Shown here piece after piece: positions 1 to 64,000 of a stretch of 64,000 nt of DNA; the stretch's first letter is position 1; every line of letters starts with the position of its first letter. The stretch lies in the NCBI GenBank assembly GCA_019422065.1, contig JAHZEA010000005.1, forward strand, positions 82,941 to 146,940, written 5' to 3'. The notes under the pieces were generated by a model, which was not told the origin of the DNA, did not search any database, and saw only the letters and a list, made by a program, of their open reading frames with translations. This DNA comes from Lachnospiraceae bacterium. Lineage in GTDB: Bacteria > Bacillota > Clostridia > Lachnospirales > Anaerotignaceae. A program made the position numbers and the translations under genes.

Positions 1-1
1 T

Positions 2-871
2 ACAAAAACCGGCTTTCCTTACGAAGTTATGCGTCAGCTTGAAGAAGTAAACGGAGATATGGGATTTTTAGGCAATCTTGCTGCTTCCGGTACTGAAATT
101 ATAAATATATTAGGTGATGAGCATGTTCGCACAGGCTTTCCTATTGTATACACATCAGCCGACAGTGTAATGCAGATAGCCGCTCACGAAGATATAGTTC
201 CTGTTGAAAAGCTTTATGAAATATGCCAAAATGCAAGAAAAATACTTACCGGCCCTTATGCCGTTGCAAGAGTTATAGCACGGCCTTTTACAGGTACAAG
301 CGGAAATTATACCAGAACAAAAAACAGACGTGATTTTTCACTTGAGCCAACAGGAGAAACAATACTTGATGTGATATCATCCAAAGGCGAAGATGTTATT
401 GCCATAGGCAAAATAGAGGACATTTTCCAGCACAGAGGCATAACTTTAGCCGACCATACAACAAACAATAACGACGGCATAGAAAAAACAATAGAATACA
501 TTAAAAAGCCTTCCAATGGACTTATATTTACAAACTTAGTTGATTTTGATATGGTTTACGGCCACAGAAACGATATTGACGGATATAAAAAAGGCCTTGA
601 ATATTTCGACTCAAAGCTGCCTGAGATTTTAGACGCTCTTAATGACGATGACATGCTTTTTATTACAGCAGACCATGGCTGTGACCCTACAACACCAAGC
701 ACCGACCATTCAAGGGAATACGTTCCTATATTGTGCTATGGCAAAAAAGCAAAAAGCGGAATAAACTTAGGCACAAGAAGCACTTTTGCTGATTTAGGAA
801 AAACAATTCTTGACTATCTTGAAATAAAAAACAGCCTGCCGGGAACATCATTTCTTAATGAAATTATATAA
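2..871 (+). CDS. deoB: phosphopentomutase, 5' end outside window
   Basis: The frame is open from base 2 (TKTGFPYEV precedes the listed Met). The C-terminal core ...[26 protein letters not shown]... is typical of metal-dependent phosphopentomutase. Confidence 0.85.
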
Positions 872-882
872 GGAGAAAAATA

Positions 883-1053
883 ATGGTTGAACGAATTAAA
901 ATTAAAGAAATAAAGGACTCCCCTGCTAATGGCATGTATATTACAAAAAAAGACGCCGGAATTATGCTTTTTTCATCTGCTATATTAATTGCACTTATAG
1001 CTGTTAAAACAAAGATTTCGACAGCTATAAAAATGTATTATCTATTAAAATAA
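883..1053 (+). CDS. small hypothetical membrane protein (56 aa), below the ORF-track cutoff
   Basis: ATG at 883 lies 7 nt after aggag (871-875). Product is MVERIKIKEIKDSPANGMYITKKDAGIMLFSSAILIALIAVKTKISTAIKMYYLLK, with one hydrophobic helix. No family recognised. Confidence 0.35.
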   Translation: MVERIKIKEIKDSPANGMYITKKDAGIMLFSSAILIALIAVKTKISTAIKMYYLLK

Positions 1054-1142
1054 GTCCTAAGACTAAAAAGAATAAAATTATTGCGGTTTGCAATTTACTA
1101 AAGTATAATAGTTTTTAGTATTTTCACGAAAGGACGAGCATT

Positions 1143-2240
1143 ATGAAATTAGGTATCGTAGGACTTCCAAATGTAGGAAAGTCCACATTATTCAACTCTA
1201 TGACACTTGGAAAGGCAGAGGCAGCAAACTACCCTTTCTGCACAATAGACCCTAACGTAGGCGTTGTTGCTGTGCCGGATAAACGTCTTGACAGGCTTAC
1301 AGCACTTTATAACTCAGCAAAAACAACACCGGCTGTTATTGAATTTGTAGACATTGCCGGCCTTGTAAAAGGCGCAAGCAAAGGCGAAGGTTTAGGCAAT
1401 AAGTTTTTAAGCCATATCCGCGAGGTTGACGCTATAGTGCATGTTGTGCGCTGTTTTGAAGATGCTAATGTTGTGCATGTAGACGGAAGCGTCGACCCAG
1501 TTAGAGATATTGAAACTATAAATCTTGAGCTTATATTCTCAGACCTTGAGATACTTGAAAGACGCATTGCAAAAACTACAAAAAGCCTTATGGGCAATAA
1601 ATCACTTAAAAAGGAGCTTGATGTGCTTAAAAAGCTTCAGGAAGGCCTTGAAAAAGGCATATGCGCAAGAATGATTCCTTTTGACGACCCAGACGACGCA
1701 GCTTTTGTAGACACCCTTGACCTTCTTACATCAAAGCCAGTGCTCTATGCCGCAAATGTAGCCGAAGACGACCTTGCTGACGACGGAGCTTCTAACGAAA
1801 ACGTACAGGCAGTACGTGAGTACGCTGCAAAAGACGGTTCAGAGGTATTTGTGCTTTGTGCAAAAATAGAAGAAGAAATTTCAGAGCTTGACAACGATGA
1901 AAAAGAAGAATTTTTATCAGCTTTAGGCGTATCTTCCAGCGGCCTTGACAGACTTATTAAAGCCAGCTACAAGCTCCTTGGTCTTATAAGCTATCTTACA
2001 TCAGGCCCAGACGAAACAAGAGCATGGACTATTAAAAACGGAACAAAAGCACCTCAGGCTGCAGGTAAAATTCATACAGACTTTGAAAGAGGCTTTATCC
2101 GTGCCGAAGTTGTAGCATTTGACGACCTTGACAGACTTGGTTCAATGACAGCTGCAAAAGAGCAAGGTCTTGTGCGTTCTGAAGGTAAAGAATATGTTGT
2201 AAAAGACGGAGATGTTATACTTTTCAGATTTAACGTATAA
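1143..2240 (+). CDS. ychF: redox-regulated ribosome-binding ATPase YchF (Obg-like GTPase family)
   Basis: N-terminal P-loop MKLGIVGLPNVGKSTLFN and C-terminal TGS-like ...IHTDFERGFIRAEV...GKEYVVKDGDVILFRFNV. Length of 365 aa is typical. Confidence 0.95.
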   Translation: MKLGIVGLPNVGKSTLFNSMTLGKAEAANYPFCTIDPNVGVVAVPDKRLDRLTALYNSAKTTPAVIEFVDIAGLVKGASKGEGLGNKFLSHIREVDAIVHVVRCFEDANVVHVDGSVDPVRDIETINLELIFSDLEILERRIAKTTKSLMGNKSLKKELDVLKKLQEGLEKGICARMIPFDDPDDAAFVDTLDLLTSKPVLYAANVAEDDLADDGASNENVQAVREYAAKDGSEVFVLCAKIEEEISELDNDEKEEFLSALGVSSSGLDRLIKASYKLLGLISYLTSGPDETRAWTIKNGTKAPQAAGKIHTDFERGFIRAEVVAFDDLDRLGSMTAAKEQGLVRSEGKEYVVKDGDVILFRFNV

Positions 2241-2435
2241 AAAGAAACAATATTCTGATACGTAATATTGCTACATTTTATTTGTTTAAACGTGTTATAA
2301 TTTGTATATATGCACAATTTTTTATGAACAAAATTCTATTTAGGAAAATGCAGTGACTGTAATATAATTTACTTAAAAGTTGTAAAATATTATTAAAAGG
2401 TAAGTGGCGTATTTATGTGATGGGGAGTGATTTTA

Positions 2436-3458
2436 ATGGTAAAATTAGAAACATTCGATTACAACGAACTCATTAAACATCGTGGCACAAAAAAATGTGG
2501 TTTTCATGAAATAGGTCTTAAACCAGACGGCTCAATGATGAAAATCCCTTACGTTATTGTTGTTGGCGAGGAAGAAGGTCCTACTTTGCTTATGGATGGC
2601 GGTATCCATGGCGATGAGGTAGAAGGCGCCGAGGCTATAGCAAATGTATATAACGAGCTTGACCCTAAGAAATTCAAAGGCGTATACATTGGTATACCAC
2701 ATCTTAATCTTGAAGGATTTAACATAGGCAAACGTGTTGCAAGCTCAATAGACTATACCGCTGCTGACATGAATCGCGTATTCCCAGGCGATGATGTAAG
2801 TGGCAAAATAAGCACAACAATAATAGCAAAATACGTTAAGCTTTTTGTAGAGTACGCTGATTACTGGGTTACATTCCACAGCGGCGGAAATACACTTTAT
2901 CTTGAACCTATAGCATGCTATACAAATACTAAGTTAGACACTGTATTTGGTTCTTTAACTTATGATATGGCACGCTGCTTTATGACACCTTACCTTTGGA
3001 GATGCAATCCAGGCGCAAGCAAAGAAGGAAGCACAGCTACAATGCGCGGACTTTCCGAAGTTAAGAAAATTGCGTACATATGCCTTGAAATGGGCGGTAA
3101 TGTAATGTTCATGAAAGACAGAGAAAGAATCTACAAAATGTGTCATGACGGCATTAAAAACCTCCTTAACTATTTAAAGATGACAGACGGACCTGTTCCT
3201 GAATTCAGAACAGACACCATAGATGTTGACGTTGATTACCTTCACATTACCCACGGCGGTATTTACCATCCTACAAAATATATATTTGACCGTGTTAAAA
3301 AAGGCGAAGTTCTTGGTTATGTTACAGACATATTCGGCAATAAAATTGATGAAAGAACAGCTCCTTATGACGGCATTGTAGTAGGCACATGGACTCCACC
3401 GGTTATTCAGCCAAGAGAATGGTGCTGCTTGTTTGGTAAATTCCAAGACGAAGAATAA
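2436..3458 (+). CDS. succinylglutamate desuccinylase/aspartoacylase-family zinc deacylase (M14-like)
   Basis: GGIHGDEVEG zinc-binding motif and an overall AstE/AspA-like layout. ATG at 2436 is preferred over the GTG at 2427 because ggggag lies ~8 nt upstream. Confidence 0.7.
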   Translation: MVKLETFDYNELIKHRGTKKCGFHEIGLKPDGSMMKIPYVIVVGEEEGPTLLMDGGIHGDEVEGAEAIANVYNELDPKKFKGVYIGIPHLNLEGFNIGKRVASSIDYTAADMNRVFPGDDVSGKISTTIIAKYVKLFVEYADYWVTFHSGGNTLYLEPIACYTNTKLDTVFGSLTYDMARCFMTPYLWRCNPGASKEGSTATMRGLSEVKKIAYICLEMGGNVMFMKDRERIYKMCHDGIKNLLNYLKMTDGPVPEFRTDTIDVDVDYLHITHGGIYHPTKYIFDRVKKGEVLGYVTDIFGNKIDERTAPYDGIVVGTWTPPVIQPREWCCLFGKFQDEE

Positions 3459-3503
3459 TAAATATAAAAAGAATCCCTGTTAAATTAATCCAATTCACAC
3501 ATA

Positions 3504-3540
3504 AACGGAAACAGTGTTTAAGCGCTGTTTCCGTTTTTTA
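3504..3540. terminator. bidirectional rho-independent terminator
   Basis: aacggaaacag...ctgtttccgtt stem followed by a T-run, located between convergent genes. Confidence 0.6.
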
Positions 3541-3589
3541 TATAAATTAAATAAGCCGTCGGCTAAACCAATGGCTCTTTATTAATAAT

Positions 3590-4189
3590 TTAAAAATATG
3601 TAATTATTCGAACTATTAAATCAACTGAAAATACAATTAAAATTAAATAAAACAATAAATTAAGAACTTTAGCAGAGAGCTTCTGAAGCAGCATATTAAA
3701 AATAGGCTCAATAAAAGCAACAATTATAAGCGCACCTAAACCAAACCTTATTGATGTTGATAAAGCTATCCTTCCTTCAAAGTTTATAGCATAATCCACA
3801 TACGTCTGCCACGGCCACGAGCCTGTAAGAAATTCCAGAATATAGCTTGCAGCAAGCTCTATTAATGTGGCAATTATGGCACAAGCTAAAAATACATATA
3901 TACTGCGTTTTATATAGTCCTTAATATTGTATTTGCCTTTAAATTTTTCGCCAAAAAGCTTTATAATTATAATCGCTCCAAAACCGTATATTGGGCAGTA
4001 TGGTCCAAAAAGCACTCCTCGGTTTGAAAACCCCCATTTATACACAAAAACCTCAAGAAATACCTCATAAAGCCAGCCTAAAACCGAATAGAAAATAAAG
4101 CATAAAAACAGCTGTTTAAACTTTAAAATGCTGTTTTTACTGATTAGATTTTTAAACCCCATATATACTCCTGTTACCCGATAGGCCAA
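3590..4189 (-). CDS. polytopic membrane protein, PF06541-like (putative ABC-transporter type IV/CmpB family)
   Basis: Multiple TM helices plus WLYEV...GPYCPIYGFGA motifs. The start could instead be the internal Met at 4162. Confidence 0.6.
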   Translation of the reverse strand: MAYRVTGVYMGFKNLISKNSILKFKQLFLCFIFYSVLGWLYEVFLEVFVYKWGFSNRGVLFGPYCPIYGFGAIIIIKLFGEKFKGKYNIKDYIKRSIYVFLACAIIATLIELAASYILEFLTGSWPWQTYVDYAINFEGRIALSTSIRFGLGALIIVAFIEPIFNMLLQKLSAKVLNLLFYLILIVFSVDLIVRIITYF

Positions 4190-4725
4190 ATTTTAATTAA
4201 TTTCTTGCCGACTATTTGTTCTTTTTTTATTGCGCCTATGCTTTCCCAACGACTGTCTGTGCTGTTATCTCTATTGTCACCCATTACAAAATAGCAGTCT
4301 TGCGGCACTGTATAAGGGTACTCCATATCCCCATAAAAACCTGTTCCCTCTTTTGTATATGTTTCTGTAATAACATCTCCGTTAATAAGCACATCATACT
4401 TTCCGCTTTCGTTAGGCATAAAATCAATAGTTTCCCCTGGCAGGGCTATAACACGCTTAATTATCAGTTCATCCTCTACATCGCTATAGCTGCATATTAT
4501 AATATCCCCTCTTTTAGGTTCACTTACTTTATATGTAAGCTTATTAACAGCTATAACATTGCCATGGTAAAATGTAGGCTCCATAGATATGCCTTTAACT
4601 ACAAGAGTACCTACTGCAAAGTGCCTAAGTATTAAAGCCACCAGTAAAACTATTACTATAGATATAAGCCATTCTTTAATTTCTTTATTGCCATTCTTTT
4701 TTTTGCTTGAAACTTCCGCTTCCAT
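4174..4725 (-). CDS. lepB: signal peptidase I
   Basis: N-terminal TM helix, catalytic GISMEPT (Ser box) and GDNRDNSTDSR box. Confidence 0.9.
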   Translation of the reverse strand: MEAEVSSKKKNGNKEIKEWLISIVIVLLVALILRHFAVGTLVVKGISMEPTFYHGNVIAVNKLTYKVSEPKRGDIIICSYSDVEDELIIKRVIALPGETIDFMPNESGKYDVLINGDVITETYTKEGTGFYGDMEYPYTVPQDCYFVMGDNRDNSTDSRWESIGAIKKEQIVGKKLIKIWPIG

Positions 4726-4807
4726 GCCAAAACTCCTCTATGCTAAAAAGGCCAATAAAAAATCTGGCCTGGCAACAAACAGTCACCAGGCCCTGAATAC
4801 ACTAAAA

Positions 4808-5155
4808 TTATCTTAATACTTCTTTAACTTTAGCTGCTTTACCTACTCTGTCGCGGAGATAGTAAAGTTTAGCACGTCTAACAACGCCTTTTCTTACAAC
4901 CTCAATGCGGTCAATTCTTGGAGAGTGGATAGGCCATGTTCTTTCAACACCTACACCAGAAGCAATTCTTCTTACTGTAAATGTTTCACGGATACCGCCA
5001 TTCTGTCTTTTGATTACAACGCCTTCAAACATCTGTAATCTTTCTTTCTCACCCTCTACAACTTTAGCGTAAACACGGATTGTATCACCTACGCCAAATG
5101 CAGGAATTTCGCTTTTGAGCTGTTCAGCTTCAATGTTTTTGATAATTTCGTTCAT
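4808..5155 (-). CDS. rplS: 50S ribosomal protein L19
   Basis: [14 protein letters not shown]...[21 protein letters not shown]... The listed ORF extends 25 codons upstream into the leader. The true ATG is at 5155, preceded by aggagg. Confidence 0.95.
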
Positions 5156-5268
5156 TTTGTATTCCTCCTGAAAATCAACAAATGTTCTTGCCGTATACAT
5201 ACAACGACAGCGGACCATTTTTAAACACAATTCTGAAGTATTATATCACTTTTTTTTATTATTATCAA
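5156..5268 (-). promoter_or_regulatory. rplS promoter (TTGATA-N17-TATAAT) plus ~75-nt leader, possible L19 autoregulatory leader
   Basis: On the minus strand, TTGATA lies at 5263-5268 and TATAAT at 5240-5245, with a 17-nt spacer. The leader contains a GC-rich hairpin-capable segment (ggtccgctgtcg...cggcaagaac). Confidence 0.5.
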
Positions 5269-5275
5269 GCAAAAA

Positions 5276-5788
5276 TTAATATTTTATAATAGAGTTTACT
5301 TTATAATTTTTAAGTACATCACGGCCTTTAAGACCTTCAAGCTCAATTAAAAAGCTAAGTGCCACAACTTCTGCACCCATTTCTTCTGCAAGCTCTGCCA
5401 TTGCTTTAGATGTTCCGCCTGTTGCTATAAGGTCATCTATAATAACAACCTTATCACCAGGCTTTAAAGCATCGGCATGAATCTCTATTGTAGATGTGCC
5501 ATATTCAAGGGCATATTCCTTTTTTAATGTTTTTGCAGGAAGCTTGCCAGGTTTTCTAACTGGTATAAAGCCTTTGTTAAGTTTATAGGCAACAGGCACA
5601 CCAAATATAAATCCCCTGCTTTCAGCACCAAGTACATAGTCAAACTCCAAATCTTTTAAACCTTCAGCTATACGGTCAATAGACTCCTTCATAGCTTCTG
5701 GGTTAATAAGAAGTGTTGTAATATCTCTGAATATAATGCCTTTTTGCGGAAAATCCTTAATATCGCGTATAGTAGACGCTAAATCCAT
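5276..5788 (-). CDS. apt: adenine phosphoribosyltransferase
   Basis: 170 aa with the PRPP-binding motif VVIIDDLIATGGT. Confidence 0.95.
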   Translation of the reverse strand: MDLASTIRDIKDFPQKGIIFRDITTLLINPEAMKESIDRIAEGLKDLEFDYVLGAESRGFIFGVPVAYKLNKGFIPVRKPGKLPAKTLKKEYALEYGTSTIEIHADALKPGDKVVIIDDLIATGGTSKAMAELAEEMGAEVVALSFLIELEGLKGRDVLKNYKVNSIIKY

Positions 5789-5802
5789 AAAAATACTCCT
5801 CC

Positions 5803-7563
5803 TTAAAATCTAAAATCCTTAATTTCAAGCTGTACGCTTTCCCTTCCGTTAAACCTGTTTATTCTAATACAGTAAACTATATCCATACAAATAGGAACTG
5901 CCGAACAAACAACTTCTTCAATAGTATAATTCATGCTTTCAATTAGGCTTGTGAATTTTTCGTAACCATCAAAAGATATTCCATCAATTAAATTTCTGCT
6001 GTCTTCATTATACAACATAAATTTTATTATATCTCTTTTTTTGCCTAATAGGGATACTTTTTTTATAAAAACTTTTTTTGTTCCAAAAATAGGCACCGGA
6101 CATTCTTTGCCAAAAGGCGCCAAAGCCTCTAACTGCTTTGCCAATGTTATATCTATATCATTAAACGAAAGCTCTTTTTCAATACGTATAACGCTTGTAA
6201 GGTCGTTTTGAGTTAAGGAACAGTTTTCATTAAGACGCTTTCTAAGAATATCAACATTTTCTTTTTCTAAACTCAAGCCTGCCGCCATAGGGTGACCGCC
6301 AAATTTAATAAATAAATCACTGCATTTTAAAAGCTCCTCAAATATATTGTAGGCTTCAATGCTTCTGGCTGAGCCTTTGGCAACATCGCCGCTTTGGGTA
6401 AGCATAATCACCGGTTTATAAAACATTTCCTTAATTCGTCCGGCAACTATTCCGGCTATGCTCTCATGCACACTTTCATCGTACAAAACAAGAACTCTGT
6501 CGTTTTTGAGCTCTGAATTTAAAACAAGCTCTTTTGCCCTTTCAACAGCGCCTAATGTCATTTCTTTTCTTTCGGCATTTAAGTCAACAAGCTCTTTTGC
6601 CAGCTCATAAGCCTTATTATAATCGTTTTCGGTAAAAAGCTTAACTGCCGTTGTGGCGCTTTCAAGGCGCCCTGTGGCATTAATGCATGGGCCTATTACA
6701 AAACCTGCATGGTATTCGTTTATCTCTCTGTCAGATATGCCTGTAAGATTAATTAACGCCCTCATGCCTGTATTAGTGGTTCTTGTAAGCTCTTTAAGGC
6801 CGTTTTTAACTATAATTCTGTTTTCGTCCAGCATATCCACAATATCGCATACAGTGGCTACCGCCGCAAAGGATAGAAACTCTTTGTTGTAAACAAATTC
6901 TTTATTAAATGCTTCAAAGAGCAGTTTAGAGAATTTATAACTCATAGCGCCGGCGCATAAAAACTTAAATGGATACTCGCAAAGAGGCTGTTTTGCATCT
7001 ATAACAGCATCTGCCGGCGGAAGTTTTATTATTTTTTCACTATTTTGGTTTTCGCTGTACTGGCATTCATGATGGTCTAAAACAACTGTTGTAATGCCTA
7101 ACTCTTTGGCAAGGGCTATTTCTTCCAAAGCTGCTATGCCGTTATCGCATGTTAATATAACATCAATGCCGCTTTCTTTTAGCTCCCTTACGGCATCGCA
7201 GTTCATTCCATAGCCTTCTTTCTGCCTGTGCGGCAGATAAAAAATAACATCAGCGCCTAAATGTTTGAGTGTCTTATAAAGTATAGTTGTACTCATAACA
7301 CCATCTACATCATAGTCTCCATAAACAGCTATTTTTTTACTGCTTAAAACTGCATTTTTTATAATATTGCAGCCTTTAACGGCGTCTTTAAAAAGTTTTC
7401 CGTCATAAAGACTGTTTATGTCGCAGTCCAAAAATCTTTTTGCACCGCTAAATGTGCCAATTTTTCTGTTAGCCAACACACAGGCCACAGGCTCACGCAC
7501 ATTTAAGGCTTCTGCCATTTTAGCCGTATTAACATTAGTGCGCTTAAGTTTCCAAATACTCAT
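5803..7563 (-). CDS. recJ: single-stranded-DNA-specific exonuclease RecJ
   Basis: DHH motifs (YGDYDVDG, DNGI, LDHH) and DHHA1 (GGHPMAAG). Confidence 0.9.
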   Translation of the reverse strand: MSIWKLKRTNVNTAKMAEALNVREPVACVLANRKIGTFSGAKRFLDCDINSLYDGKLFKDAVKGCNIIKNAVLSSKKIAVYGDYDVDGVMSTTILYKTLKHLGADVIFYLPHRQKEGYGMNCDAVRELKESGIDVILTCDNGIAALEEIALAKELGITTVVLDHHECQYSENQNSEKIIKLPPADAVIDAKQPLCEYPFKFLCAGAMSYKFSKLLFEAFNKEFVYNKEFLSFAAVATVCDIVDMLDENRIIVKNGLKELTRTTNTGMRALINLTGISDREINEYHAGFVIGPCINATGRLESATTAVKLFTENDYNKAYELAKELVDLNAERKEMTLGAVERAKELVLNSELKNDRVLVLYDESVHESIAGIVAGRIKEMFYKPVIMLTQSGDVAKGSARSIEAYNIFEELLKCSDLFIKFGGHPMAAGLSLEKENVDILRKRLNENCSLTQNDLTSVIRIEKELSFNDIDITLAKQLEALAPFGKECPVPIFGTKKVFIKKVSLLGKKRDIIKFMLYNEDSRNLIDGISFDGYEKFTSLIESMNYTIEEVVCSAVPICMDIVYCIRINRFNGRESVQLEIKDFRF

Positions 7564-7587
7564 TTAAAAATTCTCCTTACTATAAAA

Positions 7588-7619
7588 GCCGGCACAGGGT
7601 TTTTAAGCCCTGTTCCGGT
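7588..7619 (-). terminator. hairpin downstream of secF
   Basis: gccggcacaggg/ccctgttccggt stem with T-runs on both sides. Confidence 0.5.
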
Positions 7620-7645
7620 TTTTTGGCAAACAAGTATATATTAAA

Positions 7646-8521
7646 TTATTGTTTTTTGCCGGTAAGTGTATACCATATTGAGCCTGAAAGGAATACAGAA
7701 GAATATGCACCGCTTATAATACCAACCATCATAGGCAGAGCAAACTCTTTAACAGACTGCACACCAAATACATATACGGCACCTATGGCAAAAAGTGTTG
7801 TAAGGGATGTATATATAGACCTTCTCATTGTCTGATAAAGGCTTGTATTTATTATCTCCTCAGTACTGGAGCGGCTCATAAGTTTTTTGTTCTCACGCAC
7901 TCTGTCGAAAATAACAATAGTGGCATTAATTGAATAACCCAAAACAGTCAAAAGAGCCGCAATAAATGAGTTATTTACCGGTATTCTGAATATGGCATAA
8001 AACGCCAGCATAATAAGCACATCGTGAACAAGTGCAAGTATAGAGCTTACACCCATTTTTAAGTCCATAAACCTTATTGTAATGTAAATAAGCATAGCTA
8101 TGCAGGCTATAATAACAGCTACAGCCGCTGTTTTCTGCATTTCACCGCTTATTGTGCCGCTTATATCCTGCACACTTAATATAGCATCATCTGTTAATGA
8201 GAACTTTTCTTTAAGTGCGTTTGAAAGCTCTGTTCTTGTTTCGCTGTCCATTGACTGGGTTTTAATTGTTACGTTTTCAGTTCCTATAAGCTTTTGAACC
8301 TGTGGGTTTGACTGTCCTGTAACATCTTTAACTACCTGAACTATGTCATCGTTAGGCACATCACCCATATGCACTGTCATTTCAGTACCGCCGGTAAATT
8401 CTATATCAAAATTAAAAATTCCATTGCCTTTTGCTTGGTTAAACACCATAGCCGCTATTCCGCAAATAATAAGGATTACGGAAATAGCGAAAAACTTAAA
8501 TCTATTTTTTACTATATTCAT
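7646..8521 (-). CDS. secF: protein translocase subunit SecF
   Basis: 291 aa with six TM segments. Lies directly downstream of secD. Confidence 0.9.
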   Translation of the reverse strand: MNIVKNRFKFFAISVILIICGIAAMVFNQAKGNGIFNFDIEFTGGTEMTVHMGDVPNDDIVQVVKDVTGQSNPQVQKLIGTENVTIKTQSMDSETRTELSNALKEKFSLTDDAILSVQDISGTISGEMQKTAAVAVIIACIAMLIYITIRFMDLKMGVSSILALVHDVLIMLAFYAIFRIPVNNSFIAALLTVLGYSINATIVIFDRVRENKKLMSRSSTEEIINTSLYQTMRRSIYTSLTTLFAIGAVYVFGVQSVKEFALPMMVGIISGAYSSVFLSGSIWYTLTGKKQ

Positions 8522-8535
8522 TTCCGTTTCCTCCT

Positions 8536-9792
8536 TTAATTATTTGTTTTAACTTTTTTAACCGCGAAATATGACGGCTTATCAATACCAAGGCCAATAA
8601 TACCCATAATTATAAGTCTTGTAATTACTATAGCTGTAAACATAGAAAGTACAATACCTATCATAAGAGTTATAGCAAAGCCTTTTATTGTACCTGTACC
8701 CATAAAGTAAAGTACAGCTGCAGCTATAAGTGTAGTTATATTTCCGTCAAGTATAGCCGGAAGTGCTCTTGAAAAACTGCTCTTAACAGCTGAACGCATT
8801 GTTTTTCCGGCAGATACTTCTTCTTTAAATCTTTCAAATATAATTACATTGGCATCTACCGCCATACCAACTGAAAGTATAACACCGGCAATACCCGGAA
8901 GAGTAAGTGTTACATTAAAAATGCTTAAAACAGCAATTTCAAGACCCATGTAAATGCCAAGAGCCCAGTCAGCCGCAAAACCGCCTACTCTATATACCAA
9001 AAGCATAAAAAGCAATACTAAAGCAACACCTACAACAGCTGATTTAAGGCTTGTTTCAATGGCATTTGCTCCAAGTCTTGCGCCTATATTATTCATTTCC
9101 ATAACAGTAAGGTTAAACGGCATAGCGCCTTCTTTAATTAAGTCTGCCAATTCCTGTGCAGATTCACCGGTAAAGCTTCCGGTAATCATAGCGTTTCCGT
9201 CTGATATAACACTGTTTACAGTAGGTGCGCTTATAACTTCATCATCCATAACAATATATATTATTTTGTTAAGATTATTTTTTGTAGCCTCAGCAAATGC
9301 CGCTGTGCCTTCATCGTTAAATTTAAGTGCTACATAAGGCTGTGATGCTGAATTTTTGCTTACTGCGCCTACTTCTTTTGTTGCATCTGCAATCATGCTT
9401 CCGTCAAGGAGCACATTTCCTTCTTCATCAACAAACATAAGCTGAGCTGTTTTTCCAAGCTCTTCAATAGCTGTTTCGGCATCATCAACGCCCGGTATCT
9501 CTACCCTTATTCTGTTATTGCCTTGTCTTGCAACTTCAGCTTCTGTCCAGTTTTTCCTATCCAAACGGTTTTGTATAAGGGTAACTGCCCTTCTCATTTC
9601 GTCATCTGTTACATCTTCTTTATCGGCCTGATAAACTATTGACACACCGCCGCTTAAATCAAGGCCTCTTTTTATGTCTCTCATGCTTAACTTTCTGTCA
9701 GCGCCTATGCCTATAACGGATGTAAAACAAAGTACAGCCGCTACAACAGCAAGGACAATTAAAACAGCTAAGCTTCTGCCTTTAGTCTTCAT
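8536..9792 (-). CDS. secD: protein translocase subunit SecD
   Basis: 418 aa with an N-terminal TM helix, a large periplasmic-type domain and a C-terminal RND-like TM bundle. Confidence 0.9.
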   Translation of the reverse strand: MKTKGRSLAVLIVLAVVAAVLCFTSVIGIGADRKLSMRDIKRGLDLSGGVSIVYQADKEDVTDDEMRRAVTLIQNRLDRKNWTEAEVARQGNNRIRVEIPGVDDAETAIEELGKTAQLMFVDEEGNVLLDGSMIADATKEVGAVSKNSASQPYVALKFNDEGTAAFAEATKNNLNKIIYIVMDDEVISAPTVNSVISDGNAMITGSFTGESAQELADLIKEGAMPFNLTVMEMNNIGARLGANAIETSLKSAVVGVALVLLFMLLVYRVGGFAADWALGIYMGLEIAVLSIFNVTLTLPGIAGVILSVGMAVDANVIIFERFKEEVSAGKTMRSAVKSSFSRALPAILDGNITTLIAAAVLYFMGTGTIKGFAITLMIGIVLSMFTAIVITRLIIMGIIGLGIDKPSYFAVKKVKTNN

Positions 9793-11164
9793 TATTTAAC
9801 TGTTCCTCCTGAAACTCTTTTGCCTTAATCATAATGGCACATTCTATTCTTTTTCTCTGAAGCTCACAGCCTATCTCATACGGTTTAAGTATATCGCCTG
9901 AAAGCTGGTACGCATTAGCCGCACAGCCGCCGCTGCAGTAAAATCTTGCCCAGCAGCTTTTACATTCTTCTTTGGCATAAACATTGCATTTGGAGAATTT
10001 CTCTCTTAATTCAAAATTATTCATGCCGTCAAAAACATTGCCCATTGAAAAGCCTTCAAGGCCTACAAACTGGTGGCAAGGATAAAGCTCGCCTTCCGGT
10101 GTAACAGAAAGATACTCTGTACCGGAACCGCAGCCTACAAGTCTTTTTATAACACAAGGGCCGCCTGTAAGGTCTATATTAAAGTGGAAGAAATTAAAGT
10201 CATCCTTTCCGCCTTTTTTATGTCTTTCATAAAGCTCAGCGGCAAGTCTCTCATATTCCTCACATATAGCCGGTATGTCTTCTTCTCTTATAGCATAGTC
10301 TGTGTCATCAGAACCAACAACAGGCTCAACTGAAATCTGCTTAAAGCCTAAATCTGCCATGTGAAGCACATCTTTTGAAAAGTCAAGGTTATGCCTTGTA
10401 AATGTGCCTCTTATATAGTAGTCTGTCTGATTTCTGCTTTCAGCAAGCTTAATAAACTTAGGCACTATAAGGTCATAGCTGCCCTGTCCGCCGGCTCTTG
10501 GGCGCATCATGTCGTTAATTTCTTTTCTTCCGTCAAGGCTTATAACAACGTTGTGCATGTTTTTATTAATGTAGTCTAAAATCTCATCATTTAAAAGCAC
10601 GCCGTTTGTAGTAATAGTAAATCTGAAATTCTTGTTGTATAACTTTTCCTGCTGCCTTGCATACTCAACTATTTCTTTAACTACATCAAAATTCATTAAA
10701 GGCTCTCCGCCGAAAAAGTCAACCTCTAAGTTATGTCTTTTGCCGGAATTTTTTATTATAAAATCAATAGCAGCCTTACCTACTTTACTGCTCATTAAAG
10801 AACGGTGTCCATGATATTCGCCTTCCTCTGCAAAGCAGTATTTGCATTTAAGGTTGCAGTCGTGGGCAATATGCAGGCAAAGCGCCTTAACAACCGGTTC
10901 TCTTGCGTCTACAAAATCAATTACATTTTCATATATGTCAGGAGCATAAAGCATTTCTTCTTTTCTAAGCTCGTCAAGCTCGTCCATTGTTTCGTTAAGC
11001 TCATCTTTAGAATATTTATCTCCAAAAAGCTTAATAACTTCTTCTCTTGACCCATTTTCGTATGTATCTACAATGTCGAACATTGTATCATCTGCAACAT
11101 GAACAGCGCCGCTGAAAACATCCAATACAACATTAACACCGTTCATACTGAACTTATGTATCAT
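9782..11164 (-). CDS. scfB: radical SAM/SPASM thioether-forming SCIFF peptide maturase
   Basis: CNLKCKYC radical-SAM cluster and a C-terminal Cys-rich SPASM region (CPCHQF...CKSCWARFYCSGGC). Lies directly downstream of a SCIFF precursor gene. Confidence 0.85.
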   Translation of the reverse strand: MIHKFSMNGVNVVLDVFSGAVHVADDTMFDIVDTYENGSREEVIKLFGDKYSKDELNETMDELDELRKEEMLYAPDIYENVIDFVDAREPVVKALCLHIAHDCNLKCKYCFAEEGEYHGHRSLMSSKVGKAAIDFIIKNSGKRHNLEVDFFGGEPLMNFDVVKEIVEYARQQEKLYNKNFRFTITTNGVLLNDEILDYINKNMHNVVISLDGRKEINDMMRPRAGGQGSYDLIVPKFIKLAESRNQTDYYIRGTFTRHNLDFSKDVLHMADLGFKQISVEPVVGSDDTDYAIREEDIPAICEEYERLAAELYERHKKGGKDDFNFFHFNIDLTGGPCVIKRLVGCGSGTEYLSVTPEGELYPCHQFVGLEGFSMGNVFDGMNNFELREKFSKCNVYAKEECKSCWARFYCSGGCAANAYQLSGDILKPYEIGCELQRKRIECAIMIKAKEFQEEQLNNED

Positions 11165-11297
11165 TTCGTCACTTCCTTATTAAAATAAAAATATAATCAG
11201 CCAATAAAAAGTCCTGTCTTAAATACTGACAGCCAAATAAAACTTCATGTTTTAAAACAGGTTTATAATCATTTTTTAATATAGTTTAAGTCAAAAC

Positions 11298-11325
11298 AAA
11301 ACCTCGATTTTGCAACCGAGGTTTT
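11298..11325 (-). promoter_or_regulatory. intercistronic hairpin between the precursor peptide and maturase genes (putative attenuator / mRNA-stabilising stem)
   Basis: aaaacctcg...cgaggtttt stem followed by a U-run on the minus strand. Confidence 0.45.
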
Positions 11326-11343
11326 AAAAGCAAATCTTTTTTC

Positions 11344-11484
11344 TTATCTGTTTTCGCAAGCCTGATTTGCAACTGTGCAGCTTGTTTTGCATGCTGACTG
11401 ACAAGATGTCTGGCACTCGCCGCATCCGCCTTTAGCCATTGTATTTTTAAGCATAGAAGTATTCATAGTTTTAACGTGCTTCAT
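11344..11484 (-). CDS. scfA: SCIFF (six-cysteines-in-forty-five) ribosomal peptide precursor
   Basis: MKHVKTMNTSMLKNTMAKGGCGECQTSCQSACKTSCTVANQACENR carries the signature GGCGECQTSCQSACKTSCTV. The start is the internal Met of the listed 60-aa ORF. Confidence 0.9.
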   Translation of the reverse strand: MKHVKTMNTSMLKNTMAKGGCGECQTSCQSACKTSCTVANQACENR

Positions 11485-11561
11485 GATATACCCTCCTTTT
11501 ATATAGTCATATAAGTACTTTATCATGGCACATTATAACACGTTTATACTATTTTGAAAAG

Positions 11562-11969
11562 TCATTTTTTTGTATTGATTCCCAAAATACCGCCTACTGC
11601 CCCGCTTACAACAGACAAAACGATTGACAAAGCCCTGAATAAGCTCATATTTTCACCGTAAGGCAGCATTATAATAAGCAAAACAATAATTATATAAATA
11701 CCTGCCGAAAGAGCTCCCCAAAGTATGCCTTTTTTATCTGCTTTAGACGCTGTTTTAAATCCGGCAAAAAATGAGCTTATAATTGTAACAGCCAATGAAA
11801 ACGGCGCAATAAAGCTTTCGCTTATATCGGTATATGTAAGCAGTACGGCACAGACTAAAAACGCAGCTGCTGTAAAAAATAAAGCCGGTATTAAACCGTA
11901 AAGCATACCGTATAACACACCATTATTTCCTGCCGGAGCTTGATTTGTTGGTACTTTCAAAAACAACAC
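11562..11969 (-). CDS. small integral membrane protein (4 predicted TM helices)
   Basis: 135 aa, almost entirely hydrophobic. The family assignment is uncertain. Confidence 0.55.
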   Translation of the reverse strand: MLFLKVPTNQAPAGNNGVLYGMLYGLIPALFFTAAAFLVCAVLLTYTDISESFIAPFSLAVTIISSFFAGFKTASKADKKGILWGALSAGIYIIIVLLIIMLPYGENMSLFRALSIVLSVVSGAVGGILGINTKK

Positions 11970-12066
11970 TTCTTTCTCTTTTTTACAATTTTACTTGCCA
12001 TATTTAAAAAATATTCATTGCCCCAATAAAATCTTTGTGTTTAAATATATATCAGAGGTGATACAA

Positions 12067-12939
12067 ATGGAATTAACCGGTTTTATAGACTTACACTCAC
12101 ACTCAACTTATTCCGACGGTACACTTACACCGGAAGAGATAATAAAAACTGCGGCACATATAGGTCTTTCATCTGTTGCCCTTACAGACCATGACTGTAT
12201 ATTTGGTACAGACGAATTTACATCTGCCGGCAAAAAATACGGCATTGAGGCAATAAACGGCATTGAGCTTGCCTCTTATTATTCAGCACCGTTTATTGAG
12301 CGCACAAAAGAAATTCATATTGTAGGTCTTTTTATAGACAATAAGAATAAAGAGCTTCTTGAAAAAACCGAAATAATACTTCAGCAGAGAATTGACCGCA
12401 ATCACAAAATGGTTAAGCGCCTTACAGAGCTGGGCTTTCCTATGACGTATGACGAGCTTAGGGCCATAGCCGGCAGGGACAGCTGTTCAAGAACACATTA
12501 TGCTCTTTTAATGGTTAAAAAAGGCTATGTTAAAGACAAAAAAGAGGCTTTTGCCAAATATATATCTACCGGTATGCCGGGATATGTGCCAAGAATACTG
12601 CCTACACCGGAAGAATGCATTAACCTTATTAAAAATGCCGGCGGAGTACCTGTTTTGGCTCACCCTACTCTTTACCGCCTTAATAACGAACAGATAGAAT
12701 TAATGGCACAGGATTTAAGGCAAAAAGGCATGGAAGGCATAGAGGTTATGTACTCCACATATTCAGCTGAAGAAGAAAAATTCATCAATTCCATAGCCGA
12801 AAAATATAATTTTGCCAAAAGCGGCGGAAGTGATTTTCATGGCACAAACAAAACCGGTATTTACCTTGGAGAAGGTAAAGGAAATCTTAAAATACCTTAT
12901 GAATTTTTAAACGAAATTAAAAAAAGGAGGAACATATAA
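12067..12939 (+). CDS. PHP-domain metal-dependent phosphoesterase (TrpH/YciV-like)
   Basis: DLHSHSTYSDG and LTDHD motifs. ATG at 12067 is preferred over the upstream TTG extension. Confidence 0.8.
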   Translation: MELTGFIDLHSHSTYSDGTLTPEEIIKTAAHIGLSSVALTDHDCIFGTDEFTSAGKKYGIEAINGIELASYYSAPFIERTKEIHIVGLFIDNKNKELLEKTEIILQQRIDRNHKMVKRLTELGFPMTYDELRAIAGRDSCSRTHYALLMVKKGYVKDKKEAFAKYISTGMPGYVPRILPTPEECINLIKNAGGVPVLAHPTLYRLNNEQIELMAQDLRQKGMEGIEVMYSTYSAEEEKFINSIAEKYNFAKSGGSDFHGTNKTGIYLGEGKGNLKIPYEFLNEIKKRRNI

Positions 12940-13442
12940 TGTTTAAAACAATTCAGGCAGAAGAATTAGACCAGAACATATTTAAAATGATAGGCAAAGA
13001 CTGGCTTTTAATAACAGCTAAAAAAGAAGATAAAGTAAACACAATGACAGCTTCATGGGGCAGCGCCGGTATAATGTGGGGCAAACCAACAGCATTTGTA
13101 TTTATTCGTCCGCAGAGGTACACAAAGGAATTTGTTGACGCTTCTGAGGAATTTTCAATTAATGTTTTAGGCGACGCATACAGAAAAGTTCTTAATTACT
13201 GCGGAACAGTTTCCGGACGTGATGAGGATAAAATAAAAAATTCAAACCTTACAGTTGACTATAAAAATGATACTCCATATTTTGATGAAAGCAAAATTGT
13301 GCTTATTTGCCGTAAGGTATTCGCACAAGAGCTTAAAGAAGAAAGTTTTATTGATAAGTCTATTATAGACAAATGGTATCCGCAAAAAGATTATCATACA
13401 ATGTACGCCGCAGAAATTAAAGAAGTTCTTATTAAAGAATAA
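12939..13442 (+). CDS. flavin reductase-like FMN-binding domain protein
   Basis: 167 aa with flavoredoxin-like fold motifs (NTMTASWG). Its start overlaps the upstream stop (ATAATG). Confidence 0.65.
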   Translation: MFKTIQAEELDQNIFKMIGKDWLLITAKKEDKVNTMTASWGSAGIMWGKPTAFVFIRPQRYTKEFVDASEEFSINVLGDAYRKVLNYCGTVSGRDEDKIKNSNLTVDYKNDTPYFDESKIVLICRKVFAQELKEESFIDKSIIDKWYPQKDYHTMYAAEIKEVLIKE

Positions 13443-13448
13443 AAAATA

Positions 13449-13486
13449 AAGCACTGATTTCTTAAAAGATTTCAGTGCTTTTTATT
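13449..13486. terminator. bidirectional terminator
   Basis: aagcactga/tcagtgctt stem plus a T-run, between convergent genes. Confidence 0.5.
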
Positions 13487-13496
13487 GTTTATTTAA

Positions 13497-14579
13497 TTAT
13501 TTAGAAGCTTTAACTTTAATCCAAAGCTCTGAAAGTTTCTGTCTTAAAACTTCGTTATCGTTAAATACTTCGTCTTTTTCATAGCCTTCTCTTGGAAGAT
13601 AAGCCTCATTGCCTTCATACTCTCCGCCTTCACCGCTCATTTCAGCAAGAACCTCTTTGTTAGGAGAAGCATAGCCTACAGTTGAGCTGTTGTCATAAGA
13701 AGCATCATATGAAAGTATATAGTTAATAAACTCGTGGGCAAGCTTAGGGTTTTCGGCATTTTTAGGTATTACCATTGAGTCAACCCAAAGGTTTGTTCCT
13801 TCAGTAGGCATCCAGTAGCTCATATCCTCGTTTTCGGAAAGTATATAAGCCGCATCACCACTGTAAACAACAGCCATGTCCATAAGGCCGTTAGCCATAT
13901 TGTCTATAACCTCGTCAGTTACATATACAGGCTCCATTGTGTTGTTTAATTCCACAAGCCAGTTATAAGCTTCGTTTATTTCTTCCTCATTGTCTGTATT
14001 CATTGAATAGCCTAAAGATTTAAGAGCTACCATAAATGAGTCTCTTTCAGAGTCGTACATATAAATACGGCCTTTATATTTTGTATCTTTAAGTATGCTG
14101 TAGCCTTTTTCCTCAACTTCTTCCTGTGGTACATTGTTGTGGTTATAAACAATACCTACAGAACCCCAGAAATAAGGCACAGAGTATTTATTTTCAGGGT
14201 CAAAAGAAAGATTTTTAACACCGTCTGCAAGCTCGCTCATATTAGGTATAAGGCTTAAATCCAGCTCCTGAAGCATGTCTTCTTTTATAAGTCTTTCAAT
14301 CATATAGTCAGAAGGCACTATTACATCATAAGCGTCACCAGCCTGAAGCTTTGTATACATCATTTCGTTTGAGTCAAAATATTCAGAAATAACTTTTACA
14401 CCGAATTCTTCCTCAAAATTTGAAATTACATCTTCTCCAACATATTCACCCCAGTTGTAGAATTTAAGAGTGTCAGAGCCGTATTTTTCCACAGCGTCTG
14501 ATGATGATGCCGCGCTTGAACCACAACCGGAAAGCGCTACTGCTGCAATAAGAGATGCAGCCAATATTATTTTTTTCAT
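13497..14579 (-). CDS. potD: spermidine/putrescine ABC transporter substrate-binding lipoprotein
   Basis: Lipobox LSGC. Family-1 polyamine-binding protein located in a potABCD operon. Confidence 0.9.
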   Translation of the reverse strand: MKKIILAASLIAAVALSGCGSSAASSSDAVEKYGSDTLKFYNWGEYVGEDVISNFEEEFGVKVISEYFDSNEMMYTKLQAGDAYDVIVPSDYMIERLIKEDMLQELDLSLIPNMSELADGVKNLSFDPENKYSVPYFWGSVGIVYNHNNVPQEEVEEKGYSILKDTKYKGRIYMYDSERDSFMVALKSLGYSMNTDNEEEINEAYNWLVELNNTMEPVYVTDEVIDNMANGLMDMAVVYSGDAAYILSENEDMSYWMPTEGTNLWVDSMVIPKNAENPKLAHEFINYILSYDASYDNSSTVGYASPNKEVLAEMSGEGGEYEGNEAYLPREGYEKDEVFNDNEVLRQKLSELWIKVKASK

Positions 14580-15364
14580 TCTTTTACTCCTCCCCTTCGT
14601 TTAAGTACAGGTATAATATTTATAAGCACCAGAACAACCGTTATAATAAGTATAATAATGGTTGAAAGGGCGTTTATAGATGGATTAATACGCTTACTCA
14701 TTGTATAAACAAGTATAGATATATTGCTTACACCGTTTCCCGTTACAAAGTACGAAATTATAAAGTCGTCAAAAGACATTGTAAAAGCCACTAATGCTCC
14801 CGAAACTATTCCCGGCATTATCTGCGGTATTATAACTTTTATAAGCGCCTGCCATGGTGTAGCGCCTAAATCCAGTGCTGCGTCCGCAAGGTTAGGGTCA
14901 AGGCTTCTGAGTTTAGGGTTAACACTGAGCATAACATAAGGAATACAGAACATAATATGTGCCAAAAGCATTGTAAAATATCCCTTCTGTACTCCTAAAG
15001 CGCTAAATAGCATTAAAAGGCTTATAGCTGTTACAATTTCCGGGTTCATAATAGGAAAGTCATTTATTCTTTCCACAATATTCTTAAGTACCTTATTTGA
15101 TTTTGAAAGGCCTATAGCCGTAATTGTGCCTACAACCGTGGAAATTATTGTTGCAAGTATGGCTATTGAAATAGTTGTCCATAAAGCACTCATCATATCC
15201 CGGCTTGAAAACATTTTTTCGTACCATGTAAGTGAAAAACCGCTCCAGTGTGTAAGTGATTTTTTGCTGTTAAACGAAAAAACCACTGTGTAAACAATAG
15301 GCATATAGAAGAATATCATTACGCAAATCATAAAAAGTTTTGAAAATATCTTTTTATTTTTCAT
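14576..15364 (-). CDS. potC: spermidine/putrescine ABC transporter permease
   Basis: EAA-loop permease (AALDLGATPWQ). Operon context supports the call. Confidence 0.9.
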   Translation of the reverse strand: MKNKKIFSKLFMICVMIFFYMPIVYTVVFSFNSKKSLTHWSGFSLTWYEKMFSSRDMMSALWTTISIAILATIISTVVGTITAIGLSKSNKVLKNIVERINDFPIMNPEIVTAISLLMLFSALGVQKGYFTMLLAHIMFCIPYVMLSVNPKLRSLDPNLADAALDLGATPWQALIKVIIPQIMPGIVSGALVAFTMSFDDFIISYFVTGNGVSNISILVYTMSKRINPSINALSTIIILIITVVLVLINIIPVLKRRGGVKE

Positions 15365-16206
15365 TACTTCTTGTCTCCTCCTTCCATAGCCTCGCCTTTA
15401 TCTATTTTCTTTGTAATATACATAGAAATCATAATTATAACAGCCATTATAAGGGATATGGCACTACCGAAATTCCAGTCTCCCGCTGTAAGGAACTGAT
15501 TTTCTATTACATTTCCAATAAGTACATACTGACCGCCGCCTAAAAGCTTTGGTATAAAGAAGCTTGATACCGCCGGAAGAAAAACAAGTGTTATACCGCT
15601 TATAACTCCCGGTATAGAAAGCGGCAGTGTTACTCTTAAAAATGCCTGAACCTTATTTGCACCTAAATCGCTGGCAGCTTCCAAAAGGCTTTTATCCATT
15701 TTGGTAAGAGATGTATAAATCTGTAATATCATAAATGGTATAAAGTTATACACCATACCAACTATAACAGCAAAGCTTGTGTGCAGCATTTTAACCGGGC
15801 CTATACCTATTAACCCCAATACAGTATTAATTATGCCGTCATCCTGCAAAATACCCATCCATGCGTATGTTCTAACAAGCATGTTTATCCATGTAGGTAT
15901 TGTAACAAGGAGTATAAGCATAACCTTTTTACGGCCTTCGGCATTAGCTATAATATAAGCCGCCGGATATCCAAGAATAACACAAATAATAGTTGTGGCA
16001 ATAGCTATTAAAAGGGAACGTCTTAAAACATCAAGGAATATAGCGTCGCTGAAAAATTTTCCGAAGTTTTCAAATGAAAACTTAATTGTAGCCACATCGT
16101 TTCCGGTTTTTGTAAAGGCGTAAACAAGTATAAGCAGCATAGGCAATACAATAAGCAGACAAATCCAAACTATATACGGATAGGCCATTGTCCTGAATTG
16201 CTTCAT
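15364..16206 (-). CDS. potB: spermidine/putrescine ABC transporter permease
   Basis: EAA loop (EAASDLGANKVQ). Operon context supports the call. Confidence 0.9.
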   Translation of the reverse strand: MKQFRTMAYPYIVWICLLIVLPMLLILVYAFTKTGNDVATIKFSFENFGKFFSDAIFLDVLRRSLLIAIATTIICVILGYPAAYIIANAEGRKKVMLILLVTIPTWINMLVRTYAWMGILQDDGIINTVLGLIGIGPVKMLHTSFAVIVGMVYNFIPFMILQIYTSLTKMDKSLLEAASDLGANKVQAFLRVTLPLSIPGVISGITLVFLPAVSSFFIPKLLGGGQYVLIGNVIENQFLTAGDWNFGSAISLIMAVIIMISMYITKKIDKGEAMEGGDKK

Positions 16207-16208
16207 TT

Positions 16209-17786
16209 TCAGTTTCCTCCTTTACTCATTATGTGAATATCTTCCGGTTCAAATGTAAGACCTACAATATCGCCTTCCTTATGTTCTCTTGTTGTATCAA
16301 TTTTGTATTCATAGCCTTCTGTTTTAAATGTTACAGAATATACTCCCGGAACAATGTTCTCTGGGTCAAAGTCATAGTCAACTTCTGTAATATCTACTTC
16401 CGTATCATCATCAAGGCTCCAAGCAGAAGCATTTGCCCATGTTTTAAGGTCTGTCTCAAGGGCAATACTTTCTTTAATTTCATCTGTCTTTTTAAAGAAG
16501 TTAACGGCAAAAATTTCTTCGTTATATTCTGTACTTACTTTTTTGTTCTGGTCTGCCACTATCATGTTTGCAGTAACCATTGTTCCTGCTGATGTTGAGA
16601 ATGTAACAGGATAAGTACCGTTTTGAGGGCTTATTTTATACTCAACCTTGCTTATTGAAACAAACTCGTCTGTTTCAGGGTTCCATGCCTGAGCGTCGGC
16701 TCTGGCTATAATATCAGCCTCTGTAAGCTCTGCTACGTCCTCGGCGTCAAGATAAAAGTCGTTGGCGCTCATTCTTTCGTTTGCCTTCATATTAAATATA
16801 GAGTTATCCTCTGAAACGTGCATTTTAACTGTTATGCTTGTTCCTGAGCGTGTTTCAACTACAGTTTCGTAATGAACGCCTTTAAAAAGAACAGACTTAA
16901 CAACGCCTCTTAATTTGCCTTTTTCTTTAGGTACTATTTCCAAATCTTCCGGTCTTATAACAACATCAACTTTTTCGTTTGGCTCAAATCCGCCGTCTAC
17001 ACACTCAAAGTGCTTATCCTCAAATATAACCTCTCTGTCCTGAACCATTACACCGTCTATAATGTTGCTTTCGCCTATAAAGTTAGCTACAAACACATTT
17101 TTAGGCTCGTTGTAAATATCAGTTGGTGTACCTATTTGCTGAATTTCACCGTCTTTCATAACAACTATTTTGTCAGACATTGTAAGGGCTTCTTCTTGGT
17201 CGTGGGTTACATATATAAACGTAATGCCTACTTCCTGCTGTATTTTTTTAAGCTCATGCTGCATTTCTTTTCTAAGCTTAAGGTCAAGAGCACCCAAAGG
17301 CTCGTCAAGAAGAAGTACTCTAGGCTCGTTTACAAGTGCTCTGGCTATAGCTACCCTCTGCTGCTGGCCTCCGCTTAAAGCCGTAACACTTCTTTTGCCG
17401 TACTCCTCAAGGCCTACAAGTTTAAGCATACGCATAACTTTCTGCTGTATAACATCTTTTGGCTCTTTTTTGATTTTAAGGCCAAAAGCCACATTATCGT
17501 ATACATTCATATTAGGGAAAAGAGCGTATTTTTGGAAAACAGTGTTAATTTCTCTTTTATACGGCTCAACATTAGATATTTCTTGGTCGCCAAATATAAC
17601 CTCGCCTTCGTTCTGTTTAAGAAATCCGCCCAAAATCCTTAAAAGAGTTGTTTTTCCACAGCCTGAAGGGCCTAAAAGTGTTACAAACTCATTTTCGTAA
17701 ATATCAAGGTTAATACCTTTAAGCACAAGCTGTCCGTCAAATTCCTTTACAATGTTTTTAAACTGAATAAGTTTTACCGGCTCCAA
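16209..17786 (-). CDS. potA: spermidine/putrescine import ATP-binding protein with an unusually long C-terminal region (525 aa)
   Basis: Walker [10 protein letters not shown], signature LSGGQQQR and Walker B LLLDEP. The TOBE-like C-terminus is split by a ~175-aa insertion (see findings). Confidence 0.9.
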
Positions 17787-17802
17787 TTTTAAATCCTCCT
17801 TT

Positions 17803-18336
17803 TTAGAATAAAGGCGGCGTAGACACCCAAATAAGTTTTGCCGCTGTTTTCCTGTCGTTTCTTATATAATGAAAATTCTTTCCGTTAAGATAAAAAGTCT
17901 CGCCTTTTTTAACTGTGTATTCTTTGTCACCGTTTACAAGTGTAACACGGCCTTCCAGTACATAACCGAACTCCTCGCCATCGTTTGGCTGAACCTCAAA
18001 TGTTTTCATTCCCGGTTCTATTTCAATCATAACCGGCTCCATTTCGTTTTTCTGTGAGTTAGGAACAATCCAATTTACTGTATAGCCTTCTCTTTCGTCT
18101 ACAAAAAAATCGTCCGTGCTGAAAACAGCCTTTTCGTCACGGTCTTCTTTAAAAAACTCGCCGAGAGTAGTGCCCAAAGCCTCAAGAATATCGTAAAGAG
18201 TAGCTATTGAAGGTGACGTAAGGTTTCTTTCAACTTGTGATAAAAAGCCTTTTGTAAGCTCACAACGGCTTGCCAGTTCCTCAAGAGTAAGACATTTTTT
18301 TAATCTCAGCTGTTTTATTTTATATCCAATATCCAT
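17803..18336 (-). CDS. XRE-family HTH regulator with C-terminal cupin domain (PuuR-like)
   Basis: [22 protein letters not shown]... HTH_3 followed by a cupin beta-barrel. Lies upstream of potA. Confidence 0.8.
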
Positions 18337-18598
18337 TAAACAGCCCTCCAATCGGATTAGATATACTAAACAAATCAATTATTTTTACTAAACCAAAAAC
18401 ATTATACTATAACTTTCCGCAATTTCAATATTCTTTAAACAATTTATTTAATTTTATTAAACTCATACAATGAAAAATACCTTTGTACTGACAAGTTTAT
18501 ACAAAATTTGCAAAAAAATACCAGCCATGATATTATACCTTAAAATATACAGCCGGTTTATAAAAATATATATTAAATTTTACATTACTAAACAAATT

Positions 18599-18742
18599 TT
18601 ACTTATTTTTAAACTTTGAAACCATAGTATAAACACCATATAATCCTGCCGCCATGCCATATAAGCCCATAATCCTTTTGGCCATTGGTATAGCTGTATT
18701 TTTAATAAACATCACTCGTTTTACGGTTTTTCTTATTTTCAT
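18599..18742 (-). CDS. small hypothetical membrane peptide (47 aa)
   Basis: The ORF is the only evidence, with a start at an internal Met. No family recognised. Confidence 0.25.
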   Translation of the reverse strand: MKIRKTVKRVMFIKNTAIPMAKRIMGLYGMAAGLYGVYTMVSKFKNK

Positions 18743-18830
18743 TTTATAACCCCTACCTCCACAAAAATCAAACAATATATTGAATAACACATTCCGTTCT
18801 GTTACTATTTAGATATAAAGGAGAATGCTT

Positions 18831-19646
18831 ATGATAAAATTAATAGCTTCTGATTTAGACGGAACACTTTTAACAACTAATAAAGAACTTACTCCACGGC
18901 TTAAAAAGTCGCTTGATAAAGCCGCTCAAAACGGTGCGCTGTTTGTTCCTGCAACAGGCAGAACATTATGCGCTATACCCCAGTATGTTAAAGACATACC
19001 TTCCGCCAAATATATAATAACATCTAACGGGGCATGTGTATATAAAAAAGGCTCTAAAACGCCTATATTTAAAGAATGTCTTATGCCAGAGCAAGTAGAA
19101 ATAGTATACAGCGCCGCTTCTCAGCTTGATACGGTTATAGAAGTATTTGCCGATGGCATGGCGTATATAGGAAAAAGCCATTTTGAGTACTTACAGCAAT
19201 TCGGCATAACCGGCCGCAGAGCCAACTATATTAAAACAACAAGAACAGTAGTACCTGACATATACTCACTTCTTCACTCCAATATTGAAAATATAGAAAA
19301 TATTAATGTTATATTCAACAATATGAGCCTTAGGGAAAAATTCAGGGCAGATATTAAAAATTCAACTAGTGCCTTTGTTACTTCTTCTTCCACAGATAAT
19401 ATAGAAGTAAGCTCCTCAAAAGCCGCAAAAGGCAATGCATTAAAAAACCTCTGCCAAATGCTGGGTATTAAAAACAATGAAGTTATAGCCTTTGGCGACA
19501 GTGAAAACGACATTGACATGCTTGAGTTTGCCGGAACCGGTGTTTTAATGAAAAACGCCGATAACAGCCTTAAAACCCAAGGTCTTATCGTTTCCTCCTC
19601 CTGCGATGACTATGGTGTTGCCAGAATACTTGAGGATATATTTTAA
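18831..19646 (+). CDS. Cof-type HAD-IIB phosphatase
   Basis: DLDGTLL motif I and GDSENDIDM motif IV. ATG at 18831 lies 7 nt after aaggag. Confidence 0.85.
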   Translation: MIKLIASDLDGTLLTTNKELTPRLKKSLDKAAQNGALFVPATGRTLCAIPQYVKDIPSAKYIITSNGACVYKKGSKTPIFKECLMPEQVEIVYSAASQLDTVIEVFADGMAYIGKSHFEYLQQFGITGRRANYIKTTRTVVPDIYSLLHSNIENIENINVIFNNMSLREKFRADIKNSTSAFVTSSSTDNIEVSSSKAAKGNALKNLCQMLGIKNNEVIAFGDSENDIDMLEFAGTGVLMKNADNSLKTQGLIVSSSCDDYGVARILEDIF

Positions 19647-19689
19647 TTAACTTAAATATATTAAAAAAACATATATTAAAACTAAAAAC

Positions 19690-19740
19690 AAAACCACAGC
19701 AAAAGATAAATTCTTTTAAACTGTGGTTTTATTATTTTTC
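19690..19740. terminator. bidirectional terminator
   Basis: aaaaccacag/ctgtggtttt stem followed by a T-run. Confidence 0.6.
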
Positions 19741-19756
19741 ACTTAAAGTATTTTTA

Positions 19757-20560
19757 TTAAAATCCTTCTATATTAATAACTCTTGTGGCAAAATTTCTAC
19801 CCAAAGCCTGACGGCAAATCCTGCTGAACATTTCCGTTTGGTCACTTACATAAAACTCGTTTTCAGGCTCTCTTTCTTTAAGCCGCGCCATATCGTTTTT
19901 TAAAAGATAATCTTTTAAAACAAGTGCCGTTTCATAAGCCGGGTCAACAAGTGTTACATTTGGCCCTACGGCTTTTTTAATACATTCCCTTAAAAGCGGA
20001 TAATGTGTACAGCCCATAACAATAGTATCTATATTTTTGGCCGTAAGCTCAGAAATATACTTTTTAGCCGTAAGCAGTGTAATTTCTTCATTTACCCAGC
20101 CTTCTTCAGCCAGCGGCACAAAAAGCGGGCATGCCTTTGAGTATACTTTTACACTGCTGTTAATTTTAAGTATTTCTTTTTCATAGGCTCCACTTCTTAT
20201 AGTGGCTTCTGTAGCAATAACGCCTATGTTCCTATTCTGCGTAATCTTTGCTGCTTCAGCCGCTCCCGGCTCAACAACACCAAAAATAGGTATGTCAAAT
20301 GTGCTTTTAAGCTCATCAAGGCTATTGGAGCTTACAGTATTGCAGGCTATAACAACAGCTTTAACATTGCGGCTTAACAAAAAACGTATATCCTGTTTGG
20401 CAAATTTTGTTATTGTTTCTTTTGACTTGCTGCCATAAGGCACTCTTGCAGTATCTCCGAAATAAACTATAGCCTCGTTTGGAAGTTCTTTTATAACACG
20501 GCTTGTAACGGTAAGTCCGCCTACGCCGGAATCAAAAATACCTATAGGCCTGTTATCCAT
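19757..20560 (-). CDS. murI: glutamate racemase
   Basis: IGIFDSGVGGLTV, CNT and GCTHYP catalytic Cys motifs. Confidence 0.95.
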   Translation of the reverse strand: MDNRPIGIFDSGVGGLTVTSRVIKELPNEAIVYFGDTARVPYGSKSKETITKFAKQDIRFLLSRNVKAVVIACNTVSSNSLDELKSTFDIPIFGVVEPGAAEAAKITQNRNIGVIATEATIRSGAYEKEILKINSSVKVYSKACPLFVPLAEEGWVNEEITLLTAKKYISELTAKNIDTIVMGCTHYPLLRECIKKAVGPNVTLVDPAYETALVLKDYLLKNDMARLKEREPENEFYVSDQTEMFSRICRQALGRNFATRVINIEGF

Positions 20561-20572
20561 TAAATAACCTCC

Positions 20573-21631
20573 TTACTTGCCACAGCAGGCAAGTGATATA
20601 AGCTCATCAATAAGCTGTTCAATAGGTTTACCGGCACTTTCCCAAAGCTTAGGGTACATGCTTATTGATGTAAAACCAGGAAGTGTGTTAAGCTCGTTAA
20701 ATATAACCCTATTTGTGTCTTTTTCAACAAAAAAGTCAACTCTTGCAAGGCCTGAACCGTCTACAGCTTTGAATACTTTAAGAGCTGTTTTTCTTATTTC
20801 TTCTATAACACTCTCGTCAAGCTGTGCAGGGATAACTGTTTTTGACTCAGCATTGTTATATTTAGCGTCGTAGTCGTAGAACTCAGCAGCGGAGAATATT
20901 TCGCCTACTGTAGAAGCATCTGCCTTTTCAACACTGCCTAAAACAGCACACTCTACCTCATGTCCGTCAATAAATTCCTCAACAAGTATTTTTCTGTCGT
21001 GCTCAGATGCTAATTTAAGGCCACTTTCAAGCTCCTGTCTGTTATGCGCCTTTGTAATGCCTACAGAAGAACCTGCGTTAGCTGGTTTAATAAAGCAAGG
21101 ATAACCAAGTTTTTTCTCTATTTTGTTTAAAACTGATTTCTTTTCTATTTCATCTTTCATAACACAAACAAAATCAGCCTGATTTATTCTTGCGTTTTTA
21201 GCTATTATTTTTGTATAAACCTTATCCATAGAAACAGACGAACTTAAAACGCCGCAGCCTACATAAGGTATTTGTGCAAGCTCCAAAAGACCTTGAACTG
21301 TTCCGTCTTCACCCCATTTACCATGAAGAACAGGTATTACAACATCAACAGGTATTACTTTTGCCTTTGTGCCTACAATTTTAATAAGGCCCTTATGTGT
21401 TGCATCTGGGCTTAAAACAGCAGGTGTGCCGTATTTTTCCCATTCGCCATTTTTAATGTTTTCAACTGGACCATTATAAATCATCCACTTGCCTTCTTTT
21501 GTAATTCCTACAGGTATAACATAATATTTTGCCTGACTTATATTTGAAATTATAGTGGAGGCTGAAACTCTTGAAACTTCATGCTCTGATGACTGCCCGC
21601 CGAATAATACAACTATCGTTTTTTTATTCAA
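20573..21631 (-). CDS. ddl: D-alanine--D-alanine ligase
   Basis: LFGGQSSEHEVS and ATP-grasp motifs. The likely start is the TTG at 21629-21631, preceded by agaggg. The listed ORF adds ~39 non-homologous residues. Confidence 0.9.
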   Translation of the reverse strand: MNKKTIVVLFGGQSSEHEVSRVSASTIISNISQAKYYVIPVGITKEGKWMIYNGPVENIKNGEWEKYGTPAVLSPDATHKGLIKIVGTKAKVIPVDVVIPVLHGKWGEDGTVQGLLELAQIPYVGCGVLSSSVSMDKVYTKIIAKNARINQADFVCVMKDEIEKKSVLNKIEKKLGYPCFIKPANAGSSVGITKAHNRQELESGLKLASEHDRKILVEEFIDGHEVECAVLGSVEKADASTVGEIFSAAEFYDYDAKYNNAESKTVIPAQLDESVIEEIRKTALKVFKAVDGSGLARVDFFVEKDTNRVIFNELNTLPGFTSISMYPKLWESAGKPIEQLIDELISLACCGK

Positions 21632-21820
21632 AATTATCCCTCTTTCTTTAGCCGGCACATAAGCCGTTAATATTTTTATTATATTCAATTTGCGCATTAA
21701 TGACAACATAAATAAGGTAAAAACAGACTTAATTATACCACAAACCAAAAGTTATAAAACCAAAAATCAAAATTTATGTATTTTATACGTTCTTATTTAA
21801 TTGATTAATATTTTTAAACA

Positions 21821-21854
21821 CAAAAAATAAAGACGGAAACACAATATTTCCGCC
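21821..21854 (-). terminator. spoVT terminator
   Basis: On the minus strand, a ggcggaaa...tttccgtc stem is followed by tttatttttt. Confidence 0.6.
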
Positions 21855-21866
21855 TTTAAACATTAA

Positions 21867-22412
21867 TTACTGTTCCATTTGCTTTGCCAAAAATCCGGCT
21901 GCTGTCTGTGCCAATTTCCCCTCAATCTCACCCATTTTTTTGTCCTGTGATAAAAACATTACAGCGCCTATAACATCGCCTTCTGAAATAATAGGTGTTA
22001 CAAGCTGATAGTTATAGCTTTCGTCGCTTTCATCATCAAGAACCGGAACAAAGTTTCCGTCACTTCTTTTAGCATTAAGAGTGTTTCTTGAGTTAATACA
22101 CTCTTCCATAGCATCACTTATATGTTTTTCAAGGAAATCCTTTTTAGGTCCGCCGGATACAGCTATAATATGGTCTTTATCAAGTATACATGTTATATGT
22201 CCGGCTGTCTGTGCAAGACTTTCGGCATATTCTTTAGCAAAAGCACCAAGTTCCCCAACTGGCGAATATTTTTTAAGTATAATTTCGCCTTCTCTGTCTG
22301 TAAATATTTCTAAAGGGTCGCCCTCTCTAATTCTAAGAGTACGCCTTATTTCTTTTGGTATTACAATTCGACCAAGGTCGTCAATTCTTCTTACAATCCC
22401 TGTAGCTTTCAT
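21867..22412 (-). CDS. spoVT: stage V sporulation protein T (AbrB-type N-domain + GAF-like C-domain)
   Basis: MKATGIVRRIDDLGRIVIPKEIRRTLRIREGDPLEIF... Length of 181 aa matches SpoVT. Confidence 0.9.
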   Translation of the reverse strand: MKATGIVRRIDDLGRIVIPKEIRRTLRIREGDPLEIFTDREGEIILKKYSPVGELGAFAKEYAESLAQTAGHITCILDKDHIIAVSGGPKKDFLEKHISDAMEECINSRNTLNAKRSDGNFVPVLDDESDESYNYQLVTPIISEGDVIGAVMFLSQDKKMGEIEGKLAQTAAGFLAKQMEQ

Positions 22413-22561
22413 TCTACATCCTCCTGTATCTTTTTTAAACGGAATTCTAATTCCGTTCTTTTAATCTTTTTGTACTTGTAGTATTTGTATTGAGTAAAAA
22501 ATTATACAAAAAAGGAAGATACAAAGAGTTGTTGAATATTGGAAAAGTAATTCAGAATTAT
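22315..22561. repeat. left copy of a perfect 247-bp direct repeat (spoVT codons 1-33 + RBS + upstream region)
   Basis: Base-for-base identical to 37425-37671 at an offset of 15110. Confidence 0.95.
22479..22507 (-). promoter_or_regulatory. candidate forespore-type (sigmaF/G-like) promoter of spoVT
   Basis: Minus strand carries GTATA-N17-AATACTA. An overlapping TGTATAAT extended -10 is also present. This is a consensus resemblance only. Confidence 0.3.
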
Positions 22562-23172
22562 AGTTTAAATTATTTATAATTTAAGCTATAAAATGATTTT
22601 AAAGTAAATATCTACATTTTTTTGATTTTAAATGCTTTTCAGCTTACTGAGTTTTATTAAAAAGCTTTAGTTATCAAAAAATTTTTTAAGTCATTTATAT
22701 GTATCTCCTGCGTTAAAATTATAGACTTTAGATAGACAGAAGTGATTTTAACTAAACTAATTGGCTTAGAAAAAATGTCGTACTTTCAGATGTTATTTAT
22801 TAATTGTTTTCTTCCCTGCTCTATTTTTAAATTATTTTTGCTTGGACTAACAACAGAGCTAACAAGAAGATTTATAACAAGGGATATTGAAACAGAAACA
22901 GAGATTTTCCGATTATAGTTAAATAAATTTTGGACACAAAAAAACGGCTGAAACTTAAAGTTTTAACCGTTTTTAACATCATAGATAAATCCTTCTTATG
23001 TTACAAAATAAAATTGATTAAGTATTTTGAAGACAATATTAAAAGCATATATTTTATAAAATAAATATTATTAAAAATTTAAATTTTATCTTTTATAATC
23101 GATAAAATTTATATTTAAGTTGTTTTTATATTATAAACTGGATATACTATAATAAGAAAGGAGGCTTTCCCA

Positions 23173-24387
23173 ATGATTAAAAGAGAATTGTATATGAAAA
23201 AAATCCGACCTTTTATGGGCGGAGAACTTATTAAAGTAATGACCGGCATGAGAAGAAGCGGAAAGTCTGTAATGCTGGAACTTATTAAAGAAGAACTTGT
23301 GTTGCAGGGCATAGACCGAAATAACTTCATATCATTTAATTTTGAGGATATGCGTTATTCCAACATTCTTACATCCCAGGCACTGCATGACGAAATTATA
23401 AAACTTACAAAAAACATATCAGGAAAAGTATATCTGTTTTTTGATGAAATACAGGAAGTTGAAAACTGGGAAAAGTGCATTAACTCATTCAGAGTTGAGC
23501 TTGACTGCGACATATATATTACCGGCTCCAATGCCAAACTGCTTTCCGGCGAGCTTGCCACATATCTTGGCGGCAGATATGTGGAGTTTGTTATATACCC
23601 TTTTTCTTTTGCAGAATTTTCTCAAATGTATAACACAATATATCCCAATACACCAGAGGCTCAATGCTTTCAGAAATATTTAATATCCGGCGGTATGCCT
23701 TATCTTTCAAACCTCAGATATGAAGAAGAACCTTGCCGGCAGTATCTTACAGATTTATTTAATTCTGTACAGCTTAAGGATATATTAAAGCGCAACAAAA
23801 TACGTGATGTAGACCTTCTTGAACGCATTATTTCATACGTTATGGCAAACATAGGCAATACATTTTCGGCTACATCCCTTGTAAAATTTTTTAAAAGCGA
23901 AAACAGGGCTGTTTCTGCTGATACAGTGCTGAATTATATAAAATACTGCACAGACGCATATCTATTTTATCAGGTTAAGCGTCAGGACATTCAGGGAAAA
24001 CAGATACTTTCCACAAACGAAAAGTATTACATTGCAGACCACGGCATAAGAGAGGCTGTATATGGCTCAAACATGCGTGATATAAATCTTGTGCTCGAAA
24101 ACATTGTATTTATGGAGCTTATACGCCATGGATATACAGTAACTGTTGGAAAAAGCGGAGATAAAGAAGTTGACTTTGTATGCACAAAGCAAGCCAAAAA
24201 GCTTTATGTTCAGGTAACATACCTTTTGGCATCTGAAGAAACAATACAAAGGGAATTCGGTCCATTTAACAGCATACGGGACAATTTCCCTAAGTATGTT
24301 GTATCTCTTGATGAGTTTAATATGAGCCGTGATGGTATAAAACACTGCAACATAAGGGACTTTCTTTTAACGGAAGACTGGGAGTAA
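23173..24387 (+). CDS. AAA-type ATPase with C-terminal DUF4143-like domain
   Basis: Walker A GMRRSGKS and Walker B LFFDEIQ. The C-terminus (...GDKEVDFVCTK...LYVQVTY) lies where this family is predicted to have a restriction-endonuclease-like fold. Confidence 0.8.
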   Translation: MIKRELYMKKIRPFMGGELIKVMTGMRRSGKSVMLELIKEELVLQGIDRNNFISFNFEDMRYSNILTSQALHDEIIKLTKNISGKVYLFFDEIQEVENWEKCINSFRVELDCDIYITGSNAKLLSGELATYLGGRYVEFVIYPFSFAEFSQMYNTIYPNTPEAQCFQKYLISGGMPYLSNLRYEEEPCRQYLTDLFNSVQLKDILKRNKIRDVDLLERIISYVMANIGNTFSATSLVKFFKSENRAVSADTVLNYIKYCTDAYLFYQVKRQDIQGKQILSTNEKYYIADHGIREAVYGSNMRDINLVLENIVFMELIRHGYTVTVGKSGDKEVDFVCTKQAKKLYVQVTYLLASEETIQREFGPFNSIRDNFPKYVVSLDEFNMSRDGIKHCNIRDFLLTEDWE

Positions 24388-24394
24388 AGTATAA

Positions 24395-24430
24395 CCCCAC
24401 AGCTATAAAAAGCTGTGGGGGATTTAGTTT
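24395..24430 (+). terminator. terminator of the ATPase gene
   Basis: ccccacagc/gctgtgggg stem followed by T-rich sequence. Confidence 0.55.
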
Positions 24431-24456
24431 TATGTAATTATATTTTAATTTTTTAA

Positions 24457-26055
24457 TTCATAAAACAACTCTTGTTACTATTAATCTGATTATGATGCTA
24501 TAATCATTGGACACAGTCAGTTATTTCAAAACAATTCTTGTTACTATTAATCGGTGAGCAGTAGGCGGCACCTTGTCGCTGACAATAATTTCAAAACAAC
24601 TCTTGTTAATATTAATCCGCCTTAGGCGTCAGCCGCTCGGCTGTGGCAATGTAATTTCAAAACAACTCTTGTTACTATTAATCACAAAAGTTTGGTTTTG
24701 CACGCCAATAGAACGGGTATTTCAAAACAACTCTTGTTAGTATTAATCGGCTTATATTAGGTTTCCGAGGATGCCAGAAGAATTTCAAAACAACTCTTGT
24801 TAGTATTAATCTATGCAGCAGAAAATACCGGCACGGCTTGTACTTACATTTCAAAACAACTCTTGTTAGTATTAATCGGGCTTCATGCTTTAAAAGCAAT
24901 TAATCTATTTGAATTTCAAAACAACTCTTGTTAGTATTAATCTTCTCTTTTACTGCTATAATTGAGGAATTAAAATCATTTCAAAACAACTCTTGTTACT
25001 ATTAATCGTAAGTCAATAATAAGATAGTTTTTAATGTAGATTTGATTTCAAAACAACTCTTGTTACTATTAATCTACTATAACAATAGCAATATCGCCGC
25101 TGTCAACATCATTTCAAAACAACTCTTGTTACTATTAATCTTGTAATTTTGTCAGAGCCGTATTTTTCTCTTATCTCATTTCAAAACAACTCTTGTTACT
25201 ATTAATCCCCAAAAGCAAAGGAGTTTAAACGCTGGGTGACGAGATTTCAAAACAACTCTTGTTACTATTAATCCGCCTTTTTTGCAATAGAAAGACGGGT
25301 GATTAATAAATTTCAAAACAACTCTTGTTACTATTAATCATTATAATGTTGTTTATCAGCCACTTGCAAATTAATTTCAAAACAACTCTTGTTACTATTA
25401 ATCAACATTACCAAAATTTTTTGGAACACATACAACATTATTTCAAAACAACTCTTGTTACTATTAATCAAGTTCGCTCAGCTTTGTATAACTCATACAT
25501 CGTCTTATTTCAAAACAACTCTTGTTACTATTAATCAAAAGCTGCCCTTCGGCAGCTTAATTATTTGTTTTATTTCAAAACAACTCTTGTTACTATTAAT
25601 CATCTTTTCCCCCCAGTTTGTCCCCCCCATTAAAAATTTCAAAACAACTCTTGTTACTATTAATCTTGTTGTAAGCACGCCACTTGCAGACGCATATTTA
25701 TTTCAAAACAACTCTTGTTACTATTAATCCGCCGCACAATGTTCCAAACTGTGGTTTTATATTATTTCAAAACAACTCTTGTTACTATTAATCAAATGTT
25801 ATTTTCTTTTTTTCATCAGCACTCATACTATTTCAAAACAACTCTTGTTACTATTAATCGGCCGCCTGCCTGTCATTGGCTGCCCCTACATCATTTATTT
25901 CAAAACAACTCTTGTTACTATTAATCGTATACATAAAATACGCTAAGGCTTATGTGGGCGGATTTCAAAACAACTCTTGTTACTATTAATCGGTGGTATC
26001 TGCACTTTTTCTTGCTGTGGGTTCTATTTCAAAACAACTCTTGTTACTATTAATC
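24457..26055 (-). CRISPR. CRISPR array with 25 repeats of 30 nt and 24 spacers of 33-37 nt
   Basis: Plus-strand repeat is ATTTCAAAACAACTCTTGTTACTATTAATC. The transcribed sense is GATTAATAGTAACAAGAGTTGTTTTGAAAT, which has a type-I-like ...GAAAT 3' end. A degenerate terminal repeat lies at 24457-24486, and the leader and cas2 sit at the opposite end. Confidence 0.97.
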
Positions 26056-26219
26056 CCTTTGATTTTAAAAGATTTTCTAAACACTTTATGTTTAAAAATC
26101 CTTTATTTATCGAACTTCTTTAAATTTTTACCAACCTAAACCCATTTTTCATTATTTTCTGGTTTTTCTTTATTTATCAATGAATTTCAGCTTTTTATTT
26201 TTTTCGGCTGGTAAAAACA
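26056..26219 (-). promoter_or_regulatory. CRISPR leader
   Basis: 164-bp AT-rich non-coding stretch between the cas2 stop and the first consensus repeat. Polarity is inferred from the degenerate distal repeat. Confidence 0.6.
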
Positions 26220-26510
26220 TTATATTATCAAGTCTTCCCCTGTACTGTTTTTCTTGTTTCCAATAATTTCCTCGCCAAAAACATTGTCATTCTTCAACTT
26301 AATAATACAAACAAAATCTTCATCATTGCAAATGATTTTTTTCAAATCATTTTTCAAAGATATTAAATTAGAAGGTGTTATTTCTCCTCTAAAAACTGAA
26401 TATTGATAATGAGAAAGATATTTTTTGCATATTTTAAACACCTTCTGAACTCTTTTTTCCCCAACATCGTAAAAAAGAAATGCATAATTAAAATTAATTT
26501 GTTTTTTCAT
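26220..26510 (-). CDS. cas2: CRISPR-associated endoribonuclease Cas2
   Basis: 96 aa with a ferredoxin-like Cas2 pattern (YDV...RVQKV...LSHYQYSVF). Last gene of the operon. Confidence 0.9.
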   Translation of the reverse strand: MKKQINFNYAFLFYDVGEKRVQKVFKICKKYLSHYQYSVFRGEITPSNLISLKNDLKKIICNDEDFVCIIKLKNDNVFGEEIIGNKKNSTGEDLII

Positions 26511-27536
26511 TCAGAATCCTTCTTTTAGAGAAAATGGTATAAATTCTTTATCTTCTAGAATATATTTAATTAATTTATAACAATCCAGTTTTATAGCAGT
26601 TCTATAAGAAACATTTCGTTTTAACACAGCATGTTTAAAAACAGATTCAATTCTTGCTTCAAACGCTTCTATAAATATTTTTCTCCCTTCCTCGTTTAAT
26701 ACACAAAAGTTCAAATTTTTATCGAAATGTTTTTCAACCTGAATTCTTCTGTTATTTACTAATTCGAATATAGTTTTATATACAATAACTGGCTTAAATA
26801 CTTCACTTAAATCAAGGCTTAAAGAGAATCTTCTTTCCGTTGGCTGATGCAAAAAACTTATTCTTTGGTCCAAATGTGTTCTGTAAATTGCTGAAACTGT
26901 TTTTGTGTATAGCAATGTGTTTCCAAATGATATAAGTGCATTTATAGGATTATCTGGAGGACGCTTTACTCTTTTATTCATAATAAAGTCTTCTGGCAAA
27001 AAATATTTAAAATTAAAATAAAATTTCTCCCATAATTCACCCTCATAGCTCATAAGCTCATCTATTGCTTTTGCTTTGTTAACAGAAGCATAAAAGTTAT
27101 TTTTTATCCAGTCAATAGTTTGTTTTACTTCTTTTTTATCATGTTTATAATAGTGATATAGAACTTCATATATATTTTTTCCTATTCCGTTTACTATTGA
27201 TTTTGCAATATAAAGTCTTGATGTATTGAATTTTTCCACCTGTTTTATAAGAAGTTTGCCGCTAAGATATTGGTCTTTAGGATAAAAAGTCCCACTGTAG
27301 TATCCATAATAATTGAAAAAGTGCACTACAACATTATTACGGCTTAAAAAATCAAGAACTTTTGTATTTACAGAAATTTCACCCATACAATATATTTCTT
27401 TTGTATTTTCAATAGGAATATATACATTTTTTTCACCCTTGCGAAAACACAGCGAATTGTCTTTTCGAGATAACTCACCATTAGATGTTATATATCTTGT
27501 ACTACCCATTTTTAGCCCCTTTGTTATATGTAACAA
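26511..27536 (-). CDS. cas1: CRISPR-associated endonuclease Cas1
   Basis: ~330-340 aa, positioned between cas4 and cas2, with a Cas1-like C-terminal helical domain. The start may instead be the Met at 27509. Confidence 0.9.
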   Translation of the reverse strand: MLHITKGLKMGSTRYITSNGELSRKDNSLCFRKGEKNVYIPIENTKEIYCMGEISVNTKVLDFLSRNNVVVHFFNYYGYYSGTFYPKDQYLSGKLLIKQVEKFNTSRLYIAKSIVNGIGKNIYEVLYHYYKHDKKEVKQTIDWIKNNFYASVNKAKAIDELMSYEGELWEKFYFNFKYFLPEDFIMNKRVKRPPDNPINALISFGNTLLYTKTVSAIYRTHLDQRISFLHQPTERRFSLSLDLSEVFKPVIVYKTIFELVNNRRIQVEKHFDKNLNFCVLNEEGRKIFIEAFEARIESVFKHAVLKRNVSYRTAIKLDCYKLIKYILEDKEFIPFSLKEGF

Positions 27537-28015
27537 TATTCAAAATACGCGCATTTTTTACAGCTTCTGCTTTTAATTTTATCCGGAATAACATCTCCTT
27601 TAATTAAATTATCGATTTCTTTTATATATTCATCTAACTTCTGTTCAATCTCATTTGTAATTTCTAAAATAATTATTTTTTTATCTGATTTATTTTTTTC
27701 AACAAAATCAAGCCTGCCTTTTCTTATTATTCCTTTTTCTTTCAGTACTTTAAGATAAAATAAAAGCTGCCATTTTGCTGCCTCTATATCCGCATCAGAT
27801 TTTTTTACTTCAGTCAAATATTCTTTTGTAATTTTGTCAATGCGAATATTTTCAATTAAAATTTCTGTATTTTCATTTATATTTTTTTCTTCATGAATTG
27901 CCCGACCAATTTTAACAATCTCGCTGTTATCCTCAAGATTAAGTCTGTTTCCATGAAGATAGCACTGCCTTTTGCAATGAAAATAATAATTAATTAGAGT
28001 TCCGTTTACACGCAC
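27524..28015 (-). CDS. cas4: CRISPR-associated exonuclease Cas4
   Basis: 163 aa with an N-terminal Cys (YFHCKRQCY) and a C-terminal CKKCAYFEYC cluster, typical of the RecB-like Fe-S nuclease. Confidence 0.85.
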   Translation of the reverse strand: MRVNGTLINYYFHCKRQCYLHGNRLNLEDNSEIVKIGRAIHEEKNINENTEILIENIRIDKITKEYLTEVKKSDADIEAAKWQLLFYLKVLKEKGIIRKGRLDFVEKNKSDKKIIILEITNEIEQKLDEYIKEIDNLIKGDVIPDKIKSRSCKKCAYFEYCYI

Positions 28016-28033
28016 AAGAACACCTGCTTTATT

Positions 28034-30592
28034 TTATATAAAATCTCCATATTCCAGTTTACTTCGTTTAAATTTGCCGTTTTCAAAATAGTCTTCACCG
28101 TTTTCATAACACAAAAGCTCTCCTATTTTGTCATTTGGCAAAGCATTAATTTTTTCTTTATTTACTGAATAAATGAAGTTATTTAAAAGACTGCGAACTT
28201 GTGAAAGCTTCACCTGTTTTTCGGAATAATCCATCAGATTGTTTCTAAGCAGTTTTTTATAATCATTCCATATCTGCCAGCCGTCTAAAATTTTGCCGTT
28301 TTCGTCTTCTATTTTTCGGCACAGTACAACATCAACTGTCATCAAATTCTCATCAATAAGTTTCATACGCTCCGATACGTTTTTAAAATCAAGACCTGCT
28401 ACATCGTTGTCAAAAAAACTTTTTAAACCTTCTTTAGATGTACTGTTATTTTTATTTTCTTGAAGTACTTTAATTACCATTCGGTAATAATCGGAAAACC
28501 TTTTTTCTTCCAAAATATTTCTCATTTCAGGATTTTTAATACTTAAGCTTTCACTGTTTCTGTAATCATTTTTATAAATGCCCTTTTCGCTGTCATAATT
28601 AAAGAAATAGCATACGCCTTGTTTTTCAGCTGAAAAAGAACGGTTTATTCTGCCTAAAAACTGTTCTTCACTATCCAATATCGATATATCTTTATATCCT
28701 ATATCCATATCAATATCCTCACCGGCTTCTATTACTTGGGTAGCTATTAAAAGAGCTTCTTTAACTGTTTTTTCTCTTATCGGTTTAAGTATTTTTTCAC
28801 GCTCAAGCGCCGAATCGTCTCCGGTAATAAGAAATACTGGTATGTCAAAACTCTCATCACAGCATATATCCTGATAAAATTCTTCTGCTGTTGACTTTTT
28901 TATAAACTCAACAAGTATTTTTGTTCCTTTTCCGCAATTTTTCTTTATATGCTCTTTTAATAGCAGCAAATAATCTTCGTTGTCGCAACCGGTATCTATA
29001 AGCTCATAAGAAAGCTTAACTCTGTTTTTAAACACAGGATTATTAAAATACTCACAGCTGTTTTTTAAAAGATGTACAACATTACAGTCAGCGCCTGCAA
29101 GCAGCTCAAGCTCCGGAAGTGTTGCAGACATAATTATTATTTTAATATTCATTAAATCCGCACATTCTTTTAAAAATATAATTATTTCAGCCCATATAGA
29201 ATTTTTATAACTCTGTATTTCATCAAGAACCACTACAGAATCAATAAGCTGCAAAAACGAAAACAAGTTTTCTCTTTTATCACCAAAAAGAGCTGAAAAA
29301 AAGCTCACATGGGTTGTAAGTATAAACGGGTAGTTTAAAAATTGTCTATCCAAAAGAGCATTTTTATAATAATTTTCCGTATCATCTTTTTGTTTAGAAT
29401 TTCCTATTGGGGTAATTGAATTAATAACGGTTATTTTGTTTTTCAAATTTTCATTATTAAAAGATTTGTACAGTACATTTTTATTCTGCTCAACCAGAGT
29501 ATTAAAAGGATACACATAAAACAGTTTCTTTCTGTTTTCCATAAGCATAAAGCTGAGATTTAATGCAGTGTTACTTTTTCCACTTCCCGTAGGAGCTTCA
29601 AGGAAGAATATATTTTCTTTATCGTCACTTTTTGAAATACATTTTTTAAGGCTATTTTCGGCATTTAAAAATATATTGCTTCTTAGTTCGTTCATATCCG
29701 AAATGTCCGAAATTTTTATATTTTTATTGCTTTTTTCATAATTTCTTATACCCTTATAAACAGCAGAGCTTTTATAAACATTATAAAACTCTTTTATGTC
29801 TTCCATTGTACCAAAGTACTGTTTTTCCATACCGTCCATATATTCTGTTGTGGAATAATAATCACATGATACAAGAACTGAGTAAGCAAGCCTTAGCAAA
29901 AAATATTTTGCTATTCCTTCATTCCTGTTTACAGATATATTTCTTTCGTAGCTGTTTAAAAGTTTTTTTAGATATTTTTTATCAATTGAAAATTTTTGTT
30001 TTAGTCCTTTAGCCTCATTACCTTTAAAAAAATCTATAATGTCATAGTTATCAGCAATTTTACCGAAATAATCATTAATTCTTGTTAAATCACTATGATG
30101 TCTTGATATTATGTAAGAAAACTCTATTACAGCAAATTTAAACCTTTTTTTCTTATCATCACAAACATCTATTACATCAAGCTTTTTTAAAAAATAATCC
30201 ATGTATATTAAAGACGAAAGAAATGAATGGTCACTTCCTGACAATCCATAAATATATTCATCATTTTTAAAGCATGGATTATTCATTTTTTCTTTCTGAA
30301 AAGCAGGATTAACTTTTCCCGTATCGTGGAATATTATCATTTGGTAAAAAAGTTCATATAAAAGTTCTTTATCCTTTTCAGTATCTGCAAAGCTTAATTT
30401 ATCAGCATATCCGAAAATGACTTTTTTTAAATTTTTGTCCTGTAATATTTTATTAAAATATTTATTGCAGCGCATAATATGTTCCCCCAGTGTTTCACCG
30501 GGGGAATTTTTCTTTGTATGAGCAAGCAGTGTTACGTTTTCATCTATAACATTATTAAAATCAGAAAAACACGATATTTCTTTGACCATCAT
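28034..30592 (-). CDS. cas3: CRISPR-associated helicase/nuclease Cas3 (HD + SF2 helicase)
   Basis: HD motif ...IIFHDTGKVNP..., Walker A EAPTGSGKS and DEIQ box. Length is 852 aa. Confidence 0.9.
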   Translation of the reverse strand: MMVKEISCFSDFNNVIDENVTLLAHTKKNSPGETLGEHIMRCNKYFNKILQDKNLKKVIFGYADKLSFADTEKDKELLYELFYQMIIFHDTGKVNPAFQKEKMNNPCFKNDEYIYGLSGSDHSFLSSLIYMDYFLKKLDVIDVCDDKKKRFKFAVIEFSYIISRHHSDLTRINDYFGKIADNYDIIDFFKGNEAKGLKQKFSIDKKYLKKLLNSYERNISVNRNEGIAKYFLLRLAYSVLVSCDYYSTTEYMDGMEKQYFGTMEDIKEFYNVYKSSAVYKGIRNYEKSNKNIKISDISDMNELRSNIFLNAENSLKKCISKSDDKENIFFLEAPTGSGKSNTALNLSFMLMENRKKLFYVYPFNTLVEQNKNVLYKSFNNENLKNKITVINSITPIGNSKQKDDTENYYKNALLDRQFLNYPFILTTHVSFFSALFGDKRENLFSFLQLIDSVVVLDEIQSYKNSIWAEIIIFLKECADLMNIKIIIMSATLPELELLAGADCNVVHLLKNSCEYFNNPVFKNRVKLSYELIDTGCDNEDYLLLLKEHIKKNCGKGTKILVEFIKKSTAEEFYQDICCDESFDIPVFLITGDDSALEREKILKPIREKTVKEALLIATQVIEAGEDIDMDIGYKDISILDSEEQFLGRINRSFSAEKQGVCYFFNYDSEKGIYKNDYRNSESLSIKNPEMRNILEEKRFSDYYRMVIKVLQENKNNSTSKEGLKSFFDNDVAGLDFKNVSERMKLIDENLMTVDVVLCRKIEDENGKILDGWQIWNDYKKLLRNNLMDYSEKQVKLSQVRSLLNNFIYSVNKEKINALPNDKIGELLCYENGEDYFENGKFKRSKLEYGDFI

Positions 30593-31259
30593 TAAACACC
30601 TGCTCTTTTATTTCAAAGTCATCTTCATCTGTAAAATAAAATTTTTTCATAATATACTGATTAGTTGAAAGTTTCAATCCTGTCGGAAGATATTCTTCAT
30701 ACTTAAAAGTAAAACTATCCCATTTTGAGCTTATATAGTCCTGAGGAATAAGACTCTGTATTTCGTCACCCTCTTTCTCCATAAGGCTGACAAAAGAACT
30801 ATCCTCTATAACAGCCGGGTGGTCATTTTTACCTAAATACGGCATATATACACATTTTCTTTCGTGTATCATCTGGGCAATCCTTTTTGAAATATCTCCG
30901 TCAATCATCAAATAAACTATCCAGGAAGGATTTTCAAGCCACTGCTCTTTTACAACTAAATTTCCTCCTTCTTCCTGAGAAGCATAACCAACAGAATTAT
31001 TAAATACTTGAATTTTTTTTGGAAAATATCCGTTTTCCGATTCCGGTACAATTGCTATTTTTATATCTTTAAGCTTCTCATAATATTCCGGGTAATCATC
31101 ATACTTGCTTTCGTAGCCTTTATACCCCATAACAGCTCCAAATATTCCAATAAGTGCCGGTTTATGTATCTGCCCGAAAGTAAAGTAATAGTATGAATTA
31201 ACTTCAGGATTTTTGAAGAATGCGGTTTTGCCTCTTAATCTGAATTTTAAAGCTTCCAT
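30561..31259 (-). CDS. cas5: CRISPR-associated protein Cas5, subtype I-B
   Basis: N-terminal LKFRLRGKTAFFKNPEVNS is a Cas5 signature. Sits between cas7 and cas3. Confidence 0.8.
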   Translation of the reverse strand: MEALKFRLRGKTAFFKNPEVNSYYYFTFGQIHKPALIGIFGAVMGYKGYESKYDDYPEYYEKLKDIKIAIVPESENGYFPKKIQVFNNSVGYASQEEGGNLVVKEQWLENPSWIVYLMIDGDISKRIAQMIHERKCVYMPYLGKNDHPAVIEDSSFVSLMEKEGDEIQSLIPQDYISSKWDSFTFKYEEYLPTGLKLSTNQYIMKKFYFTDEDDFEIKEQVFNDGQRNIVFF

Positions 31260-31286
31260 AAATTATATGTCCCACCTTAATACAGC

Positions 31287-32231
31287 TTATAACTTTTTAT
31301 TTGTTACAATATCGAAAATTTCTGCATTTTGTATATTATGCTTAAGCTCGGTTGTATTTGAATTATAATAAATTTCTATGGATTTTATTTTTTCTTTATA
31401 TGTTTCTAAAAGCTCTCCACAGTTTGCACTTATTATATTTTTACCCTCATTTTTTTCAAATGTTATATATTCCGTTAAATTAGGAATATATAAGTCTTTT
31501 TCAGTTTCAACAAACATTGCAAACTCATTTTCACAGCCTTCTTTTGCATTTGTTGCATAGGCAGTTGCACAAACAAGTGCTGTTCTTTTAAAGTTTTTAT
31601 AGTCTTCCTGTGTATATCCTTCAGTAACGCCAAGGCTTACATATTCTTTGTATGCCATAGGGTTAATTACAAAAGGATACATATAGTGAGCTTCATCACT
31701 TACAATTTTTGTACCAAGTGTTGAATTCTTAGCTTCTCCTTTATCTGTTGCCTTGCTGGCATCACGAAATGGTGAAAGTATTGACTGTTCCTGTGGTTCA
31801 CTGTCTTTATAAATATTGAATCCCTGTCCAAATTGTACAGCACCGGTTATTGATATATTAGTTCCTGCTTCTGCAAATGTAGCACCAAAATTCTTAACAT
31901 CAACTGCACTAAATAAATTTTTAAGAACCTCCTCCGCATTTTTGCAGTTTTTTAAATCATCTACTTTATAAAGATACTCATATCTCTCTTTTAAACTTCT
32001 TGGTATTAATGAAACTTCACCTTTTTTGCTTTCAATTCGCATAGATTTAATATAAATTACATTTTTACCTTCGTTATCCCACATTTTTTTCATAGGGTAT
32101 TTTAAAGCTTTATCACTTCCGTATGTATCACCACTTGATGTTGTTTTTGGGTATCCGGAAAAATCTGCATTCCAGTTAGCCATAATTGAAGATATTCCTA
32201 AAACACCATATACACGTTTATCCATTTCCAT
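31287..32231 (-). CDS. cas7: CRISPR-associated protein Cas7 (Csh2/Cst2-like), subtype I-B
   Basis: GVLGISSIMANWNADFSGYPK... resembles the DevR/Csh2 family N-terminus. Operon position supports the call. Confidence 0.8.
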   Translation of the reverse strand: MEMDKRVYGVLGISSIMANWNADFSGYPKTTSSGDTYGSDKALKYPMKKMWDNEGKNVIYIKSMRIESKKGEVSLIPRSLKERYEYLYKVDDLKNCKNAEEVLKNLFSAVDVKNFGATFAEAGTNISITGAVQFGQGFNIYKDSEPQEQSILSPFRDASKATDKGEAKNSTLGTKIVSDEAHYMYPFVINPMAYKEYVSLGVTEGYTQEDYKNFKRTALVCATAYATNAKEGCENEFAMFVETEKDLYIPNLTEYITFEKNEGKNIISANCGELLETYKEKIKSIEIYYNSNTTELKHNIQNAEIFDIVTNKKL

Positions 32232-34007
32232 TTATATTTCCTCGCTTTCGTTTTCTTTTAATGCCTTTTCATATATTAAGCTGTTTGAAACAAAACCTGC
32301 CATAAGTTCTTCTTTATATATTTTTTCCGGTTCATAAAGCATAATATGGCTTAATAATTTATTGATTCTTGAACCATTATTTGCCTCAATTAAATAGTTA
32401 TATTTTATATACATCTGCCTTATTAATCTTTTAATAACTTCATCTTTAGATGTATTTAAAAAAGGATTTATAAACGATTCAGATTTTTTGTTTGACTTAC
32501 TTAATGTACTCAGGTAATATACAGCCTGTCCAACAGCAAAAGAATACTCTTTGTCAGAATTAAAATCCCAATTTTTTTCTTTTGGAGCATTTATATGCTC
32601 CCTTAAATCTTCAACTATTTTATTCATACTTTCTCCTATCCTCCTGTTTGGATAAAAATATTCAATTAAAGACCATCTCAAATTAAACTGTTCTTTTGCA
32701 CTTAAAATAAAATTTTTACTTATTGATGCTTTAATAATTTTTAATGTTACATCTTCAAGAACATTTACAGCATTATTTTTGCTTCCGGTATAAAACCATG
32801 CTGAAAGAGAATTCCTTGCCTCTAAAAAGTATTTTTTTATAGAAATATTCAAAAATGATATATCTTTTGGGTCTGTATCAATGTTATTTTCAAGTTTTCC
32901 TTCAAAAAAGACTTTATCTATTAAATATTTTAATTTCCAAAGTTCGCTTAAATTTTTGCCGTATTCAAGATAAGATTTATTTTCATCTACACACATATAG
33001 TTTTTAAGTTTAAACTTTTTATCCAGCTCTGGTTTATATTCTGGTACTGATTCAGCATACTGAATTTCAGCTTCATTTTTGCCTTTTCTAAGCCTCATAT
33101 AGTATGCACTTGAAAAATATTTCGGCTTATTTTTGTTGTCATAATATTCTATTTTGCCATCGCCTATATAAACATGGTAATTGCCATTTGATACAACAGT
33201 CATTAAATAGTCAAACAGTTTTGCATGAAGCAGTATGTTGTTTTGATTAACTAAATATGGTGTGCTTATTTTTCTAGTTTTATTTTCAAGATATGGCTTT
33301 TTACTATTTAAACCTATGTTATTATTTGGAAATCCTATTATTTGATTTTCATCAACAATATTAAAGTCATTGTTATTATATATATTAGGAATAATATATC
33401 TGTTACTTTCTTTTTTATATAAATCAAGTGTTTTTTGTTTATCATTAAATATAAAAAATATTTTCAAATAATCCTTACTAGTTAAATCTATATCAGACCA
33501 TATATTTCTTAATAATACAATACTTTCTATTTTGTTAATTAAATCTGCCTGAGGTATACCAATAACTTCTTCTTCGCTGATATATATCTGTTTTGTTTTT
33601 GGTTTTTTACCGTATTTTTTCAATGGATTTTTCAGTATTTCATAGTAAGACTTATATACTTCATCACTAACTTTATTTAATAAATTCTCTTTCTTTACAG
33701 CTAAAGACATGTAGTTATTTGTATGGATTATTTTATTCGGATCAATAGGTTTATTCATATCAATAAGTTTGCTATAATAATCAAGCTGGCAGATGTATTT
33801 ATAATACTCATCTTCAGAACCTATAACTGTCTTATTTTTCTTATCATTTTTAATATCAAGTGTTTTTATTATTTTGTAAGAATCTTCTGTAAGTTCAATA
33901 AGCCTGTATGTTCCGTCTTTTGGTATGTACGAATCGATTATAATGGAATCTCCGTTTTCATCTATCATACGTTTAAATGTTTCCAATGCTTCATTAATCA
34001 ATTGCAA
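32232..34007 (-). CDS. cas8b: CRISPR-associated large subunit Cas8b (Csh1/Cst1-like)
   Basis: 591 aa, poorly conserved family. Assigned mainly from its position between cas6 and cas7 in an I-B type operon. Confidence 0.7.
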   Translation of the reverse strand: MQLINEALETFKRMIDENGDSIIIDSYIPKDGTYRLIELTEDSYKIIKTLDIKNDKKNKTVIGSEDEYYKYICQLDYYSKLIDMNKPIDPNKIIHTNNYMSLAVKKENLLNKVSDEVYKSYYEILKNPLKKYGKKPKTKQIYISEEEVIGIPQADLINKIESIVLLRNIWSDIDLTSKDYLKIFFIFNDKQKTLDLYKKESNRYIIPNIYNNNDFNIVDENQIIGFPNNNIGLNSKKPYLENKTRKISTPYLVNQNNILLHAKLFDYLMTVVSNGNYHVYIGDGKIEYYDNKNKPKYFSSAYYMRLRKGKNEAEIQYAESVPEYKPELDKKFKLKNYMCVDENKSYLEYGKNLSELWKLKYLIDKVFFEGKLENNIDTDPKDISFLNISIKKYFLEARNSLSAWFYTGSKNNAVNVLEDVTLKIIKASISKNFILSAKEQFNLRWSLIEYFYPNRRIGESMNKIVEDLREHINAPKEKNWDFNSDKEYSFAVGQAVYYLSTLSKSNKKSESFINPFLNTSKDEVIKRLIRQMYIKYNYLIEANNGSRINKLLSHIMLYEPEKIYKEELMAGFVSNSLIYEKALKENESEEI

Positions 34008-34019
34008 TCACCGCCTTTT

Positions 34020-34736
34020 TCAAAGGTATCTGTAATTCATAAAACCACAACCGCGGCTGTTATTTTCCAAAATTCCTGTACCAAGACTCATATACCAAAG
34101 TTTTTGAGCTGTTTCATTTTTTGATGCAACAAAATTCAGTTTATCACCCAAAAGTACTATACCTTTATAGTTTGTTTTAACGGGCTTTTTGTTTTTAAAT
34201 TCTATAAGGTCATAAAGCTGAAAATCCTCATTAAGTTTTTCTCCAGTAAAACTATTATATTTTTTAATAAGGTTAATTTTAAGTCTGTTTTCATATTCAG
34301 ATAGAGCCATATTTTCTTTCCAATAGCCTTCTCTGCATTTAATTAATGCCGGTGTAAGGGTATATACTGTTTCCAATATCTTTTCAGGTATAACCCTAAT
34401 TTCTCCTCCAACGCAGCATATTTCTTCTGATTTATGAAATCTGATATTTTTCACAAAATAATTGGCAAGTCTTTCATCTATGGTCCTTATACGCACAGTA
34501 TATATTTTTTCTGGTTTGTATATTTTATCTTCTTCCGGCTTATATGCCATATCAAAAACATAATTTTTATAGCAATTACTTATATGAAAATTTAAAAGTT
34601 CATTATCTTTTGATATTAAGCTATCAATAAAATTTGCCATTTTTTCCGAAAAAGATTCGTATTTTAAGTTATTTTTAAAGACTATCCTGCAAATATATTC
34701 ATATACAATCATATTTCTCATCCTCTTTATAAGCAA
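34020..34736 (-). CDS. cas6: CRISPR-associated endoribonuclease Cas6
   Basis: ~230 aa, first gene of the operon, with a C-terminal glycine-rich loop (SLGTGILENNSRGCGFMNY). The exact start is uncertain. Confidence 0.75.
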   Translation of the reverse strand: MLIKRMRNMIVYEYICRIVFKNNLKYESFSEKMANFIDSLISKDNELLNFHISNCYKNYVFDMAYKPEEDKIYKPEKIYTVRIRTIDERLANYFVKNIRFHKSEEICCVGGEIRVIPEKILETVYTLTPALIKCREGYWKENMALSEYENRLKINLIKKYNSFTGEKLNEDFQLYDLIEFKNKKPVKTNYKGIVLLGDKLNFVASKNETAQKLWYMSLGTGILENNSRGCGFMNYRYL

Positions 34737-35239
34737 TAATTAAGTTCACAATATATTACAAATTATATCACAATATACAAATTTCAACAACTTGTCTGTA
34801 TTTTTTTCTAATATTTATTATTTTATATATATTTATTATAAAAGTTTTTTTGCTAAATTAGCAATATGATAAATATATTTATATTTAATTAATATTTATT
34901 ATTATATTTTTATAATCTTGTCAATAAAAATTTTAGAATATATTTTAAAATACTATTTAAATTACAAATAAAAGTTTCCTTTTGATTTTAAATGATATTT
35001 ATCGTTTAAAATTCATACTTCTTATATTTTAAAATATATTTGATTTTTAAATTGAAGTTACAATAAATCAACATAGAATTTATGTTTATTTAATTAAGAG
35101 CACTGACTTTTACAAATTATCGGAAGAAAAATTGTTAAATGAGTTTTGAACTGATTTGATACGATTTTACGGTTTATTCTGAATATAACTTTAATACCAT
35201 AAAGCTTAAGTCGAAATTTTTTTATTTTTTATAAATAGC

Positions 35240-35287
35240 AGAAATAAAAAATCTGAAATGGGTATTTAGTTTATTCCATTCCAGATT
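35240..35287 (-). terminator. hairpin terminator ~240 nt downstream of the pfkB-family kinase
   Basis: aatctgaaatgg/ccattccagatt stem with one mismatch and T-runs on both strands. Confidence 0.4.
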
Positions 35288-35524
35288 CTTTTATTTTCAT
35301 CATGTATTAAAATTAACAAATTTGTATTATATCTTTATTATTATGAACTAATATTGTAACATCAGTAGCTGAATTCAGAAAAATATATTCTTAAGCACAC
35401 AGCGCTCAATCCAAATTTAGCTATTGTTTCAATCAAAATGATGCCTGCTACTGCTTGACATCGGAACAATTACAACTAACATCAGGAATTAAAACCCATG
35501 CCTCTTATTACCATTTTCATATCA

Positions 35525-36463
35525 TTACTTTTCTAATCCTATCAACTCTGCTTTGGTAGGCATAGCAGGAATTGCTCCACTTTTTGAACATGTAAAAGAC
35601 GCAGCACGATTTGCCAATGCAATATGAGATTCCAACACATCTATAGAACATGTACGCCAATTTGATTCTTGTGCCAATCCGCACAACAATGCACCAAAAA
35701 ATGTATCTCCTGCACCATTGGTATCGACTACAGTTGTTTTTACTCCTGGTACAATACCTGTTTTGTTATTATAGCGATAATACGCCCCTTCACTGCCCAT
35801 AGTAATCAATACCAAAGAAATACCATATTCAGATAATATAGAGCTACCTTCTTCCAAATTGGTTGTACCTGTCAGCAGCGGCAGCTCCTCATCTGAAATT
35901 TTCAAAATATCCACCATAGGCAATGGATTTTTCATCCATTTAACAGCCTCTTCTTCTGATTCCCACAAAGATGCACGGTAATTGGGATCATAGCTGATAC
36001 AAATGTTATTTTGTCTTGCTTGTGATACAATATTAAGTGTAGTTGTACGTGCAGGTTCCGCTGTCAAACTTACAGAACCAAAATGCAGTATTTTTGTATT
36101 TATACAACCAGAAATATCTATGTCACTTGTTGTCAATGCACAATCTGCGCCACGCACAAATTGGAAAGAACGCTCTCCTTTTGTATTCACAGAAACGATT
36201 GCCATAGTTGTTGGCATGTTGTGGGAACACAAAAAATCTGTAGAAACATTATATTGCTCCAGTGTTTCTTTTAAATATGTACCAAATGCATCTTTGCCAA
36301 CCATACCATAAAATGCAGTCTTTGCCCCTAGTTTCGACGCAGCAACTGCCACATTTGCAGGTGCACCGCCTGGATTTGCAGCATAGATAGGTATATTTTG
36401 TGAATTTTTTCCTGTTTGTGTTAAATCAATTAAAATTTCTCCAATGGATACAATATCAAACAT
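35525..36463 (-). CDS. PfkB-family carbohydrate kinase (fructokinase-like)
   Basis: N-terminal GEILIDL...GGAPANVA and C-terminal DTNGAGDTFFGALL motifs. Confidence 0.85.
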   Translation of the reverse strand: MFDIVSIGEILIDLTQTGKNSQNIPIYAANPGGAPANVAVAASKLGAKTAFYGMVGKDAFGTYLKETLEQYNVSTDFLCSHNMPTTMAIVSVNTKGERSFQFVRGADCALTTSDIDISGCINTKILHFGSVSLTAEPARTTTLNIVSQARQNNICISYDPNYRASLWESEEEAVKWMKNPLPMVDILKISDEELPLLTGTTNLEEGSSILSEYGISLVLITMGSEGAYYRYNNKTGIVPGVKTTVVDTNGAGDTFFGALLCGLAQESNWRTCSIDVLESHIALANRAASFTCSKSGAIPAMPTKAELIGLEK

Positions 36464-36520
36464 ATATTACCATATCCTTCCTACTCTCTTTTAAGATATT
36501 AACTGTAAACGATTTCAAAT

Positions 36521-36772
36521 TCAATCTATCATATTTACTGCTAAAAAATCAAATATTTCAATAAGAAACTGCATTAATCTTTTTCTACAAATACCATAAA
36601 ATATTATTTTTATATAGTAATCAGTTAATTTTCTCAACATATGTATAGCTTCCGCTTCTAGTATTTCAACTTCTAATTCACCACATATTTTCCTAAATAT
36701 TTGAATTATATCTTTTCTTGTAATATATAAATTTTCTTCTATATTTGGTTGCAAATACTTTTCTGTATTCAC
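36521..36772 (-). CDS. hypothetical 83-aa ORF, possibly a gene remnant
   Basis: The ORF is the only evidence. The upstream DNA contains additional short broken frames. Confidence 0.2.
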   Translation of the reverse strand: MNTEKYLQPNIEENLYITRKDIIQIFRKICGELEVEILEAEAIHMLRKLTDYYIKIIFYGICRKRLMQFLIEIFDFLAVNMID

Positions 36773-37061
36773 ATCAACAACTTAAATAAGCTGTTTGTTT
36801 TATTTAGTTTTTCACATAGTTTAAAACCTTTAATTTACTTTTTTGATGCATCTGGCAAATCAGTCTTTTTAGCATCATAGAATTTTTCATTTACCAATAT
36901 GTTTTATCTAGCTCTAACATAACCAAGGTTTATCTATGATGAACACCAATTAAAACAAAACTAAACATTATTCATTGTAATTAATGTTGTATTATAATCA
37001 TTTTTCATTGTAATTTTTGTAATTACTGAGTTTACTATATATAAAAGCTCAGTAAGGAGGA

Positions 37062-37424
37062 ATGTCCATGTACCGAACAGCCATAGAAAAACTATACAAA
37101 TGGAAAAACAGCAAACATCGAAAGCCATTAATAATAGAAGGTGCAAGGCAGGTAGGAAAAACCTGGCTCATGAAGGAATTTGGCAGCAAAGCTTATAGCA
37201 ACACAGTGTATATCAACTTTGATTCCAATTCCATAATGACAGAGCTTTTTGCTTCAGACCTTAACACAGATAGGCTAATTATGGGGATAGAGCTGTATGT
37301 GGGCAGAAAAATTGACCCGAATAATACACTTTTAATTTTTGACGAAGTGCAGGAAGTGCCAAGAGCATTATCATCTCTTAAATATTTTTATGAAAATGCA
37401 CCTCAGTATCACATTGTTTGTGCC
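37062..37424 (+). pseudogene. 3'-truncated AAA ATPase (DUF4143-family N-terminal third)
   Basis: MYRTAIEKLYKW...IIEGARQVGKTW (Walker A)...LLIFDEVQE (Walker B)...IVCAGS. Homology stops exactly at the repeat boundary at 37425. The rest of the listed ORF is the antisense of the spoVT fragment. Confidence 0.8.
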
Positions 37425-37522
37425 GGGTCGCCCTCTCTAATTCTAAGAGTACGCCTTATTTCTTTTGGTATTACAATTCGACCAAGGTCGTCAATTCTTC
37501 TTACAATCCCTGTAGCTTTCAT
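37409..37522 (-). pseudogene. orphan spoVT 5' fragment (37 codons) with intact RBS and upstream region
   Basis: MKATGIVRRIDDLGRIVIPKEIRRTLRIREGDP is followed by AQTM and a stop once the frame leaves the repeat. Confidence 0.75.
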
Positions 37523-37671
37523 TCTACATCCTCCTGTATCTTTTTTAAACGGAATTCTAATTCCGTTCTTTTAATCTTTTTGTACTTGTAGTATTTGTAT
37601 TGAGTAAAAAATTATACAAAAAAGGAAGATACAAAGAGTTGTTGAATATTGGAAAAGTAATTCAGAATTAT
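37425..37671. repeat. right copy of the perfect 247-bp direct repeat
   Basis: Identical to 22315-22561. Confidence 0.95.
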
Positions 37672-38138
37672 TTTCAATATATTTTTATTAATTTCAGTAT
37701 ATATTATTCTAACATACCTGCCAAGCAAGTCCATATAATATGTATCTTTTACAGCTTTTTCAAATCCTTAGTAATACAATCTGCGTATATATGCCGGCTT
37801 TAAATTACTTAGGCTCATGGAAAACATGGGGATTCCGCAGTCACCACAGTATAAAAAACGGGAATACACATTATCATATTTTTTACACCCCTGTAATGGG
37901 AACGTGTTTTTTCTTCTGTTCCTGTGCCATAGCAAAAACTTGTTTACCTATAATGGCTTCGTGGTGATTTTCAAATACAATATAATCAATCTCGTTTTCT
38001 TAAATTCCATTTATGGTAATTATTCTCCACTCGTTTTTGCTTTTATTTTTGCTATTTTTAATATCCCCAGCCTTCGTTATAGCGAGTAAATATTGTCTGC
38101 ACTACCTGCGCTGCCACCTGATTTATAGAAAGTTTCAT
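37672..38138 (-). pseudogene. decayed large serine recombinase (recombinase domain + zinc ribbon; no catalytic N-domain; frameshifted, with several stops)
   Basis: Minus-strand fragments read MKLSINQVAAQVVQTIFTRYNEGWGY*, ...NEWRIITINGI*, ENEIDYIVFENHHEAIIGKQVFAMAQEQKKK..., and after a frameshift FLYCGDCGIPMFSMS...YIRRLYY*. The HEAII and YCGDCG motifs are typical of PF07508/PF13408 recombinases. Confidence 0.65.
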
Positions 38139-38268
38139 GATTTTAGTATTTTAATAATAATATAGTCCATATGGTACAGCATAATTATAATTTCTATTCA
38201 GCATAGAAATTAGACCTTTTTACATTAAAAAGTATTAAATATATCATTCAAACGAAATCATCGCGTCT

Positions 38269-38316
38269 ATAAAAAAGCCCATCCATTTCGTTAATGGTAT
38301 AACGAAACAGATGGGT
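38269..38316 (-). terminator. terminator of the secreted-protein gene
   Basis: On the minus strand, a cccatctgtttcgtta...taacgaaatggatggg stem is followed by cttttttat. Confidence 0.6.
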
Positions 38317-38388
38317 TCCATAAAATGCCCTGCTAAGCGAAAGAGGTGTTTTTTACTGTATAGAATTGTTCACTCTAAAAATTACTAT

Positions 38389-39420
38389 TTATGCAGTAAA
38401 ACCTTTTGCAGTATCCAAAGTAACTTTTCCTGTTGTGCTGTCATATGAATAGCCAATGTTCAGCAGCTGCGCTAAGTCTTTTACTTTGAAATAATTCTTT
38501 CCTGCAATAGTATATGCTTTTAAATTAACTTCTTTACTATTGAGATACATTTTGGAATTACTGCCAACTGCATTTATGGTGTCATAATCAAATAGCGGTG
38601 TATTTACATCTACAATTATGCCTGTTTCTGCATACATTTTTTCGCCTTCAGCAATTCTTCTCAAACGTTCTTTATCCGCCTGAAGTTCTGTGCCAACCAA
38701 TGTATAAGCCTTGCCAGTTGTCAAAGTCACAGCTTCTTTACCAGCATCATAACCAACAGCAAACTCTTTTGCAGAATCGTTCAATGCTGCTGCAAAATCT
38801 CTGATAGAAATATAAGATTCGTCATTTATTGTAAAGCTTTCAAATGTAACTTCTTTACCATCTACAGTTGTATCAAGAGGAAGTCTTACTGCTCTTTCCA
38901 TATCTGGATTTCCTGCATCATAAATACGATAGGAGTATGTCACATTGTAAGGTGCTCCACCGTCCATAAAATCAACCTGAATCTGGTATACACAATTTCT
39001 CAGATTACCAGCATAAGTTGTACCAAAGAATTTTTCAGGAGAAATTTTAACTGTTGTCTGTTCAGATGACAAAGTACCACCTGTCAGGCATCCTGTATAA
39101 TCTACAATACGATTATTATCATCTACAAAATACAGATACGCATACCAATCCAATTCTCCCTGATAGCTTGGCTTCTTTGAGAGCGTAAGTGTGCTGTTGT
39201 CTGTAACATAGTTCATTGTAACATTTAGCGGGTCGTTTCCTTCATCACCTGGAATTGCCCAAGGATAACTTACTCTTTCTTCCATAGAAGTGATTTCACC
39301 GGAAAAGTTTGCATTTACAGGACTTTCCACTGCCATTGCAGTTACAGGAAATGCTGTCAGCACCATTACTGCCGCTAATGCCATTGCCCCAAATCTAGAT
39401 TTCAATATTTTTGTTTTCAT
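38389..39420 (-). CDS. secreted protein with two C-terminal copper-amine-oxidase-N-terminal-like ('stalk') domains
   Basis: Signal peptide MKTKILKSRFGAMALAAVMVLTAFPVTAMA after aggagg. The repeats ...YISIRDFAAALN...VGYDAGKEAVTLT and ...YFKVKDLAQLLNIGYSYDSTTGKVTLD match the PF07833-like pattern. Confidence 0.7.
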   Translation of the reverse strand: MKTKILKSRFGAMALAAVMVLTAFPVTAMAVESPVNANFSGEITSMEERVSYPWAIPGDEGNDPLNVTMNYVTDNSTLTLSKKPSYQGELDWYAYLYFVDDNNRIVDYTGCLTGGTLSSEQTTVKISPEKFFGTTYAGNLRNCVYQIQVDFMDGGAPYNVTYSYRIYDAGNPDMERAVRLPLDTTVDGKEVTFESFTINDESYISIRDFAAALNDSAKEFAVGYDAGKEAVTLTTGKAYTLVGTELQADKERLRRIAEGEKMYAETGIIVDVNTPLFDYDTINAVGSNSKMYLNSKEVNLKAYTIAGKNYFKVKDLAQLLNIGYSYDSTTGKVTLDTAKGFTA

Positions 39421-39673
39421 AATACGTCCTCCTAAGTAAATATTTTTAAAGTAACTTTGTCTGTGGAGCAAAGATTGCCCTTTTTATTCTGTCAAACGAA
39501 AAAATTATATTTTTAACTGTTTTTATAATTATGAAGAATTAAATCCATACTTTCTGTATTAATCAAAAATACTTATTTCCATCTGACATTTTTTAGACAC
39601 ATAAAAAAATCAATTGGTTTTATATTTTTAAAAAATTTTGAAAAAAATTTTTATTTTCCCGTAATTTTTCATT

Positions 39674-41449
39674 TCAATCCTCAAATATTTTTTGGTAAAC
39701 TTCATCTGAAACCACTATATGACGCTCCATCATCATATCATTATCAGTTTGTTGCCCATCTACCATAAAATACCTTTCATCTCCGTTTTCTTCATCTGTT
39801 ACAAGCACTCCCATGGCTTCCAGCGCTGGTAATTGCTGTAAAATACTAATATCAGCATTTCCAGTAACACCTGTCAAGTACAGACTTCTTAAATGCTGCA
39901 AATTAGAAAAAGCAGACAGGTCTGTCACCTGTGTCAATTTCAAATCGCACCATTCCAGTGCAGGCATACCTGATAAGAAAGAAATATCAGAATATCCCTC
40001 ATAAGTCATACCATCTAACATACGCAAGTTTTGCAGTGTATCCAAACCCGTGTAAATTGTTCCCCATTCATCTGCTGATTGTGTAATCAAAGCCAAGGAT
40101 TGTAACTGAGGGAAATTAGAAAAATCCAAACTGCCCTGTGCAACATTTGGCATTAAAATATACAAGTCCTTTAAGTTATGCAGTTGATTAACTGCATCCC
40201 AATTATCCATTTTTACACCTGTCAGAGCAAGATATTCCAAGTCGTGATTAAGTAGTGCTTCTGGATTCTCTACCGTAACAAAATCAAGTTGAATACTCTC
40301 TAAGTTTGTAAATAAGGAAAGGTCTGACAAATCGACTGTTGGCCATTGTGTATCAGGGTTATCTAAAGCTTTTATAAAAGGTGATTCTTCGGACTCAATC
40401 ATACCGCCAATATACAGCTTGCCTTCATAAAAACATATCTCATCTATGTTTTCTACATCACTTTGATGAATTTCTCCAACTTCCAAGCCTGTAGCTTCTG
40501 CAAAAGCTGCTTCAAACTGAGAATCCTGAAATTCCAAAGCAGGGTCATTCAATGTTATAGCGGCCGTAACCCCTGCTGCGGCAACAACAGCGGCAGCTCC
40601 AGCAATAATCATTTTCGCTTTTACCCCAATCATAGCTGCTGACTTAACTACACTTGCTGCTGTACCAACATTTCCAACTGTTTCTACAGTACCAGCACCG
40701 CTTGCTGTTCCTATTGATACATTGCCTGCATTGGCTGCACCCGTACTGGCATAAGCTGCAGTAGAAGCAATCTCTTTGGAAATTTCTGTCCATTGCACTT
40801 TGAAATCCAATCCTTTTGGAATATCCTTTGCATATCCAGAAAAGAGCAGACCAAGAGGTACCAATGTATGCAGGCGGATATCTGTTCTTTTTTCCAAAGA
40901 CAAAATACTTTCCTTCAATTTCTTACGGGAATAATTTAAGCGGCTTTTTACCGTACCCACAGAACATTCCTGTGCCTGTGCCACCTGCTCCGTACTAAGT
41001 CCCGAAAAATAATACAGCATTACACATTCCCGCTGCTCATCAGGCAATTCATCAATCATTTGAAGAACCAAGCGGCGTTTTTCTTCATTGTCTAAAACAG
41101 TTTCCGGAATGATTGCTTCGTTTGTATCCTCAATATTTTCAAAATAATCCAGCTCATCTTCTTCACCCACAGAAGGTTTTACAAACCGATTTCGAGAACG
41201 AAGCAGGTTTTTACTTCTGTTTGCCACAATCTGAGCAAACCAAGAAGAAAATGCCTCAGGATTTTGCAGACTGTCTAACGCACGAAAAGCAACAATATAG
41301 CTTTCCTGCAAAATATCCATAGCGTCATCCGCATTCTGTAACAACTTCAAAGCCAGATAATATGCCCTTTGGTATGTAGCTTTATAAAGTTCTTCTTGAG
41401 CTGCTTTATCTCCTTTTTGTGCCAGTGCCACCAATTCCTTTTGTTCCAT
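39674..41449 (-). CDS. sigma-70 family (ECF-like) factor fused to a TM helix and a C-terminal leucine-rich-repeat domain
   Basis: Region 2 (DILQESYIVAFRAL...FSSWFAQIVANR) and region 4 (LPDEQRECVMLYYFSGLSTEQVAQAQECSVGTVKSRL). A Gly/Ala/Thr-rich linker follows, then a TM helix at aa 279-299 (MIIAGAAAVVAAAGVTAAITL), then internalin-like LxxLxxLxL repeats. Confidence 0.8.
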   Translation of the reverse strand: MEQKELVALAQKGDKAAQEELYKATYQRAYYLALKLLQNADDAMDILQESYIVAFRALDSLQNPEAFSSWFAQIVANRSKNLLRSRNRFVKPSVGEEDELDYFENIEDTNEAIIPETVLDNEEKRRLVLQMIDELPDEQRECVMLYYFSGLSTEQVAQAQECSVGTVKSRLNYSRKKLKESILSLEKRTDIRLHTLVPLGLLFSGYAKDIPKGLDFKVQWTEISKEIASTAAYASTGAANAGNVSIGTASGAGTVETVGNVGTAASVVKSAAMIGVKAKMIIAGAAAVVAAAGVTAAITLNDPALEFQDSQFEAAFAEATGLEVGEIHQSDVENIDEICFYEGKLYIGGMIESEESPFIKALDNPDTQWPTVDLSDLSLFTNLESIQLDFVTVENPEALLNHDLEYLALTGVKMDNWDAVNQLHNLKDLYILMPNVAQGSLDFSNFPQLQSLALITQSADEWGTIYTGLDTLQNLRMLDGMTYEGYSDISFLSGMPALEWCDLKLTQVTDLSAFSNLQHLRSLYLTGVTGNADISILQQLPALEAMGVLVTDEENGDERYFMVDGQQTDNDMMMERHIVVSDEVYQKIFED

Positions 41450-42036
41450 ATGTGTTTTCCCCTTTACAAGAAATTTGTACCTATGCCCAATGAAATTACC
41501 ATATTAAAACAATTATATATAAAAACGTATTTTTCAACAATAAAACAGATTTTTTCATTATTTTTAGGAAGTTATACTATGGTGCTGTACCAATCCTTTT
41601 TCTGTCAATTACTATATAAAATTCGGCTCTTTTCCTTTACAAGTTAATTACATAATTTTAAAATTTGACAGTTCCAGAATTACATCCATATTTTCTACAT
41701 ATAAATAAGTACATATTATAAAATATCCCGTATTTTTTCTAATTTTTCCCATTTGATTTGCATTAGGCAGGTAGGTAGGCTTTTTATTTTTGACCGAAGA
41801 ACAACAGGCGGGACTGTTTTGTTACTCCCTATTCTTTTGCGCCCCCTTTTCCTGCCTTGCAAATCCTGTGAGCGCCCCTCACATTTATCAGACACATACA
41901 AATCAATATTAGTTTTATTTTTTTGAATATTTGAAAATAAAAAGGCGCCATAAACTTATGTTCAGACACCTTTTTGTTACGTATTTAATTAAATTCAATA
42001 AAATATATAAACTAACCTATTTCTTTTCAGATTCGC

Positions 42037-43992
42037 CTAAATTTTCCAATTATGTTTAGCCGCTATTGGGTGCAGTGCATTTATAAGAATGCAGGCATTA
42101 TTTAAGTAATTATTTATCATATTTTTCAATTCTCCAGTAGGAATTTTATCTGTTTTAACAGCAGTTAAACCTTTCTTAGGCGGAGAAAGCTGAGAACGAA
42201 TTTTTTCAGACAGTTCTCCAAGAGGTGAATATTCTTCTTTACTTAATGCACCAAGTTGAACCAAACATTCTACCTGCTCAAGCTCTGAAAACATATTCCA
42301 CATTGTAATTTGCATAGTATTATAATTTTCTTTTTCCTCTGATGGCAGCTGATTTATATAAGATGAAACTTCGTGGTATACCATATAAAATTGAGAGAGC
42401 ATCTCACTAAATAACGCCGGGTCTATTTTTTCTCGTAAGCTTCTTTCTACTACTCCCCAATATACAGATTGCAGATAGAACAAAGAATGAATATTTCTTG
42501 TAAATTGCTGCTCCCGTCGGCTAGGCAAAAGAAAACAATTAACTATTAAAACAAGCATTACCGCCAAAGCCAGATAGAACAGCCTTAGTTCAATAGCTTC
42601 CATTTCTCCTACAGTAAGAGTTGCCATTGTTAATGCAAAAGATGTTGAAAATATGGGGTGAACCCAAGTTCCCGGTGTGCAGCAATACATTAGAGCAATC
42701 ATTATTAAAGAAAAAATAAATACTCCGGTTAATCCGGGCAAATAAGGATAGATTATATGTACCAATAAACAAGCTATTACTGTGCCTACAGGACGAGTTA
42801 TCATACGGTGTGTGCTTTCCTCATAACTTGGCTGCAGCAACAAAAATGCATGCAGCGGAAACCAATAAGTATGCTCAAAGTCCCACAGAAAACTTACAGT
42901 ACAACTTACTATTAACACTACAGACAAACGTATTGCAAAACGAAATTCAAAGCTTTCTGGTGAGAAACGTTGTTTTATCTGTACTAAAAATTCTTCTTTT
43001 GTTGGCAAACTAAAATATGGACGTTGTGCAGAAGAAATAGGCTCTCTGCACAAAAGAAGCAGTGTATGCAAAACGCTGCGGTAAAAAATTCTTAATCTGC
43101 CTTGCGGAAGTTGCGAGCTGTCAAGCAAATGCTGAATATTCTCAGACAGCTTTTCAAATTCAGTCTGGCTTCGTGCTTTATCTAAATTGAATACAAGCTG
43201 AGATAATGTTTCCATAACTTCTGAAAAGTTTGGTGTTTTGCAAACTTCTTGCCAAACACTCTCATCAGCTACCAAATAATATGCTCTTTGGAATAATAAA
43301 GCGAACAAATGACAATATCTTTGTTCTTGAGCTGATATATTAAATAAAGTATGTCTGCTATGCCCCAGTCGGTGAAGCATTTGTGCTTTTTCATACAGTT
43401 CTTTACGAGCATTAAAAGATGCATCCTGCTCTTTAGAAAGCTTATTCAGCAGTTGAGAAAGAAACAACAAAGAATTTGAAATTTGCTTAGAAGGTGTTAC
43501 CACTCTAAAGCATAAATTAGAATACAAAATTAATGCAAGAATTAACAAAGCAGTGCAAAGAAATGTGGCTGCAAACATATAAAAAAATTCACTTGATGCC
43601 AGCGGACGCAGCTCTAAAAATACAAAAGTCATTGCAAAACCAAGATAACCTTTTGGCGTAAACTGACTGCTTTTCCAAAACACAAGAAATACCGGCACTG
43701 CAAGGTTTAGTAATATACATAAAAATACATTACGAGTAGCCAAAAATGCCAAAAAACAAAGAATAAGTGATACTAAGAATATACGTATATAGTCTAAAGT
43801 ATTGTTATACTGTTTGCGACGGATTTGGAATATTGTTGTAGAACATGCAACAGCCATAACATATTGCTGACCAAACAATATGCTGACTAGCAAAAACTGC
43901 ACAATATAAAAGAGAATAGTTGGAAAAGCCTCTTTTAACCTGCCTAAAAACATTTCACAGTATTTATTTATTTTGCAGTGGACAATATCCAT
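42037..43992 (-). CDS. FUSC/ArAE-family integral membrane protein (aromatic-acid exporter-like)
   Basis: 651 aa with two hydrophobic bundles separated and followed by long helical cytoplasmic regions, the typical FUSC architecture. Confidence 0.7.
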   Translation of the reverse strand: MDIVHCKINKYCEMFLGRLKEAFPTILFYIVQFLLVSILFGQQYVMAVACSTTIFQIRRKQYNNTLDYIRIFLVSLILCFLAFLATRNVFLCILLNLAVPVFLVFWKSSQFTPKGYLGFAMTFVFLELRPLASSEFFYMFAATFLCTALLILALILYSNLCFRVVTPSKQISNSLLFLSQLLNKLSKEQDASFNARKELYEKAQMLHRLGHSRHTLFNISAQEQRYCHLFALLFQRAYYLVADESVWQEVCKTPNFSEVMETLSQLVFNLDKARSQTEFEKLSENIQHLLDSSQLPQGRLRIFYRSVLHTLLLLCREPISSAQRPYFSLPTKEEFLVQIKQRFSPESFEFRFAIRLSVVLIVSCTVSFLWDFEHTYWFPLHAFLLLQPSYEESTHRMITRPVGTVIACLLVHIIYPYLPGLTGVFIFSLIMIALMYCCTPGTWVHPIFSTSFALTMATLTVGEMEAIELRLFYLALAVMLVLIVNCFLLPSRREQQFTRNIHSLFYLQSVYWGVVERSLREKIDPALFSEMLSQFYMVYHEVSSYINQLPSEEKENYNTMQITMWNMFSELEQVECLVQLGALSKEEYSPLGELSEKIRSQLSPPKKGLTAVKTDKIPTGELKNMINNYLNNACILINALHPIAAKHNWKI

Positions 43993-44523
43993 TACATATT
44001 CCCCCTAGTTTAAATAACTTTTTAACTTCTTTTATTTATGACTATTTATCAATTTGTTTATTGTATATTTTTCAAATAAGCTAAAATGTTTGATTAATAT
44101 TTAAGCAAAACGTAATTTACCTAAAAAATTAATTTATGGTTTATTAACGGTATCAAACCCAATTCAAATATTAAAAATATCAAAATCAGCGCATTGTGCT
44201 ACATAAAAATAATAAAAGAAACTTCAACAAATATGTTCTATCCTATTTATAGGAAATAAATGAAACACTATCATGTTGAAGTTTAAATAATATAATAACA
44301 CAACAATATCAAATTTTGAAGGTTTTATTATAAACATTTATGTTGTTATTAATAATTTGTTTTAAAAGTTCGCACATTCTTACTTAAAATGCAAAACTAT
44401 TTAGTTCTTAATTAGTCAAATTCTTAAAGCAGACTAAATGCAACCAATAGTTGCTAAATTGTTGGTAGAAGCAACACAGTTTTTAATATAAAATAAAGTC
44501 AAAAATATAAGGAGGTAAACCAA

Positions 44524-44865
44524 ATGGAATTAACTTTTGTTATGGTTGTGATTTCTATTGTTTTTTTAAGTATATTTATTAGCTTAATTATTCTTCTTTT
44601 ACGTGCATTGCTAAAATATATTAATTCAAAGGATATACGGCAGGAAAAGTTTGTTGTAAGGCAGTCTTTGTGCGAAACTCTCAAAGAATACAGAACACAC
44701 TGTAAAATGACTCAGGAGTTTGTGGCTGAATCTATTGGTGTCAGCCGACAAGCCGTTTCAAAATGGGAAAATGGCACATCTGACCCATCTACATCAAATC
44801 TTTTGGCATTGGCAAAACTTTACGGAGTTTCTATAGAAGAATTATTAAAAGCAGTTGAAAAATAG
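44524..44865 (+). CDS. XRE-family HTH protein with an N-terminal transmembrane anchor
   Basis: Strong RBS aaggagg 7 nt upstream. The TM helix MELTFVMVVISIVFLSIFISLIILLL is followed by HTH_3 (MTQEFVAESIGVSRQAVSKWENG). Confidence 0.75.
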   Translation: MELTFVMVVISIVFLSIFISLIILLLRALLKYINSKDIRQEKFVVRQSLCETLKEYRTHCKMTQEFVAESIGVSRQAVSKWENGTSDPSTSNLLALAKLYGVSIEELLKAVEK

Positions 44866-45045
44866 ATTATTAAGTTGTTTTTTTAATATTTCATACAGTC
44901 ATTAAAATTATTAAGCAAGCCATTAAAAGCTTGGTTATGGAACATTAAGCATAAATTACTTTCATATAATTTCATATTTTGGCTTTATAATACTATAAAA
45001 AAGCTTAAAAGCTATATAGTAAGTACATTATTAATAAAGCATAAT

Positions 45046-45092
45046 AAGACAGCTAAAGTTATATTATGGCATATACCAACTTTAGCTGTCTT
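45046..45092. terminator. bidirectional terminator
   Basis: Perfect 15-bp inverted repeat aagacagctaaagtt/aactttagctgtctt between convergent genes. Confidence 0.7.
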
Positions 45093-45113
45093 ATTTAATT
45101 AAAATTTATTTTT

Positions 45114-46433
45114 TTAATTTCCAATTTGGTAGTACTCAAAGCCCATTTTTTCCATTGACTTTTTGTTATACTGATTTCTGCCGTCAAATATAACAGCTTC
45201 TTTCATTCTTTGCTTAAGTTCATCAAAATCAGGGCTTCTAAACTCTTTCCATTCAGTAACAAGTATTAACGCATCAACATCGCATACAGCTGTATATTTG
45301 CTATTCTCGTAAATTAATTTTTCATTTCCGCTAAATATTCGTTTAGCCTCATTTGTGGCTTTTGGGTCAAAAGCATGTACAATCGCACCACGTTTTGTAA
45401 GCTCATTTACAACAACTATAGATGTAGCCTGACGCATATCGTCAGTTTCAGGCTTAAAAGCAAGTCCCCAAAGAGCAAAAACTTTGCCTGTTAAATCCTC
45501 GCCATATTTAGCAACTATTTTATTAACAAGAACCATTTTTTGGTCTTTGTTTACAGCCTCAACATTTTCAAGTATTCTTGCGTTATAACCATTGTCTTTT
45601 GATGTTTTAATAAGCGCCTGAACATCTTTAGGGAAACAGCTCCCGCCATAACCGCATCCAGCATATAAAAAGCTGTAACCTATTCTGCTGTCGCTTCCCA
45701 TACCAAGGCGAACATTATTAATGTCAGCACCTACTCTTTCACAAATATTAGCCATTTCATTCATAAATGATATTCTTGTGGCAAGCATAGCGTTAGAAGC
45801 ATATTTAGTCATTTCAGCACTTTTTACGTCCATAACTATAAATCTGTCATGATTTCTTATGAAAGGTGCATACAGTTCTCTCATAACATCTGCCGCTTCT
45901 GAATCTGGAACACCTATTACAACACGGTCAGGACTCATACAATCTTTAATAGCTGAACCTTCTTTAAGGAATTCAGGGTTTGACACAACTTTAAATTTAT
46001 AGTCAGCCTTTCTAAGAAGTAATTCATTCTGAATTACTTCTTCTACTCTGTGGGCAGTGCCTACAGGAACAGTCGACTTATCTACTATTATCATATCATG
46101 GTCCATAAACTGACCTATTTCCTTAGCTACTGCAAGCACATACTGTAAATCAGCACTTCCATCTTCGTCCATTGGTGTGCCAACAGCTATAAAACAGATA
46201 TTTGAATTCTTAAGTGCCTCTTTTATATCTGTTGTAAAATTAAGATTTCCATCATCATGGTTTCTTAATACCATATCAGAAAGTCCAGGCTCATAAATAG
46301 GTATTATACCTTGCCTAAGCTTGTCTATTTTATCTTTATCAGTATCTACACAATATACTTTGTTTCCCATTTCAGAAAAACAAGTTCCAGTTACAAGACC
46401 AACGTAACCGGTACCTATAATTGAAATTTTCAT
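45114..46433 (-). CDS. ugd: UDP-glucose 6-dehydrogenase
   Basis: MKISIIGTGYVGLV Rossmann start and catalytic GGSCFPKD. The ATG at 46433 directly abuts the upstream stop. Confidence 0.9.
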   Translation of the reverse strand: MKISIIGTGYVGLVTGTCFSEMGNKVYCVDTDKDKIDKLRQGIIPIYEPGLSDMVLRNHDDGNLNFTTDIKEALKNSNICFIAVGTPMDEDGSADLQYVLAVAKEIGQFMDHDMIIVDKSTVPVGTAHRVEEVIQNELLLRKADYKFKVVSNPEFLKEGSAIKDCMSPDRVVIGVPDSEAADVMRELYAPFIRNHDRFIVMDVKSAEMTKYASNAMLATRISFMNEMANICERVGADINNVRLGMGSDSRIGYSFLYAGCGYGGSCFPKDVQALIKTSKDNGYNARILENVEAVNKDQKMVLVNKIVAKYGEDLTGKVFALWGLAFKPETDDMRQATSIVVVNELTKRGAIVHAFDPKATNEAKRIFSGNEKLIYENSKYTAVCDVDALILVTEWKEFRSPDFDELKQRMKEAVIFDGRNQYNKKSMEKMGFEYYQIGN

Positions 46434-46434
46434 A

Positions 46435-46857
46435 TTACTTATTACCCCTTTTAAAAACAGCCTCTTTACCAAATACATAATTCAAAACAATAACTATAAA
46501 TTGAATTACATATTTTGAATATACTTTGCTAAATCCTAATATTTCTACAGCAAATATCAGACCAAAGTAATCAATTAAGCCAGTAAGTCCCCTTGTAACC
46601 GCAAACTTAAAAAATTCTTTACATAATTCTCTAAAATTTTCACATTTACTTCGGAATACAAAATTTTTATTAACTATATAAGCAAATAATTTTGTACCAA
46701 TTAAAGCTATAAGGTTACTTACCCTATAATCCAATTGACAACTTAAAAATATTTGATAACTAATAACATTAACAAATGTAGTCATTACACCAAATACTCC
46801 GTATAAAACTAGTTCATTAATATTTTGTCTATTTAATTTCTTGATCAAATGTCTCAT
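46435..46857 (-). CDS. GtrA-family membrane protein (polyprenyl-phosphate-sugar flippase family)
   Basis: 140 aa with 4 TM helices. GtrA-like pattern YGVFGVMTT...NFVFRS. Confidence 0.8.
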   Translation of the reverse strand: MRHLIKKLNRQNINELVLYGVFGVMTTFVNVISYQIFLSCQLDYRVSNLIALIGTKLFAYIVNKNFVFRSKCENFRELCKEFFKFAVTRGLTGLIDYFGLIFAVEILGFSKVYSKYVIQFIVIVLNYVFGKEAVFKRGNK

Positions 46858-47016
46858 ATGATTTTACCTTAACCTACTTATAGCTAAATAAAAGTAATAA
46901 TTTTTATATGATTTATTAATTACCTTAATTGAAAAATTCAATTAGAATCTGTTAATAGTTAACGCAGTAAAAATATAAATTACTTTTATATAGACCTTTA
47001 ATAATCTTATTGCTAA

Positions 47017-47967
47017 TCAACTTTTATATTTTTTATAAATATATTTTCTAACATTATACTGAATGTCTTCAAGTATTTTTCTATTTGCCGCAATTATATC
47101 CGCTAACAAACCAATTACTATAATCTGCACACCCATTAATATAAGTATTGCAGCAAGTATCAATGATTGTGTATGTCCATTTCCAGCTCCAGTAAATACA
47201 AAAAATAAAAACCTAAAACCAATAGAGGCGCCGATTAAAAATATAATTAAACCAAATATACTAAAAAATTTTAAAGGTTTGTACATCATAAATGAGCGTA
47301 CTATAACGGATGCTGAACGTTTCATGTACTTCCACATGCTACTAAATAATCTTGAAGGACGTGTTTCTCCATTTGTTCTTATAGGTATAGAAGTCATAGC
47401 AATTTTATTATGACCTGCCTGAATAATAGTTTCAAGTGTATATGTGTATTCGTTTGTAACATTTATTCTTAAAGCTGCTTCTCTTGAATAAGCACGAAAG
47501 CCACTTGGCGCATCTGGAATATCTGTTCCACTTGCAATACGTACTACCCAACTTCCTAGGTGTTGGAATTTTTTCTTTTTCCACGAAAAATGCTCAGTTT
47601 GGTCTATGGGCCTTTCGCCAATTACAATGTCAGCTTTTCCATCAAGTATAGGACGAACAAGTTTTTCTATATCTGCACCACAGTACTGGTTGTCCGCATC
47701 AGTATTAACAATAATATCAGCCCCTAGATACAAACAAGCGTCAAGACCAGCCATAAAACCTTTGGCAAGTCCCTTGTTTTGCTTAAAAGAAACAACATGA
47801 TGTATTCCAAGTTCCTTTGCTACTTCTACAGTTCGGTCTGTACTTCCGTCATTTATAATTAAATACTCTATTTCATCTATTCCATCAATATGTTTAGGCA
47901 AATCATTGTATGTTATACCCAATGTTTCTTCTTCATTAAAGCATGGTATTTGAATTATAAGTTTCAT
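47017..47967 (-). CDS. family-2 glycosyltransferase with two C-terminal TM helices (polyprenyl-phosphate glycosyltransferase, GtrB/CsbB-like)
   Basis: IQIPCFNEE...INDGSTD...NTDADNQ (DxD motif), with C-terminal membrane helices. Confidence 0.85.
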   Translation of the reverse strand: MKLIIQIPCFNEEETLGITYNDLPKHIDGIDEIEYLIINDGSTDRTVEVAKELGIHHVVSFKQNKGLAKGFMAGLDACLYLGADIIVNTDADNQYCGADIEKLVRPILDGKADIVIGERPIDQTEHFSWKKKKFQHLGSWVVRIASGTDIPDAPSGFRAYSREAALRINVTNEYTYTLETIIQAGHNKIAMTSIPIRTNGETRPSRLFSSMWKYMKRSASVIVRSFMMYKPLKFFSIFGLIIFLIGASIGFRFLFFVFTGAGNGHTQSLILAAILILMGVQIIVIGLLADIIAANRKILEDIQYNVRKYIYKKYKS

Positions 47968-47981
47968 TTTTTCTCCTTAAA

Positions 47982-50096
47982 TCATTTAATATATAATAAA
48001 TATAATAAATCTTCTGAATACACAACATCACAGTTTGGATAAATATAATTAGATATAATATAAGCATCTTTTATACTTTCCATTTGTTTATCTGAATTAA
48101 TTTCAAGTAACATTAATGCCCAACATTTATTTTCACCTTTAGGTATTAATTTAAAATCTATTAATTCTTCATATTCTTTAACATTAACTGTAAAATTTAA
48201 GTCTTTTGTATCATTATTAACTGTAGCTATATATTCTCCATTTACTACTATATCAAATTCAAAATCTAAATCCTGAAAATTATCAAAATTATAGCTTAAT
48301 TTAACATTATATTTTCCGGGAGCTTTCTTAATATAAAAATCTGAAGTTTCTGAACCAAAAACAACATCATTTAGACCTAAATCACATTCTGCAACAGTAG
48401 CAGTTCCATGTAAATCCTCTAAATTTTCTGGGTCAAAACCAATTCCTATATCATCTCTATATAATGCAGCTCCAATCCATGGAGCCTGAACAGCATAACA
48501 ACCTTCTTCAATTGGTGATTCAGCAGAACCAAAATCAATTTTTATATTTTGTTCTGATACTTTTTTATAATCTATACTTTTGTAATCTCCACCTAGCCAA
48601 ACATCAACAAATGAAGTGTCTATGTTTGCATTTGAGTCTAAATATAATCTATCTTTAGGAATTGAATTCTCTACTACATATCTACATAAATAATTAAGTT
48701 TCCTTGTGTTATTTGATAATTTTTTGATATAAGATGTATCAACAAAACCACTTGTTACCATTAAAACAAACACACTTATACAAATGCCATACTTGACTTT
48801 TTTAGATTTTAGCAAATAAAATATAATAGAGTATAAGAATAATATCACTGGTAAAACTACTACATTAACATTCTGAGGTTCATATGTAAGTGAACCTTTG
48901 TTAAGAAAAATATTCCATATTGCTAGATCAAAATTATTTAAAAAACCATATGAATATAAAGATGCTGGCAAAGGTGAATAAATTATAGTCATTATCAGCA
49001 TTATAATTGATAATATAGTAGTAAAAACAATATTTTTAATTTCCATGCTATTTACCTGATTATTAATAAAATAAATAGCAATAATAATTACGTATGGCAA
49101 AATAGCACTTGTATATCTTCCATATGGAATATTAATACTTTGTATTCTATGAACTCCTGAAATAGCTACAATTCCCATTTCATACAATAAAACAATTAAA
49201 ACTAAAGGTCTTACATCCTTTTCTAAATTAGTTAAATTAAACAATGCACAAAAAAATAATGCTGTAAATATGAAGTATGATGCTGTAAAAAAATATGTTA
49301 ATTGATAAAAAACAGCTTTAATATAGTCGATAAAATTATATATGCTTACTGTTAAAAGGCTTGTCTCACTTTCATATCCAAACAAACTTCCATTAATTAA
49401 GTTTCTAGCACTCCAAAAAATAAAAAATATAGCAAAAACAAAAAGAACAAAAAGATAATTTTTCTTTTCTTTTTTATTATCCCAAAAAATATATTCAATA
49501 ATTAATGATAAAAAACATGCAATAAAAAGAATAATGCCTATTGGTTTAGTCAAATAAAAACAACCTAAACTAACCCCTAAAAATATCGCATTATTTTTAG
49601 ATTTATTTTCAATAAAATTCATAAAAAATAGTAAAGTAAATCCTAATAAAGTATAATATAATGGCTCAGCCCACACTAAAGAAATAAGCACTCTTTGTGG
49701 TAAGAATATTAAAACAATAGGCAATATATAGCATATTACCTTTTTGGTAAATAACTTCTTACAAATAAAAAACAAAGGAAATATTACAAATACATAAACT
49801 AAAATGTTAATTATTTTTATAACTTCATATGCTTTTACAGTTGATTCAGTAATAAAGGATAATGATATAACTAAAGGATATAAAGGATAGTATTGCATAT
49901 GGTTCAAAAAGCTAAAATTTTCAAATATTGATTTTGATAATTGAAAATATGTTGGCTCATCCAAAGTAATAAAAGGACCTGCAAAATACTTTGATTGAGT
50001 ATAATATAATACTACAGCGCATAAAATATAAGAAAGAAATAAAATCCTTTTTTCATTTTTTCTATCGAGAATTTTACTAATCATCTTTTCCTCCAA
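47982..50096 (-). CDS. GT-C fold membrane glycosyltransferase (ArnT/PMT_2-like) with a ~220-aa C-terminal extracytoplasmic domain
   Basis: Roughly a dozen TM helices, a first-loop TLDEPTYF (DExxY-type) motif and a soluble C-terminus. Confidence 0.7.
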   Translation of the reverse strand: MEEKMISKILDRKNEKRILFLSYILCAVVLYYTQSKYFAGPFITLDEPTYFQLSKSIFENFSFLNHMQYYPLYPLVISLSFITESTVKAYEVIKIINILVYVFVIFPLFFICKKLFTKKVICYILPIVLIFLPQRVLISLVWAEPLYYTLLGFTLLFFMNFIENKSKNNAIFLGVSLGCFYLTKPIGIILFIACFLSLIIEYIFWDNKKEKKNYLFVLFVFAIFFIFWSARNLINGSLFGYESETSLLTVSIYNFIDYIKAVFYQLTYFFTASYFIFTALFFCALFNLTNLEKDVRPLVLIVLLYEMGIVAISGVHRIQSINIPYGRYTSAILPYVIIIAIYFINNQVNSMEIKNIVFTTILSIIMLIMTIIYSPLPASLYSYGFLNNFDLAIWNIFLNKGSLTYEPQNVNVVVLPVILFLYSIIFYLLKSKKVKYGICISVFVLMVTSGFVDTSYIKKLSNNTRKLNYLCRYVVENSIPKDRLYLDSNANIDTSFVDVWLGGDYKSIDYKKVSEQNIKIDFGSAESPIEEGCYAVQAPWIGAALYRDDIGIGFDPENLEDLHGTATVAECDLGLNDVVFGSETSDFYIKKAPGKYNVKLSYNFDNFQDLDFEFDIVVNGEYIATVNNDTKDLNFTVNVKEYEELIDFKLIPKGENKCWALMLLEINSDKQMESIKDAYIISNYIYPNCDVVYSEDLLYLLYIK

Positions 50097-50217
50097 ATGC
50101 AGAATAAAGATTTAATTTAAAATATTATATAGTCAGTAAATTTATAAAATTCTATATATTCAACTAGTTTTTATAAATAAACATATTGAAATTGTTTCAA
50201 TATGTTTTTTATAAAAA

Positions 50218-51270
50218 TTACTTATAAAACCTTCTATAGTAATTCATATAGTCTTCTGAAGTTACACCCTGGAGCCAGTCCTCATTTTTTAAATACCATT
50301 GAATTGTTTCTTGTATTCCACGTTCAAATGTATACTCCGGCTTCCAGCCAAGCTGTGAAGTAATTTTAGTGTTATCAATGGCATATCTTCTGTCATGACC
50401 AGGCCTGTCTTTTACATGCTCAATTAAATCTTCCGAAGCACCAAGTTCTTTTATAATAAGCTTAACAATATCTATATTAGCTTTTTCATTGTTTCCGCCT
50501 ATGTTGTAAACTTCACCAACAATACCTTTATGCAAAACAGTTCTTATTGCGGCACAATGGTCACTTACATGAAGCCAATCCCTAATCTGCATTCCGTCAC
50601 CATATACAGGTAGATTTTTACCTGTCTTGCAGTTATTTATCATAAGCGGAATAAGTTTTTCAGGAAATTGATAAGGACCATAATTATTAGAGCAACGTGT
50701 TATGTTTACAGGCAGAGCATATGTTTCATAATATGCTCTAACAAACATATCTGCGCTTGCTTTTGATGCTGAATAAGGACTGTTTGGTGAAAGCGGTGTT
50801 GTTTCCGTAAACATTCCAGTTTTTCCCAAAGCACCATAAACCTCATCTGTTGAAACCTGTAAATATTTTACTCCAGATTTATATTCTTTTGAATACTTGT
50901 CTTGTGGATTAATTTTCCAGTGTTTCTTTGCAGTATCAAGAAGCACTTGCGTACCTAAAATATTAGTTTTTAAAAATATTTCAGGGTCTTCAATACTTCT
51001 GTCTACATGGCTTTCTGCGGCAAAATTTACAACACTATCTATATCATATTTATCAAATATGCTTTCAACAAGTCTTCTGTCGCAGATATCACCTTTAATG
51101 AATTTATATCTTTTATCGTTTTCAATTTCTTTAAGATTTTCCAGATTTCCGGCATAAGTAAGCAAATCCAAATTAACAAGAATACTAAAATCTTTTTCTT
51201 TTTCAAGCATTTGCTTTACAAAATTTGAGCCTATAAAACCAGCTCCACCGGTCACAAGTATATTTTTCAT
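50218..51270 (-). CDS. rfbB: dTDP-glucose 4,6-dehydratase
   Basis: [16 protein letters not shown] and YSASK catalytic motifs. Confidence 0.95.
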
Positions 51271-52148
51271 ATTTTTTCCTCCGCTACACGCATAAGATAT
51301 TTTCCATAATCAGTTTTTAACATCGGCTGAGCTAATTCAATAAGTTTTTCTTTTGTTATGTAGCCTTTTCTGTATGCGATTTCTTCAATACAAGACACAT
51401 AAAGGCCCTGGCGTTTCTGAATAATAGAAACAAAATTAGATGCCTCCAAAAGTCCTTCATGTGTTCCTGTATCAAGCCACGCCATGCCACGGCCAAAAAG
51501 CAAAACTTTTAGTTTATTTTGCTTTAAATATTCATTATTTACAGATGTTATCTCAAGCTCGCCTCTTGCAGAAGGTTTAACATTTTTGGCTATTTCTATT
51601 ACGGAGTTATCATAAAAATAAAGTCCCGGAACAGCATAGTTTGATTTTGGATTTTCTGGCTTTTCTTCTATTGAAATAACATTACCGTTTTTATCAAACT
51701 CAACTATACCAAAAGATGAAGGATTAGGCACGTTATAACCGAAAACAACTGCCCCACCTTCAGACTCAATTTTTCTTTTAGCATTTTCAAGCATTTCCGA
51801 AAATCTGCTTGCATAAAATATATTATCACCCAAAACAAGACAAACCGAATCATTACCTATAAATTTTTCACCAATAATAAATGCTTCAGCAAGTCCGTTT
51901 GGATTCATCTGCATGGCATAAGAAATATTAAGACCTAAATCAGAACCATCTTTTAAAAGCTCTGCAAAAACAGGCATATCCCTTGGTGTAGAAATAATTA
52001 ATATTTCTCTTATTCCAGCAAGCATAAGCGTTGACAAAGGATAATATATCATAGGTTTGTCATATATAGGCAAAACCTGCTTTGATACTGATTTAGTTAA
52101 TGGATAAAGACGTGTGCCGGAACCTCCAGCAAGAATAATGCCTTTCAT
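51267..52148 (-). CDS. rfbA: glucose-1-phosphate thymidylyltransferase
   Basis: [18 protein letters not shown]... Length of 293 aa fits. Confidence 0.95.
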
Positions 52149-52166
52149 AAAAGTTCACCCTTCTTA

Positions 52167-52517
52167 CTAAATTGAGTAAATGAATATTCCAATTAAAATT
52201 ACTGACATGCCAATAATTTTTTTCTTACCTATTTTTTCTTTTAAAATAAAATATCCCAATAATGTTACGAATATATATCCACTAGATTCTAATATAGGCA
52301 TTAAAGATAATGGTACATATTTTAAAGCGAACACATTTATTAATGTGCATATAAAAAATAACATATATCCTATTATAACCAATGGATTAAGATACTCAAA
52401 TAATTTGCTCTTATATTCCTTAAGTGATGAGCGTTTTAGCATAATTTGAGATATAGAAGAAATAAAAACGGCACAAATTACAACAATGGAATATTTCAAA
52501 ACATCATTCACTATCAC
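52167..52517 (-). CDS. small EamA/SMR-like 4-TM protein (ArnE/ArnF-like flippase subunit candidate)
   Basis: 116 aa, all hydrophobic helices, overlapping and paired with the upstream 114-aa paralogue. Confidence 0.6.
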   Translation of the reverse strand: MIVNDVLKYSIVVICAVFISSISQIMLKRSSLKEYKSKLFEYLNPLVIIGYMLFFICTLINVFALKYVPLSLMPILESSGYIFVTLLGYFILKEKIGKKKIIGMSVILIGIFIYSI

Positions 52518-52848
52518 TCACCACCAAATATACTCCAAATAATATAACAACAGCACCAATTATCATCTTTAAGGTTATTGCTTCATTAAAAAACAAACTG
52601 CCCCAAATCATACCCCAGATAACTACTATTGCTTTATTTGAATATGCTGTAGTTATATTCATTTTTTTTATTATTTGTTGCCAAAATATTGCATAAATGA
52701 ACAATATTAAAATAGAAAAACCATAAAATAAAAAAAACTTAAATGATAACAGCGAATATTGTGCTGCAAATTTTGAGAATACACCACATAATGAATACAT
52801 GATCAATATGATATTAAGGTATATATAATTCTTATTAAAACTTAGCAT
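52504..52848 (-). CDS. small EamA/SMR-like 4-TM protein (ArnE/ArnF-like flippase subunit candidate)
   Basis: 114 aa. Paired with 52167-52517 through a 14-nt overlap. Confidence 0.6.
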   Translation of the reverse strand: MLSFNKNYIYLNIILIMYSLCGVFSKFAAQYSLLSFKFFLFYGFSILILFIYAIFWQQIIKKMNITTAYSNKAIVVIWGMIWGSLFFNEAITLKMIIGAVVILFGVYLVVSDSE

Positions 52849-52871
52849 TTTCTCCTCAACTAATTCATATT

Positions 52872-53804
52872 CTAACGCTTTTCTAAATTTATAATTTCTC
52901 TAATTACATATTGTGGTGAATTATTAATACTTATATATATTCTTCCTATATACTCTCCTATCATGCCAAGCATGAAAAGTATAATTCCACCAATTATAAG
53001 TAAAGCAGCCATCATGGAACTCCAACCAGTAGCCACATAAGGATTAATAATTTTATTAACTATAATATAAACAACATAAATCAATCCAATTATAGAAAAA
53101 ACTATACCTGTTATTGTTGCTACTCTTAATGGTAAAACAGAAAAAGCTGTAAATCCATTTAATATTTGCTTAATTAATTTTTTTAACGTATAACCACTTT
53201 TTCCATAAGCCCTTTCCCTGTCCTCCATAGGAACATTTGCAATATTTTGAGTTGCTCTTAATATAAGTCCATCTATATATGGATAAGGATTGTCGTAACG
53301 TAAAATTTCATCAATAACAAATTTCTTCATAGCGACAAAATTAGAAAGCTGTAAATTTCTTGGTTTATCTATTAAAATATGTGCCATTTCTCCATTTACA
53401 TAACTTCCAAAATTTCTAAAAAGAGATTCCTTTTTATATCCATATTTAGCAATAGACACATCATATCCATTATAAAGCGGCTCAATTAAGTCCCATAACC
53501 TGTCAACTGGACATTGATAGTCATCATCAACACCTATTACTATATCTCCTTGACAATATTTATAACCTGCCATAAGGGCAGAGTGCTTTCCCATATTTTT
53601 AGCTAGATCTATTACTTTAATATTACTATTTTTATCAGCAAGGCCTTTTAAAACACTTAAAACATTATCAGGCGAACAGTCATTAACTGCTATTATTTCA
53701 TAACTGTATTCAGATTTTTCAGATACTTTATCTATTATTTCATCTATTACCTTTTCAACTGTAAATTCACTGCCATAGCAGGGAATAATAAAACTCAGTT
53801 TCAT
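52872..53804 (-). CDS. family-2 glycosyltransferase with two C-terminal TM helices (ArnC/GtrB/CsbB-like polyprenyl-phosphate glycosyltransferase)
   Basis: FIIPCYGSE...VNDCSPD...GVDDDYQ (DxD motif), with C-terminal TM helices and ...GEYIGRIY. Confidence 0.85.
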   Translation of the reverse strand: MKLSFIIPCYGSEFTVEKVIDEIIDKVSEKSEYSYEIIAVNDCSPDNVLSVLKGLADKNSNIKVIDLAKNMGKHSALMAGYKYCQGDIVIGVDDDYQCPVDRLWDLIEPLYNGYDVSIAKYGYKKESLFRNFGSYVNGEMAHILIDKPRNLQLSNFVAMKKFVIDEILRYDNPYPYIDGLILRATQNIANVPMEDRERAYGKSGYTLKKLIKQILNGFTAFSVLPLRVATITGIVFSIIGLIYVVYIIVNKIINPYVATGWSSMMAALLIIGGIILFMLGMIGEYIGRIYISINNSPQYVIREIINLEKR

Positions 53805-54994
53805 TTTAAATTCACCCTAATATATTTTTCCATATTGTCCATTCTATCAAGCATTTCATCCATAGATTTGTGCTTTATAATCATAGCACCTATACCAAAA
53901 CCACCATTATCAAATCTATTAACAGTTTCACCACTGTTAATAAATAAATCTGATAAAACGATGTCATCTTTAATGTCATCTGATATATATAAACTGTCAA
54001 AAATTCCATTTTCAATACTATGAACAATATAAGATGAGGCAAGTGTCTGTATAGGTTCTTCCTTAAGATCTCCACAGTCTTCACCTATAGCTGCTTTAAT
54101 AGTATATTCAGCCAAATCTACACCACTTGAATACTTTATAACATCAGTTATAAGGTTTCCTCCGTTTCTTGGGCCAATTTCTAAGATATAAACATTTTCA
54201 TCTTTATCAACTATAAAATCAAGATTTAAAGCTCCTGATTTCATTCCTAAAAGCTGCATCATTCTTTCAATTTCTTTTTTAGCTTTTATTTTTAAATGTT
54301 CTGGTAATATTGATGGATAACTCTCACCTATAGGTACAAGTCCATTGCAAAATTTTTCAAAATGTTCATTCATTAAACCAGCAAATACAAGCTTACCATT
54401 CCACAAAAATCCATCACCTGCAATCTGATATCCATCTCTAACCAAAAATTCTTCTACTATAATCACCTTAGCTCTGCTGTATTTCAACGCCTCATTATAA
54501 GCATCTTTAAATTGTGATTCATCAAAAATCTTAGTAACGCCTTTACTACCTGAAGCATCAACTGGCTTAACCATAGCAGGTTTTTTAATTTCTTTAAAAA
54601 ATGAAAATGCTTCATCATAAGATGTAAAGCTTTTACCTTTAGGGACTAAAAAACCATGCTTTTCCATAAACGGTCTAACAGAATCCTTTCTTGTTAAAAG
54701 CTCAACGGATTTATATGGATTTGTCGGAAGACCAAGTTTTTCAGCCACATAGGCTGCCGTTGGTGCTGAAACATCTGAGGCATAAGATACAATTCCGTCT
54801 ATTTTCAATTTCTTGGCCAATTCTAGAACTGCTTCTTTATCAGTTGTACTTACGTTATAGTATTCATCAGCATATTTATGTGCCGGATTATTTGGAAGAT
54901 AATCAACACTTATAGCATAATGTCCTAATCTCTTAACTGCTTTTGTTGCAGTCATTTGAAAATAGTTTCCGCCTAACAGCATCACTCGTTTCAT
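53801..54994 (-). CDS. ATP-grasp domain ligase
   Basis: 397 aa with an ATP-grasp core (KPAMVKPVDASGSKGV...IVEEF...YILEIGPRNGG). Confidence 0.8.
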   Translation of the reverse strand: MKRVMLLGGNYFQMTATKAVKRLGHYAISVDYLPNNPAHKYADEYYNVSTTDKEAVLELAKKLKIDGIVSYASDVSAPTAAYVAEKLGLPTNPYKSVELLTRKDSVRPFMEKHGFLVPKGKSFTSYDEAFSFFKEIKKPAMVKPVDASGSKGVTKIFDESQFKDAYNEALKYSRAKVIIVEEFLVRDGYQIAGDGFLWNGKLVFAGLMNEHFEKFCNGLVPIGESYPSILPEHLKIKAKKEIERMMQLLGMKSGALNLDFIVDKDENVYILEIGPRNGGNLITDVIKYSSGVDLAEYTIKAAIGEDCGDLKEEPIQTLASSYIVHSIENGIFDSLYISDDIKDDIVLSDLFINSGETVNRFDNGGFGIGAMIIKHKSMDEMLDRMDNMEKYIRVNLK

Positions 54995-55021
54995 AGCTTC
55001 ACCTCATTACATTAAACAGCA

Positions 55022-55675
55022 TCAAATTAAATCAATACTTTTCTTTCCATCAAGTGTAACACTTCGAGCTGGAACAATAACATCATTTACATTTGTACTC
55101 TTTTTTACATAAGCACCTGCACCTACAAGTGTAAAATCAGCTATTTCAATATCAGTGTTTACAATAGCACCCATACCAATAAAGCAATTATTTCCTACTT
55201 TACTATGACCGCCTATCGTGGCATTTGAAAGATAATTAAAATCTCCAACAGTAATATAATGTCCTAAAATCATATTTTCCATAAATATATTGCAAACACC
55301 TATTTTGCACCAAGGACCTATATATGTATTTGCAAGAACAATGAGACCTTCGCCAAAGTCTTCCGTTTCAATAGTTGCTTTAGGGTGTATAAAACCTTCT
55401 ACTTTGTATCCCCATTCTTTTACCTGCTTGTACACACGATTTCTTAATGTATTCATTTTTTTAAAGCCAGCAGCAATTAAAATACCATATTCACTCGCAG
55501 GATATTTTACTGAAATTTCTTCAAAAGGAACCAATGGTATATTATCAAATTCAGAATCTTTAATATATTCTTTATCAGCTGTATATGCTGAAACAATCAT
55601 ATCTGTATATTTTTCAATAAAATATCTCATCATTTTAGAAAAATCAGAATTGCCGAAAATTATAATCTTTTTCAT
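55022..55675 (-). CDS. NeuD/PglD-family hexapeptide-repeat sugar N-acetyltransferase
   Basis: N-terminal Rossmann-like KIIIFGNSDF followed by left-handed beta-helix repeats (IGPWCKIGVCNIF...VGNNCFIGMGAIV). Confidence 0.8.
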   Translation of the reverse strand: MKKIIIFGNSDFSKMMRYFIEKYTDMIVSAYTADKEYIKDSEFDNIPLVPFEEISVKYPASEYGILIAAGFKKMNTLRNRVYKQVKEWGYKVEGFIHPKATIETEDFGEGLIVLANTYIGPWCKIGVCNIFMENMILGHYITVGDFNYLSNATIGGHSKVGNNCFIGMGAIVNTDIEIADFTLVGAGAYVKKSTNVNDVIVPARSVTLDGKKSIDLI

Positions 55676-55702
55676 AATTAATTACTCCTTTTCATATTTT
55701 AT

Positions 55703-56830
55703 TTATTTATAAAAACTATAGAGCTTATCAATAATATACTCAATATCATTTTTACCTAAATTATAATACATAGGCAATCTCATAAGTCTTTCACTTTCTT
55801 TAGTTGTAAACTTATCTTCCCCATTAAATCTACCAAACCTCTTTCCTGCCGGTGAAGAGTGAAGCGGTACATAATGGAATACACTGTTTACTCCATTTTC
55901 TTTAAGGTAAGAAATCAAACGTGTTCTTTCATCTAAATCCTTACACTTAATGTAAAACATATGTGCATTATGTTCACATTCATCAGGTATATAAGGCAAT
56001 TCAATTTTATTTTCTTTTGCAAGCTCTTTTAAGCCTTCATAATACAAATTCCAGCTTTCAAGTCGATTTTTATTTATTTCATCAGCCATTTCAAGCTGAG
56101 CATATAAATATGCCGCATTCATATCACTCGGAAGATAAGAAGAACCATAATCAACCCATGTATATTTATCTATTTGACCTCTTAAAAATTTGCTTCTGTT
56201 TGTTCCCTTTTCTCTTATTATTTCTGCTTTTTCAAAGAATTTTTCGTCTTTTATAATTACAGCACCACCTTCACCCATGCTGTAATTCTTTGTTTCATGG
56301 AAACTGTAACAGCCAAAATCACCTATTGTTCCAAGAGCTTGTCCCTTATAAGTTGACATTACTCCCTGCGCTGCATCTTCTACTACAAGAAGATTATATT
56401 TTTTTACTGTTTCCATTATTTTATCCATTTCACATGATACGCCGGCATAGTGAACAGGGACAATAGCTTTAGTTTTATCGTTTATAGCAGCTTCTATAAG
56501 ATTTTCATTAATATTTAATGTATCCGGTCTTATATCTACAAATACAATTTTTGCTCCCCTTGCTACAAAAGCATCCGCAGTTGAAACAAATGTATATGAT
56601 GGCATAATTACTTCATCACCTTGTTTTATATCGCATAATATAGCTGCCATCTCCAGTGCCGATGTACAAGATGTTGTAAGCAATGCTTTTTTAGCGGAAA
56701 AGTGTTCCTCTATCCATTTGTTGCATTTTTTTGTAAACTCACCATCACCACATATTTTTTTATTTTCAATAGCTTGTTTAATATAGTCCACTTCTTTTCC
56801 TACATAAGGAGGAATATTAAATGGTATCAT
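55703..56830 (-). CDS. wecE: dTDP-4-amino-4,6-dideoxygalactose transaminase (WecE/RffA-type DegT family)
   Basis: Near-collinear with my recollection of E. coli WecE: MIPFN.PP.VG.E.DY...CGDG.FT..C..W, EVIMPSYTFVSTA, SFHETKNY and REKGTNRS. Confidence 0.9.
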   Translation of the reverse strand: MIPFNIPPYVGKEVDYIKQAIENKKICGDGEFTKKCNKWIEEHFSAKKALLTTSCTSALEMAAILCDIKQGDEVIMPSYTFVSTADAFVARGAKIVFVDIRPDTLNINENLIEAAINDKTKAIVPVHYAGVSCEMDKIMETVKKYNLLVVEDAAQGVMSTYKGQALGTIGDFGCYSFHETKNYSMGEGGAVIIKDEKFFEKAEIIREKGTNRSKFLRGQIDKYTWVDYGSSYLPSDMNAAYLYAQLEMADEINKNRLESWNLYYEGLKELAKENKIELPYIPDECEHNAHMFYIKCKDLDERTRLISYLKENGVNSVFHYVPLHSSPAGKRFGRFNGEDKFTTKESERLMRLPMYYNLGKNDIEYIIDKLYSFYK

Positions 56831-59553
56831 AAAATCTGCCTCTTTCCAAATCTAATTTTACTAAATATACCTAAATAATAAAGTATAATTATAATTAAAA
56901 ACATAATAGAAATAATTCCTAAAATCAACATTATGTTAAAGGAATATCTAAATTCAATTATATGTTCTCCTTTTGGAATTTCAATTCCTTGTATTGCACC
57001 ATTTACCATAAATATTTTTGTTTCTTCTCCATCTATATATGCTTTCCAGCCAGGAAAATAGTTTTGAGAGAAATTTATAAAACCATCATCAGAAAATTTA
57101 ACAGATGCAGTTATTTTATTATTTGTAAAATTAATATCATTAATTTCATATTCTAAATCACCATAGCTATTATTTTCAAGCTCTGTAGTATAGACATTTG
57201 AAATAAAATCATAATTTGATACATTTTTATAAATATCTTCATTAGAATTTACATGCACAATATTTTTTGGTACAAACAAAATGTCTGCTGCATTTGTATT
57301 TTCAAATATTCGTATATTATCATTAACTATAAAAGGTTTATAACAACTGTTTTCTGTACTGGTTTTGCTTTCCTCATAAACTTTAAAATTACTTATTTCT
57401 ATTTGCTCGCCTGAACTTGATATTGTTCTTACCATTGTTGTAATATTATCTGGTATAGTATTAGTATTTAAAATAGTGCTGTAATTAGTTGGCTTATCTG
57501 TTATAGTAAATTCGCACTCTTGTTCAGTACTATCATAGTTTTCACCATAAAAGTCTACTGCCATAACAGCGCTGTTTTCACACTTAGCAGTAAATTCTAT
57601 TTTATAATTCGTATTATTTTTTAAATTAATATTATCAAAATAGCAAAATACATTATCCTTGCTTGCAGGAGGCATTACAATAGATTCATTATAATAAACA
57701 GTATTTTCTTCTGTAAATATTGGTATATTTCCGTCATCGTCTATAAAGTTAAAAGGATCTTCAATATATTTAACTCCAAGCATGGATAACATACTATTAT
57801 TTTCATACAAATTTTTCCCTGCATTTAACGACCCAGTAAGCAAACCAGAATAATTAAACTGAGCATCCATGCCTTCAGAAAACAATTTATATATTCCCAC
57901 ATTATTAAATGCTGTATATGCATTTATTGTTGATATGCCCTGACTAATATTAGAATTTTGGGTATACAGTCCTTTATAAGCACCATCTATTTTTGGCAAT
58001 GCCAACCAATATTTATAATTTCCAATATTATTTTTAATTGTTTCATTAACTTCACTAGATGTTTGAATACTATCTAAATCAGAAGGATTTGTCATTTTAT
58101 AGTAAGGCCAAACCTCGCAAACTGTAATAACAGTTATTAAAACCATAAATATAACATTTCTGTAATGTACTTTTTTCACTACAAAATACAGCATAAAAGC
58201 AAAAATAGATATTGCTATTAATGATGGAATAATTGATGATTTAAAATATGAAAAACTATTCATTAAATAATCATCTGTTATAATCCCAGTTACATTTAAA
58301 ATTATTATATTTAAAGAAATAACTCCAAAAACAATAATTAAAAACAGTAAAAATTTTATAATAAAATTTATAAAGTCATTTAATCCATCATCTACCATCA
58401 ACTTGTCTATCGAAACGGCAACACAAACATATGCAAAAAAGATAAATATAAACAAATCCCTTGCAGGACATCTAAAACCTCCTATTATAGGGATTTTAAA
58501 TAATATCTCTGATAACATTGGAATATGTGCATTAGCAGCATATAAAAATGATAAAATCATCAAAATAAATGAAATAAGCACTAACTTATGTTTACGATAC
58601 TTCATTATGCTGTAAAAAAGTATACAGAAAAGCACACATCCTAAAAATAGTTCAATATCCATTTCTGATGACTGCATATTTCCATAGGCTTGTAATATGT
58701 CACCAAAAAATCTTGGAAATATCATTTGGATTAATTTTATAAAACTTATAGAATAAGATTTAAAATATTCAAAAGAAATTCCAGTAGCACCCATTGACTG
58801 ATTATAAAGCATCAAAAAAACATTTGGCAAAAACTGAGCCATAATCAGTACAAAATAGATAAATACCAATAACAGTGCATCCTTTATATATTTTAATATT
58901 TTATCTTTGTTATCAGACAAAACAATGTTTAATATAGTATAAAAACCCACCGCCAAATCAGTGTATAAAGCATCCTGAACACCAGTCATATACTGCAATG
59001 CCATAACTATTGCAACAGGTATAATATCTTTTGTATTTTTAGATCTTATATATTTTTCTATAAAATATAAAATAACTGGCAGATATATTATGCAACATAT
59101 AATAGTTATATGCCCTTTTCTAAGTCCTCCAATATGGATAGAAAACTCATAAATCAACGCCATAAAATATGGTAATAGTTTATTTTCACATATAAGATTA
59201 AAATATTTATATGTGTAATATGTTCCTATTGCAATATGCAAAGCAAAATAAATATAAATAAAGTTCTTTAATGAAAAGAATAATCCAAGATAGTTAAAAG
59301 GATAAAAAACTCCATTTGCATCAGCAGCATATGGCATTCCATTCATTATATATTTATTCCAGAAAGGAAACTCTCCACTTTTTAAGCAGTTAATTGTAAA
59401 AATTTTTGATGTAAAAAACTGTATTCCATCTGCATCAAAAAATACTTCGTTAGAAACATAGTAATTGCTTAAAAATATTATAGGTATAAGGAAAAAAATA
59501 ATAAATAAAGCTATATTTTTTACTAAAATCTGTTTTTTTAAAGTTTCACCCAT
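56827..59553 (-). CDS. YfhO-family membrane glycosyltransferase
   Basis: 908 aa with an N-terminal ...DADGIQFF...GEFPFWNKYIMNGMPY... motif region, many TM helices, a large extracytoplasmic C-domain and a terminal TM helix. Confidence 0.75.
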   Translation of the reverse strand: MGETLKKQILVKNIALFIIFFLIPIIFLSNYYVSNEVFFDADGIQFFTSKIFTINCLKSGEFPFWNKYIMNGMPYAADANGVFYPFNYLGLFFSLKNFIYIYFALHIAIGTYYTYKYFNLICENKLLPYFMALIYEFSIHIGGLRKGHITIICCIIYLPVILYFIEKYIRSKNTKDIIPVAIVMALQYMTGVQDALYTDLAVGFYTILNIVLSDNKDKILKYIKDALLLVFIYFVLIMAQFLPNVFLMLYNQSMGATGISFEYFKSYSISFIKLIQMIFPRFFGDILQAYGNMQSSEMDIELFLGCVLFCILFYSIMKYRKHKLVLISFILMILSFLYAANAHIPMLSEILFKIPIIGGFRCPARDLFIFIFFAYVCVAVSIDKLMVDDGLNDFINFIIKFLLFLIIVFGVISLNIIILNVTGIITDDYLMNSFSYFKSSIIPSLIAISIFAFMLYFVVKKVHYRNVIFMVLITVITVCEVWPYYKMTNPSDLDSIQTSSEVNETIKNNIGNYKYWLALPKIDGAYKGLYTQNSNISQGISTINAYTAFNNVGIYKLFSEGMDAQFNYSGLLTGSLNAGKNLYENNSMLSMLGVKYIEDPFNFIDDDGNIPIFTEENTVYYNESIVMPPASKDNVFCYFDNINLKNNTNYKIEFTAKCENSAVMAVDFYGENYDSTEQECEFTITDKPTNYSTILNTNTIPDNITTMVRTISSSGEQIEISNFKVYEESKTSTENSCYKPFIVNDNIRIFENTNAADILFVPKNIVHVNSNEDIYKNVSNYDFISNVYTTELENNSYGDLEYEINDINFTNNKITASVKFSDDGFINFSQNYFPGWKAYIDGEETKIFMVNGAIQGIEIPKGEHIIEFRYSFNIMLILGIISIMFLIIIILYYLGIFSKIRFGKRQIL

Positions 59554-60719
59554 TATAAGTTATCCCCTTTTAAAAAAGTATATATTTTTTCAGCAATGGG
59601 CATTGCGCTACAGCTTTCGTTTACATACTTGTATGCATTTTCTATAATTTCTGTTAAATCTTTTTGTTTAGCATTTTCAATAACTTCTAACAATGCTTCT
59701 ACACTAACATCTTTACTTACTTTAATAACAGAATTATCTGGTAACTCTCCAAACCAACCTATATCTGTAACAACACACGGTTTTTTTAAATCCATACAAT
59801 GAATTAAGGTTCCAGATGCTTCTCCATTATAAGGATATCTTAAATTCATAATTAGATTACAAGATTTTATACTTTTTAAAAAATCTTCATCTCCTAAAAA
59901 ACCTGTTTTAAAAATATATTCATTTAGGTAATTATTAACATAATCACCATCTCCAGCCATAACATAATAAATCTTATTATTATGTAATTCATTATATTTA
60001 TTTACAGCTTCACAAACTATTTTATTTTGTTTTGAAGGACCGATGAAACCAATAGAGCCAATAATAAATGCACCTTTAGGTATATTAAATTTCTTATTCA
60101 AAAAATCATTACCAACAGGCACCGTATAATTAAGTTTAATATGCGGTATTGTCAATACATTTATGCCCGAAAAATTATTATTTATTTTATCCTTACTATA
60201 ATTAGAATGAACAATTATCCCTTTTGAATTTTTAATAACTTCATTATTTAAAGGAAGATTCGCAGATATATCTTTGTGCAAAAGAAGATTATTTTCATTT
60301 AATTTTTTTAAGCTTTCTTTAACTATTGATATTCCGTCTATACCTTCCATTTCATAAATTTTTTGGAATAATTTATTCTTATCTGCATAATATCCAACAG
60401 TAAGATAATATAATACAAAGTCATGCAAAATTACATATCCAGAATATTTTAATATCATATCATACATATAACTATGGTATTCATGATTATTGCCAAAATT
60501 ATATAAAATATATTTATAATTGCTATAATCTATAGTGTTGTCATAATTCAAAATTTTGAACTCTTTTTGCAGTTTTTTATTTTCAACTTTATAATTATCT
60601 ACCAAAAGTGTAATATCAAAATACTCTTTTAACCCAAAAACTAATGATTCACTATATTCGCTAATTCCGCTTTTCATGGGCCAAAACGGACTAACATATA
60701 ATAAATTAGGCTTATCCAA
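59553..60719 (-). CDS. GT4/GT1-family glycosyltransferase
   Basis: GT-B C-terminal pattern ...NGEASGTLIHCMDLKKPCVVTDIGWFGE. Confidence 0.7.
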   Translation of the reverse strand: MDKPNLLYVSPFWPMKSGISEYSESLVFGLKEYFDITLLVDNYKVENKKLQKEFKILNYDNTIDYSNYKYILYNFGNNHEYHSYMYDMILKYSGYVILHDFVLYYLTVGYYADKNKLFQKIYEMEGIDGISIVKESLKKLNENNLLLHKDISANLPLNNEVIKNSKGIIVHSNYSKDKINNNFSGINVLTIPHIKLNYTVPVGNDFLNKKFNIPKGAFIIGSIGFIGPSKQNKIVCEAVNKYNELHNNKIYYVMAGDGDYVNNYLNEYIFKTGFLGDEDFLKSIKSCNLIMNLRYPYNGEASGTLIHCMDLKKPCVVTDIGWFGELPDNSVIKVSKDVSVEALLEVIENAKQKDLTEIIENAYKYVNESCSAMPIAEKIYTFLKGDNL

Positions 60720-60730
60720 AGTCTTTCCTC

Positions 60731-61783
60731 CTATTTTAAAAGCTTATCGATTACATAATCCCAGTTGATATTTTTATCAAGCATTGATTTGTAACCATTT
60801 TCCCCCATTTTTTTTGCTTTTTCTCGATTAGAATATAAGTAATCAATCTTTTCAGCAATTAACTTTGGATTATCTTCTAAAACATAACCATTAACATCAT
60901 TTTCTACAAACTCTAATGGACCGCCTGCATCTTTATGAACAATAACCGGTTTTTTAGAAAAGAATCCTTCAAGCGTTATATAGCCATAATCTTCATCATA
61001 AGCACCAAAATAAACAGCCAAACATTTTGCGTAGTAATCTATTTTTTCTTCTTCTGATATAAAACCAACAAGCTTAACTTTATCTTCTAATTTGTTTTTC
61101 TTTATATAATCCTTAATGTAATTTAATTCAGATTCCGATCCATTACCTGCAATAATAAACTTTACATCTGTTTTGCTATAATTTGCAGCCTCAACTAATA
61201 ATCTTTGACGCTTAATTTTATCTATTCTGCTGGCATAAAACACATAGTCACCATAATCACCGCAATATAATTTATCATAATTTAAAGGTGGATGATACAA
61301 AGCTTCAGCTTTTATTCCATTATATTTCATTAATCTATTAGCCGTGTTCTGAGCATTTGTATAAACTAATTTAGCTTCTTTAATATATTTAGTATCACTC
61401 TTTATAATTAAATCTCTAACTTCTTCTCCATTTTCAAAATTCTGCAAATCACCATATTCTGTGTCCCATAAGTCATAAGCTTGTCTGTGCTGATGAAGCA
61501 GCCACAAAACCTTATTATTATGTTTAACATAAAATGCAGGAAATTTTAATGCAATTACTACATCTATTTTTTCTCCATTAACTTCAGAAAGATCCATCAT
61601 TCTTCCCATAAGCATGCAATCAACAATAGATTCTGCTGGATACCATTTAAATGGAATAGTTACAATATCCGCTTTATGTCCTCTTTTTTTTAATTCATCA
61701 CAAAGCATTTGTGCATGTATTTCAGCTCCACCAGTAATAAAAGGTACTTGAACCGTAGCTATAGCAATTTTCATATTATTCAC
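60731..61783 (-). CDS. GT4-family glycosyltransferase
   Basis: ...GYITLEGFFSKKPVIVHKDAGGPLEFVENDVNGYV, an E-x7-E-like region. Confidence 0.75.
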   Translation of the reverse strand: MNNMKIAIATVQVPFITGGAEIHAQMLCDELKKRGHKADIVTIPFKWYPAESIVDCMLMGRMMDLSEVNGEKIDVVIALKFPAFYVKHNNKVLWLLHQHRQAYDLWDTEYGDLQNFENGEEVRDLIIKSDTKYIKEAKLVYTNAQNTANRLMKYNGIKAEALYHPPLNYDKLYCGDYGDYVFYASRIDKIKRQRLLVEAANYSKTDVKFIIAGNGSESELNYIKDYIKKNKLEDKVKLVGFISEEEKIDYYAKCLAVYFGAYDEDYGYITLEGFFSKKPVIVHKDAGGPLEFVENDVNGYVLEDNPKLIAEKIDYLYSNREKAKKMGENGYKSMLDKNINWDYVIDKLLK

Positions 61784-61792
61784 CTATTTTCG

Positions 61793-62872
61793 TTATATAA
61801 AAGAATTAATAATAGTTAAAAATTTATTTTCAATTGTTTCAAAAGTAAACCTATTTAAAAAGTTCTTTTTGCCTTCTTCCTGCAAAAATTTATAATATTC
61901 ATTATTTTTATTTAATACATTTATCGCTGATGCATACATTTTTACTGTGTCATTTAAAATTACCTGTTTATTCCCTAATGTTTCAGCAATAGCACTTGAC
62001 CTTTTTGCTACAATTGGTAATTTAAAATATTCAGCTTCTAACAAAGGAACACAAAATCCCTCATGGTCACTTGCACAAACAAAAAAGTCACAACCAAGAT
62101 AATAGGATACCAATATCGAATCATTAACCTCTCCGATAAAACTAATATTGTTTTCAAGGCCATATTCTTTTATTTTTTCTAATATTAAATTATTATAAAT
62201 TTGTAACCCATCATCAAATTTGCCTATAATATTTAAATGTATATTTTTTCCGTAATAGTAACAATAATTATACAAAATATCAATTAAAAATAAATGACCT
62301 TTATTTGGAGCTATTCTTCCAACAAAAAGGAGATTAATATCTTTACTGTATAAGAGATTACTTATAATCTCTTCATCAGGAACAGCTGATGCCCAACTTT
62401 CAATTTTATTAAAAGGTGGACATACTGCCTTCAAAGAATCATCAACATTTTTGATGTCTTCTCCATTATAATTTGAATCTAATAACCAAAAAGCAGTTTT
62501 AAATTCCTCAGTAAACCTAACTGTCTGTTGTCTACCTTTTTTACATTGATTAAAATGAAATTCATTATATGGTTCAAAAAATTCTTCTGGAGTGATATTG
62601 TGATATCTAAATATAATACTGCATTTACTTTCTTTTAAAATTTTTTCTCCATTTTCCCAAAAAACGCTGTGATGATATATAATAAGCGAAGTTTTGTTCT
62701 TAATAATTTCTTCTAATTCATTTTCAGTAATGTATGTAACTTTTTTATTAAATCTATTTTCAGCATACACACTGCACTCAAATGATTTATTCAAAATTTT
62801 ATACATAGCTTCTATATCATTGCCTATAGCATCATGATTAGTTACTGTTTGATGCATAATAACAATTTTCAT
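61793..62872 (-). CDS. GT4-family glycosyltransferase
   Basis: ...HEGFCVPLLEAEYFKLPIVAKRS... The ATG at 62872 overlaps the upstream stop (TAATG). Confidence 0.7.
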   Translation of the reverse strand: MKIVIMHQTVTNHDAIGNDIEAMYKILNKSFECSVYAENRFNKKVTYITENELEEIIKNKTSLIIYHHSVFWENGEKILKESKCSIIFRYHNITPEEFFEPYNEFHFNQCKKGRQQTVRFTEEFKTAFWLLDSNYNGEDIKNVDDSLKAVCPPFNKIESWASAVPDEEIISNLLYSKDINLLFVGRIAPNKGHLFLIDILYNYCYYYGKNIHLNIIGKFDDGLQIYNNLILEKIKEYGLENNISFIGEVNDSILVSYYLGCDFFVCASDHEGFCVPLLEAEYFKLPIVAKRSSAIAETLGNKQVILNDTVKMYASAINVLNKNNEYYKFLQEEGKKNFLNRFTFETIENKFLTIINSFI

Positions 62873-64000
62873 TACACTTTCACCGCCCATACAGAATATT
62901 CTTGCTCCATATTAAATCTAAAAGCTACATGGCGCATCGGGTCTTCACTTTCATAGTTAAAAGGAAAATAATCTAAAGACTTTAACTTAAATGAATCCCA
63001 TATATCGAATCCCCATTCTTTCATATAAAATTCTAAGACTTCAATTGGTATTGGGTTTTTGTGTGTTGGATCAACTCGAAACATATAAGTAGCAGTCAAT
63101 ATATTTTCTGGATTTGGTGTGGCAAGAATCAATAATCCGCCCTTTTTTAATACTCTTTTACACTCATCAAAAAAGTCATAAAGTATATTAATTTCCAAAT
63201 GTTCTATCATTTGAAAGCTGCTTATAACATCAATTGATTCATCCTCTGAATTTTTTAAATAGTCTATAGCATCATATTTAATTATAGGCAACGCTCTTTT
63301 TTCAATAGCTTCATCTACAATTAAGTCATTGCTGTCTACACCTATAGGTGAATACCCAGATTCTATTAACTGTTCTATCCATACTCCTGAACCACAACCA
63401 AGATCTACTATTTTTAATTGACTTTTGTTCTTTCCTTCAGACCATTTGTTGAAGCGTTCTAAATAAGGTAAATTTTCTTTTTTTACTGAATCATGATCTT
63501 TTTTCATTAACGTGTTTTCATAATCATAATATATTTTATCTAATAAATTCTTTTCGTAAATTCTTTTTTGTTTTTCAATATTTTCATTATATAAAATTGA
63601 ATTATACCATTCTTTTATAACTCCAAGTTCACCATATAATCCTTTAAATTCAATATCTAAATCATAATTATGCTCTGACAATTCAAAAACCTTATTTTGT
63701 AACTTTGAATTTTCTTTAGCTAAATTTGTGCTAAAATTTTGCAATTCCCTGATACTATAGTAATCCAAATTATTAAGATGGGTCTGTATATTTCTAATCC
63801 TTTTTGGCAGACAAATAACATTAACGAATACTCTTATAATGTAACCAAGAATTGGAATAGATAAAATTGCTCTTTTAATATTAAGTTTTAAATTTTTATA
63901 AAATAAACCTGTTACTCGAATATTTTTATTTAATGCTTCCTGAGACTTTGAAATTCCATTAATTAAGTCAAGTTTGTCTGAAGAAGGATTAATTAAAAGC
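62872..64000 (-). CDS. class I SAM-dependent methyltransferase with a long N-terminal helical/coiled-coil extension; 5' end outside window
   Basis: SAM motif I VDLGCGSGVW. The reading frame stays open, with no stop in 77 codons, from 63769 to the window edge, so the listed TTG start at 63768 is probably internal. Confidence 0.75.
   Translation of the reverse strand, partial: LLINPSSDKLDLINGISKSQEALNKNIRVTGLFYKNLKLNIKRAILSIPILGYIIRVFVNVICLPKRIRNIQTHLNNLDYYSIRELQNFSTNLAKENSKLQNKVFELSEHNYDLDIEFKGLYGELGVIKEWYNSILYNENIEKQKRIYEKNLLDKIYYDYENTLMKKDHDSVKKENLPYLERFNKWSEGKNKSQLKIVDLGCGSGVWIEQLIESGYSPIGVDSNDLIVDEAIEKRALPIIKYDAIDYLKNSEDESIDVISSFQMIEHLEINILYDFFDECKRVLKKGGLLILATPNPENILTATYMFRVDPTHKNPIPIEVLEFYMKEWGFDIWDSFKLKSLDYFPFNYESEDPMRHVAFRFNMEQEYSVWAVKV

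Follow-up and report, generated by a model that had tools for sequence, protein, structure and literature searches.

A type I-B CRISPR-Cas island between 247-bp repeats of the spoVT 5' end: a probable scar of one homologous exchange and one non-homologous join

Campbell-type integration, exemplified by F-prime factors, specialised transducing phage and the single crossovers of suicide plasmids, leaves the insert flanked by direct copies of the homologous segment. At defence-island hot spots between conserved core genes, the usual turnover is replacement of cargo by two homologous exchanges. Gene-interrupting elements of large serine recombinases (LSRs) include skin in sigK, SPbeta in spsM and A118 in comK; the classic developmental elements interrupt mother-cell genes, and spoVT is a forespore gene. 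Homology-facilitated illegitimate recombination (HFIR) has been demonstrated in E. coli conjugation (PMC3240628, which refers to the first descriptions in Acinetobacter, S. pneumoniae and P. stutzeri), and T6SS effector-immunity arrays and Rhs loci are proposed to have acquired 'add-on' modules in this way (PMC5361080). Conserved sequence anchors one end, the other is joined without homology, the cargo is added beside the anchor, older material is displaced downstream as orphans, and no dedicated recombinase is involved. The locus described here is alike in all these respects, its orphans being a spoVT stub and the old upstream DNA. It differs from HFIR cases in its cargo, a full CRISPR-Cas system of ~15 kb; in its host, an uncultured Clostridia lineage, with joint microhomology that is not demonstrable; and in its displaced piece, which reproduces the 5' end and promoter of the anchor itself perfectly over 247 bp and so accounts for the long direct repeat. 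The best reading of this 15.1-kb unit is as a recombination scar rather than a self-mobile element, and the island plainly exemplifies a known process and does not represent a new class of element. With a probability of roughly 0.55, one homologous exchange and one non-homologous join, of Campbell type or by HFIR, added it beside spoVT.

The window (the whole 64-kb stretch of DNA that was analysed) contains one long non-CRISPR repeat pair, which encloses the entire I-B CRISPR-Cas locus. Self-comparison of the window agrees with an earlier, sequence-only reading of the same DNA: 22315-22561 (R1) and 37425-37671 (R2) match base for base over 247 nt at an offset of 15110. Identity stops abruptly at both ends (0 nt of extension); the flanks are ~30% identical, the random level. 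An exact match of this length cannot be due to chance; nor, as that reading also held, is 247 bp a target-site duplication. The content attributed to the repeat (spoVT codons 1-33, RBS, 5'-UTR hairpin and about 150 bp upstream) is likewise correct, codon 33 being partial: each copy comprises codons 1-32, 2 nt of codon 33 and 149 nt of upstream DNA, with the RBS (AGGAGG, 22420-22425 in R1), the hairpin (22438-22457 in R1; 9-bp stem, -11.3 kcal/mol, z = -4.6) and a candidate promoter of forespore type, GTATA-N17-AATACTA (22479-22507), called by sequence inspection alone. Leftward, R1 runs on into an intact spoVT (21867-22412, minus strand; 181 aa; Pfam SpoVT_C 4.8e-49 and MazE_antitoxin 1.3e-13, MazE/AbrB), the first 98 nt of which fall inside the repeat and the exact protein product of which is present on 58 contig blocks; rightward, it runs into the island. 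R1 supplies the promoter and 5' end of this only intact spoVT. R2 consists of an orphan spoVT promoter, RBS and 33 codons, giving a 37-aa stub ORF (37409-37522, minus strand), and continues rightward into ancestral upstream DNA that is colinear with an empty-site strain (L010, below). The 49-residue tails common to ORFs 22081-22464 and 37062-37574, which had been offered as a sign of the duplication, are the antisense reading of the repeat. R1 and R2 are 100% identical, and both have a C in the hairpin loop, a private SNP missing from 10 other strains; in the best explanation, identical copies with a private SNP need a same-lineage donor, later gene conversion or an intragenomic origin.

The island between the copies spans 14.9 kb. 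It starts with AT-rich non-coding DNA without a credible ORF (Cstart, 22562-23172), followed by a full-length AAA_14/DUF4143 ATPase gene (23173-24387, plus strand; Pfam), which PADLOC lists as a defence candidate (PDC-S01, PDLC04787, 1.4e-162). The CRISPR array (24457-26055, minus strand) has 25 repeats of 30 nt and 24 spacers, with its degenerate old end at low coordinates and its probable leader at 26056-26219, adjoining cas2; its oldest spacers are common to contigs of two other samples (L014 and L015). The type I-B operon (26220-34736, minus strand throughout) comprises cas2 (26220-26510), cas1 (26511-27536), cas4 (27524-28015), cas3 (28034-30592), cas5 (30561-31259), cas7 (31287-32231), cas8b (32232-34007) and cas6 (34020-34736). 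Pfam matches support the previously proposed gene set for Cas2, Cas1, Cas4, Cas3 (helicase and Cas3-like_C_2), Cas7 and Cas6; cas5 and cas8b, with no Pfam match, are assigned by position and size. Beyond the operon lie a PfkB-family sugar kinase gene (35525-36463, minus strand; Pfam PfkB 4.9e-60), with no pathway partners nearby, and a decayed IS200-like Y1 transposase remnant (36578-36815, minus strand), detected by tblastn with residues 1-85 of an L008 Y1_Tnp protein (E = 1e-9), split across two frames and overlapped by an 83-aa ORF (36521-36772). The last gene, on the plus strand, encodes a second PDC-S01-type AAA_14 ATPase (37068-37424; Pfam AAA_14, PADLOC), 3'-truncated to codons 1-119 and cut exactly where R2 starts; its ORF reads through R2 to 37574 to give a 168-aa chimera, and its homologs continue ...CAGSLLGIALH past the cut.

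Apart from the IS200-like remnant, the 15.1 kb contain no integrase, transposase, excisionase, recombinase, replication or partition gene. This weighs against an autonomous site-specific integrative island with 247 bp of attachment identity and a replacement spoVT 5' end, a reading that has its precedent in SXT in prfC. The promoter and 5' end of spoVT do come from R1, and direct repeats do flank the unit; one end, however, is a truncated gene and no defined element terminus, and searches of other species found the unit of repeat and island neither at spoVT nor at any other place. The same cas operon and array occur, moreover, beside smpB-tmRNA at 89% identity (L026) and in a third context at 95% identity (L208), the ATPases and PfkB being absent from both places, which points to a composite island with a cas module that moves independently of the rest. 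Autonomous integration is accordingly highly improbable.

The sequence-only reading had called for an empty site in related genomes, and one exists. In a related strain from a different sample (L010), an intact spoVT and one repeat are joined directly to the DNA from 37672 onward (X): L010 matches window positions 20544-22559 at 96% and is then colinear with 37672-43758 at 80-92%, the sole difference at the repeat edge being a 23-nt indel. Relative to L010 the island is indeed an insertion, as had been proposed; the simple arrangement into which it was supposed to have gone is instead a hypervariable slot with many cargos. At 10 further loci, from the same species or a sister species, homology to the window ends at repeat position 232-247, so that shared homology reaches no further than the outer repeat end, as the best reading requires; that end is the divergence point of at least five other strain-specific cargos. 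Beyond it lie an MmeI-type restriction-modification gene (L003, L005, L006, L007 and L008), polysaccharide genes (L002), LysR (L009) or other cargo (L004). The compared sequences thus mark the edge of the spoVT promoter as a strain-variable hot spot and not a simple site that was hit once. Cargos are evidently often exchanged here. As at defence-island hot spots, one slot holds alternative cargos (MmeI-type restriction-modification, or PDC-S01 with CRISPR-Cas) and the spoVT-side boundary is conserved; unlike them, new cargo is here stacked onto old, and a duplication is left behind.

The novel joint is the inner one, at which ATPase codon 119 meets spoVT codon 33. Counted by the chimeric protein, whole (168 aa, identical) or as a fragment, it is present in contigs of three samples (KIMC21, SMIT22 and OLIV22), with SNPs in the flanks, and is therefore no one-off chimera; all three samples that are checkable at the joint (3/3) carry this duplication joint. 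The window comes from a short-read metagenome assembly, and the k-mers in common use are shorter than 247 bp; the order spoVT-R-island-R-X therefore rests on how the assembler resolved the repeat. An empty-site chromosome accompanied by a separate circular or tandem 15.1-kb molecule, threaded in once, could then be mistaken for an integrated island: with a repeat longer than k, a de Bruijn graph cannot separate the two, and an independent Logan contig of KIMC21 ends exactly k-1 = 30 nt into the repeat. The SMIT22 contig (L025) even shows the truncated ATPase, repeat and island start (98.3% identity) joined in the manner expected of a circle, a tandem copy or recombination between copies, or of assembly-graph ambiguity. 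Such an artefact or episome is nevertheless quite improbable: the integrated order recurs in two separate large assemblies of KIMC21 (a 129-kb ENA scaffold and a 156-kb NCBI contig), the OLIV22 contig (L028), from another sample, links truncated ATPase and repeat to X, the 15.1 kb lack a replication or partition gene, and the ATPase-spoVT joint is real in the reads whichever reading holds.

L025 and L028 share two private SNPs but conflict in their connections after the repeat. The L025 contig, from a strain with its own SNPs, bears on a further reading, in which tandem duplication came first: an unequal illegitimate sister-strand exchange between ATPase codon 119 and spoVT codon 33 would have converted spoVT-R-island-full ATPase into spoVT-R-island-ATPase'/R-island-..., and the second island would then have been swapped for the cargo from 37672 onward, with R2 and the FUSC_2 side as arms. 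This would explain identical copies with a private SNP, it predicts a fixed joint of the kind seen in L025, and cargo swapping at the slot is evidently common. It requires two events, however, the second of which must restore exactly the R-X adjacency of L010; no contig with two island copies exists among those found, and the disagreement between L025 and L028 is fitted equally by graph ambiguity or ongoing recombination. Duplication first is thus an unlikely history.

The inner repeat end has an unexpected neighbour: directly preceded by GGCGACCC, it is no more than ~8 nt away from where a widespread LSR element family attaches and splits spoVT. Isolate B68, four IMG/VR contigs and GenBank MT836658 each have an LSR gene fused in frame to SpoVT residues 31-181, with a common conserved element arm, GTCAATGTTATCAGTnnn, followed by GGNGAYCC; more partial fusions occur in the protein database, and one viral contig ends inside GGTGA. 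If the joint were random, this closeness would be a coincidence of roughly 1-3%. The inner joint might then stem from an LSR element targeting spoVT codon 30/31, the R2 stub being an attL-like product or that of spoVT attB recombined with a pseudo-site in the ATPase gene, and R1 with the island a 'repair' by which homologous recombination later mended the broken gene. LSR elements, at spoVT codon 10/11 (L029), are found in the window's own species too, and a decayed, frameshifted LSR gene of the same family (residues about 161-344; 37786-38180, minus strand; blastn and tblastn with the B68 recombinase) lies 115 nt beyond R2 and points towards it, in the window and in empty-site L010 alike. That gene is, however, on the far side of R2, against attL geometry; the island itself has no LSR gene; none of six family members has an AAA_14 ATPase within 10-17 kb of its LSR gene; and the lost side of the ATPase gene is, by sequence comparison, unlike the conserved element arm. 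The breakpoints are offset by up to 8 nt, and the family's attL or attP could not be recovered. An LSR origin of the inner joint is therefore rather doubtful: the locus resembles gene-interrupting LSR elements in the position of its inner end and in having relatives with such elements in the spoVT 5' coding region, and departs from them in lacking the recombinase gene and, as far as testable, att-like ends.

Returning to one homologous exchange and one non-homologous join, the ancestral chromosome would have had spoVT, its ~150-bp promoter region and then the DNA from 37672 onward, as L010 still does. The donor was probably a related strain with a defence island already in the same slot upstream of the spoVT promoter, its cargo comprising a PDC-S01 ATPase, the I-B array and cas operon, the PfkB kinase, the IS remnant and a second PDC-S01 ATPase; no strain with this arrangement (island beside spoVT, full-length second ATPase, no duplication) was found. 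Ordinary homologous recombination in the common spoVT-side sequence would have made one join; the other, non-homologous, would have linked codon 119 of the donor's second ATPase to codon 33 of the resident spoVT (microhomology ~2 nt, GG, gauged only from an 85%-identical ATPase homolog). Since R2 continues into ancestral DNA and R1 into the island, the incoming piece would have brought its own spoVT 5' end and promoter, which is why spoVT stays intact; the resident 5' end and promoter would have been displaced 15.1 kb and left as the stub, and the repeat would have the illegitimate joint as one limit and the end of donor-recipient homology as the other. This order of events, like the donor arrangement, is reconstructed from the present sequence. 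The replacement 5' end that the sequence-only reading had envisaged is thereby retained, the self-mobile element without its mobility genes is not, and the Campbell circle it proposed, here closed by the illegitimate joint, gives the same product as HFIR of a linear fragment, from which it is indistinguishable in the present sequence. The likeness to Campbell integration extends to reversibility by recombination between the copies, and the joint predicted for a circle is seen in L025; unlike the classical cases, the putative circle has no replicon or transfer genes and would itself need an illegitimate deletion event.

Recombination between the copies had also been predicted, and the expected joint of truncated ATPase, repeat and island start does appear in one independent contig, L025, graph ambiguity permitting. 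R1 and R2 may thus serve today as substrates for RecA-type recombination, giving precise deletion or tandem duplication of the island; deletion between the repeats would remove the whole CRISPR-Cas island and restore the empty site.

The type I-B CRISPR-Cas island is bracketed by two copies of a direct repeat, at 22315-22561 and 37425-37671, that match at 247 of 247 nt (offset 15110); the first base beyond either end differs, and the flanks of the two copies are ~30% identical, which is the random level. Self-comparison of the window confirms what the sequence-only reading had described as base-for-base repeats around the I-B locus, and shows this to be the sole long repeat in the 64 kb besides the CRISPR array. 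A transposition target-site duplication (a 2-15 bp direct repeat, with terminal inverted repeats) is ruled out: the earlier argument that 247 bp is too long for one is upheld, and the search for repeats in the window found no inverted ones. The repeat takes in the start of spoVT (21867-22412, minus strand; Pfam SpoVT_C, 4.8e-49, together with an AbrB/MazE fold): on the minus strand it comprises the first 98 nt of the gene (32 codons plus two bases of the 33rd), a ribosome-binding site (AGGAGG), a hairpin with a 9-bp stem (-11.3 kcal/mol, z = -4.6 relative to shuffles) and 149 nt of upstream DNA. The last of these contains the motif GTATA-N17-AATACTA, a candidate promoter that resembles those of forespore sigma factors. 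Copy 1 is part of an intact spoVT. Copy 2 gives rise only to a 37-codon stub ending in REGDPAQTM and a stop codon, and at its inner edge an AAA_14 ATPase gene on the plus strand is broken off after codon 119.

The empty-site allele that the sequence-only reading had proposed to look for in relatives exists. A locus from another sample (L010, ERZ23867148) matches window 20544-22559 at 96% and has spoVT with a single repeat, followed directly by the homolog of 37672-43758; the alignment is colinear over the repeat edge save for a 23-nt indel. Copy 2 therefore runs on into ancestral upstream DNA and copy 1 into the island, and the reading of the segment as an insertion is supported by this empty site as well as by three independent samples that carry the joint (see below). 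In ten other loci whose SpoVT is identical or almost so, homology with the window stops at repeat position 232-247 and unrelated cargo follows: an MmeI-type restriction-modification gene in L003, L005, L006, L007 and L008, polysaccharide-synthesis genes in L002, a LysR-type regulator in L009 and other genes in L004, from a sister species. L005 and L007 have their MmeI gene on the stretch from the repeat to FUSC_2 (window 42037-43992). At least five other cargos thus diverge at the outer end of the repeat, which marks the edge of a conserved spoVT promoter block, where strains with different cargo cease to share homology. The spoVT promoter edge is a defence-island hot spot: with MmeI in other strains and with the matches of both island ATPases to PADLOC PDC-S01, the slot upstream of spoVT carries defence genes in several strains.

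A 129-kb ENA metagenome scaffold (KIMC21-1_SAMN16796178) matches the window at 100% identity, and the same proteins are found on a 156-kb NCBI contig. Because these are short-read metagenome data, the novel joint of ATPase codon 119 to spoVT codon 33 was checked independently. The Logan assembly of SRR13061019 (L012) is 100% identical to window 31764-37454 and ends exactly 30 nt inside the repeat, which is the behaviour of a k = 31 graph at a true branch. The 168-aa chimera that the joint encodes (ATPase residues 1-119 and an antisense reading of the repeat) has an exact match in SMIT22-1_SAMN19715403 (L025), and a 111-aa piece of it is found in OLIV22-1_SAMN24806670 (L028). Both of these carriers have flank SNPs relative to the window (37286T and 37301T are common to the two), with all 247 repeat bases unchanged. 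Occurrence in three samples, with SNPs in the flanks, establishes that the joint is real and has been inherited by several strains. The two carriers are arranged differently. L028 has the order of the window, from truncated ATPase through the repeat to 37672 onward, and its ATPase fragment is also cut at the 5' side, at window 37242, by 33 nt (L028 1-33) that match neither the window nor any of 207 fetched loci; carrier strains therefore vary in what lies to the left of the scar. L025 runs from truncated ATPase (36944-37424) through the repeat to 22562-22859, the joint that recombination between the copies, or a circle, would be expected to generate. This order is only suggestive, since a repeat longer than k lets the assembler thread either path: a tandem copy and a mis-threaded assembly graph would look alike. 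That the integrated order as a whole stems from an assembly loop or an episome is an unlikely rival reading.

From left to right, the island holds non-coding DNA (610 nt, AT-rich, at its left end), an ATPase gene, the CRISPR array, cas2-cas1-cas4-cas3-cas5-cas7-cas8b-cas6, a PfkB gene, an IS200-like fragment and the truncated second ATPase gene. The first AAA_14/DUF4143 ATPase (23173-24387, plus strand) is full-length and matches PADLOC PDC-S01 at 1.4e-162 over the whole profile; the second (37068-37424, plus strand) matches at 8.7e-56 over profile positions 3-125. By these profile matches, both would be members of a candidate defence system, and their role in defence is a candidate one. The array, on the minus strand, has 25 repeats of 30 nt and 24 spacers, and is degenerate at its old end, which has the low coordinates. 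Pfam matches identify Cas6, Cas7, Cas3 (helicase and Cas3 C-terminal domain), Cas4, Cas1 and Cas2, while the assignment of Cas8b (591 aa) and Cas5 (232 aa) goes by position only; with the cas6-cas8b-cas7-cas5-cas3-cas4-cas1-cas2 gene set and repeats of ~30 nt, the locus is type I-B CRISPR-Cas. Spacer 12 (25208-25243) has a marginal match, 31 of 33 nt, to the antirepressor gene of Streptococcus phage Javan187; in the collection of GenBank phages no other spacer had a match, and neither the window itself nor the fetched serine-recombinase elements were matched by any. Between PfkB and the truncated ATPase lies a decayed Y1 transposase fragment of IS200 type (36578-36815, minus strand), an intact relative of which sits between FUSC_2 and MmeI in L008. 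Like this IS remnant, PfkB and the ATPase fragment give the impression of older debris in the slot.

Contigs from two further samples (L014 and L015; window 23102/23157-25140) share the oldest spacers with the window and have an identical PDC-S01 ATPase. Both end just upstream of the ATPase start, which hints at a further strain-variable boundary near 23100-23160. The top homologs of the ATPase are all short, and site-specific truncation of the gene was suspected for that reason; this was rejected, as the lengths vary and the homologs are mostly incomplete genes from short contigs. The widespread 117-aa form (P0074, a close homolog listed in >200 contig blocks) is a nonsense pseudogene with TGA at codon 118, the remainder following in place. 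At the eight loci inspected (L016-L023, e.g. L016 6001-7298), it is surrounded by an island with HEPN ApeA, Mrr and type I restriction-modification, and in some cases GmrSD.

The cas module is also found elsewhere. The operon and array (window 25307-34793) recur at 89% identity in GCA_944383885.1 (L026 8115-18750), directly after smpB and the tmRNA gene and with no flanking repeats found around the module, and the operon (window 27537-34963) recurs at 95% identity in GCA_944384255.1 (L208 2039-9468), by unrelated small genes. The ATPases and PfkB are missing beside the module in both. The cas module thus moves among hot spots independently of the rest of the island, and the island is a composite. 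An autonomous island, i.e., a self-mobile element such as a genomic island, ICE or prophage that inserted itself beside spoVT, would fit these facts poorly: Pfam searches covering every ORF of 100 aa or more, plus selected shorter intergenic ones, found no integrase, recombinase, transposase, replication or transfer gene in the island apart from the decayed IS200-like fragment, and it is the cas module alone that recurs in two other contexts, whereas the whole unit with the same ends was seen in this lineage only.

The most likely mechanism, to which we give a probability of about 0.55, is recombinational stacking of a defence island at the hot spot. The unit has one homologous side, with the outer end of the repeat as the homology limit, and one side, the inner end, that is a novel joint cutting a gene. 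This anatomy is what one homologous exchange and one illegitimate join would produce, provided that the donor chromosome already had an island beside spoVT. Incoming DNA from such a chromosome could have been circular, closed by the illegitimate joint and integrated in the Campbell manner, or linear, entering by homology-facilitated illegitimate recombination (HFIR); the product would be identical. HFIR has been demonstrated in E. coli conjugation (PMC3240628), and it has been proposed for T6SS and Rhs loci, where new modules are stacked at a conserved anchor and older pieces are displaced downstream (PMC5361080). A third spoVT stub farther to the right in the window, as the trace of an older cycle, was not found. 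On this mechanism, spoVT would keep its full promoter and coding region, copy 2 would be left as an orphan promoter and stub transcribing antisense into the ATPase fragment, and RecA-type recombination between the copies would precisely delete or duplicate the CRISPR-Cas island.

Look-ups of exact proteins did not find the donor arrangement, an island beside spoVT with the second ATPase intact; with sampling this thin, the negative is a weak one. Neither the GTDB representatives nor the JGI metagenomes searched include the species. A SpoVT scan of the GTDB representatives, in which isolate B68 came to light, gave a best match only 76-79% identical, so that the species has no representative in that set; a PfkB scan of the same genomes found no relatives, and exact patterns of the novel joint and of the conserved spoVT start had no matches in JGI metagenomes. 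Microhomology at the joint is ~2 nt, at most a few bases, as estimated through an 85%-identical homolog only. A private SNP, a C in the hairpin loop, is present in both copies of the repeat and absent from 10 of 10 other strains. It is consistent with a donor of the same lineage, with gene conversion or with an origin inside the genome; the last of these, in the form of a tandem duplication first and a swap of cargo later, is a less likely rival reading that would also make L025 a fixed arrangement.

The inner joint lies close to a place at which large serine recombinases (LSRs) break spoVT. Two breakpoints in the gene can be distinguished. At the first, codon 10/11, spoVT is broken in some strains of the window's own species (L029 1071-6704), where three tandem LSR genes sit directly against its 3' part and a 209-aa read-through ORF results (P0122, P0129); two IMG/VR contigs (L150, L190), in which the SpoVT match starts at residue 11, suggest the same breakpoint. 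At the second, codon 30/31, a 714-aa ORF of isolate B68 (L034 8312-10456) joins an LSR in frame with SpoVT residues 31-181, and the same fusion is found in four IMG/VR contigs (L110, L111, L113, L114) and in GenBank MT836658 (L198 441-2591); SpoVT identities of 39-75% among these fusions indicate diverse hosts. The conserved element arm at this site, GTCAATGTTATCAGTnnn, is followed by GGNGAYCC (codons 31-33), and one viral contig breaks within GGTGA. Further partial LSR-SpoVT fusions are present in the protein database. Seven proteins (P0192, P0206, P0211, P0214, P0215, P0244, P0293) consist of SpoVT_C only, at 146-171 aa and without the N-terminal AbrB/MazE domain, and one SpoVT_C-only protein comes from the complete genome of Chakrabartyella piscis; the many such proteins in the database suggest that breaks near codon 30-33 are common.

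The repeat's inner end falls directly after GGCGACCC, within ~3-8 nt of the junction of the codon-30/31 family. A random joint would fall this near with ~1-3% chance, and the joint may accordingly be recombinase-made. That a spoVT-targeting serine recombinase made it is nevertheless unlikely: no LSR gene was found in the island, and no member of the family that was examined has an ATPase near its LSR gene. A decayed LSR gene of B68 type (37786-38180, minus strand; residues ~161-344, frameshifted) does lie 115 nt past copy 2, oriented towards it and spoVT, but an attL would have it on the opposite side of copy 2; since L010 carries it too (5757-6102), it is older than the CRISPR insertion. The attL, attP and P' arm of the family were not recovered: 10 kb of element, the far end of one viral contig and GenBank phages yielded only integrated junctions or uninformative ends. 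A search of viral contigs with the ATPase N-terminus gave two unrelated loci, with no spoVT stub. Slightly more doubtful still is the broader proposition that such a recombinase made the joint and that the slot's defence cargo, whole CRISPR-Cas included, turns over because spoVT-splitting elements sit there. The routes would be pseudo-site recombination releasing circles of repeat plus island, or transduction of DNA flanking spoVT-integrated prophages. If this were true, the 15.1-kb unit would count as a trans-mobilised cassette, and the spoVT-splitting elements would form a class, not yet described, whose target is a sporulation gene specific to the forespore.

As a probable product of recombinational stacking, the unit is a further example of a known process, recombinational insertion, seen here at the level of its junctions: a gut Clostridia lineage gains a complete CRISPR-Cas system without mobile-element machinery. 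The gain leaves behind, in the identical 247-bp repeats, a built-in route to precise loss or amplification of the system, which bears on the patchy distribution of CRISPR-Cas among close strains. The most novel thread is the 5' coding region of spoVT as a recurrent LSR landing site in many Clostridia (the library searched yielded no paper that connects spoVT to serine recombinases or to intervening elements); it raises the question of how the gene for a forespore regulator tolerates, or exploits, such insertions.
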